Below are positions 1-64,000 of a stretch of 64,000 bases of DNA, one piece after another (the first letter of the stretch is position 1; each line of letters begins with the position of its first letter). The DNA lies in assembly GCF_006345805.1 (NCBI RefSeq), contig NC_043014.1, positions 31,000,001 through 31,064,000 on the forward strand. The letters run 5' to 3'. This DNA comes from Octopus sinensis. Lineage: Eukaryota. The notes beneath the pieces are model-generated. The model worked only from the letters and a program-made list of their open reading frames with translations. It was not told where the DNA came from and made no database searches. Position numbers and translations under genes: made by a program.

Positions 1-1382
1 GTATAGAAGATATAATTTGCATCCGTACTTGATTGGTCAGTACCATAGATAGATGAAAAGTAATCTTAGCAGCATTTGAATTCATAACATAAAGGAATAT
101 AACTAAATGCCATGAGACATTTCAACTAGCTCTCTACATATTTTGTCAGTCAGTTATAAAAACCACCACAACAACAATTGTTTCTAATTTAGGCACAAGA
201 CCAGCAATTTTGAGGGGAGAGTGTTAGTGAATAACATAGACTCCAACACTTGTCTGGTACTTTACTTTTGCAACCCTGGCGGGATGAAAAGCAAAATTGA
301 CTTTGGTGGGGTTTGAACACAGAATGTTGAGAGCTAGAAGAAATACCGCAAGTCTAATGATTCTGCTAACCCACTGGTCTAGCAACAGCAGTAATAATCA
401 TCCTTTCTACTATAGGCACAATGCCTGAAACTTTGTGGGGAGTGAGGATAATTGATTTCATTGATCCTGGTGCTCAATTGATATTTATTTCAGCAACCCT
501 GAAAGGATGAAAGGAAAGTCAACCTCGGTGGCATCTGAACTCAAACATAAAGAGCTGAAAGAAATTCCACTAAACGTTTTGCTTGGTTTGCTAATGATTC
601 TACCACCTTGTTGCCCTAATCATAATAACAATAATAATAATAAAATCCATGTTAAAAAAAATTTGAAATAAAAATCGAAGTAAATATATATAATTTTATT
701 CTAATACTAAATAATAAGAAAACATTTTATCCAGTTAGAATGAAAATAAATAAATAAACCCTGGATAAACTAAACATAGTTAATGAAAAGAAAACCTGTT
801 AAATTGCTTTGAGAAAAATATATATATAATAAAAAAAAAAGCAGCCATTAAACAAACATTTAAGGAAACCAAATTGTTGGTTGTTTAGATTTCGTTAGAA
901 TTCAGTCAGAATTTTAATAATGTCTAAGTTGATTTCACCGGAAATTATTTGATTACTATCAAATAATTTCCATGCAACCTGTCATGCTCTCTCCTGCCCT
1001 GCTCTTCCTTCCTTTTGTCTCCTCTTTTCTCTCTTCCTTCTCTTCTTCTCAATAAACTAATAAAGCAAACTGAAATAGGTTAATTCTCTAAGATATATCA
1101 AACCAAACAGTAAAAGTAAACAGGTCATCAGTTGCAAGAGATTGAAAGACTGAAACAAGTGTTTAGTTCTCAATTCCATAGGATTAAGCAATCAGCAGTT
1201 AAGAAAGAGCCACAAATGAGACCAATTTATTGAGTATTGTCTTGACCAGTAGGAAAGGACTTGCTGGATATAATCTTTAAATCTTAATACTGTCTTTTAA
1301 TATAAAAGAAAGAAAAAAAAACAGAACCACACATACAAGAAGAATAAATTAGAGAATGTAGTTACATTATTTTCTGAAATTT

Positions 1383-1620
1383 TGTGCTGGTGACACATAA
1401 AAGGCATCTGTGCGAGAAACACATAAAAGCACCTGTGCTGGTGACTTGTAAAAGGCACCCACTGCACTTTGTGGAGTGGTTGGTGTTAAGAAGGGCATCC
1501 AACTGTAGAAACCAAACCAAAACAAACTGGAGCTTGGTGCAGTTCTCCAGCTTACCAGTTCTAGTCAAACTGTCTAACGCATGCCAACATAGAAGCTGGA
1601 CACTAAATGATGATGATAGC
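1383..1620 (+). mobile_element. RTE-tail element, three spacer-less units
   Basis: Three degenerate tgtgc..taaaa(g)gca(c/t)c units, then ggagtggttggtgttaagaagggcatccaactgtagaaac and a gatgatgat tail. Confidence 0.72.
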
Positions 1621-1809
1621 TAGAATACAATTTAATCATATAAGTCTGCTTAATCAAAGCTGAAGTGGGAATAAACAACAACAGCACCAACAACAACCAC
1701 CATCCTGTATATTCATGGTTCTTAATCAGCTGCTATTACTGCTGGCTTGTGCCCATGGTCAAAATACTTAAACCATGATGGTTGTGTTGTAAATATACAG
1801 GTACCACAT

Positions 1810-2024
1810 AATCTTTTCTACTCTAGGCACAAGGCCTGAAATTTTTGGGAGGGGACCAGTCGATTAGATCGACACCAGTATGCAACTGGTACTTAATATA
1901 TTGACCCCGAAAGGATGAATGGGAGAGTCAACCTTGGCAGAATTTGAGCTCAGAACATTATGACTGACGAAATACCGCTAAGCATTTTGCCCGGCGTGCT
2001 AACATTTCTGCCAGCTCGCTGCCT
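1810..2024 (-). mobile_element. SINE family A, alternative-tail variant
   Basis: Same head and central domain. Tail reads ...gactggtcccctcccaaaaatttcaggccttgtgcctagagtagaaaagatt on the minus strand. About 25 further A copies by eye, e.g. 181-378, 398-617, 5017-5370, 7660-7800, 39770-39920, 59280-59460, 63452-63775 (-) and 12290-13135, 16127-16550, 29830-30020, 30350-30500, 45498-45910, 52530-52640, 53535-53730 (+). Confidence 0.85.
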
Positions 2025-2437
2025 TCAGTTACCACATAATATAACTCACCAAAGTAACTTTGTAAAATTGAGGAGTATTTTGTTAACATGTTGTACTGAG
2101 TTCAAGTTCTGTGTACTTGATTCATACTGGATGCAGCTGTTCTTTCAAAGCTCATATATTATTAAGTATTTGAGAGATGGTACCCTCTGGGATAGAATGT
2201 TAATTTAATGCTAACAATATTCTCTGAAGTGGTATTATCTGTTACTGATAAGGTGGTGAATTGTGGTACATAGAATTGTGTTCTGCCCAGAAAGACTGTA
2301 TGATGCCTGTTCAGAAAGATGGCATCATAGTTGTTGTGACTACAAACTTATTAGCTATGAGTCTGGACCCAGTATCTTAATTATTCAAGTAAAACCTATT
2401 TCAAATAAATAACTTAGAGTATTTAATCAAATGGATA

Positions 2438-2812
2438 TGGGTATGGCTGTGCAGTAAGATGCTTGCTTCCCAACGACATGGTTTTTGGGATCAGTCTCAC
2501 TGTGTGGGATCTTAGGAAAGACTATATCCCCCAGGCTGACCAAAGCCTTATGAGTGGATTTGGTTGATGGAAGACTGAGAGAAGCTCATCGTGTATGTGT
2601 CTCTTTACGTTTGTTCTTCGCCACCACCACTTGACAAACCTGTGTTAGTTTGTTTATATTCCTGTAACTTGCATGTTCAGCAGAAAGAGGCCGATAGAAT
2701 AAGTACCAGGCTTAGAAATAAGTCCTGGGGTCAATTTGTTTGATTAAGCTCCATCAAGGCAATGCTCTAGCATGGCTGCAGTCAAATGATAGAAACAAGT
2801 AAAAGATAAAAG
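2438..2812 (+). mobile_element. SINE family B copy
   Basis: Colinear with 14547-14944. Other B copies: ~9779-9930, 23020-23370, 48719-48968, 51143-51300, 55841-56186, 59704-60066 (+) and 15280-15445, 27200-27400, 29620-29750, 40030-40430, 45290-45450, 49056-49272, 49850-50010, 53085-53365, 56272-56634, 58400-58740, 60229-60660 (-). Confidence 0.82.
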
Positions 2813-3414
2813 ATTAAAAAATCTTCATTAACCATTTAGCATTTAAACCAATCATATCTGGCCCAAATACTTTACCTGGTTTGTGTCCAAACTGACCAGC
2901 TCCAGCTTCTCACACCTACCCTACAATTCATTCTCAAAGTAAATATTCACATCATTGAAATCTCAAAGCTGCAGGATAATGCATGATTAATTCAAAATAA
3001 TGTGAATAAATAAGCATTACATTTGACAAAGTAATCTGAATGCTATTGGGTTAAATTCAAGTGTGTTATGGAAAGTTTATGAAAAGTCTTGTCTAATCTC
3101 AGTCTTACCAGTGTATGTGCACATTGTAGGGAGATGAGTGAGTTTGAGTTATGCATATAAGATTATGCCATGCTATAACTAAATTAACATCTGTGAATAT
3201 GCCATGTAATAACCAACGTTATATAAATGAAAACCTCTACTTGGAGTGTTATAGTTATAAAGAATTAAATTCAAACCTTACTAAACATTTAATATAATCT
3301 TATTAAAACTATTTGCTCCGGTAGTATATGCAAGTGTGTGAACATGTGTTTGTGTATTTGTGTATGCAAATTTGTAAACACTGCCAACCCATATAAGTGC
3401 AAAGAATAAAGAAG

Positions 3415-3716
3415 CTAAAGTATTTTATTATAGCTATTATCATCATCACCATTATTATCTTAGCCACCACCACCGCCACCAGTATCATGATGACCATCAT
3501 CTCTGCCACTACCATCACTACTATCATCATCATTATCATCACCATCACAACTACCATCAACCTCATCATCACCATTATTATTACCACAATCATAGTTTTC
3601 ATCACCACCATGTGATTTTGCTTATGAGTTGATCAGCCTCTGGATAATTTTGAGACTAATCTGTAGTATCATCATCAGCACCACCATCACTACTATTACT
3701 ACCATCATTATCATTT
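3415..3716. repeat. Degenerate (ATC/ACC/ATT)n trinucleotide tract
   Basis: Visible periodicity; source of the poly-I/T and poly-M/V ORFs. Confidence 0.9.
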
Positions 3717-4649
3717 AAGTATTCATTGTTGAAAATTGACCCATTTAAATGGCATCCTAGCCATCTCCAATTTGGCAAACACTATTGCACAGCAAGATGT
3801 CATTATGTGAACTGGTGCCAAAATATCAAGATTGCTTTTCAGTTATTTAATACAGTCTTATTCATCTCTATAATTTAGAATTTCCCCCAATTTCAGGTGT
3901 GAGCATAGCATTGATGCAAAATCTTCATGGAAGTCTGTAAGAAACAGATGATTTTTATTTTTTACCTCTAAATTGTATATTCGTGTTTTTTCTCACTCAT
4001 ATTTCTCTGTCACTTCAACCTGCATAAAGTTGCAGTTGCTGCTGTTGTTGTTGTTGAATGACCTCTAAGTTTTCCTCAAGCTAACAGATAGAATGTCCGA
4101 ATATTTAATTTACAGATCTAGCCATACCGGGTGTGTTCCCTTTAGTTTGTTGCTGTTTAAGTCCTGGACAGCCCAAACAAGTCCTTCTTCTCTTAAGACT
4201 GCTATGATACGAAGGAGATTCAGCTATTTCTTACAGGTTGAATGACCATATAGAGGTCTGTTCATTGGTATGTTCTAATTTAGTTTTTAGTAGATTGTAT
4301 AGGTTATGGAGTTTATTTGGTCTATATACCATTTTTTTTATATACAGGTAACTCATACCAATTATTTTATATATTTTCAACACTTATTCCCAGCATTTCC
4401 AGAATATTTTGTAGGCACAAGCCTGATTTTGGGATGAGTAACCTTTCTTTATTTGCATTAATTTGTGACTATATAATTGTATTGTATAATGCTGAGCATA
4501 TTATTGATGCATACTGAAATTAATAGTACATGAAGAAGGTTATAAAACGTCCGTAATCATATGGAAGTCATATGGATAAATAAATCTATCTTCACCTCTC
4601 ACATCTCCTGACTTTATGCTTTATATTACATGTGTGTGTGTGTGTGTGT

Positions 4650-4694
<45 letters not shown>

Positions 4695-5940
4695 CATATA
4701 TGTTTTGACATGTATGCACTTGCTGTAAACAAGACATTGCTGTTCATAAAAATAGTGTTGCATGTTTGCAGTCCTCTGCAAATGCATGCCTGAGTTGTTC
4801 ATTGTTTGATAGACTCGTGGACATTTTACCTTTCTTGGAACCAAATGAGGGTTGGCAAAACAAGGGGCATTTGGCCATATAAAATTCCACCTCAATAAAG
4901 TCTTCTGATCCATGCAAGCATGGAAAAATAGTTGTTAAAATGATAATGATTATGATATTAGTCTTGAATTTTCTACATTTGTTAGCATTACTCGTTAATA
5001 CTAATTAGAAATAATAATCCTCTTTTTTGCTACAGGTACAAAGGCTTGAAATTTGTGGGAGGAGTTAGTTGAATACATTACCACCAATGCTCAACTGGTA
5101 CAGTGCCTAAGAGGATGAAAGGCAAAGTTGATCTTGGCAGAATTTGAACTCAGAGGACAATAATGATTCAAATTTTGGCACAAGGCCAGCACATTCAGGG
5201 ATGGGGCAATTCGATTACATCAACCCCAGTGCTCAACTGATACATATTTTATCAACCCCAAAAGAATGAAAGTTAATCTTGGTGGCATTTGAACCCAGAA
5301 TGTAAAAGTAGACAAAATACTTATCAGCATTTTGTCTGGTGCAGTAACAATTCTGGCAGCTCACTGCCTAAATGCAGAACATAATAGCAACAGCAACACC
5401 AACTACAATGATATCAGCAATTTCTAACATAGATACAAGACCACAAATCAATTAAATCCACCACAATATTTGGCTAGGCACACTTGATTCCAGGATTTAA
5501 ATGCTATTAGGAATGATACTTTATGATGATGATGATAATAATGATGATTCTAATGCTGTAAAGATATTTTTCCAATCCATACTGTTACTTTATGCATCCC
5601 AAAAGGATAGAAATCACAGTAGTCAACTTCTGCAGAATTTAACCTTAGAATATAAGAGTAAGTAAATATTGCCAGGTATTTTCTTAACTGCTCTACCAAT
5701 TCTGATAATGATGATTTCTTTATTTTAACAACATCAGTTTTTTATGACAGGAGAGGATGTTGTCAGTTGAAATTAACTTCACTACAAATTTTATCAGTCC
5801 TTGGCAGTGTAAAAGGGAAATACATGTTTGGTAGGAATTAAACTAAAATCAATAACCCAACTGCATTAACAAATTAAAGCACCTTCATCTTAGACATCAG
5901 TGAGACAATCATTTTTACATTAAATATTAGACTGTATAGT

Positions 5941-6156
5941 TTAATCCTTTTGTTACCGTATTTCTAATGAAATATACTGCCTTTGTTTCAATTAATTTTG
6001 AAATTGATGAAGAATTTAGTAAAATAGATTTAAGCTGGTGTTTAGAATAAATTAACATAACATTTTGAAGGAAGGTTTTAATTTAGAATACTTTGAAAGA
6101 GGAAATTTGTATCAGAATCGAGGCAGTCTCTGGTAGGTTAGTACCAAAATGGTTTA
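5941..6156. mobile_element. TTAA-flanked MITE family F
   Basis: TTAAtccttttgttacc...ggttagtaccaaaatggttta. Homologous copies at 8548-8966 (interrupted), 24825-25036 and a partial end near 53490-53524. Confidence 0.75.
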
Positions 6157-6429
6157 CCTGAAATCAATGTTGGCCTTATAGTCGAATATTTGTTAGTGTG
6201 TCCTTATCACCAACACCATGTTATGTCTTTGCTAAAGATGCTTGACTTTTAATAATTAATGAATCTTGAAATTTGCACTATTAGCAACATACAGATCATT
6301 GCTGATGGATATTATTACACAGTTGAGTGATATTTTGTTAGCTTACGGTTATTAATTCATACCCTACAAGAGTTTAATATTCTGTGTAATAGTAGATGAA
6401 GCAGAACTGCCTCTTTAGTATTCTTTAGT

Positions 6430-7310
6430 TCCAGAAAGCATGAATTTCTGTTGTGGGAATAGTGCTTGTTGTATTTAAAAAGGCTTTTGTGGGAACATCA
6501 GCCATTTGATAGTATTAACTTTGAGTATCTGTGGAAGTTCTTTTCAAGATTGATTGTCCACCTGATTTTGTAGATATCAATTTAAAGAAAAGTCAATTGA
6601 CTGAAAGATTCAGTTTCAGATTTATTGCAACATTTTCAACATTCACTGACTTTTTGCTAAAACAAAATGATGAGAAATGCTTATGCATCTGCTCTTTGCA
6701 GATAACTGTAGCTTTGTTGAAGGTATTCAAGGAAACCTGGATTTCTCAGCTGTTGCAAAGAACTTTGTTCCCTTAGTCAGCATAACAGAGATTGGAATCA
6801 TTTATCAAATCCAGACCTAGATCTTGATGTTTCCCAAGTAATCCAGAAATCACTGTTGATGGAAATGTGCTAAAAGTGGTGGAGGATTTTGAGACAATGC
6901 AGCATCCAGTAAACTATATACCTCCATGTCTCCTCCAGAACTGGTAAAGCAAGTGTTGTTTTGGCAGCCTGACAAATCAACTTTGCAATAATCCAGATAT
7001 TTCACTGCATATGGAGAGTCAAACATATAAAGCTGTGATCTTAACTGAAACTATTGTATGGTGCAGAATTACGGACCCTGTACAACAGGTAGATAAAGCA
7101 ATTACACACTTTCCATTGTTGCTATCATTAGAAAATCTGTAAGATCAAGAAGCAGGACATGATACTCAATATAGAAGTCCTATTTTGCTGTAAAATTGGT
7201 GGTGTGCAGATACTGAGACATCAACTTCACTGGTGTGATCATGTGAGTGGATTGGATCTAAAGATGATAAAAATCCCAAAGTAGTCGTTGATGACCATCT
7301 TGCTAGTCAT
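6430..7310 (+). mobile_element. RTE (BovB-like) LINE fragment, RT to C-terminus
   Basis: Frameshifted motifs FDSINFEYLWK, CPPDF, HLLFADNCSF (FADD box), PEITVDGNVLKVVEDF, YKAVILT..LYGAE and QLHWCDHV. Confidence 0.8.
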
Positions 7311-8229
7311 AGATATTTTAGCAAGTATTTTTTTGGAGTACCTCTGAAACAAAATTTGAAGATGTGTCATATTAACGAAACCATGGCTTCATTCAATCGT
7401 GTTAGAGAATTTTTTGCATGAAGGGCATTGAACTCTTTGAATCGACTTCTATTGAAACCTTTGAAGTGAAAAGTAGAAGGGAGAATATACAAACAGACTT
7501 AAAAGTGAACATTTTATTTCTATTTTGATTTTTGTAATATTTCACTATGTTACAGTCAATGTTAGTTTAAAGTTAAATTTTTACTACGTTTTTTTTTCTA
7601 TTTTAAGAATTTAAAAGTATAACTCTGAAACACTTGTAACAAGTATTATAGAAGATTTCTAATAGGCACAAGATGATACATTTAAGGGGAGGAATTTACA
7701 GTCAATTAAATAGTCCCCAGTTCTTGACTGCTGTTACTCATATTGATTCTGGAAGAATGGAAGGCAAATGTTGGCTTTGGCAGAGTTTAAACTCAGAACA
7801 TATGGATCTATATTTGCTGAATGGCTTAAGCACAAAATTGGACATATATGCACACATATATCATGTACATCCCATGAGAAAATATTCAGAGTAGACAGTA
7901 TGCATTATTAAAGTAGATTGTCGCCAAAAAGCCTTGCACTATGAAACAAAATATCAAAATAAGTTGATAACATTTTTGAACAGCCATCACTTTCTCTTAC
8001 CAGTAATTGTCTTTACTGCTATTCATCACTTGCTCTCTTATTAACAAACTCCCATCTCTTCTTCCACATTAACCCCCTGCCAATACTATTACTCTTCTAT
8101 TACTTCTTTCAACACTGTCTCTTTCATCACTATCTCTTCCTTCATCCTGTCACTTTGTTTCTCTCATCAGAACCTGACTTCCTTCACTCTCACACTCAGT
8201 CTGATATGCCAGCAAAAAGAGGATCTGAA

Positions 8230-9450
8230 AATAAAAGATTTGCCAGTGTTCTGTGAATGGGGAATCAGAGAGATGAAATGTTCTGGATTATAAAGTCGTG
8301 TGTCAATGTAAATTAAGATCTCAAATATCGGAATAGTACATATGGAATGATAGTGCACATCTATTGTCACTGTTGACAAGAAAGAGTCTTGGGCATATTG
8401 TTATTAGAGAAAATTGTTGGAGAGAAATGGTGTACTCTAATTAGACCAGTTATACAGATGAAAATGCAATATGAAGATAGGGACAGCTGATGGACTAACA
8501 AAAATAGTCACTGAGATACTTAAAATATCCAAAATTGAACAGACTAGTTGACTCTTTTGATATCAACCTACTTTAAACTGCCTCTGGTTCTGTTATATAA
8601 GCTTCCTGTCTTAACTCTTTAGCACTCAGATTTCTCTATCAAATGTAATGCTTATTTATTTATTGTTTTGAATTAATCATACATTGTAGCTTTGAGATTT
8701 CGATGATGTGAATGTTTATTTTTAGAATAACGTTGTAAGGTAGGTGTGAGAGACCTGATCCGGTCAGTTTTAACATAGGCCTGTTATTGCAGTTTTGAAT
8801 GATAAAGGGTTAAAGTGATCATTATTGAAACTTTCCATCAAAATTTATGTTCCTGACACTAGCTTAATAATGACAGTCATTTTACTGAACTTTTCATTAT
8901 TTTCAAAATTAAATGGAAAAAAAAAAGCAGTGTATTTCAACAGAAATATGTTGACAGAATGGTTAAACAGGTAGTACAAGGATGTCTCATGCATAGTGAC
9001 TCATGCAGTGGTATTGCCAATTGCTACAAAAAGAAAGAAAATGCTCTAGAAAGAAGCACCTGCAGAAACATCAAATTATAGACCAGGTTAGAAAAATAAC
9101 AGAAACAATTAAAACACAACTGATTAGGAAAAAAGTTATGAAAGATGAGATGAAATTCAGGTTTGTGTTTGGATGGAGTACAACTGATGGCTTTTTTCTA
9201 TAAGAACATCCCACTACAACTAACATTTATCAATCTAGATAAAGCTTAGTACCATGTCTTGTAGTCTGGTAGTCACTAGGAAAACAAAGGTTGCAAGAGC
9301 TGTACAAGCCATTTGTATATGGATGCTGTAAACAAGATGAAAATTAGTAAGAACATTGACATGTGGGTAAGTGGCCATCAGTGAGAAATTTCACATCAAT
9401 CAAGGTTCAGTTCTCAGCCCTCTTCTGTTCATCAGGTCGTAACAGATGGA
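8230..9450 (+). mobile_element. RTE LINE fragment split by nested MITEs
   Basis: Left part: KRFASVL*MGNQRDEMFWI and NMKIGTADGLTKIVTEILKIS (8230-8545). Right part resumes after 8966: ANCYKKKENALERS, DQVRKITE, DEMKFRFVFGWSTTDGFFL, FINLDKA and QGSVLSPLLFI. Confidence 0.8.
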
Positions 9451-10407
9451 GTTTAAAACTGAATTTTCATGGGAACTCCCACTTGTTGATGGGCTAGTTC
9501 TCGTAGCTGAATCTATCAAATATTTACTTAGAAATAACAAATATGGAAGTAAAGCCTAGAATTGAGAGGCCTTACAGTAAATCTAGCTATGTTTTAGTTA
9601 GCACAAAAAAGACAGGACTCTGCTATCATCAGGGAAGTGGCCATAATTGTTATGCACAAAAGATTCAATAGGAAGAAAAAGATTGATCGAGAAAAAGACT
9701 GGCATTGTATGAAATGCAGTGGGATCACAGTCAGATTCTGCATAGGAAGAAATATTTCACAGAAATATATACTTAGGTGCAGACATGGCTGTGTAGTAAG
9801 AAGTTTGCTTTTCAGCCACATGGTTCTGAGTTCAGTTCTGCTACATGGCATCTTGGGGTAAGTGTCTTTTACTATAACCCGGAGCCAACCAAAATCTTGT
9901 GAGTGGATTTGGTAGATGGAAACTGAAAGATGTACATACGTGTCCCAGCATGATTACAGCCTTAGGGCTGAAATGTGTAAAAGAGTAAAAGAATATATAT
10001 ACATACGTATTGCTTTTCAAGCTGGTATGGTTTGGATGGTTTGACAAGGAGCTGGCATCTTTGGCAAAGTTTCTATAGCTAGATGCTCTTCCTATCATCT
10101 TCCACTTTTACAGAGTGTACTGGGTATCCCCACCATCACTTAGCAACCAGTATTATTTTGTTTATGTCCCACATAACTTAGCATTTTGGCATAAGGAACC
10201 AATAAAGTAAATATCTGGCTTATAGAAAAAAAAGTACTGAGATCGCAGTCCAATGACTGAAACAAGTAAAAGAAGGTATTTACTAGGTCAAAGTCACCAA
10301 AGATGTTACGATGTTGCCAGTTGTTGGAGTCATCAAATTCCACTTGAATGTTCAGAATGATCCTACAGTTCATATTTGACTGCTTTTACACATAGCTGTG
10401 CATAAAA

Positions 10408-10450
<43 letters not shown>

Positions 10451-11121
10451 TCTTGTGGCTTGGCCTCAAATCATACCTGGTCTAATAACATTGTGATCAG
10501 AAGAATTCCAGTAATGATCCTTCATTGAAATCGACAATTTTATTTGTTTTTATATTGTAAAAATTTCTCATCATTTGAGAGAGATATACAAGTGTTATGT
10601 ATAGTAGGTCATGTGACTACTTAGAGGCTCTTTTTGTATATTATATATCATCATCATTTAATGGTCTCATTTTCCATGCTGGCATAGGTAAGACAATTCA
10701 ATATGAACAGAGCAAAAGGGTTGTGCCAAGTTCTAATGTCTGCTTTGGTATGGTTTATACAGCTGGATGCCCTTCTTAATACCAACCACTTCACTGAGTG
10801 TACTGGGTGCTTTTTTTACATATTTATATATGTTTTAAGATTTCTCTTAGGCATAGTGATATATGTATATGCATGCGCGCGTGCACACACACACATACAT
10901 GTCTATGTGTTTTAGTTGGTGTAATAGCTGATATTAGACAAACCATACTCACATGCACAATAAACACATAAACATGATGTGCAGACAGTATTTATAGAAA
11001 AAAAAAATATATAGAATGATTCCGTTTGTTCTAAAGCTTATTTCTTAAAAAGAAAAATTATCTTTGCATAATTTCTTTAAATTTTGCCTTCTATTTTCTT
11101 AAAAATTTTTTTTTCCTCTTT

Positions 11122-11168
<47 letters not shown>

Positions 11169-12416
11169 TACTGTTGTATCTTTTATCCTCATTTTTTTAA
11201 TTCCTTTTTTTTTATGAAATCTCTGTAAGTGAGGCCTGGAACTAAATTGTTTCATCAGACGTATTATAAATCGATCTGTACTTGGGACGGTGTCCAACTA
11301 TTTCAACGAGTAGCTTTTATATAATTTTCCTTTCAATAATACTTGTTAGACCAGATCAAAGTCTTGTTAAATGCAGTCCTTGTGTGTGTGTGTATGTATG
11401 AATAATTGGTGTTGGGGAAGGTTATTGGTCACCTGCTTAAGAATCTCCCTCCCCTCAGTCCCTTCTTTCTCCACCCCAAGTTCCTGCTATTTCTCTATTG
11501 CTACTTTTACATCTTCTAACATTTCTCTAAGCCAATAAAAATGCCTTAAGTAGTGCAGACAATTTCACCTGTCCATTTCTTTTTGTAAAACTGTTTTTGC
11601 ATTGATTTATTCCATGCTAACAAGGAGGTGATAGATTCCTGAAGATTTCAACATTTGTATATTGTTTTTGGAGTATCCGAGTAGTTAGTTGCCTTTCCAC
11701 TGCTACAAATTAACCATATAGTTGTTGTGGAACCTGTTCTCAGTCCAATAGACTGCTAACCATTTAGTCATATAGTAGTGGAACCTGTTTTCAGCCAAGC
11801 AGATCGTGGCTTTATTTAGGAACACCTGCACCTAGAATTAATCCAAGAAGTAAGCTTCTACAGGTATACTTGGAGATTGTGAAGAGGATTTCACTGGAAA
11901 TGAAAAAACTGTCCTCCAGTTGTTTCAACTGCATTGAACCGTGACAGTGGTAGGTGCTGCTTAGTGAGAGATACTTGTTGCAGAAAGTGGGAGATTTCAG
12001 TGTTCAGATGACTGTTATCAGAATTGCAAATATTCAAGGCAGATGACAAGGTGCAGTACATCAGAACCTATCTAATTCATGTCAATATACGTCATCATAA
12101 ATACTTGTGTGTGTGTGTGTGTGTGTGTGTGTTACACATGCACATACATTAAAAAAAAGGTACTGAATACATATAAGAGAGTGTATGTGTGATGCAGATT
12201 TAGTTGTTCAATGGAAGAAAGGTAAAAGAAAAAAACAAACTAAAAAACTACTTGATACCTCTAGAACTTATTTATTTGGAGTTGCTTTGAGTTTATTACT
12301 CCTTTTGGGGGTCGATGAAATAAGTACCAGTTATGTACTGGGGTTGATGTAATTGACTTATTCCCCTCCCCCCCACCCAAAAAGACGTTCAGACCTTGTG
12401 CCTATAGTAGAAAGGA

Positions 12417-12432
12417 TTATTATTATTACTAC

Positions 12433-12477
<45 letters not shown>

Positions 12478-12522
12478 TATTATTATTACTATTATTATTA
12501 TTATTATTATTATTATTACTAC

Positions 12523-12565
<43 letters not shown>

Positions 12566-12600
12566 GTCGTCATTGTCATCATCATCATCATCATCATCAC
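12417..12600. repeat. Compound (ATT)n/(ACT)/(ATC)n microsatellite expanded from a SINE A tail
   Basis: Begins directly after the SINE tail ...tatagtagaaaggatt. Explains the poly-Ile ORFs 12353-12619 and 12358-12606. Confidence 0.95.
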
Positions 12601-14546
12601 TATCAATCTAGCAGAATAGTTAGCATGCTGATCAAACTACTTTATGGAATTTCTTCCAGCTTCAAAATCTGATGTAGCCAACTTTGCCTATAAGCACCAG
12701 TTGAACACTGGTGCCAATGTAATGTCACATAAAATTCTTAGAAAATACTTAATGACATTTCTTCTTGCTCTTACATTCTAAGATCAAATTCCGCCAAATT
12801 TTCAGGGTCAATAAAATAGGTGCCAGTTGAACACCAGGGTCGATGTAATCAACTCATCCTCTCTCCCAAAATTGCTGCCCTTGTGGCAAAATTTGAAACC
12901 ATTATTATTATTATTAAAGCAGTGAGCTGATAGAATTGTTAACATGCTAGGCAAAATGCCTAGTGATATTTCGCCTGTTGCTTTGTTCTGAGTTCAGTTT
13001 CTGCTGAGGACAACTTTGCCTTTCATCCCTTTGGGGTCGATAAATTAAATACCAGTGAAACACTGGGGTTTATGTAATCGACTAGTCCTCTCCTACAAAA
13101 ATTTCAGGCCTTGTTCCCTTAGAGTGGATTATTATTATTATTATTACTAGAGTTGCTTGTTATAGATGGGTTTTTATGAACTTGTTTCTGAAAAATATCA
13201 GATAATTTTCCAAATTCAATATTTTTTCATTTTTTCTGATGTTTAATTTTCTTTTTGCTGTCAGTAGGAGCTGTGGGGTTGAGAGCAGTTATTGGGTTGC
13301 TACAGTAGGAGCCAGGAAATTGTATCAACTCTGACTAGATATAAATTGTAATGCATTAAAATTTCCAAATTAACAGATACAGTACTTGACCAAATGTCTG
13401 GCAAGCTTGGGATTGAAGTGTACTGGGTTTCTGGAGTTCCTGGTTTTCTGCATACAGCCTAAATAGGTACTTAAAACGTAAAATAAACTATGAAAAGTAA
13501 AGAGTTAAATTGTATTTACCAGATTCTAGTAAATACTCTTGTAAAGTGGGGTCTGTTTGATATTTATTAATCCATTAAAAATTTTTAAAATATATCATAC
13601 AACATATATACAGTGTAAAGTTTATAAGATGAAAATTAAATTAAAGAAAAGTAAAGAATGTAATTTTATTTAACAGTTACAGGTACAAAGTAATACAATT
13701 ATCAAGCAGAATATGTTTAATCTTTACCAGTCCCACTTAAAACAAAACTATTTTTGACACACTTTTATGCAAATTAGCCAACTTCAAAAGCAGGGCCTGT
13801 TACTCACTACAAGGTACAGTATATTACACAGTATTGCATAGCATTTTCAATTTTCTGAAAATTCTGGATTTCTGGAAGCTGGATAAGAGGTTTGAAATTG
13901 TATTTATTTATTTTCATCTCTGAAAATAATCAAGGTCTTCTTTGAAATATGTGGTGAAAGGAATTCCATTTCTAAGAACAGAATGTTAGTAAATTTTCAG
14001 TTTGTGCTTTGAAATTAACCTGTATTCTAAAGATACAGTTTTTCATTAATAAATTTTGTTGGGGTAAGCCTTTCAGTATTTTCCAATATTATTTCTATTT
14101 CATGTAACCCTTTAGCATTCAGGTTACTCAGTCAAATTTAATGTTTATTTATTCACATTGTTTTGAATTAATTATGTTTTATCTCGTAGTTTTGGGATTT
14201 CGATATAGCAATTACTTATTGTTAGAATGCTGTTGTAGAGTAGATGTGAGAGGCCAAATCTGGCCAGCTTCAACATAAAACACGGTATTTGAAGAACCTG
14301 ATATGATTAGTTTATAATGCTAAAGGATTAATGTAAATTTGGCTACATTCACTTAAATTGTATATTCAGTCAATACTTTAAATTTGTAAAAGAAGGGTTA
14401 TGCATCTAATAGTATTTAGTTTTTGTAAATGGCTTTTTGTTAAGTTACTTGAGGCATTCAGTCTCTTACATATAATTTTGATATAATTTTGATTTTTGGA
14501 TGGTAAACAGTGATATTTTTCATTTTCTCTTATAGTATTTTTAAAG

Positions 14547-14944
14547 ATTACTCTTTTACTTGTTTCAGTCATTTCACTGTAGCCATGCCTTTAGTCGAGC
14601 AAATTGACTACCTTTAGTCGAGTAAATTGACTCCAGGACTTATTCTTTGTAAGCCTAGTACTTATTCTATCAGACTCTTTTGCTGAACCGCTAAGTTACA
14701 GGGATGTAAACACACCAGCATCGGTTGTCAAGTGATGTTGGGGGGACAAACACACACACACACACACACATACATTTATACGATGGGCTTCTTTCAGTTT
14801 CTGTCTACCAAATCCACTCACAAGGCTTTGGTCAGCCCCAGGCTATAGTAGAAGACACATTTGCCCAAAGTGCCACGCAGTGGGAATGAACCCGGAACCA
14901 TGTGGTTGGTAAACAAGCTACTTACCACACAGCCACTCCTGCAT
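14547..14944 (-). mobile_element. SINE family B (tRNA head plus CORE-like domain), full length
   Basis: Minus strand: GCAGGAGTGGCTGTGTGGTAAG..GGGTTCATTCCC (A/B boxes), CORE-like CTTTGGGCAAATGTGTCTTCTACTATAGCC, internal (TG)n and an ..AATGACTGAAACAAGTAAAAGA tail. Resembles the octopus tRNA-derived SINEs; family name not verified. Confidence 0.85.
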
Positions 14945-15446
14945 CTATGATTATTTATTTTTTTCATATTCTTTTACTTCAAGCCTTTTGATAAAAAGAG
15001 TCTCTTTTGATCTTATAGATTTTGTCTTATGTTTAGTTAATTACTTGTATCTTTAATATTATCATCATTTAATATCTACCATACTTTTCCATGTTTGCAT
15101 GGGCTGGGATGGAGATATTTGAGGTAGATTTTCTATGGCTGGATGTCCTCATCTGTTTCTAATCATGGTAATATTTCCCCATAGCCAGACATGTTCTTGC
15201 GAAAGATTGCAAATAAATGACTCTGAATGGGTGACAATGATATCATTCACAACAATTACATAATATAGGAATACATATGCACGCATGCACAATGGACTTC
15301 AGTTTCTTGCTACCAAATCCACCCACAGTTTTGGTTTGCTTGGTACTATAGTAGAAGATACTTGCCCAAGGTACCATGCAGTGGAACTGAACCCAGAATC
15401 ATGTGATTTGGAAGCAAACATCTTATGAAATAGCTATACCTGTGCC

Positions 15447-15487
<41 letters not shown>

Positions 15488-16687
15488 ACACACACACACA
15501 CACACTATACAAATGCCACAACCACAGAACCATAACCCTTTTAACTTAAACTTTAACAAGTCATAGTGCTAAAAATTCACCTGATGATTCTACATTGTTC
15601 GTGTATGTCATGTGCTTTCCGATCAATACAAAATGGAAAAAATAAATAAAATAAAAGTGGTTGTAGTAGGAGGAGACTATTTATAAGCAAAGACTATATA
15701 TAAGCAAAGTGGCAAAATTATATCTCTGATCATTGATTGAATGCACAAATTCATATTTACTCAGTTTACAGTTCATTGCCAATCAGTCTAATATAAAGGC
15801 GTTAAATATCATTTTTACCTGTTACTTTGAAAACAGAAAAAGAAAAAAAAAATTGACCAATATTCTGCTATTTTTATGACTAATGTTTTTTATCAATCTA
15901 TCTATTGACCACTACACTTTTTTTCAATATACATATTTCTACCCAATTTCTCTTATGGCCTTTACACTTCCAACATATATATTTTGATGGCTATATTTTC
16001 AATGAATGTAACTTGGCTTGCACTGAGAAGTGGAATACAAGGTTCACAACCATCATTGGTTGTGCTATCTGATCCTTGACTCATGTCAATGTAGGAAATT
16101 ATTGTTTCCATTATTATTATTATCAAAGTGGCAAGCTGGCAGAATTGTTAGCATATCAGACGAAATGCTTAGTGGTATTAAACCCATCGCTACATTCTTA
16201 GTTCAAATTCTGCTGAGGTTGACTTTGCCTTTCAACCTTTTCAGGTCAATAAATTAAGTACCAGTGAAACACTGGGGTCAATGTAATTAACTGGTCCCCT
16301 CCCACCAGATTTCAGGCCTTGTGCCTTTAGTATAAAGGATTATCATCATCATCATCATCATCATCATCGTTATTATTATTATTATTATTATTAGGCAGTG
16401 AGCTGATAGAATCATTAGCACGCTGGATGAAATGCTTTGCAGTATTTCACCGGTTGCTATGTTCTGAGTTCAAATTCTGCCGAGGTTGACCTTACCTTTT
16501 GTCCTTTCAGGGTCGATAAAATAAGTACCAGTTGAGCACTGGCGTTGATATCGACGTAAAGATGAATGTAAAGATGGATGAAATGCTGATAAGCATTTTG
16601 CCCAGTGCAATAACAATTCTGCCAGTTTGCCACCTTAATAATAATAGTAGTAGTAGTAGTAGTAGTAGTAGTAATAATAATAATAAT

Positions 16688-17417
16688 AGGGAGAGAGGTA
16701 GACCCAGGAAGACATGGGATGAGGTAGTCAAGCATGACCTCAGAGTGTTGGGCCTCACAGAGGCAATGACGAAGGACCGAGATCTCTGGAGATATGCTGT
16801 GACTGCAAAGCCGGGCTGCTTCCTGTACCAGTCCCGCATAGCCCCTGCCTATTCAAAGTACCTTGGATTCCAGAACATCCCGCTGTGCTTGAGGAGATCT
16901 ATTGAGTCAAGTACATGAGCATCGAAATAAATATCAATGGAAATAGTAGTTGTGATACCTGTGCCGGTGGCACATAAAAAGCACCATCCGAACATGGCCG
17001 ATGCCAGCACCGCCTCGACTGGCTTCTGTGCTGGTGGCACATAAAAAGCACCATCCGAACGTGACCGATGCCAGCGCCGCCTCGACTGGCTTCTGTGCCA
17101 GTGGCACATAAAAAGCACCATCCGAACGTGGCCAATGTCAGCGCTGCCTTGACTGGCTTCTGTGCTGGTGGCACGTTAAAAGCACCAACCGATCGTGGCT
17201 GATGCCAGACTCCCCTGGCACCTGTGCCTGTGGCACGTAAAAAGCACCCACTACACTCGCGGAGTGGTTGGCGTTAGGAAGGGCATCCAGCTGTAGAAAC
17301 ACTGCCAGATCAGACTGGAGCCTGGTGCAGCCCCCGGCTTCCCAGACCCCGGTCGAACCGTCCGACCCGTGCTAGCGCGGAAAACGGACGTTAAACGATG
17401 AGGATGCTGATGATGAT
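16688..17417 (+). mobile_element. 5'-truncated RTE LINE: ORF C-terminus, 3' UTR with tandem array, (GAT)n tail
   Basis: RGRPRKTWDEVVKHDLRVLGLTEAMTKDRDLWRYAV is the typical RTE C-terminus. It is followed by a CpG-rich UTR with five repeat units and ...GGACGTTAAAC(GAT)n. Retained CpGs suggest a young copy. Confidence 0.9.
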
Positions 17418-19374
17418 TCACTTTTGCAATTAGTACAACTACCATAAACAAGAGTATCAATTACATTACTTTTTTATCCCAGATATCTAAATTCTCAGTT
17501 GATAGGATCAGAATGAAAAAACAAAAAGAGATATTTCTGTGTGTGCGCACCCATGCTCACACATACACACACATGCACACACGCACACACACACACACAC
17601 ACGCGTGTGTGTGTGTGTGTTCATTTGATCTCTCTGTGTGAAAGATTGTACAATTATCTTTAATAGCCTCCAGATGACCAATACCTTATGAGTGGGATTT
17701 AAGTGACAGAAACTCTGTGGAAGCCCATTGTGTGTGTGTGTGTGTGTGTGGATTTACACCACTGTAAAATGATGTGTTGAAGACAAAAGGTCAATTCATG
17801 ATACAAACATTTTAAAAATAAGTACCACACTAAAATAAATCCTAGGTTTGTTATGATTGATTAAAACCCTTCAAAGTATTGCCCCAGCATAATTGCAATC
17901 TGATGTCTAGAACCAGTAAGATAATATTGGTATACTAACATTTTAACTGGTAATTCTATACTCATTAAATCTGGTTGTGAATATTTATTTCTTAACTCAT
18001 TAGCATTCAGATTACTCTGTCAAATTAATGCTTATTTACATTGTTTAGAATTAATCCTCTGTTATCTTGTAGCTTGGAGATTTCGATGATGTGATTGTTT
18101 ATTTTTGGAATGTCATTGTAGAGTTGGTATGAGAGGCTGGATCTGGTCAGTTTGAACATAAAACGGGTAGAATATTTTAGATGAATATGGCTGGATTAAA
18201 CGTTAAGGGATTTAAGGCTTTTTCTTGACATTAAATTCTATTGGTTTTATTTTTTCTTGGTGCAGTCATTTTTCTTCATACAGTAGTTATTTGTTCTCTT
18301 GAGGAGTGCACACCAATATCGGCTATTTGTTGCCAATCAAGCTGATGATTACAGTTAGCTATCAGGCTGATTGGACAAAACTTTTAGGTCTAGATATATA
18401 CTTTTGAAAGACATAGTTCTGCGTATGCAAGTGTGTGTATACCTCATGGTTAGTTTGTACCCACCACCACCGCCACCACCACCACCACCACCACCACCAC
18501 CACTACTACTACTACTACGACTACTACTACTACTAGAGAGAGAGAGAGAGAGAGAGTTGCCAATTTTAGATATGGAAGCTCTTCCAATTCCTCTCTGGAT
18601 TGATTCATAGAAGAAGCAATTAATAATTTTACATAAACATTCACTAAAAAAAAAAATCTTTTCAACAAGAAATTGAACTGGTTTTGTGTTGAACTGATAT
18701 ATATTATGTCTTGTCAGGTGGTGTTCATGAAAGACACAATAAAATGTAATCTAATTAAGCTTTCCCTGCTCCAACTGCACTGTCACTAAGAGGCTCTTTC
18801 ATTCATCTTGGAGTACTTCAAAGAGTTATTTCTTTTTGAACACTATTTGATCTTAGTTAATTAAACATGTTCTGTAGACACCTCTTCTTTCTGGAACATT
18901 TTGTACTTTCTGTTTGCTGGCATAGACCATCACTTAGCCTGCTCATATTTTATAGCTTCATTTAAACATGTGTAATGTTTGAACTTTTGCTATGAAAGTG
19001 TACCAACTAGAGAATAACATGTGAGTCTGTTTTGCCACATCACATTGCTATTTATCTGTGGAATTTGGTGATAAAGCGTTAAACTGTGAAACATGCTACT
19101 GCTGTGCTGATCTCCTTTCTAACGTAAACTCAAGCTTCCTGTTTTATTTTTGTTTTCAAAGAATAAATACCAAATATTTAAGAGACAGTTTTAAAGAGTT
19201 TATGAACAGGACAGAAAATCCTCATCATGGTTTTAGTGCTTGTTTCTCTCTTGCTGATATTCATTGGATAGGTTTTCTCTGCAGCATTAAGCAATGCAGC
19301 TAAATTTACTTGCAGACTGGCAAAAAATGCTTAAATTATTTTATGTCCATATTTTCATGCTTGCATAATTTGGG

Positions 19375-19700
19375 TGGTTTTCTCCATCACAGCATTTTGC
19401 TGCTTACTACTGTCCTTTCTGATCTTCTTTGTGAAGTTTAGTTTTTTGCGATCAGCCTTCATCACTTTTTTCTATGTCTTCTTCATTCTTCTTCTTGCAC
19501 AACTTCCTTCCACTTGGATCATCTTTTATATGCATCACATATTGGTACCAGTTGAGACTTCCATTTTGCACATTACATCTGATTCCTTTTATTCTTAGTC
19601 TTTCCCTCAACCATTTTGTGCACCATCATTTATGTATATGAACATTACACATCCATTAAAGAATACTCACCTTAATTCTTTCTGGCCTTTCCACATAAAC
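19375..19700 (-). mobile_element. Old RTE LINE C-terminal fragment
   Basis: Minus frame: WMCNVHIH..LRERLRIKGIRCNVQNGSLNWYQYVMHI ... KKT*KKVMKADRKKLNFTKK ... NAVMEKT, homologous to the 16688 ORF end. Confidence 0.72.
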
Positions 19701-20709
19701 TACTTTTAATAATTGATGGATTCTGGTAATTAGTGTTGCAAATGGTTAGGTTACTTGTATTACTGAACTCTATGAGTCTTGATCCCTCTTCCTTCAATGT
19801 GCAAAAACCATAAAATTTTTATTATCAAAATAGCCATTATTGTAGTGCCTAACATCTTCATGAATATCACCAGTCATAATAATGAGCTAACTGTTGTCTG
19901 TTGTCGAAGTAACCTGTAGTAGGCTAATGTAGGAATGACCTTTTTGCATATGTCAGTCCTGACTGTGGTGCACAAGCTAATATTACTGTTGTTATGTGGC
20001 CTATGGCAAATGTGTGGGTGTCATGTCTGGCAACATCAGCAGTGGTCTGGTGCAGCGCAGCAGTGAGTCAGAAAATGGCACTGCTACAAAAATTATGATA
20101 TCCAAACCTACCACCAACATCAACAAATATGATAACACTGAGGAAAAGCTGGGGAAGGTAAAAATGATAACATTAGCAAAAAAAAAAAAAAAAAGGTTGA
20201 GAATGACAGAAAAATTTAATAAAATAAGTAACTCCAACTCATCAATGGGTGCAACACTAATGACAGCTGCTGAAACAAGAACAACAACAACAACAACAAA
20301 AATAATAATGTAAACAAGAATAAGGCCAAGGAATTTTCCCATTTGCAAGAGCATCTGGACAGGACACTTCAGTTCAAAGAATAAAATATAAGGTTTATAT
20401 ATAAGAAGACAAGCTGAATCATTCACTGAGAAGCAGAGTCACCTATATCTGCATAAACTAAAAACCAAGAAGAGTGCAAAACCTTTCTCCAGTGTAAATA
20501 TGGAATTAGGAGCATTTCTAGTTGTGTGAGGCAATGAATGGTATCTCTACTGAGGAAGCATCTGGACAAAGGAAACATGCTCAGCAGTTTTATACTCACA
20601 CTTCTGCTAAGTATGGTTGTCATCAGCTGTGTAGATGGAGAATCTCAAACTTGTATAATTCCTTGTATGACTACTTTACAAACCGAAGAGAAATAGTGTA
20701 TGTATGTGT

Positions 20710-20938
20710 AAGGTGGCGATCTGGCAGAAAGGTTAGCACTCCAGGCGAACTGCTTAGCGGTATTTCGTTTGCCGTTACGTTCTGAGTTCAAATTCTGCCA
20801 AGGTTGACTTTGCCTTTCATCCTTTCAGGCTCAATAAATGAAGTACCAGTTACGTACTGGGGTCGATGTAATCGACTTAATCTCTTTGTCCTTGTTTGTC
20901 CCCTCTATGTTTAGCCCCTTGTGGGCAATTAAGAAATA
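20710..20938 (+). mobile_element. SINE family A (tRNA head plus MetaSINE-like central domain), full length with 21-bp TSD
   Basis: A box TGGCAGAAAGG and B box GAGTTCAAATTC. Central GTTGACTTTGCCTTTCATCCTTTCAGG..AATAAATGAAGTACCAG. TSD agaaatagtgta(t/c)gtatgtgt at 20689-20709 and 20939-20959 (20/21 match). Confidence 0.9.
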
Positions 20939-21404
20939 AGAAATAGTGTACGTATGTGTGAAGTGGGGTGAAGGATGTGGTAGATTTTGAAATAACATAG
21001 TCTATAATGAATTAAGCTGAAAGCCTCAAAATACACACATACACACACACCCTGACAAATGTGCATGTATGCACATACATGCACACACACACACACACAC
21101 AGATTAAGTACAATGCATACTGTGCTAGACTGCATGTTAAAGTAGCACTAGCAAATCTTACTACCTTTTATGCATGTTTTTATATTTAACTTTTGGTTTA
21201 AAAGTATCTAATGAAATTGTTTAATAGCCAGATTGTTAAATCTGTGATTAAAAAAAACTAGTTTTAGTAAAATTTTGATACACAGATTATGAAAGTATTC
21301 AACCTTTGCTTCAATTCACAGATCATTCAGATATATTTAATACACTAATTTAGCAAGCATACTTTTTTTTTAATAATTATTCCTAACAAATCACAGCACC
21401 ATTT

Positions 21405-21625
21405 GAGCGTGGCCGTTGCCAGTACCGCCTGACTGGCCCTCATGCCAGTGGCATGTAAAAGCACCCACTATACTCTTGGAGTGGTTGGCGTTAGGAAGGG
21501 CATCCAGATGTAACAACTCTGCCAGATCAGATTGGAGTCTGGTGCAGCCATCTGGTTCGCCAGACCTCAGTCAAATCGTCCAGCCCATGCTAGCATGGAA
21601 AGTGGATGTTGATGATGATGATGAA
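21405..21625 (+). mobile_element. RTE-tail element, single unit
   Basis: gagcgtggccgttgccagtaccgcctgactggc, catgccagtggcatgtaaaagcacc, shared GGAGTGGTTGGCGTTAGGAAGGGCATCC and a (GAT)n tail. Confidence 0.82.
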
Positions 21626-23363
21626 ATCACAGCAGCAGCATGTTTTAATTATACTGTCATCAGTGATAATATATATCAAGACTTCAGTTTCTTATTCTTA
21701 AGAAAAAATTTTTTCCAGCGGAAAAACCACAAAAACCAAAAACAAAATTAAAAAAAAAACACCTTTTCCCATTTCTGAAGCCGAGGCTTACACGTTGTCT
21801 TCTATAGTGAAAATGCTTTTGATATTTTCAATGAAAAATTACCTTGAATTTTTATTTTCCGTTGCTATATCTGCCTTATGATGAGCCATTTTCATGTAGC
21901 CCACTGCTCATAAATGGTTGCCTATGCCTAACAAATACACACACACACTAAGACATATAGTCAGACACATATACATACAACTAAGCACACATGCATATGC
22001 AGACAGGCATATACACATACAGACATACATACATGAACACATATTGCTGAGGAAGATACTGAGATCCAAGACCTGGCATACATTTGTGTACAATCGTGTA
22101 TATACATGTTGAGAATGACACAAAACATGAACAGTAACAGTCAGTTCCACTACATGATGGCAACGAGCCAAAATGTAACTCGTTCTGCTCTTTCTTTCAT
22201 CTCTTTCATTTCTTTTCTTTTGATTTAAAAAAAATATATTTTCTTTTATTTCATATCAGCTTTCTTTTTTCTTCCCCTCCTCCTCTCTTGCTTTCTTGCA
22301 CTTCTTAATCTTTTTTCTTCTTTTCGGCAGTCTTGTTTTCTCTATATCTGAAGGGGCTCAGTGTTCACCCCCACTCTCTCAGATCACCATCTCCTCCTTC
22401 TCCTCCAATTTGTCCATCCCAACAGCCAATGAATTAGAAAACAACCAATCTATTATAAAGACTTCAACAGAAGAAATACTACAGGCAACAAAGAGTATTG
22501 GTAATCTATGTCAGAAAATCCCCTTCCTTCCTTGCCCCGACAGAGAGGAGGTGAGCATTGATGTCTGTTTATTAGTAAGCATATGTTTGTTGTAATCTTG
22601 CAACTAAAGCAAAGTCATCTCTGTAGTCACTACTATCCAAAGAAGTAGTTTAGTCTGCACCAAATGCTGACCATTGACTGGCCTGGAAAGACATTCAGTG
22701 AAGAAGCCATAATAAAAACCTTCTGCTTCTTTCTCTCTCTTACTCTTGCCCTCTGTGTCTGTATATGTACATACATATATGTATATACATGCACACTCGT
22801 ATTGTTTGTAATGAACAAGAGAAGAAGTAATAATGTAAGTAATAAAAAGTGTAGAGTATAATTGCATTTATTCAGTTGATGGCTTATGCTGTTATTCTGA
22901 GTTTTATAATTCCTTAATTAGTCAGATAGCAAGTGCTGATCTGTAATGATAAAACACTCAAAAACAATTCAAGGTACGTTTGTGTATGTATGCATGTATA
23001 TATATGTGTGTGTGTGTATAAGCTTGGCTGTGTGGTAAGAAGTTTGCTTCCTAACTGCATGGTTTCAGGTTCAGTCCCACCATATGGCACTTGGGCAACT
23101 GTTTGCTACTATTACTCTAGGCCTTGTGTGCAGATCCTTTAGACAGTAACTGAAAGCAGCTTGTTGTGTGTGTGTGTGTGTATGTGTCTGTCACCACCAC
23201 ATAGGTTTAGGTTTGTTTACATCCCTGTAACTTGGCAGTTTGGCAAAAAGTGACCAATAGAATAACTATCAGGCTTTAAAAAATTGGTACTGTTGTCAAT
23301 TTCTTCGACTAAACCCTTCAGAGTGGTGCCCCAGTATGGTTGCAGCCCAATGATTGAAACAAG

Positions 23364-23412
<49 letters not shown>

Positions 23413-23704
23413 GTTTGTCCTAATTGTTTCTTCTCTGATCTTCCTTAGATTGTAATTTTGTGACCTGGTCTGTTGTATACCATAGAAAAACTGTATGAAG
23501 TTAGATATCATAGACATCAATTCAATTGGATAAAGAGCAACAACTCCATTGAGTTTCTGATTTCATTGTACTATACTTACCATTGCCTTCTTTGAAAATT
23601 ATGTATTTTAAATGTACCTACTCCAGCATTCACTCCTTAGAAGGGGAGAAATTGGCAAAAAAGCCAAACTCACTATCTTTAATTCCAGTTCTTGTGCCTA
23701 TCCT

Positions 23705-24000
23705 CGCCTAGGGTTGTAAATGTTGGGTAGTGACCAAAAGAGTAAAATTGTGAATGCAAGTGGCCGAAATGAGGCTCTTCTGAAGAGTCTTTGGATTAAC
23801 ATTACTTGATAAGGTGTCTAGCTTGAAGATTAGGGAGTTTCTCTAACAGCTCCAATACTACGGACATGTGATTAGAAAGAATTGGAATATGGCCCCTTCA
23901 AGCTGAGCCAAGTTGTAGGAGACTTAGGGTTAGAGCAAGAATGAGATGACTGAATAATATCCATAGTCTCTTCTTCATGTTTGCTTGGGAGTCCAGCTAG
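23705..24000 (+). mobile_element. RTE (Expander/Rex3-like) LINE C-terminal fragment
   Basis: WVVTKRVKL*MQVAEMRLF*RVFGLTLLDKVSSLKIRE..QLQYYGHVIR. Confidence 0.7.
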
Positions 24001-25854
24001 AAAGTCTAATGATAGAATCTTATGGAGGAGGTACTTGAAGACTTTACTTCCATAATCCTCCTAGGACTAGTGGATGGAAAAGATGGATGGATAGATAGAC
24101 AGTTGCCATTTAAAAAAAATTTATTTCATTGTTTTGTTTTTGAAGATAGACATATTGTGATAGGACAGTTCATGTCCCCCACCAAAAATACAATTTGAAA
24201 AGGCTTCATAATCTCATAGTAGTATTATTATGATCATTTAGGTTTCTATATTGAGAGGCTGCAGAATGCAGAGATAAGTTGAAGTGATTGTACTGATATA
24301 GCTAATGTTTGGCACATCACTGTTTTGTGTTTAAATTCAACTGAGGTCAATTAATTATGTATTAGTGAGTGAGTGGAATTGATTCATTTGTCAATGACTA
24401 CACACTAACAAAATTAGCCCTGTAACTAGTTAAAAAGAAATCATTATTATTTAATAGTTGTTGTTTTTATAAATTATTGTCATTGTTGTTTAATTCATGT
24501 TTAATATATATATGTTAAGTATTGCATCATTGACATGTATAAACATCTAGACTGCCCATTTCCACTGGCATATAACTCAGATTTAAAACAAAAATCCCCT
24601 CCTCCCCCTCCTCCTCCTCATCATCATCACCACCACTACTACACCACCACCATCACCACACCACCACCACCATCATCGTCATCTCTTTTCCTTGTAGAGT
24701 TGAGCTATACACTTAATTCTACTCATATTAATTTAACTGTCAGAAATAGTCTCCAGATCATCTGTGAATGTTTCCTAAGACAGACTGTTGTGCTATCTTG
24801 GAAAGAGTTTTTATTTTTGCCCACTTAACTTTTCTGATACACCCGAGACTGTTTTTGCTTCTTTGATACAAATTTTTTGTTTTAACTTGAACTAAATGAA
24901 AACCTATTAAAATTTCATGTTAATGTTCCAAATGTCAGCTTAATAATGACAAAGTCATTTTACTAAATTCTTCATCAGTTTCAAAATTAATTGAAATAAA
25001 GAAAGTGTATTTGAACAGGTGGTAACACAAGGTTAAACACCATGACAACAGTGCTAAGAGCTGATCTTGAAAGGCAGCATTTCTGCCACCTCCTGACCAA
25101 GGTTCAAGGAACATTTGCTTTTTGTTTACATTCACTGACTGCATGATTATTTTTGTGGTTCGAAAGTCTTTTATTGTGGTGTCAGGTTGACCAGCATTTT
25201 GTGAGTGGCAGACGGAATTTATGCAAAAGTGTGTGTGTGTGTGTGTGTGTTGCAAGACATGCAACTTAACTTGAAGAACAACATAACTCAAAGAATCATT
25301 TAAAAATTTATTAGCTTATGTACGAGTTAATAAATGGTTTGTACATATTTTCATTTTTATTTTATTTGATTTTTGTATTGGTTTTTAGAGGTTTTTAAAA
25401 AGATTTTTCTACTTTTAAGTATGCCCTTTGGGACCAACATAAATTCTGATACAATGATGGAAATGGAAATTTATTTCTTAAAAAAGAAAAACAATGTAAA
25501 GTTGTAAAAAGCATAACTTGAAACAATATAAGTCAATGTATGCCTGTATACTAGTTTAAATTGTAATGCCAATTTATGTCCTTTTATGCAGAAAAATAAA
25601 ACTTCACCGTTCTTAGCCAACTTGACCATAGAAATTGATAATATGTATGAGACTGAAATATTAATATCAAACTGAGATAAGAACTTAGATTGATATAATG
25701 ATTGAGTTAAGAAATATATTACAGTCTCAAGTGAGGTAGCACTTAATCTGAGTTTTGATTCAAAAGACTGCCTTCATTTTGGCAGTTGATTTTATCTTGG
25801 TGTTGATAGGTCTTTTGATTGTTGTAATCTGGCGTATTATTTACTGTAGCAATT

Positions 25855-26095
25855 TATCAATCAATCAGCCATTCAGTGAGTCAGTCTGTCAATATATCGT
25901 TCAAATAATCAATATATCAAACAGTCAGTATATTGATCAGTCGATCAATCAATCAGTCAGTCCAAAATCAATTAATCGTCCTCTATCAGTTAATCAGTTA
26001 ATATGTCAATTAATCAACTGGTCAATAAATCAATCAGTTAATATATCAATCATTCAATATATTGAGCAACCAATCTATCAGTTGATGTATCAATA
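25855..26095. repeat. Cryptic (ATCA/GTCA)n tetranucleotide tract
   Basis: Recurrent tcaatcaatcag and tcagtcag words over ~240 bp. Confidence 0.8.
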
Positions 26096-28388
26096 AATTT
26101 AGTCATTATTAAACATATCGCCACCACCACTGGTGGAGGGCATAATTAGTAGTGTATCAGATATATAATGTTTGGCAGTATTTAATTTTGTGCTTTTACA
26201 ATACTGAGTTCAAATCTTTTGGGCCAAAATTAGGTATCAGTATTACCATTATTACCTTTAGCCTCTTCATCATCATCATCACCATTTTTACAAATTTTGA
26301 CAAATTATGTCTATTATTATTATGACTAATTTGACTATAAAATAAAGACAAGTAGCTTTCCAGAAACTATAATTCTAAACAGCAAACATACCAACACACA
26401 CTCACAACTCATATACATTCAATATTAACAGTAGAGTTATTGATTTGGCTAACCAAACACACACACACACACACACACACTCTCTCTCACACACACATAT
26501 ATTTCTCTCTCTCTCCTCCTCCTCTCCCTCCCTAGTAGTCTGAATCCTTTGCCCTTTATATGATCATCACCACCTGAATCCCCTCTAATGAAAGCATGCC
26601 TTTTCAAATTGTGTACTATAAATGTTTGTTTTGTTTGATCTACTGTTTTAACCTATTTTATTCCCCTTAAGATAATTCATCTGCCCCTTAGAACAGTGAG
26701 GTGAGGTTATTAAAAAATTGGTCCCATTTTGGCCTAGTCTGAAGATATTTTCCTTCCTGTAGTCATGGAGCTCTGAAAAAAATTATGAGCATTTGCCATT
26801 AAAAATAAATAAATAAATGGAATTGATATAAGTTTACAGAAAATCTTTCTGATATATCTTCATCCGTGGGCAAAATGAGCAACGCCCTAACTTCAGCAGC
26901 TGCCATTCTCTTTTAACATCTCAAAGTTGTTGGGGACTAAATATCTGCCTTTTTCATCACTTTCAGTCTCCCTCACTCAGTAACTGCTAGTATAGTTTCT
27001 GTAAAACTAAATTTACTCTAAACTTGCTCTGCTATATCACATACCAATGGTCCCTTACTTTTTTACACCTGGGTGTAACATGTCCAAATAGAACCCCACA
27101 TCAGTATACCCTCACAGTGCCTCACATCAATATATGCTCGCAGTTAGATAGCACTTCAATATGGTCACATGAGTGAAAGAGGCTGTTGTGATATTCTTTT
27201 ATTCTTTTACTTGTTTCAGTCATTTGACTGTGGCCATGCTGGAGCACTGCCTTTAAGTTAAATGAATCGACCCCAGGACTTACTTTTTGTAACCCTAGTA
27301 CTTATTCTATCAGGTGTTTTGCCGAACAGCTAAGTTACGGGGATGTAAATACACCAGCATTGGTTGTCAAGTGATGTTGGAGGGAGAAACACAACACACA
27401 CACACATTCACAAGTTCAATGAATCCACACTTGGTCTTCACTTCTATGTACAAATAAGGAGAACACATCATTTGTTGGTCCATAAGTGGACTGATTGTCA
27501 GCAGTGTATATATAATTTCCCAGCTCCTTTTTTTATGTTTAAAAAGTGGAAAGATTCATATATTCACATTAGCATATGCTGAGCAAAATTAAATTTTCTT
27601 TGTGCCCATCTCCCTTGTATCTAGAGTAGAGAAAATCCACATCCTCATCTCAAAACTGGTAACCTTCACTGTTCTGCTCAAAGGTAGGTGGAATATCAGC
27701 TTCCTCAACAGTAACGCTCTGGCAGGTAATGTACCCTCAGTGCTATGTATAGGCTATGCTGAAGAGGTTTGCATTTATCTCTGTATCTTACAAACTTTTG
27801 AATCAAACAACTAAAACCACAATTTCATTGCTCCAAGCTCACCCTGTCACAACACCTTTCCCTTCTTCTAAAGAAAGAAAAAAAAAGTTTCACAAAACAA
27901 GAAAAAAAACCTCTACATGCTACAAATAGCAGCCACATTTAATCAAATCCTGTCTTGAAACAGGAAGGACACATTGAATAATTTAGTAGTTCTAGATATC
28001 AAAATAGATAGGATAGTCGAGACTGGAATACCTTTTGTCCTATATCTGTTAAGTCAAGCTTACCTTATGTTACACATAACATCAAGAAAGAGGAACAAAA
28101 AAAGAAAAAGCCTTTATTGAGTTATTTTTCTTTTAATCATATAGCTTTAACCCTTCACTGTTCAGATTATTCTGTCAAATGTAATGTTTATTTCTTCACA
28201 TTACTTTGAATTAATCACACATGATCTCATAGTGTTAAGATTCCAATGATGTGCTCCTTTATTATTAGAATAACATAGTAGGTTAGATATGGGTGACCTG
28301 ATCTAGATGGTTTGAGTATAAAGGTGGTGGGACATGATTTGAGAGAATTTAAGCTACTATTTCTATCATCTTGAACAATCACATAGAG

Positions 28389-28632
28389 CAGTGGTTCTCT
28401 ACCATTTTTTTTTTTTTTTACCTCTGGAGCCCTTTGATTCACATTTTACTCAGATTAACCCCTATAGCCATTTGATGTTTTAAAACTCCTAATGTATTTT
28501 ATAATCAAATATTATTTGGGAATTGTATTAAAAATTAGTTGAAATATTTTTTGTATTGTCATAGCATAAGCAATTCATTGCAGATAGATTTTAACAACAA
28601 AATCTTATATGGACCATATGTGAGAACCACTG
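28389..28632. mobile_element. hAT (Charlie-like) MITE
   Basis: 11-bp TIR CAGTGGTTCTC/GAGAACCACTG. 8-bp TSD acatagag (28381-28388) and acataaag (28633-28640), 7/8 match with central TA. Confidence 0.88.
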
Positions 28633-30180
28633 ACATAAAGACTCATTTGGCATGTTGGCAGCTAGTAAATAGCTAGTACAATAGAAGCCTTTTCAGCCAT
28701 CTGTCCACCTCATCAAGGTCAACTGTCCACTACATTGGACCAAGCTTCCTTTACATTTATCAATGTATTTTCTTAGTCTTCTCAATGACAAGCAAAAACC
28801 TGTTCATCTTTGTCCTTCTTCAACTCAAATTAGTAACTTGGTTTTGATGTATGTACTGTTGATAGTGAGGTAGCAGTGAGTTGGTAGTGCTTTGTGTGTT
28901 TCTGTGCCTGTGTTTTTGCATATCTGTCCGTGTATGAATTAGTATTTGCGCGCGTGCACGTGTGTGTGTGTTTATTACTATGTTTCTATGTATATGTTGG
29001 CAACTCGGTTTCCTGTGATTCTTGCTATGCCTTGACTTCACACTTGTGTTTACCATCTACAGGTCCTTACATGTTTCAAAAAATCTACCTCTTGGTACTT
29101 TGCATATATATGTATTATGCATGTGTGTGTGTGTGTGTGTGTGTGTGTATGGAGAGAGGGAGAGAGAAAGAGAGAATTCATCTATAATTGATCTTGTTTT
29201 ATTTTTGTTTTGTTTGTTTTCCTATCCCTGCCTCTTGTTTAATTTCCATGACTCCTTTGCAAGTAGTTTTGGTACTATTAGTGGAAGAGGAACTGATAGA
29301 GAGAAAAGTGAATTGGAATTAAATTCTAGAGTTTAACAAACATTTAGAGATTTCCGTTTGGTAGAGAGATTAACATATATTGTAGTATCGTTGTTGTTGT
29401 TATCATTTAATATCTACATTTCCATGCTATTATGAGTTGGACAGAATTTGTTGAGGCAAATTTTCTACTGCCAGATGCCCTTCCTGTTGCCAACTCCTGT
29501 TCTCCATGACTAGTCATATTCTCATTGAAGAATAGGAATGAAAGACACTGCTTGCATAATGGGGACATTTGTTTACAACAGTCACATGAAGTTGAAACAA
29601 AGAGACAGTGACACACATGCACACACATATGATAAGCTTCTTTCAGTTTCTGTTTACCAAATCCACCCACAAGACTTTGGTTGGCCTGGGAATTAACCCA
29701 GAACCATGTGAGTTGGGAAGCAAACTTCTTACCACTCTGCCATGCTTGCACATATCATCATGGGTAATAAATTTATAATTTGATCAAATGAGGCCTCTGA
29801 CAAACCAAACCTGACATTGTAGTTTTGTCCTGATTCCATGTCTGAGTTCAAATTTTACAGTTTTTGTCCTGATTCTGTGTTCTGAGTTCAAATTCTCTTG
29901 AGATCAACTTTGCTTCTCATCATTCTGAAGTTAAAAACAAAATATGAAGTACCTATGAAGCCTTGGAGTCAATTTAGTTGACTAATCTCCTTTCCCCCAA
30001 ATTTGATGCTTTGTATGTCTGTTAGAAACTGTTACAACTATTATTGTTTTTATTATTACTCTACCCACCATCCTGAAAAGTAAAGCAAAATAAAACACTT
30101 GCCTAAGCTTGAAGAACTTACCAGGTGCAGATCCATGGTTCTGCAAGACCTATGGAGGCCATGGATGTTACAATAATTAC

Positions 30181-30348
30181 TTAACCCTTTAGCATTTAAA
30201 CTGGCCAGATTCAGCCTTGCACACCTTCCATACTTTCTAAATACAAGCAATCATGTCATTAAAATTTTGAAAGTGCATGATTAATTCAAAACAATATTAT
30301 TAATTAAGCATTACTTTTAATAAAAGAATCTGGATGCTAAAGGGTTAA
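30181..30348. mobile_element. TTAA-flanked MITE family D (piggyBac-type ends)
   Basis: Perfect ends TTAACCCTTTAGCAT...ATGCTAAAGGGTTAA. Longer ~200-225 bp copies at 2828-3054, 8611-8813, 14104-14331, 17992-18215, 28147-~28350, 30728-30936, 37394-37602 and 46940-~47163. Confidence 0.85.
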
Positions 30349-31269
30349 AGATGCTGGGTAAAATATTATCTAGCATTTAGTTTGACAGTTAACATTCTGA
30401 GTTCAAATCCTGTTGAGGTTGCTGTAACTTTTCATCCTTCTGGGAGTGGTAAAAACAAGTACCAATCATGTACTGGAGTCAGTATAATTGTATCACCATC
30501 ATTGTTGTTATTCTTACTAATATTGGTCTTCATACAAATAGCAGGGCCAGACACTTTGAAACATTTTATTTCCAACACTCATATCAGTTTGTCCTTGTTT
30601 TTCATCTTCAACATCTGTTAAAACTAATACCTCTAATATTTTCTATCGAAAACATTCCTACTTCTTTGTCACTATATTTTTACTAATAGTCTTGATACTA
30701 AGGCTATGGCACAAAATCAGATTCTGTTTAACCTGTTAGCATATAAATGGTCACATCTGGCCCAAATATTCTACCTGTCTTATGCTCAATTTGGCTGGAT
30801 CTAATCTTTCACACTGACCCTGCAATATGATTCTAAAAATAAACAATCACATTATTGAAATCTGGAAGTTATGAAATAATGCATGATGAATTGAAAATAC
30901 TGTGAATAAAGAGTCATCTAAATGCTAAAGGGCTAAACACTGTTTTAGCTGAAATCTTCAAACTTTACTACTCTCTAATCTTATGGATTTCAAATTAAAA
31001 GGGTGGCTTATTAGCAATTATAACCTAAAGGCAGAATTAATAGAGGTCACAAAAGTGACAGAGGGTGACTTTTGTCAGTCATTAAGTATAGTGCTTTAAG
31101 TGGCTTTAGAGTGAATTTAACTCTTAGTTTAACATAAGTGGTGCTAGTCAGCACCCTCCATCACTTTTGTGAGCTCTGTTAATTTTGCCTATATATGTAC
31201 ACACACACACACACACATTGCATGAACTAAAAGTCAGAGGGATACAGGATAAACTATCTGCATCAACTT

Positions 31270-32422
31270 GTTATAAAAGCAGGTAGTAATTTTACCTTGT
31301 ATTTATTCTTAGTGCAAGCTTTGAAGAGTGCAGTTCAATTTTAACAGTTATTTTTTTCAAAGCTATAATGTGACAAAGGAACATATTTGGCATTATGGGT
31401 TCAACAAAGGCAACGACACAATAGAAAGTGCAAGGAATATTAATGCAGTATATGGGGATCAGACAATAAGCGTAAGCCAATGTCAACGGTGGTTCCAGAA
31501 ATTCTGAACCAGGAATTACAGCCTAGAAGATGAACATCATCCTGGAATATCTGTAGAGCTCAAAGAGGACATCCTGAAAAACCTGGTGGAATGAAATCTC
31601 ATTATATCTATTGAGGAACTAGTAGAGAAGCTTGGATTTGGTCATTCAACCATTCATTGACACCTGTGTGCTGTCGGAAAAGTCAACAAATTAGGTCAAT
31701 GGTTCCTCACAAATGTTCCAAGTCTAATTACGTGCTCTTCTTTGGTGTCATGTCTCAAGAATGATCTTTTTTGGACTGAATAGTGACAAGAAATAGGTTC
31801 TCTAAAAATGTCAAGTGCTGAAGACAGTGGGTAGGGAAAGGAGAAACATCAGAACCCCAGGCTAAAGAAGGTCTTCATCCACATAAGGTGTTGTTATCTG
31901 TTTGATGGGATATGAAATGTTTAGTTCACTCTGAACTTTTAAACCCAAACCAAACAATAACAAAGGAAATTTACTGCGAGCAGCTTAAGTCAGCGCTAGA
32001 AGGAAAATGACTATCTTTAGTTTCAAGATAAAAGGTGTTCTTCCATCAGGATAAAGCTCAGCCACATGCAACAAGGATGACATTCCAAAGGCCGGAGCAG
32101 TTTGAAAAGAAAACAATGCCCTGCCCACTATATTCACCAGACATTGCTCCATCTGATTGTCATCTATTCCACAGTCTTCAAAATCATTTGGACGGAAAAA
32201 ATATGAATTCTATAGACAAGGTCAGAACAGTACTGGAGGAGTATTATTCGTTATGGACAAGTGAATTTTGGAAGAGAGGCCTTGCAAGCATATCAGTTAG
32301 ATGGAAGAGCATTGTAGAAAATGGAGTATATTTTGAATTAAAAAAGAAGTTTATTTATCTTAATTTTAAAAAATAAAATAAATATACAAAAAGCACATTA
32401 TTTATGGGATGACTCAATTTAT
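31270..32422 (+). mobile_element. Mariner (DD34D) transposon fossil, right TIR retained
   Basis: Frameshifted transposase: VTKEHI..FNKGN..ESARNINAVYGDQTISVSQCQRWFQKF, GKVNKLGQW, LHPHKVLLSV*WD, FHQDKAQPH and YSPDIAPSDCHLF, with 34 residues between the last two Asp. TIR-like end aaaaagcacattatttatgggatgactcaattta at ~32388-32422. No matching left TIR seen. Confidence 0.92.
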
Positions 32423-33069
32423 ATATACCCACATACATATTCTAATATACATATATGCCTCTTAACCTTTGCATGTACACACATATATGCATACCCACAC
32501 ACATACATATACAAATATATGCATATACATACACATGTACACATCTACACCACATACACCTACACACACATACCTACACACACACACATACTCTGACTCG
32601 CTTAACCAGCAGGGTGGTGTCATTTGAAGGTTAAAACAATGTGAAGCGCATTGTGACCAGTGATGTGTAGCAACATCTGATAGCCTGGTCGGTCATGTGA
32701 TCATGTGTGATATATATATACACTCACACACATACATATCTCAATACACACACACACACACATGCATACATGTATATAACTGTACTAACATGCTCATGTA
32801 CAGGCATGTGTATGTATGCATACACATATATATGTACACACTCATACATACATGTATGCATACACCTTCACACACACATATGCACATAAACATATAAGAG
32901 AGTGTACATCCATACAAACATTTTTATATATATTTTTATATATACACATAAATACATGCACACACAAACATACACACAAAGAGAGAAAGAGAGAGAGAGA
33001 AAGCAAAAGGGAGGGAAAAACATCTGCATATAACTTTTTGGATGCAGAAAATAATATGTAAAAGAGTAT

Positions 33070-35642
33070 ATATTCATATGTAGCTTTCATTATTCAGGCA
33101 ATGTTTGATTCGTGTCTCTCTGTGGGATGGTAGTTTTTGATTGTTGTCTTTCTTGGGATGGTAATTTCGGTGATTTTGGTATTATTTTTGGTTCAGTTTT
33201 GGTTGGTGTTTTTGAAAAAAATATTCTTCCTTGGCCTTACAGAAATGTTCATTTTCTGTCCATAGTTTGACGAAAGGGAATCTTTTGTATTTTCTTTTCT
33301 CACATTTATTGAAGTGTTCACTGCAAGTTATGTTTCTAACAGAGGAATCATGGATTTGTTGTTTATGTATCCTTACTCACTCATATTATCCAATGCCCAT
33401 TTCACCAATGTAGTACTCTTTGCATTAAGGGCATGCGACACAGTAAATTAGGTTTTTGGATTTGCAATTTATATTTGCATTTATTTTTAAAACATCTTTA
33501 AAAGTAATTTGTTCTCTTTCTTCCATGTAATCACATGTTCTACAATGAGGGTCACCACATTTTTGAACTCTCTTTGTTGTTTCTCTAGTTGTAACTCTTG
33601 CTTGAGTTAAGAGCTTTTTAGGTTGGGTGCTTGACATCTGCTATAAATTATTTTTGAATCTGTTAATTTGTTCATTTTTAATGATTGTTAAAGAACTGGG
33701 AGGTACCTTTTTGCAGTATTGATGATGTCATGATTTCTTGGGTTGTAGGTGATGACAAAAAGAATGCTTATGAGTTCATTTTTATTTTTGTGTGTTTGTT
33801 TTCCTCTGAGGTCAGTAGTTGGAATGTCTTTTGCTTTGGTGATTGCTGTGTCAATTTAGTGGGATACTTTTGTTCTTTTAGAAATATTTTTAATTCTTAT
33901 AATCTTTTCTCCCTTAATTTTGCATCTGTTACTATAGTGCAAATTTGTTTTGCAATATTAACAGGTATGTTTCTTTTGGTGTGTGAGGGATGGGAGGAAT
34001 GAAAGTTCAAATATTGGTGTGTCTCTGTAGGTTTGTAGAAGAGATCTGTTTTATGGTATTATCTTGTTTAATTAGAAATATGTCTAATTTGAAACCAGTC
34101 TATGTATCATAATATTTTTATCCTCATTTTGGTTTAGCTTCTCGTGTTGGTCATTAAGTTGTTCCAAAACCATATCTCTGTAATGGTTCTTGTCCATGAT
34201 AGTTGTTGCTCCACCTTTGTCAGCTTCTTTGAAAATTATCGAAGAGTCTTTTTAAAATTTATTCATGCTTCCAACAGATCTTAAGGTATGTTGGATTTAC
34301 ATTTCTTCTCCATTGCATTAGATGGAGCTGATCATCATAGGTAGCTAATATATTCTTCTGAGTTTTTGTCTCTATTTAAGATAGATCTGAATTCTGTTCT
34401 GTTTTTAACCAGTGATTGTGTATACAGTATTAAGAAAAAAATTATCTCAATCATAATTTTCGGCAAAATTCTTGTGTCTTTTATGAGTTCAGCTTGCTTG
34501 GATTTTGGAGTGGGTGTAAATTTCAATCCATTTTCTAGGATCTTAATTTCTTAGTGGATAAATTTAGTATTTTTGGTTTGCTTATGTGTTTGTTTTCTGT
34601 GTCTCATGAAGAATGGTGCTATTTTTTCTTTTTTTTTTTTGGTGGTTGATCTCCTGTCTTAAAAAATGATTTCCATTGGAATTAGGAGTGTTTTGCATTT
34701 CTCTGTATGAAAACATTTTAGGTTGGTTATTCATAGGTAAGTATGTTCTTGGTTGTTGGATTGGGGGTTGACTCATTATTCTATTGTTGTTCCATGTGGT
34801 TTGTTTGGGTCTATAATTTGGTCTCTGGCAAGTCCTGTTTTATCTTTGGTTAGGGTTCTTTGTTCTATTATTTCTTGTTATATCTGCATATGATCACAAA
34901 TTTGTGTTTCTTAGAGGACGGAGGTATCTGTTTATTTTGTGGGAAAATTTCCTTTCTTTTGGTGTTGTCTCGAGGTCTCAGGGTTGTCATAAACAGGTCA
35001 GTGTTTAGGTTTTATCTGGTTTTTCCCATAGGTGTTTTTGTATTCTTGTAGCCAGAAGATTTTTGATTCCAAGGTCTTACTCTTTGTCTCTTCATGTCTA
35101 GAAGTTTTTTTCAGGGTGGGGGGGATACTTCCACTGCTTCTTTTGTTAATTTCTTCATGTATATAGGTGTCATATTTTTCAAATTTCTTTTGGAAGTTTG
35201 TTGCTCTAAGGCAGAGTAGTGTGATTACTGCTTCAAATCTCTAGTGCTAAATTGAGGTGAATTTGTTTCTTCAATCGATCAACATCAATGGAAATTGTAG
35301 CTGTGATACCAGTGCCGGTGGCACGTAAGAGAACCATCCGAACGTGGCCGTTGCCAGCGCCGCCCCGACTGGCCTCCGTGCCGGTGGCACGTAAAAAGCA
35401 TCATCCGATCGTGGCCGTTTGCCAGCCTCGTCTGGCACCTGTGCAGGTGGCACGTAAAAAGCACCCACTACACTCACGGAGTGGTTGGCGTTAGGAAGGG
35501 CATCCAGCTGTAGAAACACTGCCAGATCAGACTGGGCCTGGCGCAGCCTTCTGGCTTCCCAGACTCCAGTTGAACCATCCAACCCATGCTAGCATGGAAA
35601 ACGGACGTTAAACAATGATAAAATTTCATATCAAAGAAATAA

Positions 35643-35674
<32 letters not shown>

Positions 35675-36190
35675 GACGTTAAACGATGATGATGATGATG
35701 ATGTTATTTCTTTGATATGAAATTTTCTTGGGAGTATTACTTCTCTGCTCCTCCACCATTCATATGTGTTGGCTAGGTTTTCATTTCTTAGAGCTTTCCT
35801 ATATGCTTGTTTTCTTTTATTTGATATACTGTGTGTGCATGTATGTCTGAATAGGTGACCTCACATCAGTAAGCACCCCACTGGTCATTTTTTGACAAGT
35901 CATAACAGTATTGGCCACTCCAAAATATTCCATTTCTTTATTCTTGACTCTCCTTCCCCCTCTATTCACAATTGCTATTAGTCTTATCTTTATTCTTATC
36001 TTTATATTTATTTTTAGCTTTATTTCATTTACTTATTTTTTCCACTTCTTTCTTCCTTGATCTTCTTTTTAAACACATAAGCTTTTATATTTTTTAAAAA
36101 TATATATTTTTGTTATTTAAGCAACTAGTAAAACAAACATTTTTCAGTTTGAAAACAGCTATTTGATGCTTGAAACTCATCAGTCACTCA
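33070..36190 (-). mobile_element. Penelope-like retroelement (Neptune-like), decayed, RT core deleted, interrupted by an RTE-tail element
   Basis: Minus-strand frames, allowing frameshifts, give in order: an N-terminal part (LPRKFHIKE; KFTPTPK), IIFKEADKGGATTIMDKNHY (~34190-34240), and the RT thumb LDIFLIKQ..TDLFYKPTETHQYLNFHSSHPSHTKRNIP (~33960-34088). Then come a Cys linker KCGDPHCRTC and the GIY-YIG domain NLIYCVACP*CKEYYIGE...RIHKQQI...CSEHF...KEEYFFKKHQPKLNQK* (stop 33182-33184). The CX4CX2C linker is characteristic of the Neptune group. Confidence 0.9.
35277..35618 (+). mobile_element. RTE 3'-UTR copy (three repeat units) inserted into the Penelope element
   Basis: Near-identical to 16930-17410: aacatcaatggaaattgtagctgtgatacc, the repeat units, GGAGTGGTTGGCGTTAGGAAGGGCATCCAGCTGTAGAAAC and ...GGACGTTAAAC. 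Confidence 0.88.
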
Positions 36191-37697
36191 CTGTAAACAT
36201 TATTATTAAAATAAAAAATTACCCTAAAAAAAGACATCTCTACTCATTTTCTCATATATATATATAAATATATATTAAGGGAGGGCACATTATTGTTTGT
36301 GCTTTCCTTTTTAAAACAGGATATGGTGTGAGGGTGATTTGTGATTTAGCTAATAGGTCAAACTGTTACAGAGGTTTATCTGGTTCATTAAGAATATGGT
36401 AGACTTGTAAGGAGTGAGTGCAGGCTATAGCACTGATGAAGAAACTTTCCAGCTAACCAGATCTGTAGCATATGATAGGCACCCGGGTCATTGCTCTTTC
36501 TTCTCATACTTACAGTATCCACTTTTAGGTACCACCTTTGAAGGGGATGCATTCCACTTACTCTTGGCACACCAAAACTACATTCAAATGAAAATCCTTG
36601 TTGAAAACTCAGTGGATCACAGTTTTTCATGATTGTGCATTTGCTGTATTGGTCATCTTGTGACTTTTCCATCTCAGTGTCATTGGCTTGTTTATATCTC
36701 TTTAGCTCAAAACAGCCTAAGATGTCTCATTTGTTTTAACTCTGACTGTATCAACTCTCTCTGACACAAAACACCAATAAGTCTACATGAATTGATATGA
36801 ATATATTTGATTATACCATTTTCATTAATTGCTTCCCATCTTTGCTTCCTTTATTCCTAGTCTTAAAGTTTGGTGTACAATTAACTTAATGTATTGACTA
36901 TTTTTATGGTATTCTTTTCTTGCATCTGTCTTGGCAAGGGATTCAGTCAGAGATTGATTTCTATCTTAAGTACAAAACCACAAATTTTTGAGGGGTGGGG
37001 AAAAGGGATAGTTGATTTTATTAACCACAGTTGTTGATTGATGTTTTTATTGAACTTTGTTAGGTCAACTTCAGCGATATATATCATTGCATCTTAATAG
37101 GTCACAACTGGCCATTAGTAAACCTGCATATTAACTGAATTCCTTCCTTTACCATTATTCTTGTTATATGAATTCTTTTATCATATGTCTATATCCAGGC
37201 AGCACATTTTCTCTAGAGTGACATTGCAGAATAGAGAGCATCAATGTTTTAGTTGTAGTGGTATAAAATAGATTTTGATGTAATTTATTGCAGAATGATT
37301 CAACATGCAAATAGCTAACATCTTTCGCAGCATACAAACAACAACATTCTATGGTGTTGTTCAATACTGGATCACAATTTAGTCTGACAAATTTTAACAC
37401 TTTAACATTCAGATTACTCTATGAAATGTAATACTTATTTGTTCACATTGTTTTGAATTAATCATGTATTAACTTGTAGCTTTGAGATTTCAGTGATGTG
37501 ATTGTTTAATTTTAGAATGATATTGTAAGGTTGGTGCGCTGGATCTGGCTGACTTGAACATAAAACAGGCAGATATGACTGGTTTAAATGTTATAAGGTT
37601 AAATATATTTATCTTTCAGCATCTACTCAAAAAGAAATGCTTTTTTCTTATAATCATCATGCTTTCCATCAATAATTTCCTGAAATCATAGTTGTAA

Positions 37698-38040
37698 CTG
37701 GTGCCTGTGCTGGTGGCCCGTAAAAAGTATCCATCGAACTTTGGACCTCAAGGAGGCAGTGACAAGCGACTAACCCCTTTGGCAATATACTATGCTTGAG
37801 AAGACCTGTCAAGCCAAGTGAGAGTGCAGTTGAGGCTAATGCCAATGTTTCATAACTGGCACCTGTGCTGGTGGCATGTAAAAAGCACCCACTACACTCT
37901 TGGAGTGGTTGGCATTAGGAAGGCTATCCAACTGTAGAAACCATGCTAAATCAGATTGGAATGTGGTGCAGCTTACCAGTTTTCAGTTAAACTGTCCAAC
38001 CTATGCTAGCATGGAAAATGAATGTTTGATAATGATGATA
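37698..38040 (+). mobile_element. RTE-tail element with rearranged order (unit, ORF end, unit, tail)
   Basis: Repeat unit at ~37706, then decayed (R)TLDL.EAVTS....LWQY..LEKTCQAK* ORF-end DNA, a second unit at ~37864, and the shared tail. Confidence 0.72.
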
Positions 38041-39525
38041 GTTTCTGCTGTACGGGTGCACTTTCATCTTCCTGAGGTTTGTGCAGTCTTTTGAGAGTGT
38101 AACGTTGTGTAGATGTTTTGCTTTTGTTACGTCTGGTGTTACTTTAGCGTTTAATCTGTTTGTTGAGGAATATGTTCAATGTGAGTTGTCATTTCATTGG
38201 GTGATGATGATTGTGTCTTGTATGTGCTGTGTGAAATGTGTTGCCAGGGAATTGATTGGTTATATAGGATCTGAGTTGTCAATGCTTTAATATCAGAAGT
38301 TGGTTTTGTTGTATCATTTTATTAGGAGGTGATAGTATATTAGGTTACATTGTTTTGTGTGAGTTGTGTTCTTTTATTAGGTGGTGATTATCTAAGGTGT
38401 GTGGTATGCACAGAAAACACTATTTAAATTGATATTTTTAAACTGAATGTAAAATTATGATCCCTTTGTTTTCATTAAAGTTCTTTTCATCATTCCTAGT
38501 GCTCCAAATGCTACTTATTTCAATTTTAAGATCTTTGTACCTTGGCAGTTTCTCAACTTCCTTCCAGACTATGTTTTAGTCAGAAGGCATTGGGATGCCT
38601 GTCAGAGTACAGAAACGTTCATCCCTGTCTTCATTAATTATATCTGGACAAGTAAAAAATATTTTGTACTACTTTAATTATTTATTTATTTTTTATCTAA
38701 ATATTCTTAAATATACTAATAGGTGAATTTTGTCTTTTTTTTTATCCTTTTGTGATCAATAAGCAAAGTATTAGTCAGAGCAATAGACTGGTGGAATTGT
38801 TAGGATACTGGACAAGCTGTTTTGCAGTGTCTGCTACAACTATGAACAATTCCTTTATGAGTCCAATAATGGAGCCTCTAGGTAACTACTACATATCTTA
38901 GTAACAGTAGTCAAATTTCCCTCATAACTTAAAAGGTTAAGACATTGGATATTGTAGTCAGTCCTAGATATGCTGTGTCTCAATAAAAAGCTAGATTGTC
39001 ACAGAACAGTTTTGGTCACAGAGCTCTACTGGATCAGGATAACAGCAATCAACAACTTTGCCAGTAGAGGAAATCATCACCACCACCATCACTGCATGTA
39101 TTAGTATCATCAGCACCACTACTTCAATAAAAAAAAATCACAAAAATAAACAATCATCATTACTCTCATAACTGCTAATGTCACCATCGCTACCATCATC
39201 AGCACCATCACACCACCACACCTGCTTGGCAACATTGACATCAGTTAACACTTATGCTTTCATTTAAAGTGATGGAGTTGGTGGTGATGAGGAGGAAGAG
39301 GATTGTGATGATACTGATGAAGACTAATGATGATGATGACGGTTATGATTGAGTGCAGCAAAATAGTTTTATGATTGGTTATCTTCTCTAATATTTATGG
39401 TTCCGATTAATCTTTATTTTTTTGTTTCTTTTTCTTTCCCTATATGTGGCCTTGATTATTTTTATCATGGCTTCATGTTATCTAAGTGGTGTGTGCGTCT
39501 CATTTGCACACATACATTTGTACAT

Positions 39526-39558
<33 letters not shown>

Positions 39559-42500
39559 ACACACACACACACACACAACTGCACTTTAGCATATAAAGCT
39601 TTCTTTTTCTCTTACCTCTTTCTTTCACTTTCTCTTTTTCTTTGTATCATTCCTTTCGCACTTGCACACGCTTGCAGACTTCGCATTGCATGCACACGCA
39701 TGTGTCTGTGTTTGTGTAGTTAAGTGGAAGTTAAGACGATATAATGGTTTCAGATTTTGGCACAAGGTTTGGAATTTCAAGGGGAGGTGGTGGTGGTGGT
39801 GAAGTTGACTACATTGACCAGTGTTCAACTGGTACTTATTCTATCAACCTCAGCTGAATTTGAACTCAGAACATAAAGAACTGGAAGAAATGCTGCTAAC
39901 CATTTTGTTTGACCCACTAACAATTCTACAAACTCACCATTTTAAGTTAACATACTACAATGACACAACATTAAGTATGTTAATGTTATTCCACCTCCAC
40001 TCCGCTTCTATCTTTTATCTTTTAATTGTTTCATTCATTTGTCTGTGGCCGTGCTGGGGCACTGCCTTGAGGGGTTTTAGTTGAACAAATCAACCCTAAG
40101 CCTTATTTTAAAAAATCTTGTGCTTATTCTGTTGGTCTCTTTTGCTGAACTGCTAAGTCATGGGAATGTAAACACACCAACACCGGTTATCAAGCAGTGG
40201 TCAGAGAATAAAGTCAGAAACAAGATATACATATATAGATAGAAATATAACACACACACACACACACACAACACACACACACAAAGGGGTTTCTTTCTGT
40301 TTTGGTCTACCAAACCCACTCATAAAGCTCTGGTCAGCCTGAGGCTATAGTAAAAGACATTTGCCCAAGGTGTTACACAATGGGTGTGAACCTAGAACAA
40401 TGTAGTTAGGAAGCGTCTTACTACACAACCCGCAGAAAATGTCCCTCGTTAATTTCATCATCATCTGTTTTTATTTGGTGTGTGTGTTTGAGGGAGGGGA
40501 GACAAAGTGGAGGAGGTTACTCTTTTTTCTCTTTATCTTTTGTTATTTTGTCTGAAGAAGATAAGACAGGTTTTAAAGTTCTCTTAAGCAAGAAAATATT
40601 TTTTAGTTTTCTTCTAGGCCTGTGTATTTCCTGAGTGAATTGATATGAATAACCAGGCATGGTTAGTACAGTGAATATTGAACTTTGCAATAGTTGTGAG
40701 AGTGGAATATTATTTTGTTTGCTGTGTAAGGAGGCGGTTCCTTTTCTAAAACTTGAGAGAGAAACTTCTTTATAGATAGAAGTAATATTCCATATCTTTT
40801 GGAGTTTTATACATATATGAAGCATGGCATCCACAGAATATGCAGAAAAGAAAGGGGGGATCTCCAACATCATTTACCTGATGAAAATAACAACCAGATA
40901 TGCCCCAATTTGCATCACCATCTTACAATGAGACATTTCAGATAATCCTTGGTATATTATACAAGAAAATAAAGGAAGGATGCTTAAAAAACAATTAGCT
41001 ATGATCATTGGTTTGCTGGGTTACAGCTGAGTTAGGGCTAAATGACAACAAATATGATACTCAGAGCTAACTATTATAACTACAGTGAGCCAACAAATCA
41101 GTCTTTGTGTGGTTACTTAACCTGCTAGAAACTGCAGGCAATTCTTTCCCCTATTTTAACAACTTGATAAAAATAAAGTATCAGATAATGTCGATAGTAG
41201 ATGATGATGGTGGTTGGAACATCTTTGATCATAGATTGCTCTATTAGAATTCCCCTGCATCTGAATACAAACAAGATAAAGATATACATATACAGGTTTG
41301 TGCATCTTTCTATTTGATTGACATATTTTCAGTCACCAATAGTTTATTGTCATTAGTCAATTATCATGTTGTCTCCCTCATCTGTTGCTTCTACTCCTAC
41401 AACAATGACCACTGTTCTCCTGAATATGATAACTGTACTGTATACACCACCACCACTCCCTCCTTTATGGAACACTTAATTGTGCCTCATCATCCCTGAA
41501 CACCTACTGTCTCTTGTAATCATAGACACCAAGACTACACAGCCCGCAATTTATTATTCTTTGTATCTCTGTCTCTGACATTACATCTCTTTTTATTTGT
41601 AGCTCTTCTTTATCACTTCTCTCATGCTCTACATCCCCTCTATCTCTCTCTCATTCACACACACACACGTACACATAAAGAAAGCTAGAATACAGTTCTT
41701 TCAATAACTTCCACATCTTCACAATTATATATTTAACAACATAATTATAACATAATTATATAGAACATGAGAATTACATTTTCAAGAATATTTTTGAAAT
41801 ATGAAATCCCAATCATACCCATACCCCTAAATAAATAAATAAATATATATATATATATAGTTGAAATTTACAGAAAACCAAAAAATAAAGACAGGTGTAG
41901 GAAACAACAAGCAGGTATATTAGTCTAATGCTTGGGAAAATGGAAAAGTCTTTTACATTTTGAGCCTATGCTCTTCAACGAAAAGGATTAAGATTAAAAA
42001 AATGGAGGGAGAATGAAAAAAAATAACGGTGAGAGAAAGAATGTGATACACACCCACATGCACGCGCACACATTTACATTATAAGAATTTAGAAACTTTC
42101 AGAGATAGGAAGTAACTTCTTTTTTTTTTTTATAGGTGAGCTGAAAGTAAATAAAGCTATCAGTTACAGCATATAGAATATTGGTTAAAATATCGTATAT
42201 GTTATTATTTCTAGTTTTATCCGCTTTGACTTCCACTATTGAAAATTGTATGCATTTGTGCACACACACACACACACACATGCAATGTTAAAAACAATGC
42301 ACAGAGTTAGATAAATGACAAATACAGGACTGGAAAAGGATGGAAAATATAAAGTGAAAGACAAGTGAAGAGGTGTGCAAATATGCTAGTGGGAAAAACA
42401 AGAGAGAACCTAACATCTCAGTTAATATACTTTATCAAAGAGAAGCAAAGTATTTAGAGAGCAAGTGAAAACTAAAAACAATATGTGATACTGAATTTAT

Positions 42501-45500
42501 GATGTCTGTTTACAAGGCAGGTTTAGTGTAAAATGGAAGTTAGGTAGTGGGATAGGAAGACTGGGAATAGAAATTCAATCTGAATAGCAGTGGGTGTAGG
42601 TGGAGAGGGAGGAGTGAAGAGAGAGAGAAGGAGATTGGAAAAGGACAGTTACAAGGGAAGGCATGTGAGATTAGGGGTGAGATACTCATGATACTAATAT
42701 TTGTGTGTAGTGAAGTGTAGTTAATTTTTAAATGTGCAATGTTTTTATTGTGTAGAATATAAATATCATTTGCTGTGTATCAAGGAATATGAAGTACTTG
42801 TATCTAGATATGCAAGTCATTGTTTACAACACATTATGCCCAGCTAAGTATGTAAATGCACATGCACACAAGTGTCCACTAAGCAAATTTGTGCTGAGGA
42901 GTGAAAATGCATATTTTGGGCATTTACCCTTCTTCAAAGCTAAATAGAGACTACATAGAAGTGTTGTTTGCCTTGGTCACAGAAATGTGAATGAAAAATT
43001 GTGTAAGATTGTGGGAAAAGCCTGTGATAGTTGGTGTGAGTAGCATCTGAAGTAAAGAATTGGGAAGGAAGTAAAGTGTATGGAAGAGTTACTAGAGGAG
43101 GAGGCCAAAGTTTGTAAGAAACTGAAATTCAATTGAAATAGGAGATAGGTGATGAGGGCCAAGTCAGATGAGGTGAAAATTAGTATTAAGAGCATAGGGC
43201 AAAGAAAAGAGAGGGGTAAAGGTACAATCACAATAACATAGATATAGGAGAAAGGGAATGATAGAGAAAAAGGGCAGAGTATTGAGAATATAAAGAATTA
43301 AGAGGCAGTAAAGACTGATCATAACTGTAAAGAAAATATGCATGTGTGTACATGTTTTTTCAAATGTTGTAAACAAAGTTTGTAAAGGAAGTGGAAAAGA
43401 GTACTCAATACATGATGCAAATTTTAAACTGTTTAAACTGAATTCTCTTTCTCATCATCTGCATAATTTGACATCTGTATTCCATGCTGACACAGGTGGG
43501 ACAGTTTGACAGGATTTGACAAATCCAAGGACACCTTTGTGCTCCAATGTCTGCTTAGGCATAGTTTCTCTGGCTGGATGCACTTCCTAACACTTTATTG
43601 CATGTGCTGAGTGCTTTTTTCAGGGTACCAGTACTATTGAGATCACCGTGCAGCTTGCTAGACTAAAAATCTCCTTTGGCTGAGTGGGGCTACAACAAAG
43701 AGTTTGCTCTATGATAGGAAATGAGGAGTATTAAAGTATGAGAGAAGGAACTAGAATGGAACAGGTTTCTTGTTGTTGAAGAGCTATATTGTTACAAGCA
43801 TCATAGAAGATAAGATGGGAATGACCTGGGTGAAGCTGGAAAAAGATAAAAAATAGTGGTGTGGTTTCAGAGGGACCTCAATGAACAGAATAAAGAATGT
43901 GGGTGGGTAGGGGTTGCAAGGATATGGGAGAGTGATAGATGGTTAGGGATGGGAAATAGGTGCAGGGGTGAATATATAATGGAGAAAAAGTGTTGAGAGA
44001 TAATAAGGGAAGGTATAGAATAGTAGGTAACAAGTGTAGAGGCTGTTTAGAGTTGAAGAGTGGATGTAGTGAATTAATAGAGGGTATGGGTTGATAGATA
44101 TGATACAAATAAGTTAAGGGAGGGCAAGTGAGCTGGGTAGGTTGCAAGAGCATGAAGGGAGAAGCAGGCTTAGCGTATAGAAAGAGTGAGAGATGTATAG
44201 AGGAGAGATAATATACAGGGTCATCAGTACTTGAATTTTAGATTATAGAAATTGTTCTGGTGACTCACTCTGTGTTTTAAGATGGTTTTATATACATTCA
44301 AGTGAACTTATTCCCCTGTGTGTGCATTGTTTTCATTGATTATTTACTATGTATTATCATATTTGAGTGTTATCTTCTAGATTATCATCATTTTGTCACT
44401 TTTCATTAGTCAGTTCATCAATTGGTTGATTCTGTTATTATATTTGGTTTCTCTCATTCACTTTTGTGGGTTAATTTGTTGGTCATTTTGATGGGGTCTA
44501 CATGGACTCTAACTGTTTATATGATGCTGTTAAATGTTATTCTTTGATATGCTGTTTTATTTAGTCCTCTAAATTGTCATTTGTCTTCATCGGTTAATTT
44601 GTTGCTCACCAAGTAGTTTATTTGGTTGATTCACTTTATTGTACCCTGTTACTCTAATTTATTATTCTGCTGGGGTTTTGCATTATCACTGCAAGTGTCC
44701 CATCTGATGTTACTCAATTTTATTCTGCTATGCTGGTTTTCATTCCATTTGTTTCCTTTAAGTTGTTCTGATTTATACTGTTGATGCTGAGAGTGTAATT
44801 AAATGATAGTTTGTGGTATATTGTTATTTTCTTCTTACAGTCCATTGGGTATTGAGTTTTGGGGTATGTGCAATATTCTGTTTTTCATTCTGTTGATTAT
44901 CATTGTGTCTCTTCTGCTAGGGAACCTTCAGATGTTGAGTCTCTTTTAAATGTATTCCACTTCTTAAAAATGAATTTATTTTGGTGTCTGCAATGTGATT
45001 TTACTGCATTTCTTTTGTTAAACAAACATATCTGTGGTGTAATTATATTTTAGCCTACAGGGGGAAAATATTGAAGCTATTCACATAAGGGGAGGTTCTA
45101 TTATTGTCTTTCATTTCTTCCCTTTATGTACCAAGTTTGCTTCAATAAAGATTTTGCTTTCCTTCTGTTTTTATTGCAAGGGAAAGGCATGCATGGTGTG
45201 TGTATCCAACCTTGAACGTTCTGCTTATGCTCTAATAATAATTTCTTTTATCAGTTTTTCTCCAATATCCACTCAACTGTCACATACACATATACACATG
45301 ATGGACTTTAGTTTCTACTTACCAATTGCAATCAGAAGGCTTTAGTTAGCACAAGGCTATAGTACAAGACACTTGCCCAAGATACTGTGCAGTGGGGAAT
45401 CCAAAATTGTGGTTAGGATGCAAACTCCCTAAACACAGTCATGGCTGCACCTCAAATAACTTCCATTTGACCCATGCTTATTATTATTATTATTATTAAG

Positions 45501-46698
45501 GCTGCAAGCTGGCAGAATCTTTAACATGCTGGGCAAAATGCTTAGTGGCATTTCATCTTTTTGGGGTTGATAAATTAAGTACCTGTGAAATACTGGGGAT
45601 TGATGTAATCAACTAGTGCCCTCCCCAAAATTCCAGGCATTGTGCCTTTAGTTGAAAAGATTATTATTTTTATTATTATTATTGTTATTATTATTATGGT
45701 GGTGAACTGGCAGGATCATTAGCATGCTGGGCAAATTAATTAGTGGCATTTCGTCTGTCTTTATGTTCTGAATCCAAATTCTGCTGAGGTCAACTTTGCC
45801 TTTCATCCTTCCAAGGTCGATAGAATAAGTACCAGTGAAACACTGGGGCCAATGTAATTGACTTATCTCCTCCCACATAATTTCAGGCTTTGTGCCTATA
45901 GCAGTGAGGATTATTATTATTATTATTTCCACTTTGCTGAACCTTTGTATTGAAAAGCCTACACAGAGACTATTGCAAAGATTTGAAAAGGTGTTGTTTC
46001 TGTTGTTATTTAATGTCAGGTGAAGTCTGAAAAGAGCTTTGAGCAATGATTTTCTAGCAATGACCATTGCATCTTTCTGTTCAGATATAATGTTTGTAAA
46101 ACTGTGTTATTCAATGTGTTCATCCATTTTTTTTTTTAAGATTGCAGTATTCAAGTGGGCAACATGGCTGCTATTTCTAGCAAGTTGAATGGCCTCACGA
46201 AGTCTCAATCATTAGACTGTTATGGTTGTTATAATGATTGTGATTTTTTTTCTTCTTTTTTCTTAATGGGATTTTTGATACAATCTGTCAAAAATGTTTA
46301 AGTGATTCTAAAATAATCTTTTTCATAATTGTGTTTAGTTTTATAATAAGTTTTCTAAAAGGGTGAAGAAAGGTCATTGTGGTGGGGGATTCACTAAAAT
46401 TTAAACAGTACTCTACCAGGTCTTTCTTAGATTTTATTTTATTTTGGTGTCTCTAATGTTAATTATAACAGCTAGTGTGTGCATGTGTTAAAATAGTCTG
46501 TTCTGCTAAATCTGATTTGCTGAATGAAAGTGGTGTTTTACCTGGTGTATTTATTTATAGAATGTACATTTTAAAGAACAGTTTGTATTCTTTTAAAATG
46601 TTATTGATTATACACAAAAATAATTTGTTCCAGAAGGGAGAGGAAACAAGCAGTCACACCATAGATATAATTGAAACAGAGAAGATGATACTCAGAAA

Positions 46699-46749
<51 letters not shown>

Positions 46750-48557
46750 TTTGGTGCAGCATGGAAAGACAAAGCATGTGCTATATAACTTGTACAATGT
46801 AACAGAAATTCAATTTTAAAAGATTTGCCTCACTGCACGTGTCAAGGTACCATCTCCACCAACCTTGGACATGAGAAATACTCCTGTATGATAGATCAAT
46901 ATGTAGCCAAATCTCCCCATTTTCACTCATTTCACTGTTTTAACTCTTTAGCATTGACATTGCTTTGTTACATGTAATATTTATGTATCATTCACATTGT
47001 TTTGAATTAGTTATGCATTGTCTTGTATCGAGATTTCAATGATGTGATTGTTTATGTTTCCTAAGACATTGGAAGATAGGTGTGAAAGGCCAAATCTGGT
47101 CAGTTAGAACATAAAACAGGTAGAATATTTGAGCCAGTTGTGGCCAGTTTAAATGCTAAGGAAGGAGTATATTGGATAATGTTGTCCAAGAATTACTCCT
47201 GAAAAGGTAGGGTGGTCACAGCTGGAATTACTTTGTTCATGAGTTTGTTTCATAAAAGTTGAGAGCTAAGGCCTAAACAACAACATATTTCCTTGAAATC
47301 CTCCATATTTTTATTTTTACACAAAGTCTTCTTCCAGGTGAAGAAATCAAATTATCAGTCCTAAGTAACCTTGAATCTGTTCTTTGGACAGAATTTTGAT
47401 CAGAAGTAGTCTAGTGATGGCCATAACATTTTTTCAAAGTATACCTAGGACAATGTTATCGAATATGTCCTTTCCTTTCTCAAGACAGTAACTTGTCATT
47501 TGAGGGGAGATTTGACTGTAAATTCTAGCATGTTGAATGGTTTTTTCTTCTTCTTCTTCTTCTTCTTCTTCTTCTTCTTCTCATATTATGCTTCTCCTCT
47601 TCCTCACACCATACTAATTTATTCCACCTAGTAAGCTTTTTGTTCTTACTATTCATTGACACAAACCACACCAATAGTTTCTTCATATTATACTGTTTCC
47701 CTGTGATCTAATGTGTGTTTTGGATTCTTCACTGTGTTGGTTTGTTTGTTATTGATAAGAAAGCTATAATCGATGTTTGTTATTTGTCATTGCTGGGGTT
47801 CCAAATTTTGCCTGAATCTAAAGTTTCTCTTGATATTTCTTTTTCTTAACATTAATACTTACAAGCATTGGCTGGAAATTGGTAGCCTCTTCTAATTAAT
47901 TAGTTCATCCCAAGTAGTGATCAGTTTGCTTGCTACAAATAGCATTCGGAGAAAGTTTCCATTATCATCATTACCATCACTATGATAATTACCAAAATAC
48001 AAATGACCATCTATTTGTTCTCCCCTTATGAAACTTCCATCCCATTAATCCACTGTTTGTACCCTCTCTTATGTCCACCGTGTACATTTAGATGTTCGGG
48101 CATCCCATCATTACCATCTGTATCTTTTTTCCAGCTATTCCTGCCCACCCTTGTATAATGTGAGTAAGCCTTGTATCTCTACCATAGCAAGACACCTGGA
48201 CTTGTCCCTCTAGCACACTTGAGCCTCTGATTGCCCCCCCCCCTGCTCAAGTACTTCCCCTCCATTTAGTTGGAGGGGAGTCTTCCTCTTTCCTTCTTTG
48301 TGTTCCAGTATTATTTTTTTTGTTATGCATGTTGTGGTAACCTCACTAGAGTCAGTTGCATGAGAAAAAACAAACAAAACAAAACCTCCAATACACTCTG
48401 CAAATGGGTTAATGTTAGAAAGGGCTTCCGGATGTGAAAAAACCCATGTCAAAGCTAACATTGGAATTTGTTGCAGCCCTGCCTCCACCAGATCCTACCA
48501 ATCTATTCAGCCTATACCAGTATGGAAAACGGATGTTAAACGGTGATGATGATGATG

Positions 48558-50630
48558 ACTCATGTATAAGTCACATTCCATATTTTGCGCAGAAAAGTTT
48601 GTAAACCTTTTTGTAATAGATATTCACATGATAAATGAGTCAACAAGACTAAGAGTTTTGCTAGTTATGATACATGTCTACTGTTATTAGTAGAGTTAGA
48701 CAAATAAAGTTCACAAAATGTGGCCGTGTGGTTAAGAGTCTTGCTTATCAACCATGTCTTGGTTTTAGTCCCAATGTGTTGCACTGTGGGCAAGTGACTT
48801 CCACTTTAGCCATGGGCTGACCAAAGCCTTGTGAGTGGATTTGGCAAATAGAAACTGGGAGAAGTTCATTGTGTGTGTATGTCTGTGGGTGTGTGTGTGT
48901 TTCTTTGCTACCACTGTTTGATGTTGGTTTGTTTATACCCCCATAACTAAGCAGGCTAGTAATACATAATACATGACCCAAAAGGATATTATGATATCAA
49001 AGAAGTCAGGAAATCATTTTTAAGGTTGAAGAAAATTGTGAAATTATGAATTATCTTCTTTCACTTGTTTCAGTCTTTGGACTGTAGCCATACTGGGGCA
49101 TCATCTTGAAGGGGTAAGTCAGCTAAATTACCCTCAGTCCTCTTTTTATTTTAAGGTCTGGTACTTATTCTATCAATCTCTTTTTACCGAATAGCTAAAT
49201 TAGTGGGATGTAAACAAGTCAACACCTACTGTCAAGCAGTGGTGGGGACGAATGCAAACATAAAAACACACACCTTCATAAGTTCTGACCGAGTTCTCTT
49301 CTGACTTACAGGTCATAAGCCGATCTGGTTGTATGTTGGATTTATATTTTTCAATGCTATTTTCATTCAAATGCAACTGATGCTTGAAAGCGACTGAGAG
49401 ACAGTGGCAGGCAGTGGATGTCTGGGTCTGAGGAAGGCCTGCGTTGCCAGATGCTGCTATAGTTATTATATGTGCAAGCTGCCCAACATCCGAAAATCGA
49501 TTTTTTAAATTTATTTTTTATTTACTTATTTTTTAGTGGTCATAAGTCACATAGGTTGTAAGTTGAGAATGTTTGTGTGTGTGTGTGTGTGTATCACCAT
49601 CATCATTTAATATCTGTTTTCCAAGCTGGCATGTATTGGACGGTTTGACTGAAAACTGGTAAGCTGGGGAGCTGCACCAGGTTCCAATCTGATTTGACAC
49701 AGTTTCTACAGCTGGATGCCCTTCCTGACACCAACCAGCCCAAGAGTGTAGTGGGTGCTTTTTACATGCTAGTTATGTATACCAGTATTAGCCATGACTG
49801 TGATCTCACTTAGATAGATATATGAATGGACGGATAGATGGATAGACGGACACAAAATGGGGTTCTTTTGGTTTCTGTCTACCAAATCCACTCAAGACTT
49901 TGAGCAGCCCAGAGCTATAGCAGAAGACACTTTCACATGGTGCTGTGCAGTGGGACTGAATCCAGGACCCTGTGGTTGGAAAGGAAACTTCTTACCACAC
50001 AGCCACTGTTTATAAAAAAATGATTATTATGCACATCTTAAAATCCAGTTGAAAGCCATCAAATTCAGATTTGTCATCATCACTGGTGTCATAAAGTGTT
50101 CTCTCATTTCTGTTGTTCATATTTCATCTCTATCCTATGATTCTAATATTTCCTTTGTTTCACCTCTCCCTTTGTCATCTTGGGGATATGTACCTAAATA
50201 ATCATCTTTTGTTCAATTCATGTCATTTTATATTCCTCTCTCTAGGAAATTCTTCTTCACCATCTCAGCTGGAATATAATTTCAGCTATTCTTTACAAAT
50301 GTTACAAGTGACAAGTTTAGCTTCATGGGGTTACCACTTTTGGTCAGTTCCTTATGGTTTAAAGACATCCAAATCATCCACATCAGACATGTCTTATTCT
50401 TCAATGACTTACTGGATACCTCATTCAAATTTTGTATGTAAGATGTAAGTCTGGCTGGTGGTATCAGCTTTTTCAAGAGACCAGACCATGAATATTTTTT
50501 CCTAGTTTAGTGTAGGTAAATTGTACTGTAATTTATTCAGTGTGGCTGCACCCATATGAAATATGCACTCACAGGGCTTAGTATTTATAATAATACAAAA
50601 AATGTGATTTACACATGAGTAAGTAAGGTA
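48558..50630 (-). mobile_element. pogo/Tigger-like DNA transposon remnant with nested SINE insertions
   Basis: Imperfect inverted ends: actcatgtataagtcaca (48558-48575) and tgtgatttacacatgagtaagtaaggta (50603-50630). Minus-strand 50040-50400 encodes IPAEMVKKNFLERGI*NDMN*TKDDYL and SDDDKSEFDGF, resembling the pogo-family C-terminus. Confidence 0.55.
49594..49775 (-). mobile_element. RTE-tail element (reverse orientation)
   Basis: catcatcatttaatatctgttttcca...agctggatgcccttcctgacaccaacc...gggtgctttttacatg is the reverse complement of the shared tail. Similar decayed copies lie at ~10030-10140, 10649-10815, 15060-15250, 29395-29620, 43450-43640 and 62259-62460 (-), and ~4850-4950, 48340-48557 and 63190-63300 (+). 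Confidence 0.75.
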
Positions 50631-50739
50631 ATTATGTATTTATGAATTACTCTTTTCTTAATTCAATGTGTTGGTCTTATATCTTTGGATTTTCCCTTAA
50701 CACATTTTCATTATTCTTTTTCTTTTTGTTTCACAATAG

Positions 50740-50914
50740 GTGACAAGTTTCGGATGGTGATAGCTACAACTTTACGTGAAGATGGCTATCCTGATGATGG
50801 GGAATATTCACCTGTTGATAGTGGCCCAACCCGAGCAGACAGCTTTGAATATGTTATGTATGGAAAGGTTTATAAATTGGAAGGTGATGAGACCGGCGCT
50901 GACTCTGGAAGACT
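50740..50914 (+). CDS. POLR2H: Internal coding exon of DNA-directed RNA polymerases I/II/III subunit RPABC3 (RPB8)
   Basis: Translates as (G)[57 protein letters not shown](L), matching the central RPB8 segment (human, from memory: [60 protein letters not shown]). Polypyrimidine tract plus AG at 50738-50739 (phase 1). Donor CT|GTAAGT at 50915 (phase 2). Confidence 0.95.
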
Positions 50915-53900
50915 GTAAGTAAACACACTTTTATCACTGATTTTTGTTTGAAAAACTCTCATGGTTTATCTAATTAAGCTATCTTTTAAACTGACATGAT
51001 CAATACTGTGTATTGCAACACTATTTTGTGGTTGGTAGATTCATTCCTACTGTTGACTGTCTATAAATGTGTGCCTTGGTCTATCTTGTTGTGGTGGGGT
51101 GGGGACATGATAAAGTATTATTTCTTTCAGGAATAAATATGGATGCAGACATGGCTGCATGGTAAAGAAGTACACTTCACAACCAGAAGGTTTTAGGCTC
51201 AATCCTTTACTCAACCTCTTGAGTAGGTGTCTTCTGTCTTAGCTTTGAGTTTGTGAAAGAAATTTGATTGGCAGAAACAGTGCAGAAAGAAGCTGCTATT
51301 GTTCTTGGTTAGCAGACTTAATCAGTTTACCTTTAGCCAAATTCAGTCTGTTGCAAGAATTCAGAGACAGATTTCTGGTCTGAGCATATCTTCTCTTCCA
51401 CTAGATTTTGGAGGCCCTGAAAAGGGCTATAAGTGCTGCTGTTACTCCTCTGAATAAACCATTAAAAAAAGTAAAAAAGATTGATGTTCTCCCCAGAAGC
51501 AGATTCTTCTCTTTATTTCTTTAATTTTTGGTCATAGGTTTTCAGAAAATGTCCCCAGTACTTTTGTTGACTTTGGAAAGATGAAAGATAGAGTTGACTT
51601 CGGTCAGATTTGAACTTAGAACATGAAAAGTAATGGTTCTTCATGTTCTGAGTTCAAATCCTGCCAAAGTCAACTTTGCCTTTCATACTTCTAGGATACA
51701 CATTATAAAATATTAGTCAAGTACTGGGTGTGAGTTTGGGGCTCAGTTTAATTGATTCACCTCTGTATCGAAATTTCAGGTCTTGTATCTCAGTTTGAAA
51801 TGTCATTATTATTTTTAAAACTATTTGTGAATCTGTGGTTAAAATGCTAAAATAATTTGTTTTTTAATGTCAAATCATGGTGAAAAATGTCAGAATAAGT
51901 AAATATTTGTGAATCTGAGGTTAATATTTTGATGGCAGTGGGTGGATTAACAGAATTGATAGAGTACCAGATAAATTGCCTTGTGTGTGTTAGGATTAAC
52001 CTATCTCATCATGTATCGAAGGGAGAGTAATAGAATTATCTGAGACAGGTTCATCCAACAAGCCTATGGAGCTTTAAGTTGTCTGGAGTGAAGTCAACTT
52101 GTTATTTAATATTATATGCAGCTATTACCAAACGTCTTGAGTGCCACTTTTTTCTGTTTGTCCACCTGTGTTACACAAACCTACATACACGCACATACAA
52201 TATATACTTGTATGCAAACAAACTGAAAGAACCTGTTCCTTTATCTTTTTTTAATTAAATTATATTATATCCTTATTCCCTTTTTTATGTATGAATATGT
52301 ATACACCTTTTATATCAGCCCCACTTTAGTGTATATTTATAAAAGAAAATTTGAAGAAATTTTTTGAGCAAACACCAAACAAACTCTACCTTCACAAAAC
52401 AGGAAATTTCATATCCCTACAGACTGATCAAATTGCTTATAGAATAATGAACACCTAGAGAGAATTTGTGAACATCAAAGTACAAGAGATACCTCTTTCT
52501 ATACCAAGACATGCATAATTCTTGCAATGTTCAAATCTCACAAAAGTCAGCTTTGCCTGTCATCCTTTCAGGGTTGATGAAATGAAGTACCAGTCAACTG
52601 CTGGGGTTGTTACAAATGACTATAGGTTTATCCAAAATTTTCTGCCTTATGACTATTATAAAAAAAAAAAATCATCAATTTTTCTTATGTCTTTTTTTCT
52701 TTCCTATAATTTTTTTTTTTTAATTTGGTTGTACAGTCTATAATTAGAGTGCTGAAATAATCAAGATTCTTTATTTATTGACAACTCTAAGGTTAAAATG
52801 TCAAATTTTTGTTTTATTTCTGTTAGCTGGCCTCTGGCCTGAAATGCTGATATCTTCTCTCTGTTTAGTCCAAAAATCTAAGTTTGTGTGTGTGAGCAAG
52901 AGAGAGAGAGAGATTCTAATCTTTGACCATTTCATTACCATATTTTTAGCAAAATACACTGTCTATGGATTTTCTATTAATTTTGAAAATAATAAAAAAT
53001 TTGGAGGGATTTTGGATCTAAAGGCTTCGTCATTATTAAGCGGATGTTGGTCTTTGCCAGAGCACCACCTTGAATATTGAACAAATTGATTCTAGTACTT
53101 ACTTTTAAACCTGGTACATATTCTATTGGCCTCTTTTGCAAGATCACTAAGTTATGGGGATGCAAACAAACCAACACTGGTTATTGAGCAGTGGTAGAGG
53201 GTACACAAAAATACACACACACATGTACCATGGGTTTCTTTTAGTTTCCAGCTATGAAATCCACTCACAAGGCTTTGAAGACACTTGCCCAAGGTGCCAT
53301 GCAGTAGAACTGAACCTGAAACCAAGTGGTTGGGAAACAAGTTTCTTACCACATAGCCATACCTACTTGTAACATAAATCACCAAAAGGCTATTAAACAT
53401 AATTATAGAAGTTTTTTTATTTTATTTTATTTTTCTAATTTATAAATGGAAGTATTGAAACACAAGGTTTTGTGTCATGAGCCCAGAGACTAGTCCCAGG
53501 TGGGCTGGTATCAAAAAAAGTTAATGAAGTAAAATATATACAGAATTGGATGAAATGCTTTGTGATATTTCTTCGAGCTCTTTGCATTCTGAGTTCAAAT
53601 TCTGCTGGGGTTATCTTTGTTTTATATTTTTCCTGGATTAATAAAGTACCAGTCAGATACTTGGAGGCAGTTTAATCAACTGATCCTTTCCCTCAAAAAT
53701 GCTTGCCCCTTTTCTATATCAGAAATTATTGTTGTTGTTTGTATTTAATTATGTCTCTTTACATACTTTGCATTAAGGGTAGCTTTACCATTATTGTTGA
53801 GGCTGCCTTTAACTCTCTTCTTTCCAGTGTTGAGAAAGAAAAAAAAGGTATCAAGTACGGGTGGTAAGACACCAGAATATACAACCCTAAACTTATAAAA

Positions 53901-53944
53901 TATTTGATTGAAACACAAGTGTTGGAAGTGTGGTGAATTCTGAT

Positions 53945-54125
53945 ATTCTGTGAGAAGTGGTGAGCCCTGGTGTTTTATGAGGAGAGGTAACTCCTGGTGT
54001 TTTGTGCAAAGAGGTCAGTTTTAGTGTTTTGTAAAAAGAGTTGACTCCTGGTATTTTGTGAAGAGATTGTAAAGGAGAGTTGTTTTCTAGTGTTTTGTGA
54101 GGGGAGGTGAATCCTAGTGATGTTG
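53945..54125. repeat. Degenerate 27-bp minisatellite
   Basis: Units such as ctcctggtgttttgtgcaaagaggtca start at ~53964, 53991, 54018 and 54045. The minus ORF shows repeated QNTR/QNTK words. Confidence 0.75.
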
Positions 54126-54446
54126 AGGATTTGTGACGTTGAGAGGTGTCTTTTGATAATGATGTGCAAATTTAGTTTTTGGAATTTTATAAACTGTTCT
54201 GTTGCTATAGATCATAAGATTCCTATCTTACTAGTTGTTTTTCTTTTCTCTTGCATAAACCTCACAGAATTTGATTACAGTTTGAATAACAACCTACATA
54301 TTTAGGAGACTTGACAATGACTAACTTAAATTCAAGTGTTTTACAAATTTTGACACTGTCTCCATCCAAACTCTGTCTTGCTATACAATGTGGCATTAAA
54401 TACCATCTCAACACTCCATCTCAGCCCTGATGAAGACATTAAGAAA

Positions 54447-54600
54447 GGGAAACTCTATGTGGTCATTTAACTCACTGGAATTAGTAGCCAAATATCCCTC
54501 AAATCAACTCCCTCCCATTATCTTGAAATTGACACATATAATAATGTAATTTTACTTACCCCTACAAAGATAGGATGATCAAAGCTGGAATTCTTTGATT
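54447..54600 (+). repeat. Additional dispersed repeat family E (class uncertain)
   Basis: Recurrent words tatgtggtcatt.aac..gctagaaatagcagccaaat.tccctcaaatc..gacacatt.gataat..ctagata. Related copies near 27918-28040, 38870-39060 and 41100-41260 (+), and 4050-4260, 46160-46210, 47460-47560 and 58850-58975 (-). Confidence 0.5.
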
Positions 54601-54728
54601 ATATATTACTCAGAGTGGATTTGGAGGTTAAGCAACAACTTTAGTCATTAACACCAAATCATTGTCATGTACAGTTGGACACATTTGGAATCTTAATGGA
54701 CTCTGTTCAGACATAAAGCACTCTCTTT

Positions 54729-54790
<62 letters not shown>

Positions 54791-55209
54791 TCTTCTCAGA
54801 GACATGCACACCCACATGCAGACACCTAATATAATACTTATGTTATATTATAGTAGACAGAATGAAATACTCTGGCAGACGTGGGTACCATAGTGTGTTT
54901 GCAGTACTACCCCTGTGTGAACACAGCTGGTGGTATCTGGTTCTGTTTGAGCAATCTCTTCTCATCATAGCCCTACAGTTCTTTCATCACACACACACAC
55001 ACCTCCCCCATTTCCCACCTTTTCTTTTACCATCATTTTCTATAATCACCACCACCACCATCTCCATTATGATTATGATCATACTTCCTATATCTTTCTT
55101 TCTAAATACAATGTTAACATCAATAAAACACCAGTGTCAATTACATCAACTGTGTCCACCATCCTTGTCCTTGACAAACTAACTGACCACACAATTCCAA
55201 CAAAGAACT

Positions 55210-55530
55210 GTGTGCATGCATGCATCAGCCCACAGCCTCCTACCTCATAGCTATTCATTGCATGTGCTGGAAGGGTCATGTCCTCTGTCTCCCACCAGAT
55301 CATCCTACCTGGCATTACTCTCATTTGACATAGCAGCTGCAAGCTGGAAGAGGCCTTGTGGCAGGCACTGCACCACTTGGCTGGATGTGATTATGGAAGA
55401 TTTCCAGAGGTTCAAAGTCACCTTAGAGGATCTAGTGAGGCTGACATGGGACCACCAGCAATGGAGAGCACTGGTGGACCTTGTCAGCTCTATGCATGAT
55501 GATGTCTCTGGGACCACTAACCTAGGATGA
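55210..55530 (+). mobile_element. RTE LINE C-terminal fragment (different subfamily)
   Basis: LLSFDIAAASWKRPCGRHCTTWLDVIMEDF...LTWDHQQWRALVDLVSSMH resembles the RTE end motif W-K-R-P-R-G-R-P...W-L-D...D-R..W-R. Confidence 0.7.
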
Positions 55531-56217
55531 CCCAGCCTCTTCAAGCAAGAGCATGAAGCAATCAAAGTGATTTCAATAGTCTAACCTTTTTTTATACTTA
55601 TATTTCTCTGTATTTTTTGTTCTGATCAGTTAATCCTTTTGGTGTCAATACTTATTGATGTTTCTTCTTAACATTTTAACTCCAAACATGTATTTCAGCT
55701 TTCAGTTGTCTTGAGATAATCTGTGAGCGAAGTTTAAAGCAGTCAAAGAGGAGACTGTTTTTATGAGATAGAAAAGGAAGGGTTATTTAAAATTCTACCA
55801 AAGCAGAAGAATATAACCTAGATTCAAGACGCATATAGGTGCAGACATGACTGTGGTAAGAAGCTTGCTTCCCAGCCACATGGTTCTGGTTTCAGTCCCA
55901 CTGTGTGGCATCTTGGGCAAGTGTCTTCTACTACAGCCTTGGTCCAATCAAAGCTATGTGAGTGGATTTGGCGGATAGAAACTGAAAAGAAGTCCATCAT
56001 ATTTGTGTGTGTGTCTGTCTATCTGTCCGTGTCCCACACCACTGCTTGATGACTGGTGTTGGTGTGTTTATATGCCTGTAACTGAGTGTTTAGCAAAAAA
56101 GACTGATAGAATAAGTACCAGTCATCCAACTAAATGTTCTTCAAGGCGTTGCCACAGTCTAATGACTGAAACTAGTAAAAGAAAGATTGGAATATATATA
56201 TATGTATATATATATAC

Positions 56218-56260
<43 letters not shown>

Positions 56261-56850
56261 ATATAATCATATTGCTTTTGAGAGGTTTACATGTTTTAGT
56301 GATAGAACTGCAGCCATGCTGGGACACAGCCTTGATAGGTTTTGCTAAACAAGTCAACCCCAGTATTTTTGTAGAGCCTGGCATTTATTCTGCCTAAGTT
56401 ACAGAGATGTAAATAAACCAACAGTGGTTGTCGAGTATTGGTGGAGAGGGTAGAAATACACACACATACACACGATGGGCTTTCACACATTTTCCATCTA
56501 CCAAATTCACTCACAAGGCTTTGGTCTACTCAGAGCAATAATAGGAGACACTTATTCAAGGTCCTGCACAATGATACTGAACCTGAAACCATATGCTAGG
56601 AAAGCAAACAACTAAACCACACAGCCATGCCTGCCCCTGGTTTCTGGACGTTATTCCAACATTGAGGTCCAATGGTAATACTAGAAGAAATTAACAAATT
56701 AGACTGGAGTAATGTGAAATGAAGAGTTTTGCTCTGGAGCACAATGCCCTGCTGATCAGGGAATCAAAATCATGATTGTGACTGCAACACCCTAACCATT
56801 AATGTAAGTATATATGCACGTGTGTGTGTATATACTAATATGTAAATAAT

Positions 56851-57040
56851 TATTTCTTTACTACCCACAAGGGGCTAAACACAGTCGATAATATCGACTC
56901 CAGTGCGTAACTGGTACTTATTTAATCGACCACGAAAGGATGAAAGGCAAAGTCGACCTCGGCAGAATTTGAACTCAGACCGTTGCGGCAGATGAAATAC
57001 GGCTACGCATTTCGCCCGGTGTGCTAACGTTTCTGCCAGC
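56851..57040 (-). mobile_element. SINE family A, young copy with 15-bp TSD
   Basis: Reverse complement of the family A head and body with many CpGs retained. TSD taatat(g/a)taaataat at 56836-56850 and 57041-57055. Confidence 0.88.
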
Positions 57041-57105
57041 TAATATATAAATAATATACACAAATGCACACACATATATATACATGTGTATATACTTGCA
57101 TGGAT

Positions 57106-57143
<38 letters not shown>

Positions 57144-57489
57144 CCCTAGATGGAAATAATTACTCCTTTGTGAGTCTCCCCTTCTGTCTGTCTGCCATTT
57201 TATAAGCGCACACAGATAGTCAAATGCCCATTAATTTATGCCTGCTGCGCACATAGCAATAAGATTTTCCTCATTTGCTTAGTTTCCAGTCTCTAGAGTT
57301 ATCTCCCTTCGTTTTGTGGCTGTCCGGACAGCTGTCTGTAATGTTGTGTCTGGTATTATTGATTCCAGCTGGATGGCGGGCTGTCTATCTGTCTCTCCGT
57401 CTGTCTGCTGACCAGCCAGGTCGGCTGGTTTTCGTTTCTGCCTGACTATTATGGAACAGCCAGTCAACCAGTATTGTCTACCATTTTGC

Positions 57490-57700
57490 CATGTTTTTCT
57501 TCTTTTCCACTATCATCACTACCATCATTTCTGTTGTAATTTCCTCCTCCTCCTCCCCCTTCATATTTTTTGTCATCACATTTTCTTCTTCTTCGTCGTC
57601 ATCATTGTCACATTTTTCTTCATCGTTTTCCTCTTCTTCATCGTATTCTTTTTCATTGTATTCTTCTTCTTCTTCATCCTCTTTGTATTGTTTTCTTTTC
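57490..57700. repeat. Compound (CAT/CTC/TTC)n low-complexity tract
   Basis: Explains the overlapping acidic, poly-Ser and poly-Phe ORFs at 57451-57918. Confidence 0.85.
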
Positions 57701-59091
57701 ATATTCTTATTCTCTGTTTTTGTTTTTGCTGTCTTCAAGTCTCTACATTAAATGGGATTCTAACCGATGAGCGTACACAGTATCTATCTACACATTTGCA
57801 CACACTCGTACTCTACCTTTCTCGCATAAACATACATCCTCTCCATCCCTATCCACTCTCTCTCTCTTTTTCTTACATAAACACAGACACATGCTCACAC
57901 ACACAAGGTGTCTTTTAGTAACTTTATCATGCTAGGACATGTCTGCAGTTGTCACATGACATGTCTATCTGCTATAATGTGTGTACATCTCAGAAAGAGA
58001 GAGTAAGAGAAAAAGAGAAAGAGACTACATGTAAGAGGAGTATGAGTAGTTCAATCATGTGATGCTTGCTGTCTGTAAAGAGAGAGTAAGAGAGAGAGAG
58101 AGAGCGGGAAGGTGAGATGGGAAACCTAATTCTCTTTCAATCTTCTCTCTCTCTCCCTCTCTTTCACACGATTTCTCTTTATCTCTCTCACTCCCTCTTA
58201 TTGCCTTTCTTTTTTAATGATCTAAATGAATGTTTACTTGATTTAGTGTTTGTCAGTGTTTAATTTTTTTTTTTTTTGTATTTTACCTTTTCTATTTTTC
58301 CTAACATAATTTACATAAATTTGCATGTCGCCAGGTGGAAAGAGAAAGAGAAAGGAGGAAGGAAACCAGCTGTTTGCTGAGGAAATCTTTTTCGTCTTTT
58401 ATCTTTTACTTATTTCAGTCATTAGACAGTGGCCATGCTGGGGCACTACCTGGAAGCATGAATCAATCCCTGTACTTATTTAAAAAAATTTTTTTTATTG
58501 ATGTCTTATGGCAAACTGCTAAATTACTGGGATTAAACAAACCCGCACTGGTTGTCAGCAGTGGAGGTCAAGCATGCACACACACAACAGGCTTCTTTCA
58601 GTTTCCATCTATTGAATCCACTCACTAGGCTTTTGTTGGCCTAGGGCTATAGTAGAAGATACTTACCAAAGGTGCAACACACAGGGCTTGAACCAGGAAC
58701 CATGTGATTAGGAAGCGAACTTACCACACAGCCACGGCAGCCTAAGACTGCAATTTCTCATTTTCCTGCGCAAAACAATTGTTGTCGTCATTAATGGCAA
58801 TTAGTATTATTATTGTGGTTAGTATTTTACAGATGGGGGAGGCAAGTGACAAATGTTGTTGTTTAACCCCGGGTCAATCTTCATTGAGTGGGCTTATGAT
58901 CAAAAAAAATTTTCCAACTGTGACCACTTCATCATTTTCAAAAGTATATTGGAGGATTATATGTGTCCTTCCATTATTTTTATGACTTTAAGTATAGTTT
59001 AAGGTAGATTTTAGTTATTATTTTATTATTTTTAGAAAGTTGAGTGACCAAGGAGAGACTTCTGAAGTGCGTGTGAGAGAGAGAGCCAGAC

Positions 59092-59140
<49 letters not shown>

Positions 59141-59651
59141 TAGATAGACAAACAGAGAGAGAGAGAGAGAGACTACATGTGAGCATGTCTGTCCAGTATT
59201 AAGTACTTCTTATCTTACAGCTATTCAGTATCTTTCCTTCAGTTATGTAACTATGATGATGATGGTGATAATAAATTTTTTCAAATGTTGGCTCAAGGCC
59301 AGCAGTTTTGAAGGGAAGAGCAAGTTGATTACATCAAATCCCCCACCTCCCTAGTACTTGACTAGTACTTTATTTCAATCAACCCTGGAAGGATGAAAGG
59401 CAAAGTTGACCTCAGCAGGAATTGAACTCAGCATGCAAAAAGCTGGAAGAAAAGTCATAACCAACCCATGCTACAAACGTTTCCCCTATTTCAGTTCCAA
59501 CAGCTTATTGAAACTGAATAGCTTAAGACCATTATCCATTTGTTTCTATTTGTAATATACATAATATTTTCATTAATTTAAGCATATTACTCTACCTCTG
59601 GTATTCGAGTACTACTTTTTACAACTTGTTTCACATTTATGTGCTTACTCT

Positions 59652-59699
<48 letters not shown>

Positions 59700-60660
59700 A
59701 TAGGCACAGGCATAGCTGTGTGGTAAGAAGGTTGCTTCGCTACCACATGGTTCTGAGTTCACTCCCACTGCATGGTACCTTGGGCAAGTGTCTTCTAATA
59801 TTGCCATGGGCTGACCAAAGCCTTGTGAGTGGAGTTAGTAGATGGAAACTGAAAGAAACCCATTATGTGTGTATGTGTGTGTGTGTTCCCCCAACATTGC
59901 TTGAGAGCCAAAGTTGGTGTGTTTATGTCTGTAACTTAGCAGTTTGGCAAAAGAGATTGAGAGAATAAGTATTAGGCTTACAAAGAACAAGTCCTGGGGT
60001 CAGTTTGTTTGACTAAAGGCAGTGCTCCTGCATGGCCACAGTAAAATGGCAAACAAATAAGAGAATATATTGATAGATAAACAGTGATGCATACAGAGAC
60101 AGCTATTTGTCTATAGTGAGAATTTTTATCCATAACAAAATACAGTGTATAGCTTTCTTTTAGGTTTGACTGTTTCTCCAGCATATTTGAAATGGTAATA
60201 AGTTTGTGTGTGCATGTGTATTCTCTTATTCTTTTGTTCTTTTACATGTTTCAGTCATTTTGACTGCGGCCATGCTGTAGCACCGCTTTAAAGGGTTTTT
60301 AGTCGAAGCAATCGACCCCAGAACTTATTCTTTGTAAATCTAGTAACTTATTCTACCGGTTTCTTTTGCCAAACTGCTAAATTATGGGGATGTAAGCACA
60401 CCAACATCAGTTATTAGGTAATGGTGGTGGTGGTGGTGGTGGTGGTGGTGGGGAGAAATACAGACACAAAGACACACACACATAAAATATACATATTTAC
60501 AACGGGCTTCTTTCAGTTTCCATCTACCAAATCCACTCACAAGGCTTTGGTCAACCTGAGGCTATAGTAGAAGACTCTTGCCTAAGGTGCCACACAGTGG
60601 TACTGAACCTGGAAGAATCTGGTATGGAAGCAAACTTCTCACTACAGAGACATGCCTGTG

Positions 60661-60755
<95 letters not shown>

Positions 60756-60894
60756 TGGTAAATGCACTCGTCCTTTGGACGGTTTAAGTTGCTTTGATGG
60801 ATATTTTTCACCAAATAATTGAAATACCGATAAGGTTTATGAGTAGCACGGCAATCTATGTTTCTGATTAACCTAGGAACAGAAAATCAAATTG

Positions 60895-61400
60895 AAGGGC
60901 GGTTATTGTGGAGGTTATTGCACTTTAATGATCATGGACCATATAAGCTTGCAAGTGATGCAAAGTAGAGCTACTAAAGTGTTTTGGTAGTAGATTATGG
61001 ATAATGACTACAAAATATATTTGTTTAACATGAAAGTGGAATTTCTTGTCAGAATCAGCTGCATAAATGGTGTATGGAAATTGAAGGAAGGCATTGAAAC
61101 TTCTCCTCTGCAAGTTTTCGTTCAACAGCAAAGGGAGTTATTTTTTTGGAGAGAAGTATGATTGGTACATTCAAAAATGGCAATATAATACCTACTTGAA
61201 AACGTAAAGTGAAAGGAATGTATTTATGTGCTTACAGTGTATGACCACTCTGAAATTGATATCAGGTAATGAAAAATGAAGACATGAAGAGTTTGACTTC
61301 AGTTCACAAATACTGCTTTGAATCTTTAGCAGTTCGCAGTGAAAATATGTCATGTTGAAATGTAGACAGATAATTGTGAAGTTGTAATGACGGTAAAAGT
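60895..61400 (+). mobile_element. Highly decayed second mariner fragment
   Basis: Patchy frames resemble mariner motifs: LWRLLHF (~LREVLLHYF), SY*SVLVVDYG (~SYRILVEVYG), KLKEGIE..LQVFVQQQRELFFWREV (~ELKPRDIE..LLLQRQKRKGFLHRIV), and DIQKWQYN (~DEKWIYYD). Many stops and indels. Confidence 0.45.
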
Positions 61401-62774
61401 GAGCAGGCTACATGTATATACGTTCTCAAAATAATCTTGTTGTGACCAGAGAGTTTACTTGGTATTGGATATTCATTGTGTACAGTGTGTCTAATCAATT
61501 TAATCACAGTTGCTTTTATAATATTCTCTAACCAAAACTCAAACTATACACACCAATATGCATATAAAATAAAATATAGTAAGTAATAATACAGAATTAC
61601 AGCATATAAATAAATAATAAATAAAAAAAATGTGATAACCACTAAAAAATATTCTGTAATGCAAATATATGACCATATAGATTTTCAAAAAACTATGTAC
61701 ATACAACGAATTTGGATAAATCTTTTAAATTAACATAAACATCTATTTATATGAAAGGAAATAACTGGAGATATAACACATGTTGTGCTAAAAATAATAG
61801 CTAAATAAGATTTTTGGGATTAATCTTCAATTAACATAAATATTTATTTACATGAAAATAAAATGATAACTTCCAAGTCCTGTTTCCTGACTGGGTCACC
61901 ATGCAGGTGGACAGTCGAAATAAATATATAGACAAAATCCTTTCACTTTTATAAAAAGATTAAAAAAGTATGGAAGACCCTATGTACAAAGAAACTATGT
62001 CCATTTACAACCATTTACACAGGAGCTCTGGGCAAAATATAGTGCATGACCATCCTTGGGATGTAAGTAATGTGTGTGTAAAGTTTGAAGAAAATTGGTT
62101 GAGAATTGTGGAAATGTATGCATTAGTCATTATACATACACACACTGTGGTTTATATATATTAGATGTATATACACACACATACTGTGATTTATATATAC
62201 TAGATATATATATACACGCAGGTTTTTGAATTTGTGTTTGTTTACACACGCGCACACATCATCATCATCATTTAAAATACATTTTCCATGCTGGTATGGA
62301 GTGGACAGTTTGACAAGAGCTGGCAAGTTGGAGAGCTGCACCAGGCTCAAATTGTCTGTTTTGGCACAATTTCTACAGCTGATGCCCTTCCTAATGCCAA
62401 CCACTTAACAGAGTGTATGGAGTGCTTTTTACAAAGCACCAGCACGGGTTCTTTATATGTGGGGACTCCAGCACCCGTGAGTGCTGTAATATCTACTTTA
62501 CCATGTTTGCATGGGTCAAATGAATATTATTGAGTTTGATTTTGTACAGCCAAGTGAAATTCCTGTCATGAGCCCCCACCTGTCTCCAAGCTAGGAAATA
62601 GTTCTTTGTGACCAGACAAGGTTTTGCAGAATATTGGAAATTATTGACACCACTTGTATGATAATGATACTCATTTACAACTATCAGGCAATATCAAGAC
62701 AAGGAGATGCAAGCAGAGAGAGACATGCGCACACTCTCTTTCTCTCTCTCTCTCTCTCACACGCGCACATACAC

Positions 62775-62821
<47 letters not shown>

Positions 62822-64000
62822 GTATATACATGGTGGGTATCTATCTCTCTCATCTACTCCTGCATGCTGATATTTTCCATCAGCCACACCTTCACCCTTG
62901 TCCATCACTCACTACATTCCCCCCACCCACATTTATCTGGTACTCTTCTCTCATACTCACCTCCAGATATCTTCAGGGTTCACTTTGCTACCTCATTGCC
63001 ATCATCTTTATCTCCTTTCCAGATATTCCCATTCACCTTTATATAATGTGGGGTACACCCTGTATTTTCTTTTTAGTAAGACACCTGTGCTTTACCCACT
63101 GTCATACTTTAGCTTTTCATCACCTGGGATATAGCCATCTCCCCCTCTTCCCCACTCTCTTAAGGTGCTTATTTTTCTTTTCTTGTCTTGTAAGCTTCTC
63201 GATGACCTCACTAGTGCTGGTGCTATGAAAAAAACACTTACCACACACTAAAAAGTGGTTAGCATTAGGTTGTTCATTATGTTGCATGGAAATCTTTGAA
63301 ATCATGAGATATGAGAAGAATCTTGTCGATAAATTTGAGGAATTATACGATGTCATTGCAAGATGTAAAAAAAACAAAACTTTCTCACATTACCAATCAC
63401 CATATTTTTATTTGATATTGCGATAATAATAAAATAATAATAGTAATAGTAATTTCAAATTTTGGTGCAAGGTCAGCAGTTTTGGGGAAAAGGTCAAGTT
63501 GATTAAATCAATGCCAGTGCTCAGCTCGTACTTATTTTATTGACCCTGAAGGGATGAAAGGCAAAGTCAACCGTGGCAGAATCTGAACTTAGAACATAAA
63601 AACGGACAAAATGCCACTAAACAATTTACCTACTGTGCTATCAATTCTGCCAGCTTGCTGTCTTAAATAATAATTATAATAATGATAATAATCATAATGA
63701 TTTCAAATTTTGACACTAGGCCAGCAACTTGCAGGGTGGGGTGGGGGCAGATAAGTCGAGTACATTGGCTAGGCCTGCTTTGCACCATGCATTTGATATC
63801 AGGACAATATGTTTTAGTATTTAGTTAAAGCCTTTCTTTTTAACTCTTGAGGCTTGTATTCCTTTTAGGTTATCTTTGTATATTCCTTAAACTCAGCATA
63901 TCAGCCTACAAATTCTGAAGATTGGGAGTGGTGTTGATATAATAGGTTAGTACCCCAGCACTGTCATGATACCATGTTGACAGTAATTTCTATCTATTGT

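What the first reader, a model, noticed from the sequence alone, without database searches (positions are those of the whole stretch)
16960..17248. Tandem array of five compact H-type pseudoknot motifs in an RTE 3' UTR
Seen: five units start at 16960, 17027, 17094, 17161 and 17223 (period 67, 67, 67, 62). Each has a 26-nt core like TGTGC-C-GGTG-GCACA-TAAAAAG-CACC. This parses as stem 1 UGUGC/GCACA, a 1-nt loop, stem 2 GGUG/CACC and a 7-nt A-rich loop. Across copies in the window the 1-nt loop varies freely (C/T/A) and the outer stem-1 pair is U-A, U-G or C-G. Each spacer holds its own hairpin (GCCAG...CTGGC). Known: this geometry is that of luteoviral frameshift-type pseudoknots, and RTE retroelements are known to carry structured or self-cleaving RNAs. 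Inference: this is an amplified RNA structural module (RT docking, translation, stability or an unrecognised ribozyme). I know of no description of it. Caveats: some covariation could be CpG decay, units 3 and 5 have a mismatch at the end of stem 2, and a simple GUGCC/GGCAC hairpin is a competing fold.
Basis: partly seen in the sequence, partly recalled or inferred. Interest (0 to 1): 0.72.

Follow-up and report, generated by a model that had tools for sequence, protein, structure and literature searches.

The report
Tandem repeat in octopus RTE tail
The five repeats are real, but they are a variable tandem duplication in the 3' untranslated end of a dead RTE-like jumping gene in an octopus genome, and nothing in the sequences available shows that they fold into pseudoknots rather than plain hairpins.

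Summary
There are five 26-nt cores at 16960, 17027, 17094, 17161 and 17223 (period 67/67/67/62). They lie 42 nt after the stop codon of a reverse-transcriptase C-terminal remnant and directly before a conserved ~150-nt tail that ends in a (GAT)n run. The host is an Octopus genome.

The pseudoknot reading is not supported:
- RNAfold puts each core into the plain 6-bp hairpin UGUGCC/GGCACA. No fold is better than shuffled sequence.
- Across 22-24 cores, stem 2 shows no compensatory change and is broken in 8 copies.
- At non-CpG sites the stems vary about as often as the A-rich loop.
- The apparent stem-1 covariation sits on the two CpGs that end the palindrome CGTGCC..GGCACG.
- A 4-bp loop-to-downstream match arises by chance in 9-50% of comparable sequences.

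Copy number differs between insertions (5, 4, 3, fewer), and units match each other by position. So this is a variable tandem repeat that evolved in the element lineage.

One point favours function. The core and the spacer stem arms GCCAG/CTGGC are much better conserved than the rest of the spacer. They may be a cis-element of the 3' region.

A pseudoknot is not excluded. The sample is small.

The parts
16690..16918 (+). C-terminal remnant of the reverse-transcriptase ORF of a 5'-truncated RTE-like LINE (GRPRKTWDEVVKHDLRVLGLTEAMTKDRDLWRYAV...), stop TGA at 16916-16918. It starts right after a (TAATAG)n run at 16636-16689.
   Evidence: Translation. Homologue P0001, 79% identity, has the same C-terminal motif. 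Microsatellite.
16919..16959 (+). 41-nt 3' UTR leader between the stop codon and the first core. It is shared with the copy at 35278-35310 and with L009.
   Evidence: blastn and sequences.
16960..17248 (+). The tandem array: three 67-nt units, one 62-nt unit and a terminal core. GC 0.58, CpG observed/expected 0.74, against 0.355 and 0.22 for the whole window.
16960..16985 (+). Core 1, TGTGCCGGTGGCACATAAAAAGCACC
   Evidence: folds as the 6-bp hairpin, -7.8 kcal/mol
17027..17052 (+). Core 2 (C6 to T, a CpG-type change)
17094..17119 (+). Core 3 (G7 to A, a CpG-type change; breaks pair 7-26 of the proposed stem 2 but leaves the 6-bp hairpin intact)
17161..17186 (+). Core 4 (T6, G15, T17)
17223..17248 (+). 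Core 5, the terminal core, running straight into the tail (G7 to T breaks pair 7-26)
17003..17023 (+). Spacer hairpin of unit 1: GCCAG (17003-17007) / CTGGC (17019-17023) around an 11-nt loop. Equivalent arms in later units: 17070-17074/17086-17090, 17137-17141/17153-17157 (GUCAG, with one G-U pair), and 17204-17208/17215-17219 (6-nt loop).
   Evidence: Sequence. The arms are kept in all 12 aligned units (two changes, both giving G-U pairs), while the loop varies from 5 to 11 nt.
17249..17396 (+). Conserved 3' tail of the family (CACTACACTC..GGAGTGGTTGGCGTTAGGAAGGGCATCCAGCTGTAGAAAC ... CATGCTAGCATGGAAAACGGACGTTAAAC)
   Evidence: 16 tail copies in 84 kb of octopus DNA; alignment A1
17397..17417 (+). 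Terminal degenerate (GAT)n microsatellite, the 3' end of the insertion
   Evidence: Sequence. All tail copies end in (GAT/ATG)n.
35278..35619 (+). Second 5'-truncated copy of the same family, with a 3-core array (35311, 35377, 35440; period 63-66) and tail
37697..38041 (+). Older copy: a core at 37706, a 132-nt insert containing an RT C-terminal remnant, a second core at 37864, then the tail
21395..21624 (+). Copy truncated inside a unit. Its core at 21441 reads CATGCC..GGCATG.
1383..1620 (+). Old copy with three core-only units (period about 25-26, no spacer) and tail
62257..62446 (-). Old-subfamily copy. Its core reads CGTGCTGGTGCTTTGTAAAAAGCACT: stem 1 cannot form, but GGUGCUUU/AAAGCACU can.

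Best explanation
The array is a variable-number tandem duplication inside the 3' UTR of a 5'-truncated, and therefore dead, insertion of an RTE-like LINE family that is very abundant in Octopus genomes.

Each 62-67-nt unit has three parts:
- a short palindrome, UGUGCC-GGU-GGCACA, which folds as a 6-bp hairpin;
- the A-run plus GCACC, an old and highly conserved motif at the 5' edge of the family's 3' tail;
- a CpG-rich spacer holding a second small hairpin (GCCAG/CTGGC) with a hypervariable loop.

Shown: the array already existed in the master elements, because units in different insertions match by position. Unit number changed within the lineage (5, 4, 3, fewer). The differences among units 1-3 of this array are all transitions, 7 of 9 of them at CpG sites.

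Inferred: units are gained and lost by slippage, unequal exchange or reverse-transcriptase template switching between the repeated GGCAC/GCACC words that flank every core. In the active RNA, the conserved core and hairpin arms probably belong to the 3' region that the element's own reverse transcriptase recognises to start target-primed reverse transcription, as in stringent-type LINEs. They would act as ordinary stem-loops, and the extra copies would be neutral or nearly so. An H-type pseudoknot is not needed to explain anything seen.
For: - The array and cores are real.
- The context is an RT C-terminus, then a 3' UTR, then a conserved tail, then (GAT)n.
- The family is abundant: 16 tails in 84 kb.
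- The host is an Octopus: the O. vulgaris chromosome OX597840.1 carries a 4-unit copy whose tail is 89% identical.
- Copy number varies: 5, 3 and 4 units, and 3 in L010.
- Units match by position between insertions: first units 92%, penultimate short units 83-89%, against 63-75% for other positions. Units 1-3 of this array are 90-94% alike.
- The 9 differences among units 1-3 are all transitions, 7 of them CpG-type. The array's CpG observed/expected is 0.74, against 0.22 for the window.
- The minimum-energy fold of the core is the 6-bp hairpin (-7.8 kcal/mol, 74% of the ensemble). Stem 1 alone is -5.2 and stem 2 alone -3.4.
- RNAalifold on 12 units gives three nested hairpins with a covariation term near zero.
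- Non-CpG variation is 0.046 in the core, 0.00-0.02 in the spacer stem arms, 0.28 in the spacer loop and 0.16 in the spacer overall.
- The A-run plus GCAC is nearly invariant in 15 tail copies that were found through the tail rather than through the core.
- Stringent-type LINE proteins are known to bind a stem-loop in their own 3' tail (PMC4176376). RTE elements are known to end in labile tandem repeats (PMC5850137).
Against: - The sample is small: 24 cores from 84 kb plus one 587-bp contig, many of them duplicates of each other. The covariation tests therefore have little power.
- The strong conservation of the whole 26-nt core, including GGUG, the A-rich loop and CACC, is also what a compact pseudoknot with tertiary contacts would show.
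- L010, the copy that gives the sharpest contrast between core and spacer, was found through a search that depended on conserved cores. That is ascertainment bias.
- A rough pseudoknot energy is about -6.3 kcal/mol. This is my own arithmetic, adding the Dirks-Pierce pseudoknot penalty, recalled from memory, to the stem energies. It is within about 1.5 kcal/mol of the hairpin, so thermodynamics does not exclude the pseudoknot.
- Recognition by the reverse transcriptase is inferred by analogy with L2-clade LINEs and was not tested for any RTE.
- Assignment to the RTE clade rests on a C-terminal motif and the type of tail, not on a phylogeny.
Confidence: 0.6

Rival explanations
1. Each unit really folds into a compact H-type pseudoknot: stem 1 UGUGC/GCACA, a 1-nt loop, stem 2 GGUG/CACC, and a 7-nt A-rich loop lying in the minor groove of stem 1. 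The array would then be an amplified structured module of the RTE RNA, serving reverse-transcriptase docking, exonuclease resistance, stability or translation.
For: - The geometry is compatible with the sequence in every young unit.
- Stem-2 cells form a standard pair in 91.8% of cases.
- The whole core is highly conserved between diverged arrays.
- Older subfamilies keep a GGUGC/GCACY helix that contains the stem-2 pairs.
- My estimated pseudoknot energy is comparable to that of the hairpin.
Against: - No stem-2 pair changes on both sides.
- Pairing equals that of column shuffles: 89.2% against 88.7 +/- 0.7, with 185 of 500 shuffles as high.
- Stem 2 is disrupted in 8 of 24 copies, including units 3 and 5 here.
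- Non-CpG substitution rates are 0.065 in stem 2, 0.076 in stem 1 and 0.095 in the loop, so they do not differ clearly.
- The stem-1 double changes sit on CpGs.
- Three nested competitors use the same bases.
- A 4-bp loop-to-downstream complement arises by chance in 9-20% of controls with Watson-Crick pairs only, and in 24-50% when G-U is allowed.
- Fold energies are not better than shuffles (z from -0.1 to -2.0 for single cores, -1.25 for the whole array).
Confidence: 0.07
2. The multiplicity itself is selected. The units are nested-hairpin binding sites for the element's protein or a host factor, and more units give a master element a retrotransposition or RNA-stability advantage through a dosage effect.
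For: - The core and the GCCAG/CTGGC arms are conserved while the loops and linkers drift.
- Arrays are present in at least three diverged lineages: this array, the 35311/L009 group, and L010. A core-only triplet is at 1383.
Against: - Unit number is not fixed, ranging from 1 to 5.
- Old copies with a single core also spread.
- There are no data on which copies are active.
- Independent tandem amplification is equally expected from repeat-prone sequence flanked by GCACC words.
Confidence: 0.2
3. The element acts at the DNA level. The palindrome TGTGCC-N3-GGCACA would be a binding site for a dimeric DNA-binding protein, or the array would be the seed of a satellite, and RNA structure would be irrelevant.
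For: - The palindrome is perfect.
- Tandem repeats derived from parts of retroposons are known to grow into satellites (PMC10702118).
Against: - No long arrays were seen in the 84 kb available.
- Conservation extends over the non-palindromic A-run and GCACC.
- Nothing here tests protein binding.
Confidence: 0.04
4. The array encodes a repetitive protein on the minus strand. The O. vulgaris annotation carries such a gene model, P0083.
For: - All three minus-strand frames are open across the array.
- P0083, a 'hypothetical predicted protein' of O. vulgaris, lies on the homologous array in L009.
Against: - The period of 67 or 62 is not a multiple of 3, so the frame rotates from unit to unit and no peptide repeat is kept.
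- P0083 has no Pfam match.
- Only 2 similar proteins turned up in 5.8 billion clusters.
- A 67-nt unit free of stops is expected by chance at about 4% (my own arithmetic) and is then copied by the duplication.
Confidence: 0.01

Closest known systems
RTE-clade non-LTR retrotransposons, whose 3' ends consist of a short UTR ending in labile simple tandem repeats
   Same: An RT C-terminal motif is followed by a short UTR and a terminal (GAT)n run instead of poly(A). Most copies are 5'-truncated. The family is abundant in octopus, where RTE elements are reported as active.
   Different: The known labile repeats are terminal tri- to pentanucleotide repeats. Here there is an additional internal 62-67-nt minisatellite upstream of a ~150-nt unique tail. 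Clade membership was not tested by RT phylogeny.
Internal variable tandem repeats and retroposon-derived tandem arrays (for example SINE-derived satellites in squamates, PMC10702118; from general knowledge, the VNTR of SVA elements and the 5' monomers of mouse L1)
   Same: Part of the element is duplicated head to tail, and copy number differs between copies.
   Different: These arrays are short (5 units or fewer) and stay inside the 3' UTR. No satellite-scale expansion was seen.
3' tail stem-loop of stringent-type LINEs, recognised by the element's own ORF2 protein (ZfL2-1 and ZfL2-2, PMC4176376; UnaL2 from general knowledge)
   Same: A conserved 3' region with short hairpins lies upstream of a terminal simple repeat. 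This is the most plausible job for the conserved core and tail.
   Different: Those are L2-clade elements with one defined stem-loop next to the terminal repeat. Here the hairpin module lies about 150 nt upstream and is repeated. No binding data exist.
Luteovirid -1 frameshift H-type pseudoknots (BWYV type)
   Same: On paper the geometry is alike: a 5-bp stem 1, a very short loop 1, a short stem 2 and a 7-nt A-rich loop.
   Different: There is no slippery heptamer, no overlapping ORF, and the array lies 42 nt past a stop codon in a UTR. There is no evolutionary support for stem 2. The BWYV loop 1 of 2 nt, with its base quadruple, is not matched (general knowledge).
Upstream pseudoknot domain of tobamovirus 3' UTRs (consecutive pseudoknots; general knowledge)
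   Same: It would be the nearest functional analogue if the pseudoknots were real: several pseudoknots in a row in a 3' UTR upstream of a terminal recognition structure.
   Different: Those pseudoknots abut one another. Here 36-41 nt of spacer with their own hairpins separate the cores, and the pseudoknots themselves are unsupported.
HDV-like self-cleaving ribozymes of RTE, R2 and L1Tc retrotransposons (general knowledge)
   Same: A structured RNA carried by the same class of element.
   Different: Those sit at the 5' end. No Rfam ribozyme family matches this region even at E up to 10.

Membership tests
RTE-clade LINE (3' end) | Single ORF with an apurinic-type endonuclease and an RT that groups with RTE in an RT phylogeny | not testable with these tools
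   The copy is 5'-truncated and only about 76 C-terminal residues remain. Pfam finds no domain in them. The one close homologue is a 105-aa fragment.
RTE-clade LINE (3' end) | 3' end formed by simple tandem repeats rather than poly(A) | tested here: met
   All tail copies that reach their 3' end finish in (GAT/ATG)n.
RTE-clade LINE (3' end) | Many 5'-truncated copies sharing the 3' end | tested here: met
   16 tail copies in 84 kb. At most two reach ORF-derived sequence: this copy, and an RT C-terminal remnant read by eye at 37706-37860.
Retroelement-internal variable tandem repeat | Head-to-tail units whose number differs between copies of the element | tested here: met
   5, 3 and 4 units, and 3 in L010, in four insertions. 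Units match by position.
H-type pseudoknot (structural class) | Two helices, the second pairing the loop of the first with downstream bases, both supported by covariation or probing | tested here: inconclusive
   The sequence is compatible. Stem 2 has 0 double changes and pairing equals shuffles. The stem-1 double changes are on CpGs. Nested alternatives fit equally well. The sample is small.
Luteovirid-type frameshift pseudoknot | Slippery heptamer 5-9 nt upstream and an overlapping -1 ORF | tested here: not met
   The array starts 42 nt after the stop codon and all downstream frames close at once.
Any described RNA family, including self-cleaving ribozymes, tRNA and tmRNA | Match to an Rfam covariance model or an ARAGORN call | tested here: not met
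   No hit at gathering thresholds in the window. Only two noise hits at E up to 10 in 16600-17450, both outside the array. No tRNA.
Stringent-type LINE 3' recognition stem-loop | Conserved 3' tail with a stem-loop bound by the element's own protein | not testable with these tools
   A conserved tail and hairpin arms are present. RNAalifold on the tail gives only a weak long-range helix whose double changes are again CpG-linked. Binding needs experiments.
Tobamovirus-type tandem pseudoknot domain | Consecutive pseudoknots stacked without long spacers | tested here: not met
   Cores are separated by 36-41 nt spacers that hold their own hairpins.

The most novel reading that the evidence does not exclude
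In the young lineage of this octopus RTE family, a C-to-G change at core position 11 created stem 1 next to an older GGUGC/GCACC helix. Each unit would then fold into a BWYV-like compact H-type pseudoknot with an A-rich minor-groove loop. The element would have amplified this knot into an array that works as a 3' UTR module for reverse-transcriptase docking, exonuclease resistance or RNA stabilisation. That would be a new class of retrotransposon cis-RNA.
Probability: 0.07. Interest if true: 0.6.

Novelty: new member of a known kind. Interest (0 to 1): 0.2.

Why it matters
As it stands, this is ordinary retroelement anatomy: a minisatellite in a LINE 3' UTR.

It has three modest uses:
- It is a worked example of how CpG decay at the two ends of a palindrome mimics compensatory base-pair changes.
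- It marks a 26-nt core and a hairpin with conserved arms as candidate cis-elements of an RTE family. That family is of interest because RTE elements are reported to be expressed in the octopus brain.
- It flags at least one spurious gene model, P0083, in an octopus annotation.

If the pseudoknot were real, it would be a new structured RNA class in retrotransposons.

Tried and rejected
**Attempts to collect more copies, mostly unsuccessful**
- The scan of viral contigs found nothing.
- The metagenome scan gave one chance hit inside a bacterial gene.
- The prokaryote genome scan gave one chance hit in Bartonella.
- A protein search with the RT C-terminus gave one 105-aa fragment on a 570-bp contig.
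- I found an RPB8 exon in the window and used it to look for orthologous loci. The best hits were only 85% identical, and their contigs (L003-L008) lack the element.
- A search with the minus-strand ORF of the array gave the only useful extra DNA: L009 from O. vulgaris and L010.
- An exact look-up of a window ORF found nothing on record.
- A literature search for the core and tail sequences found no paper, and the one repeat-annotation supplement held no library.

**Ideas rejected**
- The unit is a diverged copy of part of the tail. The local alignment score of 17 is reached by 123 of 500 shuffles.
- The unit derives from a tRNA or other known small RNA.
- Frameshift or readthrough signal, rejected on context.
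- A SINE shares the tail but lacks the 5' half of the core. I withdrew this: the tRNA-like head at 49791-50010 and the tail at 49593-49790 are separated by a (TCTA)n-like run and are probably two insertions, and the other 15 or so heads have no such tail.
- Minus-strand coding, rejected because the period is not a multiple of 3 and there is no domain.

Full report
**1. The observation**

The region reads exactly as described. Tandem Repeats Finder reports one array at 16959-17248: period 67, 4.4 copies, 85% matches. The 26-nt core TGTGCCGGTGGCACATAAAAAGCACC is found with 3 or fewer mismatches at 16960, 17027, 17094, 17161 and 17223. Three further copies lie at 35377, 35440 and 37864. No shuffle of the window gives any match. 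The five units are duplicates of one ancestral unit, so the pseudoknot-compatible parse counts as one observation, not five.

**2. Context**

- Frame 2 of 16690-16918 translates to GRPRKTWDEVVKHDLRVLGLTEAMTKDRDLWRYAV... and stops at 16916-16918.
- The only close database relative is a 105-aa RT C-terminal fragment carrying the same motif.
- Downstream of the array lies a ~150-nt unique tail ending in GGACGTTAAAC(GAT)n.
- blastn finds 16 copies of this tail in the 64-kb window plus 20.4 kb of Octopus vulgaris chromosome OX597840.1 and a 587-bp ENA contig. All that reach their 3' end finish in (GAT/ATG)n.
- The O. vulgaris copy has a tail 89% identical to this one, so the window is from an Octopus genome.

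Together these features fit a 5'-truncated RTE-like LINE: an RT C-terminal motif, a short UTR, a tail with a terminal simple repeat, and many truncated copies. This matches published descriptions of RTE elements. I could not test the clade by phylogeny. The window also holds an RPB8 exon at 50736-50909.

**3. The array is a variable tandem repeat of the element lineage**

Other insertions carry 3 cores (35311/35377/35440), 4 cores (L009), 3 cores plus a deleted last one (L010), 2 separated cores (37706/37864), or three core-only units with no spacer (1383-1459).

Units correspond by position between insertions:
- first units: 35311 against L009 10387, 92%;
- penultimate short units: 17161, 35377 and L009 10260, 78-89%;
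- non-corresponding units: 63-75%.

So an array of at least two units was already present in a master element. Units 1-3 of this array are 90-94% identical to one another. Their nine differences are all transitions, seven of them CpG-type. The array has GC 0.58 and CpG observed/expected 0.74, in a window with GC 0.355 and CpG observed/expected 0.22. Variation among these three units therefore looks like decay after duplication in a CpG-depleted genome. Every core is flanked by GGCAC/GCACC words, which are obvious substrates for slippage or template switching. That mechanism is an inference.

**4. Test of the pseudoknot**

*Thermodynamics*
- RNAfold puts the core into the 6-bp hairpin UGUGCC/GGCACA with a GGU loop: -7.8 kcal/mol, 74% of the ensemble.
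- z-scores against dinucleotide shuffles run from -0.1 to -2.0. The whole array gives z = -1.25.
- Stem 1 alone is -5.2, stem 2 alone -3.4, and the alternative helix GUGC/GCAC (2-5 with 22-25) -2.5 kcal/mol.
- Adding the stem stacking energies to a Dirks-Pierce-type pseudoknot penalty gives about -6.3 kcal/mol. This is my own arithmetic, with the penalty recalled from memory. The pseudoknot is neither favoured nor excluded.

*Chance*
- A 4-bp complement between the 5-nt hairpin loop and the next 20 nt arises in 9-20% of controls with Watson-Crick pairs only, and in 24-50% when G-U is allowed.

*Evolution: 24 cores tabulated by hand and 22 distinct cores in alignment A3*
- For the proposed structure, 89.2% of cells are paired, against 88.7 +/- 0.7 for column shuffles; 185 of 500 shuffles do as well.
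- Stem 2 has no pair that changes on both sides.
- Stem 2 is disrupted in 8 of 24 copies (A7, U7, A7A8, A8, U8, A23).
- The only other stem-2 changes are C-to-U opposite G, which keep a wobble pair automatically.
- Non-CpG substitution rates are 0.095 in the loop, 0.076 in stem 1 and 0.065 in stem 2.

*The stem-1 "covariation"*
- The only pairs with double changes are 1-15 (UA/UG/CG) and 2-14 (GC/GU, and AU once).
- These are the two CpGs that end the palindrome CGTGCC..GGCACG.
- CG-to-TG on one arm and CG-to-CA on the other give U-A or A-U pairs with no selection needed. Three of the four double-decay outcomes still pair.

*Competitors*
- The helix 2-6 with 21-25 fits as well, at 86%.
- RNAalifold on 12 whole units gives three nested hairpins: 1-6/10-15, CCAU/GUGG (which uses the 3' arm of stem 2), and GCCAG/CTGGC. 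The covariation term is 0.08.

**5. What does look constrained**

- At non-CpG sites the core varies at 0.046 per cell and the spacer at 0.163. Within the spacer, the GCCAG and CTGGC arms vary at 0.02 and 0.00, and the loop between them at 0.28. That loop ranges from 5 to 11 nt.
- Between this array and L010, the core is 99% identical at non-CpG sites, the spacer 62% and the tail 85.5%. L010 was found through a search that depended on conserved cores, so that contrast is biased.
- In the tail alignment, whose copies were found through the tail, the A-run plus GCAC is among the most conserved stretches.
- Older subfamily copies (62446-, 63213+, L009 18736-, 43634-) read AGTGCTGGTGCYNTGTAAAAAGCACY. 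They have C at position 11, so stem 1 cannot form, but a GGUGC/GCACY helix can.

The conserved theme is an A-rich stretch bracketed by GUGC/GCAC-type words. The 6-bp palindrome is a feature of the young lineage. This supports a cis-acting role for the core in the active RNA. It does not show which helix forms.

**6. Comparison with what is known**

- No Rfam family matches the region at gathering thresholds or at E up to 10, and there is no tRNA.
- A luteovirid-type frameshift signal is excluded by context.
- The closest known things are RTE 3' ends with labile tandem repeats, retroposon-internal tandem arrays, and the 3' stem-loops that stringent-type LINE proteins bind.
- No paper in the searchable library contains the core or tail sequence.

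**7. Verdict**

This is a real tandem array in an RTE-like 3' UTR of an octopus. It is best explained as a variable tandem duplication that reiterates a conserved hairpin and A-run motif from the element's 3' recognition region. The H-type pseudoknot is a possible but unsupported fold (about 7%). Interest is low (0.2). The finding is a new member of a known kind.

Noticed in passing
window 35620-35726: A 42-nt perfect inverted repeat (35620-35661 / 35685-35726: flank plus (ATC)n against (GAT)n plus flank). It surrounds a 23-nt centre holding a second copy of the extreme RTE 3' end (CAGACGTTAAAC), directly after the RTE copy at 35278-35619. It could be a foldback made at insertion or an assembly artefact.
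   Followed up: partly
window 50736-50909 (+): An exon of RNA polymerase subunit RPB8 (POLR2H): 67% identical to the human protein over 58 aa, Pfam PF03870 at E 2.9e-13. No other exon of the gene was detected in the window.
   Followed up: partly
L009 10001-10414 (O. vulgaris OX597840.1) and window 16899-17174 (-): The minus strand of the array is open in all three frames. The O. vulgaris annotation carries a 137-aa 'hypothetical predicted protein' (P0083) that is just such an ORF across the homologous array. It is very likely a spurious gene model.
   Followed up: partly
window 1383-1459 (+): An old copy of the family has three core-only units in tandem (period about 25-26 nt) with no spacer. 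The core has therefore been amplified independently, in a different format.
   Followed up: no
window 37706-37889 (+): Two cores are separated by 132 nt. By eye, that stretch includes a remnant of the RT C-terminal coding region (compare 16750-16790). This suggests a rearranged or chimeric copy in which a core lies upstream of ORF-end sequence.
   Followed up: no
window 62421-62446 (-), 63213-63238 (+), 43609-43634 (-); L009 18711-18736 (-): Old-subfamily cores share C at position 11 and T at position 14 (GTGCTGGTGCYNTG TAAAAAGCACY). The GCAC arm of stem 1 is a derived feature of the young lineage. In the copy at 62446 the motif forms a 7-bp hairpin, GUGCUUU/AAAGCAC.
   Followed up: partly
window 49791-50010 (-) and about 15 other sites (for example 14783-14937, 59715-59870, 55852-56030): An abundant SINE-like repeat about 150 nt long, whose start looks tRNA-like by eye. 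There are about 16 copies in the window and 5 in L009. ARAGORN calls no tRNA. The one at 49791-50010 abuts an RTE tail copy, but they appear to be separate insertions.
   Followed up: partly
window 16500-16689 (+) and, by eye, 465-668, 12811-12993, 45432-45608, 45651-46106: A second repeat family ending in (TAA/TAG)n or (AAT)n runs. Its translations share the motif DEMPL.ILPSML.ILP. The RTE copy studied here starts directly after the microsatellite of one of them.
   Followed up: no
alignment A1 columns 77-90 with 184-200 (window about 17273-17286 with 17359-17374): RNAalifold predicts a long-range helix in the conserved tail (UGGCGU..GGA.GG with CC.UCC..GUGCUA, as read in this copy). Three pairs change on both sides, but at least one of them (columns 80/197) sits on CpG sites, so the support is weak.
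   Followed up: no
L002 520-570 (ENA metagenome contig, related RT C-terminus): About 80 nt after the stop codon of a related RT, from another sample, the 3' UTR reads GGTGCCGGTGCCGGTGTGTCGCGGCACATTGAAA. This resembles the core: GUGCC...GGCAC followed by an A-rich stretch. The contig ends there.
   Followed up: no
window 32035-32376 (+) and 55183-55527 (+): By eye, the first ORF looks like a mariner-type transposase C-terminal fragment (...LYSPDIAPSDCHLFHSLQNHL...) and the second like another LINE C-terminal fragment (...TTWLDVIMEDFQRFKVTLEDLVRLTWDHQQWRALV). Neither reaches any Pfam model at E up to 0.1.
   Followed up: partly
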